From positions 1 through 30,456 of the IMG/VR virus record IMGVR_UViG_3300049009_000227: a stretch of DNA of 30,456 bases. The stretch is one strand, 5' to 3'. Of the stretch, positions 1-30,456 are shown in pieces. Below the pieces are notes generated by a model that was not told where the DNA came from, searched no databases, and saw only the letters and a list, made by a program, of their open reading frames with translations. A program made the position numbers and the translations under genes. The stretch's first letter is position 1. Each line of letters starts with the position of its first letter. The stretch comes from a virus (taxonomy: Duplodnaviria > Caudoviricetes).

Positions 1-13
1 TTACTATTCTATA

Positions 14-58
14 ATAAAGCACTATCCCCCCTAGGGCGGGGGGGTTCTTTATCTTTTT
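14..58 (+). terminator. GC-rich hairpin followed by T-rich tract (possible intrinsic terminator)
   Basis: CCCCCC(26-31)-TAGGGC-GGGGGG stem followed by TTCTTTATCTTTTT; outer arms ATAAAG(14-19)/CTTTAT(47-52). Confidence 0.4.
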
Positions 59-126
59 GCTAGGGTGCTATATGAACCCATCCCATCAGATACTTTTTTT
101 ATACCAAAAAGCATCACAGGTAGACT

Positions 127-290
127 TGAAGCGACTACTTGTAGGAGCGTCCTAGGGGTTATTAGGGGAGTGAAAAGGTCTTCAGTCAAGCAGAGACTGT
201 GTAGAGCGTGTGAACGGAACTAATTCACTACGAAGTATTCGGTGCTTGACACAAGGATAAGTAAACCCCTTAGTAATCCCCGTGGCTTCA
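127..290 (+). ncRNA. Putative multi-branched structured RNA, family not recognised
   Basis: TGAAGC(127-132)/GCTTCA(285-290); 14-bp helix 155-168/267-280 with three G.U pairs; AGTGAA(169-174)/TTCACT(224-229); hairpins CAGTC/GACTG (183-199), CGT-GTGA-ACG (208-217, GNRA loop), CGAA/TTCG (231-241). No ORF in the track. Confidence 0.45.
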
Positions 291-292
291 CC

Positions 293-321
293 CCCTCAGT
301 CCCCCAATTCTGGGGGAAGGG
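293..321. repeat. GC-rich inverted repeat / hairpin
   Basis: TCCCCCA(300-306)-ATTC-TGGGGGA(311-317), extended by CCCT(293-296)/AGGG(318-321). Confidence 0.6.
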
Positions 322-396
322 ATTTAAATGTTTCGTAAAGATTCGGATTGACTATCAGAGAAGAGTCAATGAATACATATGTGTTCTTTGATTTAA

Positions 397-646
397 TCCG
401 TGAGGCTAATTACCTCGTAATCTGGTGAAAGTCCAGAGGTAGACATGGAGGGTATATAATGCAAAGTCGATGAAGCGTACGGTATGTTACGGCTGAACAG
501 GCTTGCGGCTCTATGCCGTGGGTACGCAGAGACAATGCAAGGATAACAACAGGCTTTGATATCAAGCCCTAGTTCCTTGGATGCCACTAGTGCGTCCGTA
601 TCAACCTAAATCTATACAGACCTGAAGTAAACGAAGGAACGGACTC
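397..646 (+). ncRNA. Putative ~250-nt structured RNA immediately upstream of tRNA-Thr, family not recognised
   Basis: GAGG/CCTC (402-416); TCTGG-TGAAAGT-CCAGA (421-437); GCGTAC(475-480)/GTACGC(522-527) enclosing TACGGC/GCCGTG; CAAGGA(538-543)/TCCTTG(574-579) enclosing GGCTT/AAGCC; GTCCGT(594-599)/ACGGAC(639-644). Confidence 0.5.
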
Positions 647-649
647 TTT

Positions 650-724
650 GCCTTGTTAGCACAGCGGTAGTGCGTCTGTTTTGTAAACAGAAGGTCGTTG
701 GTTCAATCCCAACACAAGGCTCCA
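650..724 (+). tRNA. tRNA-Thr(UGU) with encoded CCA
   Basis: Acceptor GCCTTGT/ACAAGGC, D stem GCAC/GTGC, anticodon stem TCTGT/ACAGA with TGT at 682-684, T arm GTTGG-TTCAATC-CCAAC, discriminator T721, CCA 722-724. Confidence 0.96.
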
Positions 725-727
725 TTT

Positions 728-830
728 GAGTGCAGTCTGGTCACAGGCTGAGTATAATAAGTTGATAGGTTCATCAATGGCTCACAGCGTAAACTAGTAG
801 CAACGATATTTATACTGGTCAATCCCACTC
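728..830 (+). ncRNA. Putative ~100-nt structured RNA inside the tRNA array
   Basis: Closing stem GAGTG(728-732)/CACTC(826-830); hairpin CAGTCTG-GTCA-CAGGCTG (733-750); AGTATAA(751-757)/TTATACT(810-816); GTTGAT/ATCAAT (761-778). Not a cloverleaf. Confidence 0.5.
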
Positions 831-837
831 TCCTTTT

Positions 838-909
838 TCTGGGGTAGTTCAATGGTAGAACACCGAACTGTTAATTCGGGCGTTGGTGGTTCAAGTCCAC
901 CCCCTAGAG
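838..909 (+). tRNA. tRNA-Asn(GUU)
   Basis: Acceptor TCTGGGG/CCCTAGA, anticodon stem CCGAA/TTCGG with GTT at 870-872, T arm GGTGG-TTCAAGT-CCACC, G discriminator; no encoded CCA. Confidence 0.95.
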
Positions 910-915
910 CCTTTA

Positions 916-987
916 CGACCCTTAGTTCAACGGATAGAACACCCGCCTTCTAAGCGGGTCATCCAAGTTCGATTCTTGGAGGGTCGA
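916..987 (+). tRNA. tRNA-Arg(UCU)
   Basis: Acceptor CGACCCT/AGGGTCG, anticodon stem CCCGC/GCGGG with TCT at 949-951, T arm CCAAG-TTCGATT-CTTGG; A after the D-loop GG (Arg identity element A20). Confidence 0.95.
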
Positions 988-992
988 TTCAC

Positions 993-1063
993 AGTCTTGT
1001 GGTGTAATGGTAGCACGAAAGATTTTGGTTCTTTCTGTCGGGGTTCAAGTCCCTGCAAGACTA
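993..1063 (+). tRNA. tRNA-Gln(UUG)
   Basis: Acceptor AGTCTTG/CAAGACT, D stem GTGT/GCAC, anticodon stem AAAGA/TCTTT with TTG at 1025-1027, T arm CGGGG-TTCAAGT-CCCTG. Confidence 0.93.
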
Positions 1064-1069
1064 TTTCTA

Positions 1070-1150
1070 GCAGGAGTGGTGAAATGGTATACACGGCTGA
1101 CTTAAAATCAGTTGCCCCACGGCTTGCGGGTTCAAGTCCCGCCTCTTGCA
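1070..1150 (+). tRNA. tRNA-Leu(UAA)
   Basis: Acceptor GCAGGAG/CTCTTGC, anticodon stem GCTGA/TCAGT with TAA at 1103-1105, long variable arm 1113-1125, T arm GCGGG-TTCAAGT-CCCGC, A discriminator. Confidence 0.95.
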
Positions 1151-1156
1151 TATTTC

Positions 1157-1229
1157 GGGGGTGTAGTTCAAAGGTCAGAACACTCTGCTCATAACGGAAG
1201 AAACGCTGGTTCAAATCCAGCCGCCCCCA
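1157..1229 (+). tRNA. tRNA with CAU anticodon (elongator Met or Ile2; not initiator)
   Basis: Acceptor GGGGGTG/CGCCCCC, CAT at 1190-1192, T arm GCTGG-TTCAAAT-CCAGC; paired 1:72 and no GGG/CCC anticodon stem, so not fMet; C:A mismatch at top of anticodon stem. Confidence 0.9.
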
Positions 1230-1236
1230 TTTTTAG

Positions 1237-1265
1237 TTGACAGTAATCTTAATTCGTAGATAAAC
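1237..1265 (+). promoter_or_regulatory. Possible sigma70-type promoter for the packaging operon
   Basis: Perfect TTGACA at 1237-1242, 28 nt before the ATG at 1271; the -10 region is non-canonical (ATAAAC at 17-nt spacing). Confidence 0.25.
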
Positions 1266-1270
1266 AGCAC

Positions 1271-1669
1271 ATGAAAGAAAAAGCCTTGTCGCTCGCTCTT
1301 GGTCTCTCTAGAGACTTGCTCAAAGAACTCCGTACCTCCTACGAGGAAGGCGTTCATTGGTCTCGCATCGAGTCCCGCAAGCCCAGCCATCTCTGGGAAG
1401 TCGAATGGTCTGAGAACGGCATCGCTCTCCTCCGTGAGAACCTAGGCATTGCTAAAGAAGAATTTGTTGCCTCCCCAGAACAGAAGAGTGGCACAGTATT
1501 CTGCAAGTTCAAGAACCCCCGTGTCATCGGAGTGATGATTGACGGCAAACAGCACAATGTACTCTGCCGTGAATCCTTGAAGTTCGGTATCGGTATGCCC
1601 GTTGATGTCCGCTGGGACGGAGCACGATGGGTGGTCGTGCGACATCCGAGATTCAACGGAAAGTACTAA
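1271..1669 (+). CDS. Hypothetical protein, N-terminal wHTH-like region plus beta-rich C-terminus (terminase small subunit candidate)
   Basis: 132-aa ATG ORF upstream of terL; helical N-terminus (LSLALGLSRDLLKELR...EGVHW) then beta-strand pattern. Function inferred from position only. Confidence 0.7.
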   Translation: MKEKALSLALGLSRDLLKELRTSYEEGVHWSRIESRKPSHLWEVEWSENGIALLRENLGIAKEEFVASPEQKSGTVFCKFKNPRVIGVMIDGKQHNVLCRESLKFGIGMPVDVRWDGARWVVVRHPRFNGKY

Positions 1670-1690
1670 TATAAAAATTTTTTAAAACCT

Positions 1691-1807
1691 ATGAAGCACG
1701 AAAAAAAGATGCACGAAAAGATGGAAAAGAAGATGGAGCGTGAAAGTTATAAGGGTGGGTCTAAGAAGATGACCCCCTGTAAATACAAAACAAAGGGTAA
1801 GAAGTGA
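1691..1807 (+). CDS. Small Lys/Met/Glu-rich basic protein (38 aa)
   Basis: Translated by hand: MKHEKKMHEKMEKKMERESYKGGSKKMTPCKYKTKGKK, ATG 1691 to TGA 1805-1807, preceded by an AT-rich leader like other genes here; too short for the ORF track. Confidence 0.65.
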   Translation: MKHEKKMHEKMEKKMERESYKGGSKKMTPCKYKTKGKK

Positions 1808-1867
1808 ACCCGTGGAAGGCTCAGATGACATTGAAGACGAAGATGACATCCCCTTCCAAGAACTAAT

Positions 1868-3475
1868 ATGGCTTTCTCTCCGACACCGCATCCGATACTT
1901 GTTACTCCTTCCGAGGATGACATCAAGAAACTTGCGGATAAGGTGGGAGCAGAGAAGGTTGCTGAGATTCTCAACTTAAGAGAGGATAAAATCCTCGCAG
2001 AAAAACTTGACCCATATAGGCATGGGTTCGATTTACCACATTGGAAAGAAGCCGACCAGTTGCTAAAGGAGAACAACGAAGTTCTCATCCTTGGTGGTAA
2101 CCGAGCGTCCAAAACGGAATGGGCGGCTAAAAGAGTCGTTCAGACGCTTATCAATACGAAAGATGCTAGAGTGTGGTGTCTACATACTACGAATCAATCT
2201 AGTATCCAGATGCAACAACCTGTCATCTTCAAGTACTTGCCTTCTGAGTTCAAAGACCTCAAGAAGAACAAAGTTCAAAATGTTCAGTACACCCAAAAGA
2301 ATGGGTTCAGCGACAACACATTCATTCTCCCGAATAAGAGCCAATGTTTCTTTATGAACTACGCTCAGAAACGAGATGTCATTGAAGGTGGTGAAGTTGA
2401 CCTAATCTGGTGCGATGAACTTGTCCCTTTAGATTGGATTGAAACGCTGAGATATCGTATCGTTACTCGTTTCGGTAAGTTAATCACAACCTTCACTCCA
2501 ATCACGGGTTACAGTAGCGTTGTAAAGGAGTATGTAAGCGGAGCAAAGATTCTGGAGAACAAGCCCTCTCCCCTTCTGCCCGACAACATAAATGTAAACG
2601 GATGCCCCAGAGGGATGATGCCTTACAAGGCTAAGTCCTATGTCCGTCCTGCCGCAGTTATGTGGTTCCATAGCCAACTTAACCCGTATAATCCTTTTGA
2701 GCAGTTAAAGAAAACGCTGGCAGGAAAGAAACCTTATGAAGTCAAAATCAGAGCCTACGGATGGGCAGATAATATCAGCGGAAGTCAATTCCCTAGATTC
2801 ACTCAAGAAGTCAATGTGGTCAAGCCAGAGCAAGTTCCAGAAGAAGGCACGAACTATATGGTTATTGACCCTGCGGGTGCTAGAAATTGGTTTATGCTTT
2901 GGATGCGAGTTGATAAATCTGGAAATATGTATGTCTATCGTGAGTTCCCAGATTCGTCCGATGGTGAATGGGCTTTGCCTTCGGCTGACCCCGATGGTAA
3001 GGCTGGCACAGCCCAGCGTAATGGTGCTGGACGCTCTCTTGCGGAATACAAGACTCTCATTCTAGACTTAGAGAAGGGTGAAGACATCTGGGAGCGTTAC
3101 ATTGACCCCCGTGCAGGTGGCTCTAAGGCTGTAACAGAAGACGGAGGCACTACTCTAATCGATATGCTTGATGATGGAGAAACACCAATGCATTTCCAGC
3201 CAGCCGCAGGTATTCGTATTGAACAAGGAGTTGCTTTAATTAATGACGGACTGTCCTATGATATGAATCAAGAAATATCCCCTTTGAACAAACCTAAACT
3301 TTATATCAGCGAGTCATGTCAAAATCTAATATACTGCATCAAGGAGTGGACTGGAGCAGACGGAGAAAAGGGAGCAACCAAAGACCCTATCGACTGCCTC
3401 AGATACTTGATGGTTATGAATCCAATTTACCAAGGTGGGGACTCAATGCAATCGTGGGGTGGAGGAAGTTACTAA
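1868..3475 (+). CDS. terL: Terminase large subunit
   Basis: Walker A-like LILGGNRASKT, Walker B LIWCDE, coupling motif TTFTP, RNase H-like nuclease motifs VIDPAG, YIDP and KDPIDCLRY; upstream of portal. Confidence 0.93.
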   Translation: MAFSPTPHPILVTPSEDDIKKLADKVGAEKVAEILNLREDKILAEKLDPYRHGFDLPHWKEADQLLKENNEVLILGGNRASKTEWAAKRVVQTLINTKDARVWCLHTTNQSSIQMQQPVIFKYLPSEFKDLKKNKVQNVQYTQKNGFSDNTFILPNKSQCFFMNYAQKRDVIEGGEVDLIWCDELVPLDWIETLRYRIVTRFGKLITTFTPITGYSSVVKEYVSGAKILENKPSPLLPDNINVNGCPRGMMPYKAKSYVRPAAVMWFHSQLNPYNPFEQLKKTLAGKKPYEVKIRAYGWADNISGSQFPRFTQEVNVVKPEQVPEEGTNYMVIDPAGARNWFMLWMRVDKSGNMYVYREFPDSSDGEWALPSADPDGKAGTAQRNGAGRSLAEYKTLILDLEKGEDIWERYIDPRAGGSKAVTEDGGTTLIDMLDDGETPMHFQPAAGIRIEQGVALINDGLSYDMNQEISPLNKPKLYISESCQNLIYCIKEWTGADGEKGATKDPIDCLRYLMVMNPIYQGGDSMQSWGGGSY

Positions 3476-3654
3476 TGGAAATCTTCTTTCCAGCCCTCTT
3501 GTCTCGTCAGAAAGCGATGCTATTTACTGGTTTCGGACGAAAAAGGCTTGAGTCCCTTGCCATTAAAGGTCAAGTACGAACATTCACCACCAAAGGTGGT
3601 CACAAGCGTTACTTCCGTGACGATTTACTTAAAATTCTAAATGAAATCCTATAA
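3475..3654 (+). CDS. Small MerR/excisionase-like winged-HTH DNA-binding protein (59 aa)
   Basis: Start re-called at ATG 3475 (TAATG overlap with terL stop); MEIFFPALLSRQKA...RTFTTKGGHKRYFRDDLL has the T-x-GGH-x-RY wing typical of this fold. Confidence 0.8.
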   Translation: MEIFFPALLSRQKAMLFTGFGRKRLESLAIKGQVRTFTTKGGHKRYFRDDLLKILNEIL

Positions 3655-5830
3655 AAACAACGAGGACGAACTGGTTTTTGCCAGCGATACCCCGAATATC
3701 CCTTATCTTTACAAGGAATATCAGCGTTCAACACAAAATGGTGGAAATACTGCTAATATTGCTGAAAATGATGATATTCGCCTTGCTCGTTGGTCTGGAC
3801 AGACCTCTGATGGCAAGAAACATAGCGAAGACCGAATGAATGGTGACGGGGCTTTCCCGTTTGAAGGTGCTTCTGATGTTCGTTGCCGTCTTGTGGATAG
3901 AACTATTAACGACCTTGTGTCAATGATGGTCACAACTTTTGATAGATGCCAGATTAAGGTCAAGGGTACTGAATTTTCTGATTCTGAAAACTCTGCTACT
4001 GCTAATGTGCTAATGTCTTGGCTTCTTGAGTCTCGCATTCGTTCCGAAGTCCGTAAAGAAGCAGAACTCCTTGCTCAGTATGGAACTCAGTATGGCTGGG
4101 CTGGAATTCATGTTATTTGGGAACAGGAAATGGGAACAAGATTTCAGACTATCCGTATGGATGACCTTGTGTCTATGGTTCAACAGGCTGTTCAACAGAA
4201 CCCAGAAGCAACAATCAAGGATTTGCCAGCCGCCATTATGAATCCAGAGCAGGAAGATTATGCTGTTGATTTAATCATGCAGTATCTGAAAACTGTTGAG
4301 CCAAAGGCAGTTAAGAAGGCTGTCCGTGAACTCCGTACAGATGGACACGCTAATATTCCAGAAACTTTTATCTGCAAAAACCAGCCTCTGATTGTTGCCC
4401 TCAAGCCGTATGATGAAATCTCTTTCCCTCCCGAAACCATTGAAATTCAGAAGGCTAGAGTCGTATTCCGTAGAACCTATGTGACTGAAGTCGAACTTCG
4501 TGCTATGGCTCAAATGGAAGGCTGGTCTGCTTCTTTTGTTGAACAAGCCGTGAATTGTATGGGGATGCAGTCGCAGTTCAATGACCCTAATCTTCTCCCC
4601 GCCGCCGCCTTAATTAACTTCCAAGTCAGCCGACAGGACAATCTAATCGAACTTGTTTACTCCTACTCCAGACTCATTGATGAAAACAACATTCAAGGAA
4701 TCTACCAAACTATTTTCTGTCCACAGGCAGGAAGTGAAGACTTTGCCTCGCACGGATTACTGGGATATGCACATAACAAATATCCTTTCGTTATCTATCG
4801 AAGAGAACGCACTCGTAGAGCGATTATGGAGTCTAGAGGAGTTCCAGAAATTGCTCAAACCGACCAAGAAGAAATCAAGGCACAGCATGATGCCATCCGT
4901 GACCGAACAGCATTCACCACTCTGCCACCTATTCTTGTTAAGAAGCGACTTGGTGGTATAAATAAGATTGCACCGGGGGTACATCTGCCTGTTACAAGTG
5001 CTGATGACTATCGTTTTATGCCTACGCCTACAGGAGATGCTGGCACAGCGTTTAGCCTAATTGACAGAGTTGAAATGAACCACGCTTCGTACTTCGGACT
5101 TCCTCATCCGAATATCATGCCACAGAAGACACAGACTACTCAGCAGTTTGTTATCAACAACTGGCTTGATGTTTGGAGTGAGTCCTTTGCTATGGTGTTT
5201 TCTCTGATGTTGCAGTATATGCAACCCGAAGAAATTGAAAGCATTACTGGTAAACCTCTTCCTCAGAATATGTCAAGCATCAGCAATATGTTCGATTTCC
5301 AAGTGAAGTACGATGTGCGTGAACTTGATACTAATTTTGTAATCGAGAAACTTAAGGCTATCACGCAATTTGTTCTTCCTCTCGACTCCTCTGGCGTTAT
5401 TGACAAGAACAAGTTAGTCAAGGCGGCTATTGAGGCTATTGACCCAGATAAGGCTAAAGAACTCATCATCAATACAGGCACGGCTTCGCAGTTACTGTAT
5501 AAGGATATTCAATCTGACCTTGGCTTGATGATGCTTGGTAACGAAGCACAGTATGTCGAGAACGACCCATCTGCGGCTACTAAGATGCAATATCTTCAAG
5601 ATATTATGGGTAAGAATCCGAAGGCTCAACAGGCTATGCAAGCAGACCCTCACTTCCGTGCTGTCCTTGAGAACTATATGAAGAATCTTCAGATGTCTAT
5701 TAGCCAGCAACAAAACAAGCAAATTGGTCGTACTGGTGTAACCCCTGTTGCTGAACAGGCTGGAAATCAAATGCAACAGCAGATGAAACAGGCTGAAGAA
5801 ACCCAAGCCCAGCAGGAGCAACAAATGTAA
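3641..5830 (+). CDS. Portal (head-tail connector) protein
   Basis: 729 aa between terL and scaffold/capsid; FEGASDVR N-terminal motif, YPFV...SRGVPE core, Gln-rich helical C-terminus typical of podovirus portals. Confidence 0.85.
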   Translation: MKSYKNNEDELVFASDTPNIPYLYKEYQRSTQNGGNTANIAENDDIRLARWSGQTSDGKKHSEDRMNGDGAFPFEGASDVRCRLVDRTINDLVSMMVTTFDRCQIKVKGTEFSDSENSATANVLMSWLLESRIRSEVRKEAELLAQYGTQYGWAGIHVIWEQEMGTRFQTIRMDDLVSMVQQAVQQNPEATIKDLPAAIMNPEQEDYAVDLIMQYLKTVEPKAVKKAVRELRTDGHANIPETFICKNQPLIVALKPYDEISFPPETIEIQKARVVFRRTYVTEVELRAMAQMEGWSASFVEQAVNCMGMQSQFNDPNLLPAAALINFQVSRQDNLIELVYSYSRLIDENNIQGIYQTIFCPQAGSEDFASHGLLGYAHNKYPFVIYRRERTRRAIMESRGVPEIAQTDQEEIKAQHDAIRDRTAFTTLPPILVKKRLGGINKIAPGVHLPVTSADDYRFMPTPTGDAGTAFSLIDRVEMNHASYFGLPHPNIMPQKTQTTQQFVINNWLDVWSESFAMVFSLMLQYMQPEEIESITGKPLPQNMSSISNMFDFQVKYDVRELDTNFVIEKLKAITQFVLPLDSSGVIDKNKLVKAAIEAIDPDKAKELIINTGTASQLLYKDIQSDLGLMMLGNEAQYVENDPSAATKMQYLQDIMGKNPKAQQAMQADPHFRAVLENYMKNLQMSISQQQNKQIGRTGVTPVAEQAGNQMQQQMKQAEETQAQQEQQM

Positions 5831-6102
5831 TGAGTTTCCCGCAACAAATCATTGTAGGATTTTCCTTTGAAAAACAAAATGAACTCTGGAAAGCCATCCA
5901 TCTCCTGCTCGATGCTTCTATTGATTCTGAAACTGCAAACGCTGTCTCTAAAGAAAATAAAGGAGAAGATAGAGCGTGGCATTGTGGTAGAGCCGATGCA
6001 CTCACAGCCTTTAAAGAAATCCTTGTGAATACACGCAACGATATCTTGAGAGACCAAGGAAGACCTTCAGAAGACCATGCTCCGTCGGAAAGTGGTATCT
6101 AA
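5830..6102 (+). CDS. Small helical hypothetical protein of the head module
   Basis: 90 aa, TAATG-coupled to portal; RAWHCGRADAL resembles the small conserved genes found between portal and scaffold. Confidence 0.75.
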   Translation: MSFPQQIIVGFSFEKQNELWKAIHLLLDASIDSETANAVSKENKGEDRAWHCGRADALTAFKEILVNTRNDILRDQGRPSEDHAPSESGI

Positions 6103-6130
6103 AACAGGAAGTTCTTGCTTACTTACAAAT

Positions 6131-6207
6131 TTAGCCGTAACTGGCTGATAGTTCTGGGACTATAACACCCTGCCTACAACCTATAGGACTTTAGACCTTA
6201 TCTAATG
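6131..6207 (+). promoter_or_regulatory. Structured leader of scaffold gene (hairpin plus two possible H-type pseudoknots)
   Basis: TTAGCC/GGCTGA (6131-6148); ATAGT/ACTAT (6148-6163) with loop GGG complementary to CCC 6168-6170; AGG/CCT (6185-6198) with loop TTAGA complementary to TCTAA 6201-6205. Confidence 0.4.
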
Positions 6208-7212
6208 AATACAGACAATCAAGCCGACCTTAGCACGGCTCAAAATAACGCTACGACAAACGAAGGTACATCCACTCCCTTCGACCAATCCAAACTCGCT
6301 GAGATAATTAGCGATTCGTTCCTAGGTGGTAAGGAATCGAGTGCGGAATCACCCGCAGAAGAAAATGGTGATTCGGAGGCTCAAGCGACCTCTGAGGACG
6401 ATGTTCATTCACAAGAAACCGAAACAACTAACGACCAGTTCCAGTCTGAAGACTCCGAGGAAACCGAAGAAACCAAGTCTGAAGATGATGAAATTGAGCG
6501 TGGGTTGCCCAAGGGAGTCAAGAAACGCATTGATAAACTTTCCGCTAAACGCAGAGAGGCTGAAGCAGAGGTAGAAAGATTGAAGTCAGAAGTGGAGAGA
6601 CTGTCGCAAGAGGCTAACAAGCCAGCCCAGACTCCTACTGCCGACAATCCGTATGCTAACCTGTCTACGATTGACGAAGTAAGCCGTGAGGCTGAACAAG
6701 CCAAGCAAATCAGACGCTGGTGCGAAATGAATCCCGATGGTGCAGTAGTTACGGGAAAAGATGGTTCTGAAACTGAGTACACCGCTGAAGAAGTCCGCAA
6801 TATCAAGATTAAAGCCCTTGATGCCCTTGAGGAACACCTTCCGAAGCGTATGCAATATCTCCAAAACTTTAACCAGATGGAGCAGGTTGCAACGAAGGAG
6901 TACCCTTGGTGGAAGGATAAGTCGGCAAGAGAAAGACAAATTGCTGAATCCTTTATCAAGAATTTTCCAGAAATCCAGAGATTCCCCGACTATAAGATGG
7001 TGCTAGGAGATTATATCCGTGGCGTAAATGCCCGTGAAACCAAAGGTAAAACCTCTGGTGCTCCTGTAAAAGCCCCATCCCAGCCGAGACCTTCAGCCGC
7101 CCCCGCCCGTGTTCCTGCAAAGGATGCACAGTCGCAAGCCGCACAGAAGCGTTTTACTGTTTCTGGTAGCAGAGATGACCTATCTTCTATAATCGCTAAA
7201 CGATTCCTGTAA
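6205..7212 (+). CDS. Capsid scaffolding protein
   Basis: 335 aa, acidic low-complexity N-terminus, GVKKRIDKL coiled coil, Pro/Ala-rich C-terminal linker; directly upstream of capsid gene. Confidence 0.85.
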   Translation: MNTDNQADLSTAQNNATTNEGTSTPFDQSKLAEIISDSFLGGKESSAESPAEENGDSEAQATSEDDVHSQETETTNDQFQSEDSEETEETKSEDDEIERGLPKGVKKRIDKLSAKRREAEAEVERLKSEVERLSQEANKPAQTPTADNPYANLSTIDEVSREAEQAKQIRRWCEMNPDGAVVTGKDGSETEYTAEEVRNIKIKALDALEEHLPKRMQYLQNFNQMEQVATKEYPWWKDKSARERQIAESFIKNFPEIQRFPDYKMVLGDYIRGVNARETKGKTSGAPVKAPSQPRPSAAPARVPAKDAQSQAAQKRFTVSGSRDDLSSIIAKRFL

Positions 7213-7241
7213 TCACCCCCCCCTAAACACTATATACCAAT

Positions 7242-8270
7242 ATGGCAAATCTAACAGAACCCTCCTTCTCGTCTGGCAAGAGAGAAGAACTCGCTGACCT
7301 CATCGCTCTCGTTGATGCTAAGGACACCCCCTTCACCTCTATGGCGAAGAAGGGTAGCAAGCCTGGCAACACCCTTTTCAGATGGCAAGCCGACTCTCTG
7401 CCTACTCCTAAGCAGACTGGCACAGTCGATGGTACGGATGTCTCCGCTTATGACAACTATGTCAAGGACGGCTCGACAGTCTATCGCTCTGAACTCAGCA
7501 ACTACATCCAAATCTTCAGACGCTCCGTCCGTGTCTCTCCTCTCACACAGGATATCGCCACAGTCGCTGGTGTCCGTGACGAACTGGCTAACAATGTCGC
7601 TAAGGGCATTCAAGCCATCAAGCGTGACATGGAAGTCTCGATGTGCTCCAACAATGGTGCTCAAGCGGATAACGGCACACTCCCCTACCTCACCCGTGGT
7701 CTGAACAAGTGGCTCCAGCCTATCGCTACAAAGGATACTGTCCTTCCTGTTGCTGATGGTTTCTGCACACCCTCTGCCAATCGCTCCACAGTTGGTACTG
7801 CCAACCTCACGGAAGCCGTTGTCCAGAATATCCTCACAGGTATCTACTCCCAGACTGGTCAATACAAGGATTATGACGCTCTCGTTGGCACAGCCCTCAA
7901 GAGAGCCTTCACGAACCTCGTCTTCACGACCTCGCAGGGTACAGGCACAGCCCCGATGACATCCATCCGCACACTTAATCGTGAAGCGGACTCGACTGCT
8001 TACATTTCCTCCGTGGATGTGTTTGAAGGCGATTTCGGTAAGTTACGCCTCCACCCCTCCCACTACCTCAACGCTACCGCTGGTGTTGGCTCGACCTTCG
8101 CTGGTTTTGTCATCCCCTTCGACCAAGTTGAAGTGCGTTATGGTGGCAATGTCGCTGGTGTGACTTCCCTGCCTAACAATGGTGGTGGTGAAGCCCGTAT
8201 GATTGAAGCGGTTGCTGGACTCTGCGTCTACAACCCCCTCGCCTTCGGTGTCTTCGACTTCACAGCCTAA
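7242..8270 (+). CDS. Major capsid protein (DUF5309 / SU10-like HK97 fold)
   Basis: 342 aa; REELADLI...DTPFTSM...FRWQADSL and NYIQIFRRSVRVS, AIKRDME motifs characteristic of this family; strong C-ending codon bias; tandem TAA TAA stop. Confidence 0.9.
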   Translation: MANLTEPSFSSGKREELADLIALVDAKDTPFTSMAKKGSKPGNTLFRWQADSLPTPKQTGTVDGTDVSAYDNYVKDGSTVYRSELSNYIQIFRRSVRVSPLTQDIATVAGVRDELANNVAKGIQAIKRDMEVSMCSNNGAQADNGTLPYLTRGLNKWLQPIATKDTVLPVADGFCTPSANRSTVGTANLTEAVVQNILTGIYSQTGQYKDYDALVGTALKRAFTNLVFTTSQGTGTAPMTSIRTLNREADSTAYISSVDVFEGDFGKLRLHPSHYLNATAGVGSTFAGFVIPFDQVEVRYGGNVAGVTSLPNNGGGEARMIEAVAGLCVYNPLAFGVFDFTA

Positions 8271-8278
8271 TAACTGAG

Positions 8279-8641
8279 GTGTCAGACATAATCCAAAGTC
8301 TGGCTGATGCAATCCCCTCCCACCTTCGCAAGAGGGTGGAGAGGGAACTCATCAATGGCTGGAGAATGGATGAAGTCAAAGCCAAGAGCACAGCGAAGCA
8401 ATCCGCTGTTTTTCGACACTCTAACGAGGCTAATAACATCGAAGGAGTTGGTCGGTTGAAAGCACAGATTCCTATTCAAGCGTGGCACTACTGGGGTCAG
8501 CGTCTTGGGTACGAGTGCTGGGAAGACAATGCATTCCTAAACGAATTCCTACGGGACAACCCAGAAACTGCCGTTACCAATTATGCCAAGCGTACTTGTG
8601 TTAACGGCACAATCTTTACAGCGGACGGATATCTCACCTAA
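8279..8641 (+). CDS. Conserved hypothetical protein downstream of capsid
   Basis: 120 aa, GTG start; IP...WHYW...CWED...FLRDNPE pattern of the small gene that commonly follows this capsid type. Confidence 0.75.
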   Translation: MSDIIQSLADAIPSHLRKRVERELINGWRMDEVKAKSTAKQSAVFRHSNEANNIEGVGRLKAQIPIQAWHYWGQRLGYECWEDNAFLNEFLRDNPETAVTNYAKRTCVNGTIFTADGYLT

Positions 8642-9408
8642 TGAGAACAGCAAACTATTCACAAATTCTATTTGACGCTCTCCAGTATTCTGGAAACGAC
8701 AGACATAATATCACGCATGAGACCTTCTCTCAATTTCGTGACTTCAGTTCTTCTAGGATTCGTGAGGCTTGGGAGTCTAACCAATGGGCAGATATCTGCC
8801 GACTGGTGCAATTCACAACGACAACGGATATCAATGGCGTGTCTTCCTTCACGCCCGTTACAGAGGCTGATGAGATTCTTGGTGTGTTCTCTAAGAACCC
8901 GCAGGAAACGACAAAGGCTGTGCAGTTGGCGTATCAGATATACGACAGCGGTACGGAGCGAAAAGTAATAGTTGGCAATGGCGTTAGTGATGGATATTGC
9001 CTTTATCGCAAGGACTGCATAGAACTCAATGGAGACCTCTACAGCCCAACAGTAGTCTACTACCAAGATGTCCAAGTCTATTTTGACTCTGGCTCTGGTA
9101 CAGGCTCTTATGTTCCAGTTCTGGGAAAACCCCATGCTGGCAATTTCTATATCTGTACTGTGGCTTCCACAACAGCAGGTCAAAATCCGAATACTCACCC
9201 TAATTACTGGACAAAGATAGATATTCCATATATCTTCTCTTCATTCATGTCTTGGGGTTCTTCCGCTAATTGGCTTGTCTCTGAAGGTCAGATTCAAGAA
9301 GCGGCTACTATCGAGGCTAAGGCTCAACAAGTCCTTGAGCAAGAGTACGACAAGTTCCTGCGTCAACAGGGACAGTTCGGTAAAATCAACATGACAAACA
9401 CTTACTAA
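8641..9408 (+). CDS. Probable head-tail adaptor (tail tubular protein A-like)
   Basis: 255 aa, TAATG-coupled; helical N- and C-termini (IREAWESNQW; IPYIF...QQGQ) around a beta core; position fits. Confidence 0.6.
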   Translation: MRTANYSQILFDALQYSGNDRHNITHETFSQFRDFSSSRIREAWESNQWADICRLVQFTTTTDINGVSSFTPVTEADEILGVFSKNPQETTKAVQLAYQIYDSGTERKVIVGNGVSDGYCLYRKDCIELNGDLYSPTVVYYQDVQVYFDSGSGTGSYVPVLGKPHAGNFYICTVASTTAGQNPNTHPNYWTKIDIPYIFSSFMSWGSSANWLVSEGQIQEAATIEAKAQQVLEQEYDKFLRQQGQFGKINMTNTY

Positions 9409-9412
9409 TACA

Positions 9413-9718
9413 ATGGCATCTCCTAACTTCGTCTTCACCCAGCCTTTTATCAGAGGCTTTACACATCAGACAACCAGCGTTGGTCTTACTGACACGCTCC
9501 TTCTTGATGCCGCTGTGACTCCTATCCGTAGAGTCAAAGTCATCATCCAGAATCAGTCTGCTACGGCTATCATCACAGTCCGCTTTGACTCTGTTACTGG
9601 CGTTGGTCTTACCATCCAGCCTAACCAGAACATCACGCTTGATAACTTTAACGGACACATCCGTTGCATTTCTAATACAGCCGCAACTAATGTCCACATT
9701 GCTTACGCTGTTTGCTAA
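9413..9718 (+). CDS. Small all-beta virion protein (hypothetical)
   Basis: 101 aa, Thr/Val/Ile-rich; VIIQNQS...GLTIQPNQNITL pattern. Confidence 0.7.
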   Translation: MASPNFVFTQPFIRGFTHQTTSVGLTDTLLLDAAVTPIRRVKVIIQNQSATAIITVRFDSVTGVGLTIQPNQNITLDNFNGHIRCISNTAATNVHIAYAVC

Positions 9719-9719
9719 T

Positions 9720-9827
9720 ATGGTTATCTTATTCTTATCTGGAATCGCCTTTTTAGGTGGTCTCTATGTTGGTGTTCGCTGGTCTGAAAAACTCAAGGAA
9801 ATTTGGTACTCCATTGTTTCTAAGTAA
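9720..9827 (+). CDS. Small single-TM membrane protein (35 aa)
   Basis: ATG 9720: MVILFLSGIAFLGGLYVGVRWSEKLKEIWYSIVSK; fills the gap exactly and is TAATG-coupled to the next gene. Confidence 0.65.
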   Translation: MVILFLSGIAFLGGLYVGVRWSEKLKEIWYSIVSK

Positions 9828-11437
9828 TGCCTAATGAATACCAGAAGGATGGAGACATAGCGTTTGTCGGGCTTAACAGCCGTGATAATCCTAATGCTTT
9901 GTCTACTGGATTTGTTAGTCAGTCTGAGAATTTTAGATTAGATAGAGGCATTGCAACTGTCCGAAAGGGGATGCAACGCAAGACTATTGGTGCTTTGATT
10001 GGTCAAACTATTTATGGTGTTGGTACTTACATAAATAGCACAGGACAGGAAATTATAATCTGTGTTCTAACTGATGGATTATACACATACAATCCTCAGT
10101 CTGAATCGCTTTCTTCTAAGATTAATTTTCCGTCTGGAGAGACGATTACTACACAAGATGGTTGTGATGTTGTTACGGCTATAGACAAGGTATATATTAG
10201 TCGTGGATGGTCTAATCGTCCTCTTGTTTGGGATTTAGGAGTTTCAATAACAACATTACCTATATCTCCGTCTTCTGGTCATAAATTCCCAAATTGCACG
10301 GGTATGCTATACTATGCCAATCGTATGATTGCATTAGGAAAGCATCACGCTGAAACAAATACACTTCGTAATTACGATACAATTTCAGTTAGTAATTTCC
10401 TAGATTTTACAGAATGGGATGCTGTTGATGCTTTCACGGTCAACAATGGAAGCAATGACCAAGTTGTTGGTGTTGCACCGTGGACTTTAAATGAGTTCTT
10501 GGTGTTCATGCGTAACAGCATTTTCTACATCAATACTGGAAATGACAGATATGCCTCTGGAGATGGGCTTTCAGCCACCTCATACATCAAGACGCTTGCT
10601 ACTGACATAGGTTGTTCTGCCAGAAAGTCAGTCGTACAGGCTGGTGGAGGTGTATTCTTCCTTTCAGATAACGGTATATATTTCCTTCAACCTCAGCCAG
10701 CATCGGCTGAGTCTATGAAATTGCTGACGATGTCAGACCCTATCTCAGCACCTATTGACGATGTCATTCAGCGTATTAATCGCACCTATGCTTATCGTGC
10801 AGTTGCTTCCTATTGGAACAACAGGTACTATCTTGCAGTACCGCTTGATTCCTCTGTCGATAACAATGCTATTTTGGTATATAACTTTATTTTAAAACAA
10901 TGGGAATCTGTTGATACATTCCCTGCTGGTTTTGATGTGTTTGATTTCTTGGTTGCTAAAAAAGATAACCAAAGACGCCTATATGGAGTCGATACTGACA
11001 AGGGCATATTCTTGATGGAGCAGTTAAACTGGGATGAATACAATGAGTCTGCTGGCACTCCTATTCTTCCATTCTATCTTCCAGACACACTTAATGCTCT
11101 TTCATTTACTCCTAGTCCTATTATTGCAGTTTTAAAAACTCGCAGATACGGATTCAATACAATGCAGGACAAGAGATTCAGTTCTTGTGAAATGGAATTG
11201 ATAGCAGATGCTGGTTCTCAAATTACAACGGTAGCAGAAGTATTTAATCCAGATATAACCTATACTGTTGATGTGTTTGGTTCTGAATTTACTGAAGACT
11301 CTGTCCGAAGAAATGGAATCAGAAAGATTGGAACTGGGATACAGTTCACTTATACATCTACAAATTTAAGACCTTCAATCCGTTCTTCCTCCGTGTATGC
11401 AACGGTACAGAAGCCTACTAACAATTCTAAACAATAA
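9827..11437 (+). CDS. Probable tail nozzle / DNA stabilisation protein (tail tubular B / P22 gp10-like beta-propeller)
   Basis: 536 aa, beta-rich; F-x-GLNSR N-terminus, IGC...SVVQAGGGVFFLSDNGIY, NRYYLAVP, ILVYNF...WESVD motifs. Confidence 0.75.
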   Translation: MPNEYQKDGDIAFVGLNSRDNPNALSTGFVSQSENFRLDRGIATVRKGMQRKTIGALIGQTIYGVGTYINSTGQEIIICVLTDGLYTYNPQSESLSSKINFPSGETITTQDGCDVVTAIDKVYISRGWSNRPLVWDLGVSITTLPISPSSGHKFPNCTGMLYYANRMIALGKHHAETNTLRNYDTISVSNFLDFTEWDAVDAFTVNNGSNDQVVGVAPWTLNEFLVFMRNSIFYINTGNDRYASGDGLSATSYIKTLATDIGCSARKSVVQAGGGVFFLSDNGIYFLQPQPASAESMKLLTMSDPISAPIDDVIQRINRTYAYRAVASYWNNRYYLAVPLDSSVDNNAILVYNFILKQWESVDTFPAGFDVFDFLVAKKDNQRRLYGVDTDKGIFLMEQLNWDEYNESAGTPILPFYLPDTLNALSFTPSPIIAVLKTRRYGFNTMQDKRFSSCEMELIADAGSQITTVAEVFNPDITYTVDVFGSEFTEDSVRRNGIRKIGTGIQFTYTSTNLRPSIRSSSVYATVQKPTNNSKQ

Positions 11438-11439
11438 CA

Positions 11440-12507
11440 ATGGCTCAATTTTCTAAAGGCGATACTTTCACAAACGGGGAACAGGTAACTGGTGCTCGTT
11501 TAAACCAACTTGTTGACTCTGCTACCCTACTTGCTGGGGCAATCACCGACCAAACAAACATAACGGCTGGAACAGTTGCGTCTAACGACTCGATGCTTCT
11601 CTACGACTTGTCTGCTACGGCTCTTCGTGAAGCGGCTGTATCTGACATCATTGGTTCTAATCTTCCTATTGTTTCCTCTTCCATTGCTGGTGGTGCTAAT
11701 AGCGATATCTTAATTACTCCTAATGACGGCACTATTGTCAGCGGTGTTTCTTATACTTCTGCGGATGGTCTTACTGTAACAGTTACATCTACTGGTCATA
11801 TTCTTACAGTTGGACAGGTTATCTTGATTACAGGTGCTGGAACAGGCTATAACGGCACATTCAGAGTTGCTACAACGCTTGCTAATTCTTTCACATATGT
11901 GATGACAACAGCGGCTACCGCTGGCTCTGGAACCCTTTCATATACAAAAAAGGGTCTTACTAAGGTTGCTGGAAATGAAACAGTTGCTGGAAATCTGTAT
12001 GTTGATGGAAATCAATCTTCAACTGGCACACTTGATGTAGTTGGTGCTACAAAGATAACTGGCAATACAACGGTTGTTGGTAACCTTTCAGTATCTGGAA
12101 CTACAACTCTTACTGGAATTCCTACAGCACCTACAGCCACAGCCCTTACAAATACCACACAAATTGCTACAACTGCATTTGTTCGTGCTGATAATAACAT
12201 TAAGGCTTGGGTTAATTATAACAACACAGCGGCTACGCTTACTATCAGAGGTTCGTATAATGTTACTAGCGTGACAGATAATGCTGTTGGAGATGCTACA
12301 GTTAACTTCACGACAGCACTTGCTTCTGCTAATTATGCCGCTTGTGCCACGCATTCTTCTGATGCGGCAACATCAAATCCCCAGTCAGTTTCACACTCTC
12401 TTGATTTTACAACTTCAAGTGTTCGTATCAGAAACATTTTCATACCTGCTGGAAGCGGACTTACATATATTGATTCCCTTTACAACTCTGTTATAATTTC
12501 CCAATGA
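11440..12507 (+). CDS. Tail fibre / receptor-binding protein
   Basis: 355 aa, Thr/Gly/Ala/Ser-rich; VTGARLN anchor, VTVTSTGH...GYNGTF domain, fibre motif PTAPTA...NTTQIATTAFV, tip IKAWVN...SYNVTSVTDN. Confidence 0.8.
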   Translation: MAQFSKGDTFTNGEQVTGARLNQLVDSATLLAGAITDQTNITAGTVASNDSMLLYDLSATALREAAVSDIIGSNLPIVSSSIAGGANSDILITPNDGTIVSGVSYTSADGLTVTVTSTGHILTVGQVILITGAGTGYNGTFRVATTLANSFTYVMTTAATAGSGTLSYTKKGLTKVAGNETVAGNLYVDGNQSSTGTLDVVGATKITGNTTVVGNLSVSGTTTLTGIPTAPTATALTNTTQIATTAFVRADNNIKAWVNYNNTAATLTIRGSYNVTSVTDNAVGDATVNFTTALASANYAACATHSSDAATSNPQSVSHSLDFTTSSVRIRNIFIPAGSGLTYIDSLYNSVIISQ

Positions 12508-12698
12508 GCAATAAAATCATCATTTACCCCAACTCTGAAGGTGGAGTTGCTATCATTGTTCCCGTCATTGATTGTGGACTTACAATTGAGCAAGTTGCTC
12601 AAAAGGATGTTCCTGCTGGAGTTCAGTTCAAGATTATTGATGCTTCTGAACTTCCTTCTGACCGCACTTTCCGTAACGCTTGGGAATTCACCACATGA
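12504..12698 (+). CDS. Tail fibre assembly-associated protein, part 1
   Basis: 64 aa, ATGA-coupled to fibre; GVAIIVP...KDVP...LPSDRTFRNAW motif. Confidence 0.7.
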   Translation: MSNKIIIYPNSEGGVAIIVPVIDCGLTIEQVAQKDVPAGVQFKIIDASELPSDRTFRNAWEFTT

Positions 12699-12934
12699 GT
12701 ATCAGAATTAACATATCAAAGGCTAAGGATATCAAGTTAGACCAGTTTAGACTTGAGCGTCAGCCTCGTCTTGAGGCTCTTGATTTAGCCTATATCAGAG
12801 CACTTGAATCTGGAGATATCGAGGAGCAAGAGCGTATTAAGTCTGAAAAGAAGGCTTTACGAGATGTTACCAAGATTGTTCTTCCAGATGACATCAACGG
12901 GCTTAAGAACTTTAAGCCAGACATCTTGAAGTGA
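12695..12934 (+). CDS. Tail fibre assembly chaperone-like protein, part 2
   Basis: Start re-called at ATG 12695 (ATGA overlap); R-x-x-R-x-x-x-L-x-x-x-D...KKALRDVT...P chaperone pattern. Confidence 0.7.
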   Translation: MSIRINISKAKDIKLDQFRLERQPRLEALDLAYIRALESGDIEEQERIKSEKKALRDVTKIVLPDDINGLKNFKPDILK

Positions 12935-12935
12935 T

Positions 12936-13367
12936 ATGCTACTTGCTGACATCATAACCTTTATCAAGAAGACCCAAGAAGAAAAGTCTACAAAGGCATT
13001 TCCTTGGGCTGATGATGAGTTAGGTCAGTATGTCAGTTGGGCATTTAGCAAGAATTGCCTGTTTCTTGAATCAGATGAAAAGGGTATAAACGGACTTCTT
13101 ATAGCCTATCCTGTAAATTGGGTCTTTACAAATGATGTAAAACACCTTCTTCCTACTGACGCTGAATTCACTCCAGAGCAGGAAAAGGAAAAGCATATAT
13201 CCATAATGGATGGAATATTCAAAACAACAGAAGCCAGAAAGAATATAACTTTAAAATTTATCAAGAGATTTCCCAACTGGAAGAACCAAGCAAAATGGGC
13301 TGTCCGCAAAGGAAATGTCACAGAACTTAACAACAGATACATCCAACTTACTGGAAACATACTTTAA
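12936..13367 (+). CDS. Hypothetical protein (T7 gp13-like position; possibly GNAT-like fold)
   Basis: 143 aa alpha/beta ORF coupled to the first ejection gene; fold guess rests on position and the ESDEKGINGLLIAYP hairpin only. Confidence 0.65.
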   Translation: MLLADIITFIKKTQEEKSTKAFPWADDELGQYVSWAFSKNCLFLESDEKGINGLLIAYPVNWVFTNDVKHLLPTDAEFTPEQEKEKHISIMDGIFKTTEARKNITLKFIKRFPNWKNQAKWAVRKGNVTELNNRYIQLTGNIL

Positions 13368-14395
13368 TGAATAAACTATTTACAATTCGTCTTGCTCCGA
13401 TTGGATTAATGCTTGGTGCTACCGCTGGAACTGCGGCTATGACTGGCGTTGCCGCTGTTGGAATGGGTGCTTCAATGCTTGGTGGCATAGGTAAAGGTGG
13501 TAGCACAAAGATTCAAGCCCCTGCCAATCGCTCATATTTGGGTGAGATGCAGGATGCCCTTAAGTCTCAAGGTCAAATCCAAGACCAGTTGCTTGGTCTG
13601 GAAAGTCAATATACACCACAGTACCAGCAACTTCAGCAACAAACCCTTATGGGTCAGATGGGTACTCTTCAGAGCCTCTACGGTGAGGCTATCCCTCAAT
13701 CTATGGCTCTACAGAGCCAGTATGCCCAAGCACAAGCCCCAATCTATGGACAGGTAGGTCAAATGGCTTCTCAAGCCTACCAGCAGACCTTAGACCCACA
13801 GACTAGAATGCTGGCGGCTCAGATGCAACAGAGTGCTATTAATGACTTAAATTATGGTCGTAATCTTAGCCCTCAGCAGGAACAGTACGCCCAACAGACG
13901 GCTAGACAGGCTATGGCGGCTAGAGGTCTTTCTGGAAATCAAGCGGTTGCTCAAGAGGTTATGAACTCTTATCAGATGCAGAACACCCGTGAAGATAGGG
14001 CTAGAACATATGCAAATAGCGTTTACCAAGGTGGCATTCAACAGGCTGGACAGGCTATGGGACTCTATGGTTCTCCCTTGCTTGCCAATATGAATACGAT
14101 TAGTCCTACTGGTCTTATTGCCCAAGGTCAAGCAATGCAACAGGGTCTTGGTGCTAAACTCTTTCAACCAGAATCCCAGTATAATGCTGGTGTCTATGGT
14201 GCTAACCAATCTAATCAATCTCAGACTCAGATTGCTAATGCTCAAATTGCGGCTGGTCAACAGTCTGGTATGATGTCTATGATTGGTCAACTTGGCGGTG
14301 CTTATCTTGGTAACCAAGGATTATTTGGAGGAAAGACTCCTCCTGCTCCTGTTAATACTTCTCTTACTTCCAACTGGGTAAGAGATGATGGTTAA
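13367..14395 (+). CDS. Internal virion / DNA ejection (pilot) protein
   Basis: 342 aa, Gln/Ala/Gly/Met-rich; hydrophobic Gly/Ala N-terminus ending GGIGKGGS; AARGL motif; C-terminal GMMSMIGQLGGA. Confidence 0.75.
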   Translation: MNKLFTIRLAPIGLMLGATAGTAAMTGVAAVGMGASMLGGIGKGGSTKIQAPANRSYLGEMQDALKSQGQIQDQLLGLESQYTPQYQQLQQQTLMGQMGTLQSLYGEAIPQSMALQSQYAQAQAPIYGQVGQMASQAYQQTLDPQTRMLAAQMQQSAINDLNYGRNLSPQQEQYAQQTARQAMAARGLSGNQAVAQEVMNSYQMQNTREDRARTYANSVYQGGIQQAGQAMGLYGSPLLANMNTISPTGLIAQGQAMQQGLGAKLFQPESQYNAGVYGANQSNQSQTQIANAQIAAGQQSGMMSMIGQLGGAYLGNQGLFGGKTPPAPVNTSLTSNWVRDDG

Positions 14396-14406
14396 TAACT
14401 AAATTT

Positions 14407-17028
14407 ATGGCTTCTTCTTTCCAACAATATACGCAAGGCATTCAAGGGGTTCAAGGAATCTCTGAGGCTGGTGCGAACATAGGCAAGATGACCCAGCAGG
14501 GTCTTGCTTCCTTTGGCGATTCTATCGGCAAGGGAATTCAGATGTACAATGAGAATGCGGCTAAGGATGAACTGTTAACAGAAAAGGCTAAAGCATTAGG
14601 TACACAAATTCAGCAGTATGCGGCTCAGTTCGGAAACAGTCCAGAACACGCTGAATTCACAAAGTCATTACAACCCTATATTGAGCAACTTGCTAAAGTT
14701 CCTTCTCAGTCCCTGTCTCAAAAGATGGGTACTGTTACTGGTGTTGAAGCCGCTTTCAAGGACATAGGTCAGAACTTACAGGCATTTGAAATAATGCGTA
14801 AGGAGAAGTTAAATCGTGATTTCTGGGATGCTAAGAATACTACACCTCTCAAGGATATCGTTACAGACCCTGTTATGATTGCTAAGGGTCAAGCCCCTTG
14901 GTCTGACAGAAAGACATATGACCAGAACATTGCTGACTTCCGTCAACTCGCTCAGAACGCTGTAGACAATACAGGTGCGGCTATTGACATCAACAAGGCT
15001 ACCGAACTGTACAAAGAAAGCATCAAGAAAACAGTCAAGACTGGTCGTGATATTAAGGGAAGACCTATTGCTCCAGAAACTCTTGCGGCTCTTAATGACC
15101 AGATTGCAAAGGCTGAAGGTTATGCGGCTAATGAACAAACAACTGATGGAGTCACAGACTATTCTAAGGAATCAGACCTATATGATTCTCTCTCTAAGTC
15201 TGCAAGTGATGTCGTTAAGGAAAAGAAAGCACAAGCGGCTAGTGACCCTACAAACCCTGCAAACCTTAATGCAGATACTGTTGAAAGATGGAGCAAGCAG
15301 TCAGCCGCCGCTACAGATGCTATTAGAGCATTAACTGGTCAATTCAAAGGACAGAAACCTAAGCGTGAAGAGTTCACGGGTAAACAGATTGAAAAGATGG
15401 CAATTGATGCCAAGGACAACTACTATCAATTCGTAGGTAAAAACTTTGACCAAGTTCAAAAGGATGACGGCACTACAGTTTACATCAGAAAAGGACAAAT
15501 TAAACTTAAAAACTATGATTTGGGTGGTCACGAAATTGACGAAACTCCAGAAGTTGCCAAGAAGTATCTTCCTTTCTATGAAGCAAAGAAGAAGGAAGCC
15601 GACCTTGCCATCGAAAGAATTGGAAGAAACGAACAAGCAAAGTCTGAATTAACCAATATTGAATCTCTGCTGGCACAAGCAGATGAACGCATTGCAAGAG
15701 GAGACAATGTTTCCAGAGGATGGATGTCTAAGACTGAAGACATCATTGAATCTGGAGTATTAGATGGTTTAAATAAATACGGATTACAAGAACTTGCTCA
15801 ACTTTCTATTCACCAAGGAAGATACAAGAATATCACTCCAGAAGTTGCTAGAGAGATGATTAGGGAAGTTAACAAGGACTCAATGGGCGAGATGGCTATG
15901 CTTGGAGCATCTATTCTTCCTCAGCCATCTGCTGTTACATTTGGTATTGTTGATAGAGCCAGAGATTTAACAGACGAAGAAAAGAGAAACATTGCTGACG
16001 CATTTACGACATTCCGTTCCAAAGATAAGATTACTAGAGCCGAAAAGTCTGGTGATGCCGAATACCTCAAGGAAGAACTTCTCAAGAGAAAGGGTCTTCT
16101 TGAAAGCCAACTTACTACAGGAAAGGAAGCACCTACGGCTGGAGAAGTATCTGTTTCTGCACAAAAGGCTAAAGTCGAAGCCGCTAAGACGGCTCAAGCA
16201 GATACAGAAACACTTCTTGGTGTTGATAGAAATCTTGTTGTTGGAACTAAGCAGAGAGAAGTTGCTATGTCAGTTGACAGACAAGAAAAGGCTATGGCTG
16301 GATTCTTCCAGAAGAAATATGGCTATGTCCCTGCTGGCTTTAGCGAGGCTTTTAAGGCTAATACGCCCGAAGCCAACTTCAAGACAATGGAAACCCCGTA
16401 TGGGGCATTTATGTACGATGGCAAGACATGGACTCAAATCAAGACTGGAACGCCTCTTACAGCCAAGGAAGCGGGTGAAAATGCCGCCTACAGATTTAGC
16501 AACCCAGATGGTACGCCCAAGGAGTTTGCCAATTCTGGTGTTTTCCTGTCTGGTAACTTTGAAGGCACGACTACAGAACTTGCTAAGTTCAGAACTGAAT
16601 ACCGAAGCCTTGCCCATTCTGAAAAGTCTATTGAAAGACTGATTGAGATTAACGATATGTTTGGTGAAGGATTTAGCCCTTCCCTTAGAGGTGAGGCTAA
16701 GGCTCTTCTCCCTGCTATTAAGGCGGCTCTTAGAAATGAAATTATTGGTGTGGGTACTGTTTCTAACTATGAACAGGAACTTATCAATGATGTTGTTGCT
16801 GGTGCTACTGACATCTGGTCGCTTGAATCTTCTGACAGAGCCAAACTCATGGTTATTCTTAATCGTGTTAAAGACTCTATCCAAGATGTTCCTGCTATAT
16901 ATGGTCTTACAGTCCACAGGCAAGGAAACAGCAGAAATGTTGAGGGTGCTCTTCGTGAGCGTCTCCAAAATGCTGGTGGAATTAGTGCTAGAGAACAGGC
17001 ATATAATGCCGCCCATCCTAATAAGTAA
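14407..17028 (+). CDS. Internal virion / ejection protein (873 aa)
   Basis: Long helical ORF between pilot protein and giant protein; Gly/Gln amphipathic N-terminus, C-terminal GTVSNYE motif. Confidence 0.7.
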   Translation: MASSFQQYTQGIQGVQGISEAGANIGKMTQQGLASFGDSIGKGIQMYNENAAKDELLTEKAKALGTQIQQYAAQFGNSPEHAEFTKSLQPYIEQLAKVPSQSLSQKMGTVTGVEAAFKDIGQNLQAFEIMRKEKLNRDFWDAKNTTPLKDIVTDPVMIAKGQAPWSDRKTYDQNIADFRQLAQNAVDNTGAAIDINKATELYKESIKKTVKTGRDIKGRPIAPETLAALNDQIAKAEGYAANEQTTDGVTDYSKESDLYDSLSKSASDVVKEKKAQAASDPTNPANLNADTVERWSKQSAAATDAIRALTGQFKGQKPKREEFTGKQIEKMAIDAKDNYYQFVGKNFDQVQKDDGTTVYIRKGQIKLKNYDLGGHEIDETPEVAKKYLPFYEAKKKEADLAIERIGRNEQAKSELTNIESLLAQADERIARGDNVSRGWMSKTEDIIESGVLDGLNKYGLQELAQLSIHQGRYKNITPEVAREMIREVNKDSMGEMAMLGASILPQPSAVTFGIVDRARDLTDEEKRNIADAFTTFRSKDKITRAEKSGDAEYLKEELLKRKGLLESQLTTGKEAPTAGEVSVSAQKAKVEAAKTAQADTETLLGVDRNLVVGTKQREVAMSVDRQEKAMAGFFQKKYGYVPAGFSEAFKANTPEANFKTMETPYGAFMYDGKTWTQIKTGTPLTAKEAGENAAYRFSNPDGTPKEFANSGVFLSGNFEGTTTELAKFRTEYRSLAHSEKSIERLIEINDMFGEGFSPSLRGEAKALLPAIKAALRNEIIGVGTVSNYEQELINDVVAGATDIWSLESSDRAKLMVILNRVKDSIQDVPAIYGLTVHRQGNSRNVEGALRERLQNAGGISAREQAYNAAHPNK

Positions 17029-17066
17029 TTGCTCGACATTCCTAAACAATAACATAATAAACCATT

Positions 17067-20000
17067 ATGGCAGACCTTTATGCACCCCAGCCTCAGTTTA
17101 TCAATGCTGAGGGGGCTGGACAAACTCAACCTCAAGAACAAGGACAAGGCATAACAGGAGATATCGAGGTTGATAAGTATCTTCAGTCTCTTCCAGAAAG
17201 CCAGCGTGAAGCGGCTCTTCAGCGTTTAACTGCACCTCCTACTGGAGAGGAATTAAACAAAAGAATTCAAAGCGGTTATAATCCTACTCTTGAAGATTTT
17301 GATACAATTGAGTCTTGGCATAAAAACCACGAAGTAAACATCATTGAAGGAATTGGTGCTGGTATTGAACAGGTAATGGGTGACTTAAGTCGTGCCGTTG
17401 GTGCTATTGCTGACCATCCCCTTGATGTCTTATCAAAGACCCCTGCCAATGTTGCAGAAGGTTTTGCTCAAGGCACAAGAAACTTCTATGGTATGGCGGC
17501 TCAATCTGCTGACCCCACCAGCAAATTATTTAGATTTAAAAACTTCCTAAGCGGAACAGGTTCTAAAGAAGACAGATATAATCAATACATGGAGGCTCTT
17601 GCTTTCAACCGTCATTCGGAAGAATTGATGACTGGCAAGACAACCTTGGTTATGGACAAAGACTCCATTAACGCTGAGGTCGTTCAAGCCGCTTCTTATA
17701 TCGCTGACCCTACTTTGTTTATTCCGTTTGGTCAAGTTGCTTCTGCTGGCATGAGAGCCGTTGGAATGGGAGAAAAGATGATGGTTGCTGGTGCTAAGGC
17801 GGCAGCAATTAAGAATGGAATTATTGGTGGAACGCTTAAATGGGGCGTTGGTGCTCCTGTTGAGTTCCTTGGTGGTGCTGTTAGAAACACTATTGATTTT
17901 GGTATTGAGCGTGGTTCTACTGCTATTGCGGCTACCACAGGTATGGCGGCTGAAGACATTGGCAAGACCCTTAAACTTAGCGGACTTCCTATGACTGCGG
18001 CTGGATTTGCTGGTCATACTATTCCGTATGTTAGTGCTATTGCTGAGACCCGTGTTGTTGCTGGTGCGGCTGGAGGTTTTGGTGAAGCCATTAGTGCTGT
18101 CGGTGAAACCATGCTGAAGAACAGACAGTTCGGGCGTGGCATTAACTCTTGGGCTAGAGAAGCCCTTGAGAATACACCTAATCTTTCTGGTCACGCTAAG
18201 GGTCTTTTAAAAGTTCTTGATGCGGTTGACCCTATGTTTACCTATGGTGCGGCTGTCACTCAAGGTGCGGCTCATGGGGCAATGATTGGCGGTACACTTG
18301 GATACCTATCTGGTGGCGAAGAAGGCTTTGCCCACGGACTTGGTGCTGGTATTGCTCTTGGTGGCGTTGGTGCTACTGCTGGTAAAGTAGTTGCTGATGT
18401 AACTAATGGCACACTCTATGAGCGTGTTGCTATCCAGCGTAAGATGGTCATTGAAGGACTTAAGACCATTGACCCAGATAAGGCTACTGCTTTTGAAGCC
18501 CTAGTTAAGAATGCTGAAGTATCTGGTGACAGGTCGTACATTGCTCATATCGATGGTATCATTGCTGGCATTGATAAGGTTGCTCCAAACTCAAAGTTCT
18601 TTATTCGCAATACGGCTGACCATGTCAACTGGCTTAAGGGCGAAGGTTACGACATCACAACAGGCAGACTTGCTGAAGCCAATGTTAAGTTCAAGGAATT
18701 AGGACAAGACCGCAGAGTCAGAGGTCGTGCTCTTGGATTCCTTTCTCAAGTTGGAGACCAGTTCGCTGGAGACCCAGATGGCTTTATGAAGCATTTGGCA
18801 TCGCTTCCTCAAGACCACGCTCTGCGTAAGGCTTTCTTTCGTCTCGATGGCGAGCAGAAGCAGGTGATGCTTGACGCTATCAAGAATCATGGAGACCCCG
18901 AATTCCTTAAGGCTAATGGAATTGAGTACGCTGACAGGGTTAACAACAAGAATTTCAAAGAGTGGCTCGATAGAAACAACGAGTACTTTGACCCTTCTAA
19001 TCCCGAAAACAACACCCCTTTATTAAGGCAACAACTTGCTGGTCTTGATTTAACAAACCCTCAAAGCGAAAGCGGAAGAAAAGGTTCTGAAATTGTTGAA
19101 AGAATTAAACACATTGAAGCGGTTAAAGAAGAATACAAGCAATGGACTGGCAAGGCTGATGCAAAGACACTAGCAGAAGCAGATGCCCACCAGCGTAAAA
19201 TCTGGGAAGGCAGAGCAAACAGACCTGTTGCTGGTGTCATTGAACCTAAGAAGGCTCGCATTGCTGGAAAGAAACTTTCTGAATACTACGGAGACATCAA
19301 CTACGCTGAGATGTCTACAGCCCGTGTTAATGACCTCTTTGCTACTGGCGATGTTGCTGGTGCTAGAAAACTCCTTGGTACATTCCTAAAGGATAACACA
19401 GGTAAAGATGGAGTGCTTAACGACAGAGGTCGTATGCTCCGTAACAAGTTGGCAACTGATGGATATTTAGATAAGGATGGCAACCTTAGACCTCGCAGAC
19501 TTAATGCTAACGATGACCAGCCTACCGCTGGAATGTACGCTGGCAACGAAGGCTTTGTTCTCAAGCGTGATGCTACTGGTGCTATTGAAGTTCACTTAAG
19601 CCTTGATAATCTCAGTAAGGATGGTGCGGCTCACGAACTCTTCCACGCTATCTTCAAGGAAAGCGTCCTTCGTCCCGACTTCATTGACCGCCTTTCTAAA
19701 GACCTCCTTGGCACATTCGACAAGGACGGAAAACTCCTCAAGGCTGGCTCTGTCAATCGCAGAGAACTCCGTGACTTTTTCAGCAGATATATCGACTTAA
19801 CCAACGACAAGTTAGAAGATTTTAAAGACGAGTCTGCCAGACTTAATAGTGCTATCCGTGAGTTTGAAGCGGCTGGCGAGGCTAAGACTATCTCTCCAGA
19901 AGCCATTGCAACCCTTCACCAGTATGTCGAAGAGTTCGGTGCTTATTACTTCCAGAACTGGCTCAAAGCACAGTCCCCCGACTTCCTTTTCAGAGGTGGT

Positions 20001-23000
20001 AAACTTGAAGGCATCCGTGGTCTGATGGATAGTGCTAAGAACGGATGGCTGGATTTCTGGGAACGCACATTCCAGTCCAAAGACCCTAAGTTCAGATTTG
20101 GTGAACTCGCTGAAGGTGAAATCGATGGCGGCTTTAAGACAGAAAGCGGTAAGCGTATCCGTGTCTCTTCTCTTGATTACTTCAATCGTGACTTCATCCG
20201 TGCAACGGCTGACACGAACAGAGGCAACTTTGACATCAATAGACTCAGCCAAGAAGGACAGGCTCAATATGTAAATGCTAACGGCATTAGAAATACCCAC
20301 AGGATTGACAATACAGGTCGTGCTGTTCGTCTAAGCAGACGAGAAGCGGCTAAGGCTAACGCTATTGCTGGCAAGGAAATCTATAAGATTCTAAAGGGCA
20401 TTAATCCTAATCGTGCTGTCGATGGTGACGGTAACTTCATCGGTAGACTTAACGATGCTGAAATGGATGCCATCGTGAAGAGCGGTCATGTCAACAGGGC
20501 TTGGGTTAACAAACTTAAGATGGCTTACGACATCCTTGACGGCAAGCAGTCTAATGTCGCTGAGTTCGGCTACCACGGAAAGACAGAGCAAATCACAGAT
20601 GCCTCCTATCCTAGACTCTTTGGAGACGATGTCTCGTTCAAGCACCGAAAGGCTATCCTGCTAGGCGTTGACTTAAAGGTCGGACAGAACGGCACATTCC
20701 ACGCTCTCTTCCACACGCTTGACAAGGCTGTCATTGAAGCCCGTGGAGACAATCTCTGGAAGGACTCTGCAATCCAAGACCTCTGGCAAGGTAACCGAGG
20801 TGCTATGGAGCAAGACTTCTTTAGATACCTTGAGAATGCTTCTAAGCCCGATTCAGACACTAGCAAGAGACCTTCTGCTGAACTCTGGACAGATGGCAAT
20901 GGTAGCAAGCGTAGAGATGCTCTGCACCAGATGCTTGGCATGGCTAAGAACGAAGGTGACGCTTACATCAACAGACCTATTGCTGAGATTCCCCTTGGAA
21001 TTCGACACAGCGTTACCACCTTTAACAACGATGGTATCTCTTCATTCCGTGTAAGCGGTACGGAGCGTTACAACTACAACCACGATAACGCATTTAAACT
21101 TTTAAGCCGTAATTGGAAACCTTCTGAGATGAAGGCTGAAAAGACTGGAACTGGTGAAATCATTACACACGCCACAGGATTCAAGTTCATTAAGAATGCT
21201 GACGGCTCTGTTAAAGCATTCACATCTGCTGGGTTAAAGATTGGCACTTTTGATAACATTGAACAAGCGGCTAAGGCTGGCGAAAAGTTCTCTAATTCCA
21301 TATACGACAATACACGGAACGCAGTTATTAAGGATAGAGAGTTCCAAGATAAACAGGCTACTCAATTCAAACCTCTTAGCAGAGAGCAAAGACTCCGTGC
21401 CATTGAATTAGGTGATGTTTTTGCTTTAGATGAAATGAAGGGTTTTGTTGGTAAACGAACACTTCTTCGTCAAACAAGAGACGAACATATCTATCAGAGA
21501 GCATTAGAAGCGGCTGAAAATCCAGAAAAACTTCTTGCTTTGGCTGAAGCCCAACTTCAAAAAAATCAGTCTGTAAGAGATGAATACAATAGTAAGATGC
21601 GTGACCTTACTATACAGGAGCAGGAATATGAAAAAGGAAAAAGTGAATTCATAGATGCTCACAACAAAAAGATTGATGAATTAAAAGCAAAGTACGGAGT
21701 TGCTCGTTCTTTTGAAGAATGGAAAACAAGTACTAAAAATGTGAATCCTCACAAAGAGTTTGTAACAACACCAGAAGGTGCATACATAAATAACTCAGAA
21801 TATAATACTTTTGAATTAAACAAAGGAATTGAATATACAAAAGAACAGTCAAGAAAAATGGCTCTTCTTCAAGCAGACGCAGAACACAAAGCACAAGTGT
21901 ATCAATATGATATGTGGGCTGAGGCTTCCTTAAAAGAAGCAAATCGTCTTATGACTGTTGAAGATGGTATTGAATTGTGGAAGAAACAAAATCACGAAGC
22001 AATTCACGACCCTATTTGGGGAGAGTTAAGTAGCCCTCTTTACGAGAATGTTTCTAAACAAGAAAAAGCAGATATGCTTGCTGGTATAGTTGAAGCAGCC
22101 GCTAACCAAAAAGATTATAGCGGTTTATTAGAGGCTCTGTTTGCTAGTGAGTACGATGATAAAATTCAAACTGGAAAGCCGTTTGTTGCTGTTACAACTC
22201 ACGGAACTGGCAAAGTTGAACTAATGCTTGCTCGCTTATATGCGGCTGATAAATTAGGTTCTCACTACGACATTCCCTCCTCTCGGATGGGTTCGTTCTC
22301 TGCTGGGTCTCAAAACACTTCTAAGGCTTATGCTAAGAGACCTCAAAGTTATAATATAAGTTTTGAAGATAGACTTATTGAAGTTTCAAATCTTGGTGAA
22401 AAAGAAAGAAAACTTGTTGAAAAGTACAATCAAGAAATAGTTAATACATTAAATGATGAGTGGGCTAAAGGAAACGCAGAATACCACGACATAATTAAAA
22501 CTTATGGTAATAAGATTTTCTCTTCTTGGACTAAGAAAGTAGAAATAACACCAGAAGTAGTTGAACGATATCAGCAACTTGTTGCTCAAGGTTATGGAGA
22601 GCCTTTAGAAAAGTTTGTTCCTAGTCAGATTAACGAGTTCCATAAGATGGCTTCTCTTGATATGGTTGATGCGGCTGGTTGGCGTATGGACTGGGCTTCT
22701 CCAGAAATAAGAAACAAATTCAAGGAAATTGATAGTCTGTATAAGCAGAATCGTCCTAATCATCCTCAAGTTGATATGCAACTTCGTAATGTTATCCGTA
22801 TGGATAATCCTTATGTTGTTGTAGACCCTCGCTCATACGAAGAACATTTTATCAGCCCTCATATGAAGCGAGCAATAGAGGCTGGTCACGATGGAATTAT
22901 CTTCAAGCGATTTGCTGATGGTGGTGAGCGTGACAATGTTTTTGTTGTCTTCAAAGACTTCATGGCTGACAACATCAAGGTCATCGATACTTCGTTTGAT

Positions 23001-25646
23001 GGAGAGCAAGTCCCCCGTGGCTCAGATGAAACTGGGCGTGTGCTTAAAGGAGGCAAAGAACTTAAGTTAAACTTCAAACCTGTTGAATGGAACAAGGACT
23101 TATACAATAGCAACGGAGGATTTGCCAAGGCTCTCAAAGAAGGCAGAATTGTGTACGGAAATGTTCAAGACCTATCTGACAAAACTGCTGTTACTATCAA
23201 TCCAGATAACAGCCTAGTTGGAGTTATCTCTGCTGACGGAAAAGAAATCTTTAAGGGTCAAGGAGGTGTGTTCTACTCCACAGCCAATGATGCTAACGCT
23301 GGTCTTTGGGCAAGCAACAAAGGTGCGGCTAGTAAACTTGCTTCATACATCAACAACGCCATAGATTTGGACATCAAAAGAAATGGTATGCTTCCAGACG
23401 GAAAGGTTAATCCCGATTACAAGCCGACTGTATACATTACTCTGGCTAAATCTGAAGCAGGAAAAATCCTCACATCAGAGAATGGTGCAAGAGGTGCAAT
23501 GAATGTGTTAGAAAAGATGCGTGACAATGGAATTATTCCAGATGGCGTGTTCAGAGATTCTATCATTAAGGCACTTCACTTCACGGAAAAACAAACAGGC
23601 TCGAAGATAGACATCAATAAGACGCTCGCTGGCGATGCGTTACCAGCAAGACTTCACGAACTATTCTTTGCCAGAGATGACTCTTCGTTCAAGGGAAGAG
23701 GTCATTTTGTTGATGCTTTTATCGGCAACATTGCTGAAGCGTATAAGTTCAAGGATACGATAGATAAGAAGAATCAGTTTAAGGATAAGCCTCAAGTAAT
23801 TGCAGACCTCAAGGCTACTTTTGGAGACCAGTACTCAAAGGGTTTTACTAAGAGTGGAATGATTGAAGCAATCAGCGAATTGTTCTCAGACCCTGCCCTT
23901 AAGGATGTAAAGCAGAATGATGTATATGGTGCTATCAAAATTCAGTCTAAGGTTAAGATTGATAATACATCAGCCCATGATGCTTACAGCCACGCATTAA
24001 AAACTGTTGATGCCAGCGACCACCAGTTAATCCTCTTTAAAGAACCTAGAAATGTTAGAGAGGTTATGAACACGGCTGAAGGAAAGCCCGTGCCTTCTAA
24101 GACTCCAATCTATGAAGACGGCAAGCCTAAGTTAAGCAAAAGAGGAAACGAAGTATACAAGGACTATACTGCTGACTTTGGTTTCTCCCAAGAAGGTGCT
24201 AAGGTAGTTACATACAAGAGCAAGGCTGGGATGCAGGACAGTACTGGAATGATGGCAAAGCCTAGGGAAGAAGTCATGCAGAGAGCCAAGGAAGCGGGAT
24301 ACGGAACTACTGTCTACTACCACGGAACGAACAAGGATTTCACGGAGTTCAAGTCTTCTCCTAGAAACCATTCTGTTGGAGCAAGCGAAGGCAGAGAGTC
24401 TGGAAATATGTTCTACTTGTCTTCTGACCCGCTAGATGCTGAACACTACAAGAAGGCTTGGGTTGGAGACCAAAGCAAGAACAGAGTCATAACGGCTTTT
24501 GTGAAGATGGACAACCCCTACGATGTCTCTTCAAACGCAAAGGCTATCCCGTTCACGCCAGAACAAGAAGTTATCTTAAAGAAGTACCTCGACAAATACT
24601 CTAGACACCCAGACAAGGCATATCAAATGCTGTCTATAGTCGGACAGCAAAAGCGTGGTAACAATCCCTTGTTCCAGTTATTTGAAAGAAACGAGCGAGC
24701 CGCAATGCTCAAAGAAATGGGCTATGACGGCATTAAGGACGGAAGACATATCTCTGTCTTTGATTCTGAGCAGATTAAGTCTGCCGATGACTTCACCTAC
24801 GATGACGCTGGTAAGGAGATTCCTTTGTCTGAACGCTTTGACAAGACGAAGAAGGATATCCGTTATAAGCCAGTCGAGGCTAATGAAGGTGGTCGTATCT
24901 ATGACCCAAAGAGCAAAGAGTTCAAAACCAAGTTTATTGGCAAGTGGGCTGAAGAAAACCCCGACAGGCTCAAGGGCTATAATATCGAGTTCATCGACAG
25001 AGGTGGCATGGGTGGCTATCGCAATCCTAACGCACAGAATGTCCGCATCAGAATGCAGGACAATTCCAAGAAAGGAAAGACCATAGATGTCGGTCACATC
25101 ACGGCTCAGATAGACCATAACAGCAGGGTCGCAACACTCTCTAGCAACATAGCCCCAGAATACAGAGGCAACAAGTTGTCCTATGCTCTATACAGCGAAA
25201 TGTCTGAACGCCTTCGTTCTATGGGTGTCAAATATGTAGACGGGCAGATTGTGAATCCAGAGGGTATTCCTGTTAGGGTTCGTGAAAAGGTCATTGGAGA
25301 TACTAGGATGCTTGCAAGAGATGGCTCTTACCAGTCCTCTAGACCTGTTTCTCAGAAAGAAGCCAGCACAATCATCAAGAGAAGACAAGCGATGGGAGGT
25401 CAATGGGAGGGCATTGATGTCGTTAACGAACTCGACATTAACGCTCGCTACAAACCCGCTGAAGGCTGGAGAGACTGGGCTACTGAGAAGACTACTGTCG
25501 GCTCTGTAATCAAGAACACAGTTGGATACCTTATCATCGTCAGCGGAGATAAGTTCAAGGTCTATAACCCTCAGAAGGCTATGGTAGGTATCTACACTAA
25601 CCTCGACCAAGCCAAGCGGAGAGTCCAAAGGGACGAGCCTAAGTGA
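17067..25646 (+). CDS. Giant polyvalent ejection protein: Gly-zipper region, zincin-like metallopeptidase, two ADP-ribosyltransferase-like domains, GNAT acetyltransferase, unknown domains
   Basis: 2859 aa. HELFH at aa 856-860 (nt 19632-19646) with EE at 955-956; HGT...MDNPY...G[HY]DGI...VF motifs twice (H1712, H2419); GNAT motif A-like PEYRGNKLSYALY from aa 2697. Confidence 0.85.
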   Translation: MADLYAPQPQFINAEGAGQTQPQEQGQGITGDIEVDKYLQSLPESQREAALQRLTAPPTGEELNKRIQSGYNPTLEDFDTIESWHKNHEVNIIEGIGAGIEQVMGDLSRAVGAIADHPLDVLSKTPANVAEGFAQGTRNFYGMAAQSADPTSKLFRFKNFLSGTGSKEDRYNQYMEALAFNRHSEELMTGKTTLVMDKDSINAEVVQAASYIADPTLFIPFGQVASAGMRAVGMGEKMMVAGAKAAAIKNGIIGGTLKWGVGAPVEFLGGAVRNTIDFGIERGSTAIAATTGMAAEDIGKTLKLSGLPMTAAGFAGHTIPYVSAIAETRVVAGAAGGFGEAISAVGETMLKNRQFGRGINSWAREALENTPNLSGHAKGLLKVLDAVDPMFTYGAAVTQGAAHGAMIGGTLGYLSGGEEGFAHGLGAGIALGGVGATAGKVVADVTNGTLYERVAIQRKMVIEGLKTIDPDKATAFEALVKNAEVSGDRSYIAHIDGIIAGIDKVAPNSKFFIRNTADHVNWLKGEGYDITTGRLAEANVKFKELGQDRRVRGRALGFLSQVGDQFAGDPDGFMKHLASLPQDHALRKAFFRLDGEQKQVMLDAIKNHGDPEFLKANGIEYADRVNNKNFKEWLDRNNEYFDPSNPENNTPLLRQQLAGLDLTNPQSESGRKGSEIVERIKHIEAVKEEYKQWTGKADAKTLAEADAHQRKIWEGRANRPVAGVIEPKKARIAGKKLSEYYGDINYAEMSTARVNDLFATGDVAGARKLLGTFLKDNTGKDGVLNDRGRMLRNKLATDGYLDKDGNLRPRRLNANDDQPTAGMYAGNEGFVLKRDATGAIEVHLSLDNLSKDGAAHELFHAIFKESVLRPDFIDRLSKDLLGTFDKDGKLLKAGSVNRRELRDFFSRYIDLTNDKLEDFKDESARLNSAIREFEAAGEAKTISPEAIATLHQYVEEFGAYYFQNWLKAQSPDFLFRGGKLEGIRGLMDSAKNGWLDFWERTFQSKDPKFRFGELAEGEIDGGFKTESGKRIRVSSLDYFNRDFIRATADTNRGNFDINRLSQEGQAQYVNANGIRNTHRIDNTGRAVRLSRREAAKANAIAGKEIYKILKGINPNRAVDGDGNFIGRLNDAEMDAIVKSGHVNRAWVNKLKMAYDILDGKQSNVAEFGYHGKTEQITDASYPRLFGDDVSFKHRKAILLGVDLKVGQNGTFHALFHTLDKAVIEARGDNLWKDSAIQDLWQGNRGAMEQDFFRYLENASKPDSDTSKRPSAELWTDGNGSKRRDALHQMLGMAKNEGDAYINRPIAEIPLGIRHSVTTFNNDGISSFRVSGTERYNYNHDNAFKLLSRNWKPSEMKAEKTGTGEIITHATGFKFIKNADGSVKAFTSAGLKIGTFDNIEQAAKAGEKFSNSIYDNTRNAVIKDREFQDKQATQFKPLSREQRLRAIELGDVFALDEMKGFVGKRTLLRQTRDEHIYQRALEAAENPEKLLALAEAQLQKNQSVRDEYNSKMRDLTIQEQEYEKGKSEFIDAHNKKIDELKAKYGVARSFEEWKTSTKNVNPHKEFVTTPEGAYINNSEYNTFELNKGIEYTKEQSRKMALLQADAEHKAQVYQYDMWAEASLKEANRLMTVEDGIELWKKQNHEAIHDPIWGELSSPLYENVSKQEKADMLAGIVEAAANQKDYSGLLEALFASEYDDKIQTGKPFVAVTTHGTGKVELMLARLYAADKLGSHYDIPSSRMGSFSAGSQNTSKAYAKRPQSYNISFEDRLIEVSNLGEKERKLVEKYNQEIVNTLNDEWAKGNAEYHDIIKTYGNKIFSSWTKKVEITPEVVERYQQLVAQGYGEPLEKFVPSQINEFHKMASLDMVDAAGWRMDWASPEIRNKFKEIDSLYKQNRPNHPQVDMQLRNVIRMDNPYVVVDPRSYEEHFISPHMKRAIEAGHDGIIFKRFADGGERDNVFVVFKDFMADNIKVIDTSFDGEQVPRGSDETGRVLKGGKELKLNFKPVEWNKDLYNSNGGFAKALKEGRIVYGNVQDLSDKTAVTINPDNSLVGVISADGKEIFKGQGGVFYSTANDANAGLWASNKGAASKLASYINNAIDLDIKRNGMLPDGKVNPDYKPTVYITLAKSEAGKILTSENGARGAMNVLEKMRDNGIIPDGVFRDSIIKALHFTEKQTGSKIDINKTLAGDALPARLHELFFARDDSSFKGRGHFVDAFIGNIAEAYKFKDTIDKKNQFKDKPQVIADLKATFGDQYSKGFTKSGMIEAISELFSDPALKDVKQNDVYGAIKIQSKVKIDNTSAHDAYSHALKTVDASDHQLILFKEPRNVREVMNTAEGKPVPSKTPIYEDGKPKLSKRGNEVYKDYTADFGFSQEGAKVVTYKSKAGMQDSTGMMAKPREEVMQRAKEAGYGTTVYYHGTNKDFTEFKSSPRNHSVGASEGRESGNMFYLSSDPLDAEHYKKAWVGDQSKNRVITAFVKMDNPYDVSSNAKAIPFTPEQEVILKKYLDKYSRHPDKAYQMLSIVGQQKRGNNPLFQLFERNERAAMLKEMGYDGIKDGRHISVFDSEQIKSADDFTYDDAGKEIPLSERFDKTKKDIRYKPVEANEGGRIYDPKSKEFKTKFIGKWAEENPDRLKGYNIEFIDRGGMGGYRNPNAQNVRIRMQDNSKKGKTIDVGHITAQIDHNSRVATLSSNIAPEYRGNKLSYALYSEMSERLRSMGVKYVDGQIVNPEGIPVRVREKVIGDTRMLARDGSYQSSRPVSQKEASTIIKRRQAMGGQWEGIDVVNELDINARYKPAEGWRDWATEKTTVGSVIKNTVGYLIIVSGDKFKVYNPQKAMVGIYTNLDQAKRRVQRDEPK

Positions 25647-25948
25647 GTCCTGTTGACCCTAGCATTATAGAAACAGCCGAAGACTTCAAGAAAGGCGGCT
25701 GGATAGTGGCTGTCCTAGGAGCGTTGGGTGCTGTTGCTAGATTCATAATCACAGAAGAGAAGTGGCAAGCAGTTGTTTTTGTACGCAAGGTAATCGCTGG
25801 CTCAATAGTCGGTACGCTGATTTACTTCGCCATCAACCACGCCCCTATGGATGCCATGTACAAAGGTATTATATACTCTTCTGCTGGTGCATTAGCCCCA
25901 GATATCTTTGAGTGGCTAAAGCGTAAGTTCATCAAACAAACTAAATGA
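25643..25948 (+). CDS. Probable holin
   Basis: 101 aa, GTG start overlapping previous stop; three hydrophobic segments and a basic C-terminus (WLKRKFIKQTK). Confidence 0.7.
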   Translation: MSPVDPSIIETAEDFKKGGWIVAVLGALGAVARFIITEEKWQAVVFVRKVIAGSIVGTLIYFAINHAPMDAMYKGIIYSSAGALAPDIFEWLKRKFIKQTK

Positions 25949-26652
25949 AATATACATTACTAGCATTACTTCTCTGCGGTTGTTCTACCATCTCCCAATC
26001 CCCTATTCCCGTTGAAACGAAAAACCAAGAGAAAGACAAGTACATCGACAAGGTCGAATCTATTGTCTCTGATTCCGCTTCTGCCCTTACTGCTGTCGTT
26101 CCTAACCTCGCTCAAGGAAATGTACGAGGACTTGTCGAAGCCCAAGTGACCCGCCTCTCTGGGGTGTCTAAGCCCTCCGTTACCAAGGTTGAGGAGTATA
26201 CCCGTATCTTAAAAGAAAACGACTCTAAGGCTATAGAGAAGGACAAGAAAGAGGCATCTAAGGTCGATGCTGAGACTACAGCCCTATACGCTATGGTAGA
26301 GCAGAAGGATTTTGAGATACAAGAGGCTCACGCTAGGGCTGACGCTGAGTTCAAGCAAAAGGTCTTGTGGCAGTTCAGCACCGCTGGTCTAGGACTATTT
26401 ACCGCTGGCTTGCTGGCACTTGCATTTACACCCTTCAAGAAATCCGCTGGCATTGTTATGGCTGGCGGGATGCTGGCTATGGCTTCCGCTTGGATATTCG
26501 ATACCACTTGGTTCGCTTGGATTGTGGGAGTGCCAATGGGTGTGTCTGTGATTGGAATCGCTGTCGCTATCTACAAGGACAAGTCCAATAAGAGTTCCAA
26601 GCAGGATGCTAGTAAAGAAGACAAAGGCAAAGAACCCCCAGTCCTTACCTAG
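25945..26652 (+). CDS. Lipoprotein with coiled coil and C-terminal TM helices (spanin candidate)
   Basis: Signal peptide with lipobox MKYTLLALLLCGC, helical middle region, about three hydrophobic helices near the C-terminus, Lys-rich tail; ATGA-coupled to holin. Confidence 0.65.
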   Translation: MKYTLLALLLCGCSTISQSPIPVETKNQEKDKYIDKVESIVSDSASALTAVVPNLAQGNVRGLVEAQVTRLSGVSKPSVTKVEEYTRILKENDSKAIEKDKKEASKVDAETTALYAMVEQKDFEIQEAHARADAEFKQKVLWQFSTAGLGLFTAGLLALAFTPFKKSAGIVMAGGMLAMASAWIFDTTWFAWIVGVPMGVSVIGIAVAIYKDKSNKSSKQDASKEDKGKEPPVLT

Positions 26653-26693
26653 CATACCTTCTTCAAGTTTACTTCCGATATAACTTCCGAATT

Positions 26694-26978
26694 TCATTTC
26701 CAAAACTCCTCTGGAACAATATCCACATAAATCGGATTCCGCTGAGGGGCTTTAGCATTCAGAATGTTGAAGTGCATATACTCTTCAGCAGTATCGAAGT
26801 CCATCATGTCTTGCTCCATCAAGTGAGCCATGATACGCTCCGTGGAATACACAGCGACTGTACCTTCCTCAGTCTGGGCTAGTCCAATGAATGCGTGAGG
26901 CAGACCATCTGCGACAACGATATCTTCATCGATGTCGGCTAAGAATTCCTTAAGGAGTTGGTCGTTGGATTTGCTCAT
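26694..26978 (-). CDS. Conserved acidic hypothetical phage protein
   Basis: 94 aa; ADG...AFIG...VAVYS...AEEY..FNI...PIY pattern; ATGA-coupled. Confidence 0.8.
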   Translation of the reverse strand: MSKSNDQLLKEFLADIDEDIVVADGLPHAFIGLAQTEEGTVAVYSTERIMAHLMEQDMMDFDTAEEYMHFNILNAKAPQRNPIYVDIVPEEFWK

Positions 26979-27208
26979 TTGATTCGGTAGTGAGGGATAG
27001 GGCGAGTGACCATGCCAGACTTCACACGATACATACGGACTTCAAGAAGATTATTCTTGAGGGCGATGTTTAGTTTACGGGAGATGATAGGCTCAGAAAG
27101 ATTCCACAACTTCTGGATTTCCCTGCGTGTGTAAAAGCCTTTTTCTGGCTTCTCACATACTGCTTTACCAAACAGTTTCTCCATAGCCTTGAGGTCTTTA
27201 GGGGTCAT
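26975..27208 (-). CDS. Small basic wHTH-like protein (77 aa)
   Basis: Start re-called at ATG 27208 (ATGA overlap); GFYTRREIQKLWNLSEPIISRKL helix-turn-helix pattern. Confidence 0.7.
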   Translation of the reverse strand: MTPKDLKAMEKLFGKAVCEKPEKGFYTRREIQKLWNLSEPIISRKLNIALKNNLLEVRMYRVKSGMVTRPIPHYRIK

Positions 27209-27363
27209 CGGAAGAATAGAATCTTTAAGGCGGCGGCTACCGAAACAACCCAAGCAACTCCAAGCAGGATATTAACTACAAGTCTTTCCTTGCGGTAGTA
27301 TCGAGCCTGTCGGTCAAGTTCCCTGTAGTGTTCGGGAGGAGTGAAGTCCATTGGGTTTCTCAT
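27205..27363 (-). CDS. Small protein with C-terminal TM helix (52 aa)
   Basis: Start re-called at ATG 27363 (ATGA overlap); ends LVVNILLGVAWVVSVAAALKILFFR. Confidence 0.65.
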   Translation of the reverse strand: MRNPMDFTPPEHYRELDRQARYYRKERLVVNILLGVAWVVSVAAALKILFFR

Positions 27364-27800
27364 ACGCTCGGCTTGCCCTCCTTGTACATCTGGCAAAGTT
27401 TCTGCCAATTGTCAGACCTAAGTTTCCACATCTCAACATTTTCCTTGAGACGGGAGTTCTCTTCCTTGAGTTTGATAAATGCCATCACATCTACGGCAGT
27501 CAAAAGCGACCACAGTTTAAGTGCCTCGACCTCGGCCTCCAACTCATCGCAACGCTTCTCATATGCGTATTCATTTGCGTTTTGGAGGTAAGAGTCGGCG
27601 GCAGACAGGCGTTCCACTTCTGACTTGAGGAACGAGATTTCGACCCTTGCGTGGGACAGGTCGGACTCAAGCCCTCGACCCCAAGCGGTCATCTTGGAAA
27701 AGTCTGCAAGCAGGGTTTCGTAAGCGTCAGCCATACGAGTAGCCTGTTGCGTATAGACGAGGTTGAGGACAGTTTTTCTGTCGAGGTGTTGCTGGCTCAT
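27360..27800 (-). CDS. Coiled-coil hypothetical protein with LKAEVERL-type repeats
   Basis: 146 aa; LKSEVERL, LEAEVEAL, ENSRLKENVE; coupled on both sides. Confidence 0.75.
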   Translation of the reverse strand: MSQQHLDRKTVLNLVYTQQATRMADAYETLLADFSKMTAWGRGLESDLSHARVEISFLKSEVERLSAADSYLQNANEYAYEKRCDELEAEVEALKLWSLLTAVDVMAFIKLKEENSRLKENVEMWKLRSDNWQKLCQMYKEGKPSV

Positions 27801-28015
27801 TTTTTGTATTTTAGTTTGTAGAGTGCTTTGCCGTGTTCATCGTGCGACTTTTGAAGGCTGGCGATAAGGTTGTTAACCTGTTTCTCCAGCCGCTCGACCT
27901 CGGCCTTGAGGCTAGCGTAGTCGGAATACTCAACATATTCCCCTGCAGGAGATTCAACCATATCGGCATCAAAGCAACAATTCAGTTCTTCTACCTTATA
28001 TCGTTTTACGCTCAT
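27797..28015 (-). CDS. Hypothetical protein with GEYVEYSDY and LKAEVERL motifs
   Basis: 72 aa, ATGA-coupled on both sides. Confidence 0.75.
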   Translation of the reverse strand: MSVKRYKVEELNCCFDADMVESPAGEYVEYSDYASLKAEVERLEKQVNNLIASLQKSHDEHGKALYKLKYKK

Positions 28016-28749
28016 AGTCCTTTTACAGAATAGATAAATTCTTTTCCCACACGATGGGCTTGCCAGACCTTCCAGTCATTGCCTTGGGTGAACCCGTAAG
28101 TCCATCCAGACCCCCACTTGCTGGTCGCTAGGCGGTTCTTAGCGTAGTCGGGGGACTTATGGCATAGGCATCCACCAGAGAAGCCTACAGCACCCATATG
28201 CTTACGGGCGTTGACTTGCTGGATAGAATGCAAGTGACCCATAATGACAGCACCCTGCGGTTCGGCATAATGGATTGCGTGTTCCTCTACGGCACGGACA
28301 CCACAGGTATAGCCGTGTACGAAGGCAACCTTGCCTAGACGATGCACACCTTCTTCAGCGTGGTAATCGTAAATCTTCTTGCAACCATTCTTCTTTAGGT
28401 GATTGCGGATATCGCTTTTGAGGTCGTGGCAGTAGTCAACCATCATCCCGTGCGTAGAGCCGTTGATGATTTGGTCGAGTCTGTCATCGTGATTCCCGTT
28501 TAGAAAAATAGTAGGCTGGACACGGGTGATAAATTCCTTGCCAGCCTTGACATCAGCGACCAGAGATTCATCTTCTTCCTTCCGTCCTGCACCCCTGCGG
28601 ATAGAACGGAAATCGAAATTGTCTCCAAGGTGGATGACCTCGTCTGGGTCGAACCACTTTAGGAATTTGTAAAATTGCTTGGCAACATCTTCATCGATGT
28701 GGTCTCCGTGGTTATCGCCCACGGCTACGAACTTAATTAGTTTGCTCAT
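28012..28749 (-). CDS. Calcineurin-like metallophosphoesterase
   Basis: Start re-called at ATG 28749 (MSKLIKFVAVGDNHG, 245 aa); all five motifs present: DNH, GDNFD, GNHD, FVHG, GHLH. Confidence 0.9.
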   Translation of the reverse strand: MSKLIKFVAVGDNHGDHIDEDVAKQFYKFLKWFDPDEVIHLGDNFDFRSIRRGAGRKEEDESLVADVKAGKEFITRVQPTIFLNGNHDDRLDQIINGSTHGMMVDYCHDLKSDIRNHLKKNGCKKIYDYHAEEGVHRLGKVAFVHGYTCGVRAVEEHAIHYAEPQGAVIMGHLHSIQQVNARKHMGAVGFSGGCLCHKSPDYAKNRLATSKWGSGWTYGFTQGNDWKVWQAHRVGKEFIYSVKGL

Positions 28750-28939
28750 TGGAAATATCGAATGTGTCGTTACGCAAGACCTTGAATTGGTCGGTACGCA
28801 TATGACGGATAACTCCGTCTTTTTCAAATACAATAGCAAAGATGTCGTTAGACCAAGTCCCGCCATCCCGCACATACATCAGCCAGCCGTAGCCGATGTC
28901 GGTGCTGACTGGGATTGGGTTGCGGAATTCGTGAATCAT
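28733..28939 (-). CDS. Small beta-rich hypothetical protein
   Basis: 68 aa, MIHEFRNPIPV...GYGW..YVRDGG; ATGA-coupled. Confidence 0.75.
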   Translation of the reverse strand: MIHEFRNPIPVSTDIGYGWLMYVRDGGTWSNDIFAIVFEKDGVIRHMRTDQFKVLRNDTFDISNEQTN

Positions 28940-29181
28940 TTTAGGTTACGCAGGTGTTCAAGGTCTTCCAGCGTCCGCATCCAGCGTCCGTGGTCGCACT
29001 CAGCCTCAATCTTCCAGTAGCGTACACGCCCCTCAAGCATACTGACTTCAGCCTTAAGGCGGGTGTTCTCCTCTGCCAAGGCACGGCACTCGTTGCCTAG
29101 ATTCAATACGCTCTTTGCAAGGCTAGTCTTGATTGGGTCTTCAAAACTATGTTCGTAGAACACTAACTTTGGGGTGTCCAT
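28936..29181 (-). CDS. Coiled-coil hypothetical protein
   Basis: 81 aa; contains EENTRLKAEV; part of the overlapping - strand gene chain. Confidence 0.7.
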   Translation of the reverse strand: MDTPKLVFYEHSFEDPIKTSLAKSVLNLGNECRALAEENTRLKAEVSMLEGRVRYWKIEAECDHGRWMRTLEDLEHLRNLK

Positions 29182-29384
29182 TTGTTCAGAGGTTTAGCAA
29201 AAAGTCTAGCCCACCTGCTTTTGTTGGCATCAAAGCACGAAGCGGTGATAGAACGCTCCCAGCCTGTCTGCTTTTTTCCAGCCAGAACGCTACCCGTTCG
29301 TTTCGGTAGCGAACTTCTTCCGCTAGGTCTCTGCTCATTTGGGAGTGCAAGTAACTGCTTTGCATAGTCGCTTAGAGGGGGCAT
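29163..29384 (-). CDS. Small basic hypothetical protein
   Basis: 73-aa ATG ORF that tiles the - strand gene chain. Confidence 0.6.
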   Translation of the reverse strand: MPPLSDYAKQLLALPNEQRPSGRSSLPKRTGSVLAGKKQTGWERSITASCFDANKSRWARLFAKPLNKWTPQS

Positions 29385-29665
29385 AGTTTACGCTTCTGTA
29401 AAAGCATTTTGCATACATTGAACTCACGCACGGAGCGTTGGTTCTTAGGGATAAGAAGAAGGTCGTAGTACTTGAGCAACTGCCTGTCATCAAACTTTCC
29501 TAACTGTTCTTCGTAGCCAGCCTCCCACTCGTTTTTCAGAGTAGGAAGATTGTAACGGGTCTTGCACTTAGCAATGGAAGTATGGTTAAGATTGAACCTA
29601 GCCCCCGCTTGCTTGGCTGTCAGCCCTTCGACTAGGGCGAGTCGGTATGCGTCTAGAGATGTCAT
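29372..29665 (-). CDS. HTH-containing hypothetical protein
   Basis: 97 aa; EGLTAKQAGARFNLNHTSI helix-turn-helix pattern. Confidence 0.7.
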   Translation of the reverse strand: MTSLDAYRLALVEGLTAKQAGARFNLNHTSIAKCKTRYNLPTLKNEWEAGYEEQLGKFDDRQLLKYYDLLLIPKNQRSVREFNVCKMLLQKRKLCPL

Positions 29666-30036
29666 AGAGCCTTAGTGCGTACCCAAGCCTTGATGGATTC
29701 TTGGTTTAACTTTCCGTTAACTAGGTTGTCTCCTGCTTCTTGTAAATCTTTAATCTTACAACGAGCCTCAGCCAAGTCGCTGAGAATCTTGGACGGGGTA
29801 GGTGAGTTGAGACGCTCAAGGAGTTCCTTGGCATCCATAGCCAGCACCACAGCCGCACCCTTGAGGGAGTTACTCCTAAGAGTATACTCTCCCTGCGTGG
29901 GTTGGAAGCCGTTGGATGCGTCTAGGATTTCTTGTGCTTTATCCACAGGGAGACTGATATAATTCAGTTTCTTGTTTCTGTGCGAGACTGCGTGGCGAAG
30001 GTAGGAAATCCCGTGGGACTTAATACTGTACGCCAT
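29662..30036 (-). CDS. Hypothetical protein
   Basis: Start re-called at ATG 30036 (MAYSIKSHG, 124 aa); stop overlaps the next ATG. Confidence 0.7.
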   Translation of the reverse strand: MAYSIKSHGISYLRHAVSHRNKKLNYISLPVDKAQEILDASNGFQPTQGEYTLRSNSLKGAAVVLAMDAKELLERLNSPTPSKILSDLAEARCKIKDLQEAGDNLVNGKLNQESIKAWVRTKAL

Positions 30037-30223
30037 TCTTGTCTGCTTCAGCAAACATCTTCGACAGTTCCTGCGTGTTCACACGCTTCATCTTCTTCTC
30101 GATAATGAAGTTGATGTAAGTCTGCTGGTGAATCTTCGTAGGCTTGAGGAGACGGGCAACACGACCATCGCTGAGGATGATGTAGTTAGTATTCAGATAC
30201 TGTTTGGCTTCTAGGGAGGACAT
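30020..30223 (-). CDS. Small hypothetical protein
   Basis: 67-aa ATG ORF; YIILSDGRVARLLKP beta-hairpin pattern; A/C-rich leader. Confidence 0.7.
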   Translation of the reverse strand: MSSLEAKQYLNTNYIILSDGRVARLLKPTKIHQQTYINFIIEKKMKRVNTQELSKMFAEADKNGVQY

Positions 30224-30247
30224 AGGATTTATTGGTTAGGGTTAGAA

Positions 30248-30456
30248 TTAGAACGGAACTTCGTCTTGGGTTGCAGTCGGAGGCTCGATGTCACCATTGG
30301 CGATAGCCCAGAGGCGTTCGGCTTCAGCCTTGACACGGAGGTCACGGGGGCTGATTTCGGTGTTGTCACCAAACGGCTTGGGCTTCCAGACATTAGCGAA
30401 GTAGTTTAGGTCACCGAACTTGACGCTTCGGTCAGAGGACTTCAGCGGGAGTTGGG
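30248..30456 (-). CDS. 3' end of a gene running off the window; ends in an SSB-like acidic tail (SSB or single-strand annealing protein candidate)
   Basis: Hand translation: ...QLPLKSSDRSVKFGDLNYFANVWKPKPFGDNTEISPRDLRVKAEAERLWAIANGDIEPPTATQDEVPF then TAA (30250-30248); C-ending codon bias like the capsid gene. Confidence 0.7.
   Translation of the reverse strand, partial: QLPLKSSDRSVKFGDLNYFANVWKPKPFGDNTEISPRDLRVKAEAERLWAIANGDIEPPTATQDEVPF

Follow-up and report, generated by a model that had tools for sequence, protein, structure and literature searches.

A giant protein of 2,859 residues, encoded by an uncultured freshwater phage, carries a short tag at the junctions between its cargo modules, and modules are exchanged between related proteins at this tag. 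One letter of the tag follows the host protein and co-varies with a residue of a predicted zinc peptidase in the same chain. The protein is best explained as a polyvalent ejection protein with modules swapped at the tags. Its own predicted peptidase is likely to cut these tags, freeing ADP-ribosyltransferase-like (ART), GNAT acetyltransferase, and other modules.

The giant protein and its tag

The stretch of DNA analysed, referred to here as the window, is 30,456 nucleotides long (IMG/VR record IMGVR_UViG_3300049009_000227) and is a partial contig from a genome that resembles those of podophages. The giant gene lies downstream of genes for terminase, scaffold, SU10-type capsid, tail, and fibre; it comes after two ORFs (342 aa and 873 aa) and ahead of a holin-like gene. 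These neighbours form a phage structural-gene context. The product is probably the third (gp16-like) ejection protein; its packaging and ejection are proposed from gene position only. The protein combines at least two unrelated conflict domains, ART-PolyVal and a GNAT fold, with a peptidase motif, and its architecture is variable and mosaic across relatives, both of which are properties of polyvalent proteins. A scan of the window proteins detected no polymerase.

Neither a cultured relative nor proteomics was found. OQ984151, the closest match by capsid and terminase, was checked in three large-gene stretches, none of which contains HExxH. A first genome scan gave no prophage relative. A second gave one contig in an Acidimicrobiaceae MAG, which is possibly mis-binned. 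Among the sequencing runs listed as matching, there was no RNA dataset; the best match is a freshwater metagenome, perhaps the very source of the window.

Table 1. Features of the giant protein and their positions in the window
Feature	Nucleotides	Strand	Remarks
Giant polyvalent protein, 2,859 aa	17067..25646	+	ORF; late gene
Predicted zincin-like metallopeptidase, ~aa 489-1010	18531..20096	+	Large helical insert between strands 1 and 2 (AF2)
Glu828, candidate specificity residue	19548..19550	+	Just ahead of conserved Gly829, strand 829-833
HELFH zinc-binding motif, aa 856-860	19632..19646	+	
Glu955-Glu956, candidate third zinc ligand, later helix	19929..19934	+	
Core domain with predicted WYL/Sm-like beta-barrel, ~aa 1134-1347	20466..21107	+	Conserved
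Junction 1, NWKPSE	21111..21128	+	Closes conserved core; counterpart in 109/110 proteins, lineage-specific letters
Module 1, small beta-hairpin and helix domain, aa 1352-1435	21120..21371	+	AF2, homology
Junction 2, QFKPLS	21363..21380	+	Deviant; letter follows host; swap there not seen
Module 2, helical region and ART-PolyVal-like domain, variable insert, aa 1436-2004	21372..23078	+	
Junction 3, NFKPVE	23070..23087	+	Identity to P0002, P0006 drops at K/P boundary; pLDDT <50, poorly modelled stretch
Module 3, alpha/beta domain, aa 2005-2398	23079..24260	+	No family match
DYKPT look-alike	23415..23429	+	Inside module 3, not a junction
Junction 4, MAKPRE	24252..24269	+	Aromatic lost; identity to P0003, P0025 begins at K/P boundary
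Module 4, ART-PolyVal ADP-ribosyltransferase-like domain, aa 2399-2601	24261..24869	+	PF18760
Junction 5, RYKPVE	24861..24878	+	Identity views; cargo model
Module 5, GNAT acetyltransferase fold, aa 2602-2796	24870..25454	+	Fold match
Junction 6, RYKPAE	25446..25463	+	Short linker; identity views; cargo model
Module 6, terminal small domain, aa 2797-2859	25455..25643	+	Module 1 homologue

The initial annotation had noticed six Lys-Pro motifs behind an HELFH motif and a Glu-Glu pair, and all are confirmed in the 2,859-aa ORF (Table 1). The pattern [NQR][FWY]KP, which was picked post hoc, occurs five times against 0.10 expected from composition. The deviations are junction 4, which has no aromatic, junction 2, which has no Glu, and junction 6, which has a short linker.

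A search with the core retrieved 110 proteins of 1,897-4,875 aa. In all but one, the first junction was located, as WQP, FMP, WKP, FQP, or a less common variant; more distant loci contribute FKV and FSP/YSV junction types. In the relatives, 402 copies of [FWY][KQM]PxE were counted in 156,226 residues of cargo and none in 113,871 residues of core, over the 91 of 102 proteins whose first junction was located by pattern. Each protein's own motif was also counted across 27 loci, which include one near-duplicate pair. The 47,765 cargo residues hold 130 copies. The 113,540 residues elsewhere, made up of 32,865 core residues and 80,675 residues of other ORFs (at least 150 aa, some of them spurious frames), hold none. 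In general form the tag reads [FWY]-[K/Q/M/S]-[P/V]-x-[E/D]; it is found throughout the family and nowhere outside the cargo region, in which some relatives have long stretches with no detected motif. The consensus first put forward, [NQR]-[WFY]-K-P-x-E, holds for the lineage of the window. Across the family, the residue before the aromatic is variable, and K and P are lineage-specific.

Head-maturation proteases such as T4 gp21 and phiKZ gp175 cut after Glu. The tag ends in a conserved Glu or Asp and could be cut by another protease of this kind, encoded by host or phage. A lineage-specific protease that travels with the core would also be expected to produce the host matching described below. 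Such an enzyme is very unlikely, however: the 80,675 tag-free residues of other ORFs include capsid, scaffold, and large late genes, 16 other ORFs scanned in the window (a partial contig) give no protease family match, and the residue that tracks the tag sits in the giant protein's own peptidase.

The cargo modules differ in how firmly they are assigned. Module 4 is an ART-PolyVal domain (Pfam PF18760, E 3e-17, above the cut-off). Module 5 has the GNAT fold (Z 11.1, rmsd 3.0, 117 aligned), with a Pfam E-value of 0.088 only. Module 6 matches module 1 weakly by direct BLAST (E 2.0) and matches module 1 of relatives at E 3e-8. The second ART-like module, the GNAT, and the second copy of the small domain in the original module list are thereby borne out. 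The first ART-like module is weaker, since only Atlas features (score 0.90, a lead) point to an ART-PolyVal-like domain at the C-terminal end of module 2. Module 3 has no match in Pfam, Atlas, or the fold lists, which were filled by GNAT, and 12 homologues share invariant G, G, W, A, F, R, Y, H, and Y residues.

Module exchange at the tag

All-against-all BLAST of 102 cargo regions placed 48% of 6,536 alignment starts and 47% of 4,499 ends within 10 residues of a motif, compared with 6.9% of random positions; the BLAST pairs behind these figures are not independent. Starts are most frequent at the aromatic, and ends at the Glu. Identity falls from ~90% to background at the K/P boundary of the tag, and in most of 16 anchored identity views the drop lies at this boundary or a few residues from it. 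With the relative P0004 at junction 4, identity fades ~25 residues past the boundary. The proposal that the tag is a cassette-swap junction is upheld by this alignment of homologous giant proteins: breakpoints cluster at the motif, and identity steps at the K/P boundary. About half of the alignment ends lie away from motifs, and variable inserts within modules explain some of these.

Single comparisons illustrate the exchange. The core of L001 is 96% identical to that of the window, yet its ART-PolyVal module stands directly after module 2, and its module 3 homologue is placed after the GNAT. Module 3 of the window is 93% identical to P0004, whereas module 4 is only 48% identical to the same protein. 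Module 4 is 98% identical to P0003 and 88% to P0025, a QP-type protein (core 51%). Module 5 is 83% identical to P0038, the core of which is only 43% identical. The nearest relatives of the window thus change at junction 4, and this change, together with the identity steps, makes MAKPRE a true junction. Relatives at this point read MAKP, ALKP, SLKP, or SRKP, and Lys-Pro-x-Glu survives the loss of the aromatic. Two motifs had been marked as deviant at the outset. MAKPRE proves to be a junction, and QFKPLS has a host-dependent letter and was not seen swapping. An assembly chimera was considered as the source of the shuffling and rejected: junction DNA is common over ~15 bases or fewer, and the same junctions appear in separate assemblies.

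Predicted structure places the tags between domains. In a cargo model (aa 1680-2859, mean pLDDT 68), junctions 3-6 lie within or end stretches below 50, and at junction 4 such values reach as far as the Lys. Junction 3 carries less weight, as the preceding ART-like domain is poorly modelled. Junction 1 is a coil with pLDDT ~57-68 between the core and module 1. All four tags of the cargo model are therefore in low-confidence coil between domains, in agreement with the predicted boundaries, and a common motif at domain junctions is a feature of self-processing polyproteins. The extra DYKPT that had been reported inside module 3 is present at nt 23415. It has a pLDDT of 82-87 in the same model, immediately ahead of a core strand, and no acidic residue at +2; the pattern is present in 3 of 116 proteins. 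The pLDDT separates this decoy from the four junctions of the model.

Swaps at the motif, a slight rise in codon sharing, and tandem junction relics such as YQPTEG-FKPREE could also point to recombination at the DNA level, with the motif as a site or relic comparable to the attachment site of a cassette. Codons were compared across 25 genes, with 139 pattern matches that include a few non-junctions: 51% of 1,083 comparisons share the codon, versus 45% expected. All four Pro codons occur in tags, and Ser is encoded by both TCN and AGY. Synonymous sites vary freely, and a conserved DNA attachment site, as in an integron-like cassette array, was not found in these tags. The reading frame is always kept and the aromatic nearly so (it is lost at junction 4), and a DNA site leaves the link with residue 828, described below, unexplained. 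A DNA site is highly improbable and already largely refuted. The tag is kept at the protein level. The small excess of codon sharing and the tandem relics fit crossovers inside the tag with no fixed DNA site, and the 9-15 bases that tags have in common may aid crossover.

The predicted peptidase and residue 828

The second letter of the tag is set by the host protein and not by the module. Cargo motifs carry the dipeptide of their own protein's first junction in 371 of 458 cases, compared with a permutation mean of 150 and maximum of 199 in a test that ignores kinship. In KP hosts, 58 of 59 cargo motifs match the first junction. Modules that are 83-93% identical between KP and QP/MP hosts end with the letter of the host. 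Among 116 proteins, Lys was kept in 32/32 within-module look-alikes in Q/M hosts; at true module ends, Lys is found in 1/186 in Q/M hosts and 56/57 in K hosts. MP hosts mix letters (50 MP, 33 QP), so Q and M are interchangeable to a degree.

The core contains a predicted zincin-like peptidase, with HExxH on a helix and a conserved Glu on a later helix. H856, E857, H860, E955, and E956 are invariant in sets of 64 and 32 aligned relatives, and the full-length members of the family yielded no naturally peptidase-dead relative. In several distant relatives, 3.4-6 kaa long, HExxH is absent ahead of residue 1300, and a crude scan shows no clear motif. AF2 predicts a helix at 489-505 and strands at 510-514, 829-833, and 840-845. 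The fold weakly matches the N-terminal domain of PDB 4fxq_A (Z 6.8, rmsd 5.9, 189 aligned). Pfam gave no peptidase match above the cut-off in the giant protein, Foldseek with the core gave no PDB match at E<=0.001, and no solved relative was found by sequence. Matches in BFVD are uncultured phage proteins only, several of them labelled polyvalent. The beta-barrel of the core resembles PafBC, DriD, and BrxR, again weakly (best Z 6.5, rmsd 2.7, 95 aligned).

According to the accessible text of PMC3985423, the edge strand of zincins binds substrate, and residues before this strand contact P1'. Judged from topology, not from coordinates, strand 829-833 is the putative edge strand. Residue 828 is acidic in 52/55 K-type, 0/106 Q/M-type, and 7/32 S-type proteins. 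In the initial set, Glu828 was found in 23/23 K-type and 0/87 Q/M-type proteins. Lys828 pairs with Gln, and proteins with Ala828 have Met or Gln in the tag. The 23 K-type proteins are invariant at 55 of the 574 core columns; apart from the Lys of the tag itself, 828 is the only one of these that every one of the three Q/M lineages has lost.

The association extends to held-out relatives. The first held-out set, fetched after the rule was set, comprised 57 new cores, 55 with a junction; 828 was acidic in 18/18 K-type and 0/12 Q/M-type proteins. The second comprised 30 of 42 cluster representatives (12 without a full core were left out, and three duplicate earlier loci), with 12/15 and 0/8, respectively. 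Five of 203 rows had gaps or aligned poorly at these columns and were left out; over the other 198, 828 was by far the best column, with 9-10 mismatches, followed by a column with 23. Exceptions are seven S-type proteins that are acidic at 828 and three K-type proteins that are not. Asp1020 was tried as a second specificity residue (23/23 K-type) and failed on held-out relatives.

Phylogenetic independence was also considered. A first independent-pairs test gave four pairs (p=0.25). For K versus Q/M, five pairs on supported branches gave 4.5 in the same direction and 0 opposite (p=0.06), and K versus all others gave seven pairs (p=0.125). Because the letter follows the host and co-varies with residue 828, reading of the tag by the protein's own peptidase is supported indirectly, at the level of sequence. 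The 828 link could reflect contact with junction 1 only.

A docking role accounts equally well for the host matching and the 828 link. In that case, the tag would bind the peptidase-like domain and most copies would stay uncut, either as a tether that packs cargo on the core or with cutting at junction 1 only. Lys-Pro is retained at the deviant junctions 2 and 4 although the tag is incomplete there, which would suit docking, as would the N4 virion RNA polymerase (vRNAP), whose HExxH domain is packaged uncut; the accessible part of PMC5512222 describes such peptidases in N4 vRNAP, ArdC, and TraC1, yet these proteins are packaged or transferred uncut. Against docking, neither the catalytic Glu857 nor any metal ligand varies. 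One cleft could presumably not hold four to eight tags together, whereas an enzyme could turn them over. Docking is considered unlikely. The least probable reading is a translocation or unfolding signal for the ejection channel or a host chaperone, which would pace domain passage. One tag stands ahead of each folded module of a protein that is probably ejected, but other probable ejection proteins have no tag, and the one core residue found to track the tag belongs to the peptidase domain, which further weakens the signal reading.

Cutting by the protein's own peptidase is the preferred explanation. The giant protein would be packaged and ejected as a gp16-like component, and each tag would bind along the peptidase edge strand, with Lys against Glu828. 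Cutting would free ART, GNAT, and other modules carried as one chain, probably during or after ejection. The cut bond may lie before the aromatic or between Lys and Pro, and the former is favoured because the aromatic is the most widely kept residue. An imported module would have to take on the letter of its host. Swaps would survive only at tags, because only there would the new module stay whole and releasable.

Related tags appear beyond the family. Sister families (21-29% identity) have FMP, FQP, YSP, or FLP repeats, while both P0192 and P0334, which have an apparent Glu828, mix KP and SP. In unrelated polyvalent proteins, the ART-PolyVal module ends with DIR-[YF] followed by letters of their own, often S/A-L-D, and other junction-like sites read [RK][YF]S. 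The chances are about even that tailed phages use a general lock-and-key polyprotein code. Under such a code, an embedded zincin would read aromatic-X-Pro/Val-x-acid tags, the residue before the edge strand would set X (Glu for Lys, Lys for Gln, Ala for Met or Gln at the 828 position), cassettes would be re-keyed to the host peptidase, and an aromatic-anchored tag would close ART-PolyVal in unrelated families.

In this family, candidate sites come together with naturally occurring K, Q, M, and S variants, internal negative controls, and a single residue predicted to set specificity. If cutting is true, it would explain how phages shuffle injected enzymes without broken delivery. It would also define the mature forms of many uncharacterised phage modules and offer a small, tunable protease-tag pair. 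If the lock-and-key code is true, cut sites would be predictable across the class, and the peptidase could be retuned by a single substitution.

Comparison with known systems

Polyproteins of eukaryotic RNA viruses contain an embedded protease and matching junction sequences, and on the best reading the giant phage protein is alike in both. It differs in being a structural protein of a dsDNA phage, in having a zinc enzyme, and in that modules are exchanged and reordered between lineages.

The phage-type polyvalent class was defined by Iyer et al. 2017 (PMC5512222), who proposed autoproteolytic domain release. These proteins are alike in that an HExxH peptidase with a downstream Glu is fused to ART-PolyVal and GNAT in one late-gene polypeptide. 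The accessible text of PMC5512222 names no junction motif, cut site, or specificity residue, and the word 'linker' is absent from its main text.

The N4 virion RNA polymerase, gp50, is likewise a giant third ejection protein with an HExxH domain (PMC13434306; PMC5512222, both in part). It is unlike the present protein in that it carries an RNA polymerase and is packaged uncut, with no cleavage reported in the available portion of PMC13434306. Stx phage phi24B gp47 is a 2,811-aa virion protein with polyvalent domains and a metallopeptidase, and is a proposed ejection protein; in the portion of the preprint consulted, the peptidase is proposed for peptidoglycan degradation and not for self-processing (bioRxiv 10.64898/2026.04.10.717836). 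It was absent from the tblastn matches. DarA and DdrB of the P1 darA operon are head-packaged and reported to be proteolytically processed, and DdrB has an MPTase. They are unlike the giant protein in being processed before packaging, by an enzyme and at a site not established, and no repeated tag is described for them in the accessible text of PMC5512222.

No report of the tag motif or the 828 pairing was found in the literature covered, which mostly leaves aside subscription journals; the accessible parts of PMC9503650, PMC13434306, and bioRxiv 10.64898/2026.04.10.717836 name no such tag. The class and the idea of self-processing were known from 2017. What is added here are exact candidate sites and a candidate specificity residue with held-out support.

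Core and predicted peptidase of the giant protein

The C-terminal part of the conserved core of the giant polyvalent protein is a predicted WYL/Sm-like barrel, with fold matches to PafBC, DriD, and BrxR (Z <= 6.5). Nucleic acid is a possible ligand of this barrel, which might also act as a gate for the peptidase. The predicted zincin peptidase is split between strands 1 and 2 by a helical insert (residues about 520-800), and the location of HExxH in relatives ranges from about 580 to 940. The far relatives P0270-P0342 are 5,500-6,400 aa long and have the post-peptidase core domain in common. Several of these proteins have no HExxH upstream of residue 1300.

The gene upstream of the giant-protein gene encodes 873 aa. 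Compared with its 920-aa counterpart in the close relative L001, both ends are almost identical and the middle section is replaced. No tag (junction motif) of the giant protein's type is found within it.

Coordinates of features
Feature	Sequence	Coordinates	Strand
873-aa upstream gene	window	14407-17028	
Helical insert in predicted peptidase	window	18620-19460	
Predicted WYL/Sm-like barrel	window	20466-21107	
Metallophosphoesterase gene	window	28012-28875	-
Doubled junction	L009	16880-16920 region	
Structural protein YP_010108995.1 (3,694 aa)	NC_055853.1 (L047)	4303-15387	

Junctions and cargo modules in relatives

Doubled junctions are observed in relatives L009, P0025, P0060, and P0102, where a host-type tag lies six residues upstream of an older tag (YQPTEG-FKPREE, YMPSES-FTPSEE, and YQPAEA-FTPSEE). 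These doubled tags are junction relics. In a set of 116 proteins, 124 segments belong to the GNAT cluster, and P0011, P0086, P0096, and other relatives carry several diverged members in tandem. Some modules at the GNAT position possess an HExxH-like motif of their own (GHEGRH, VHEPWH).

The family member L048, whose contig is assigned to an Acidimicrobiaceae MAG and is possibly a mis-binned phage contig, combines QP tags with Asn at peptidase position 828.

Unrelated polyvalent proteins and a cultured phage

The polyvalent proteins P0114-P0150 are unrelated, possess an HExxH domain of their own and use junctions resembling [RK][YF]S[LI][DE]. The residue preceding the equivalent Gly is Asn. A structural protein of a cultured Flavobacterium elemo phage (YP_010108995.1) contains HEIFH at residue 1543. 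Downstream of this motif lies a homologue of module 3, which starts after SRFQ. This phage is a culturable system in which processing could be tested.
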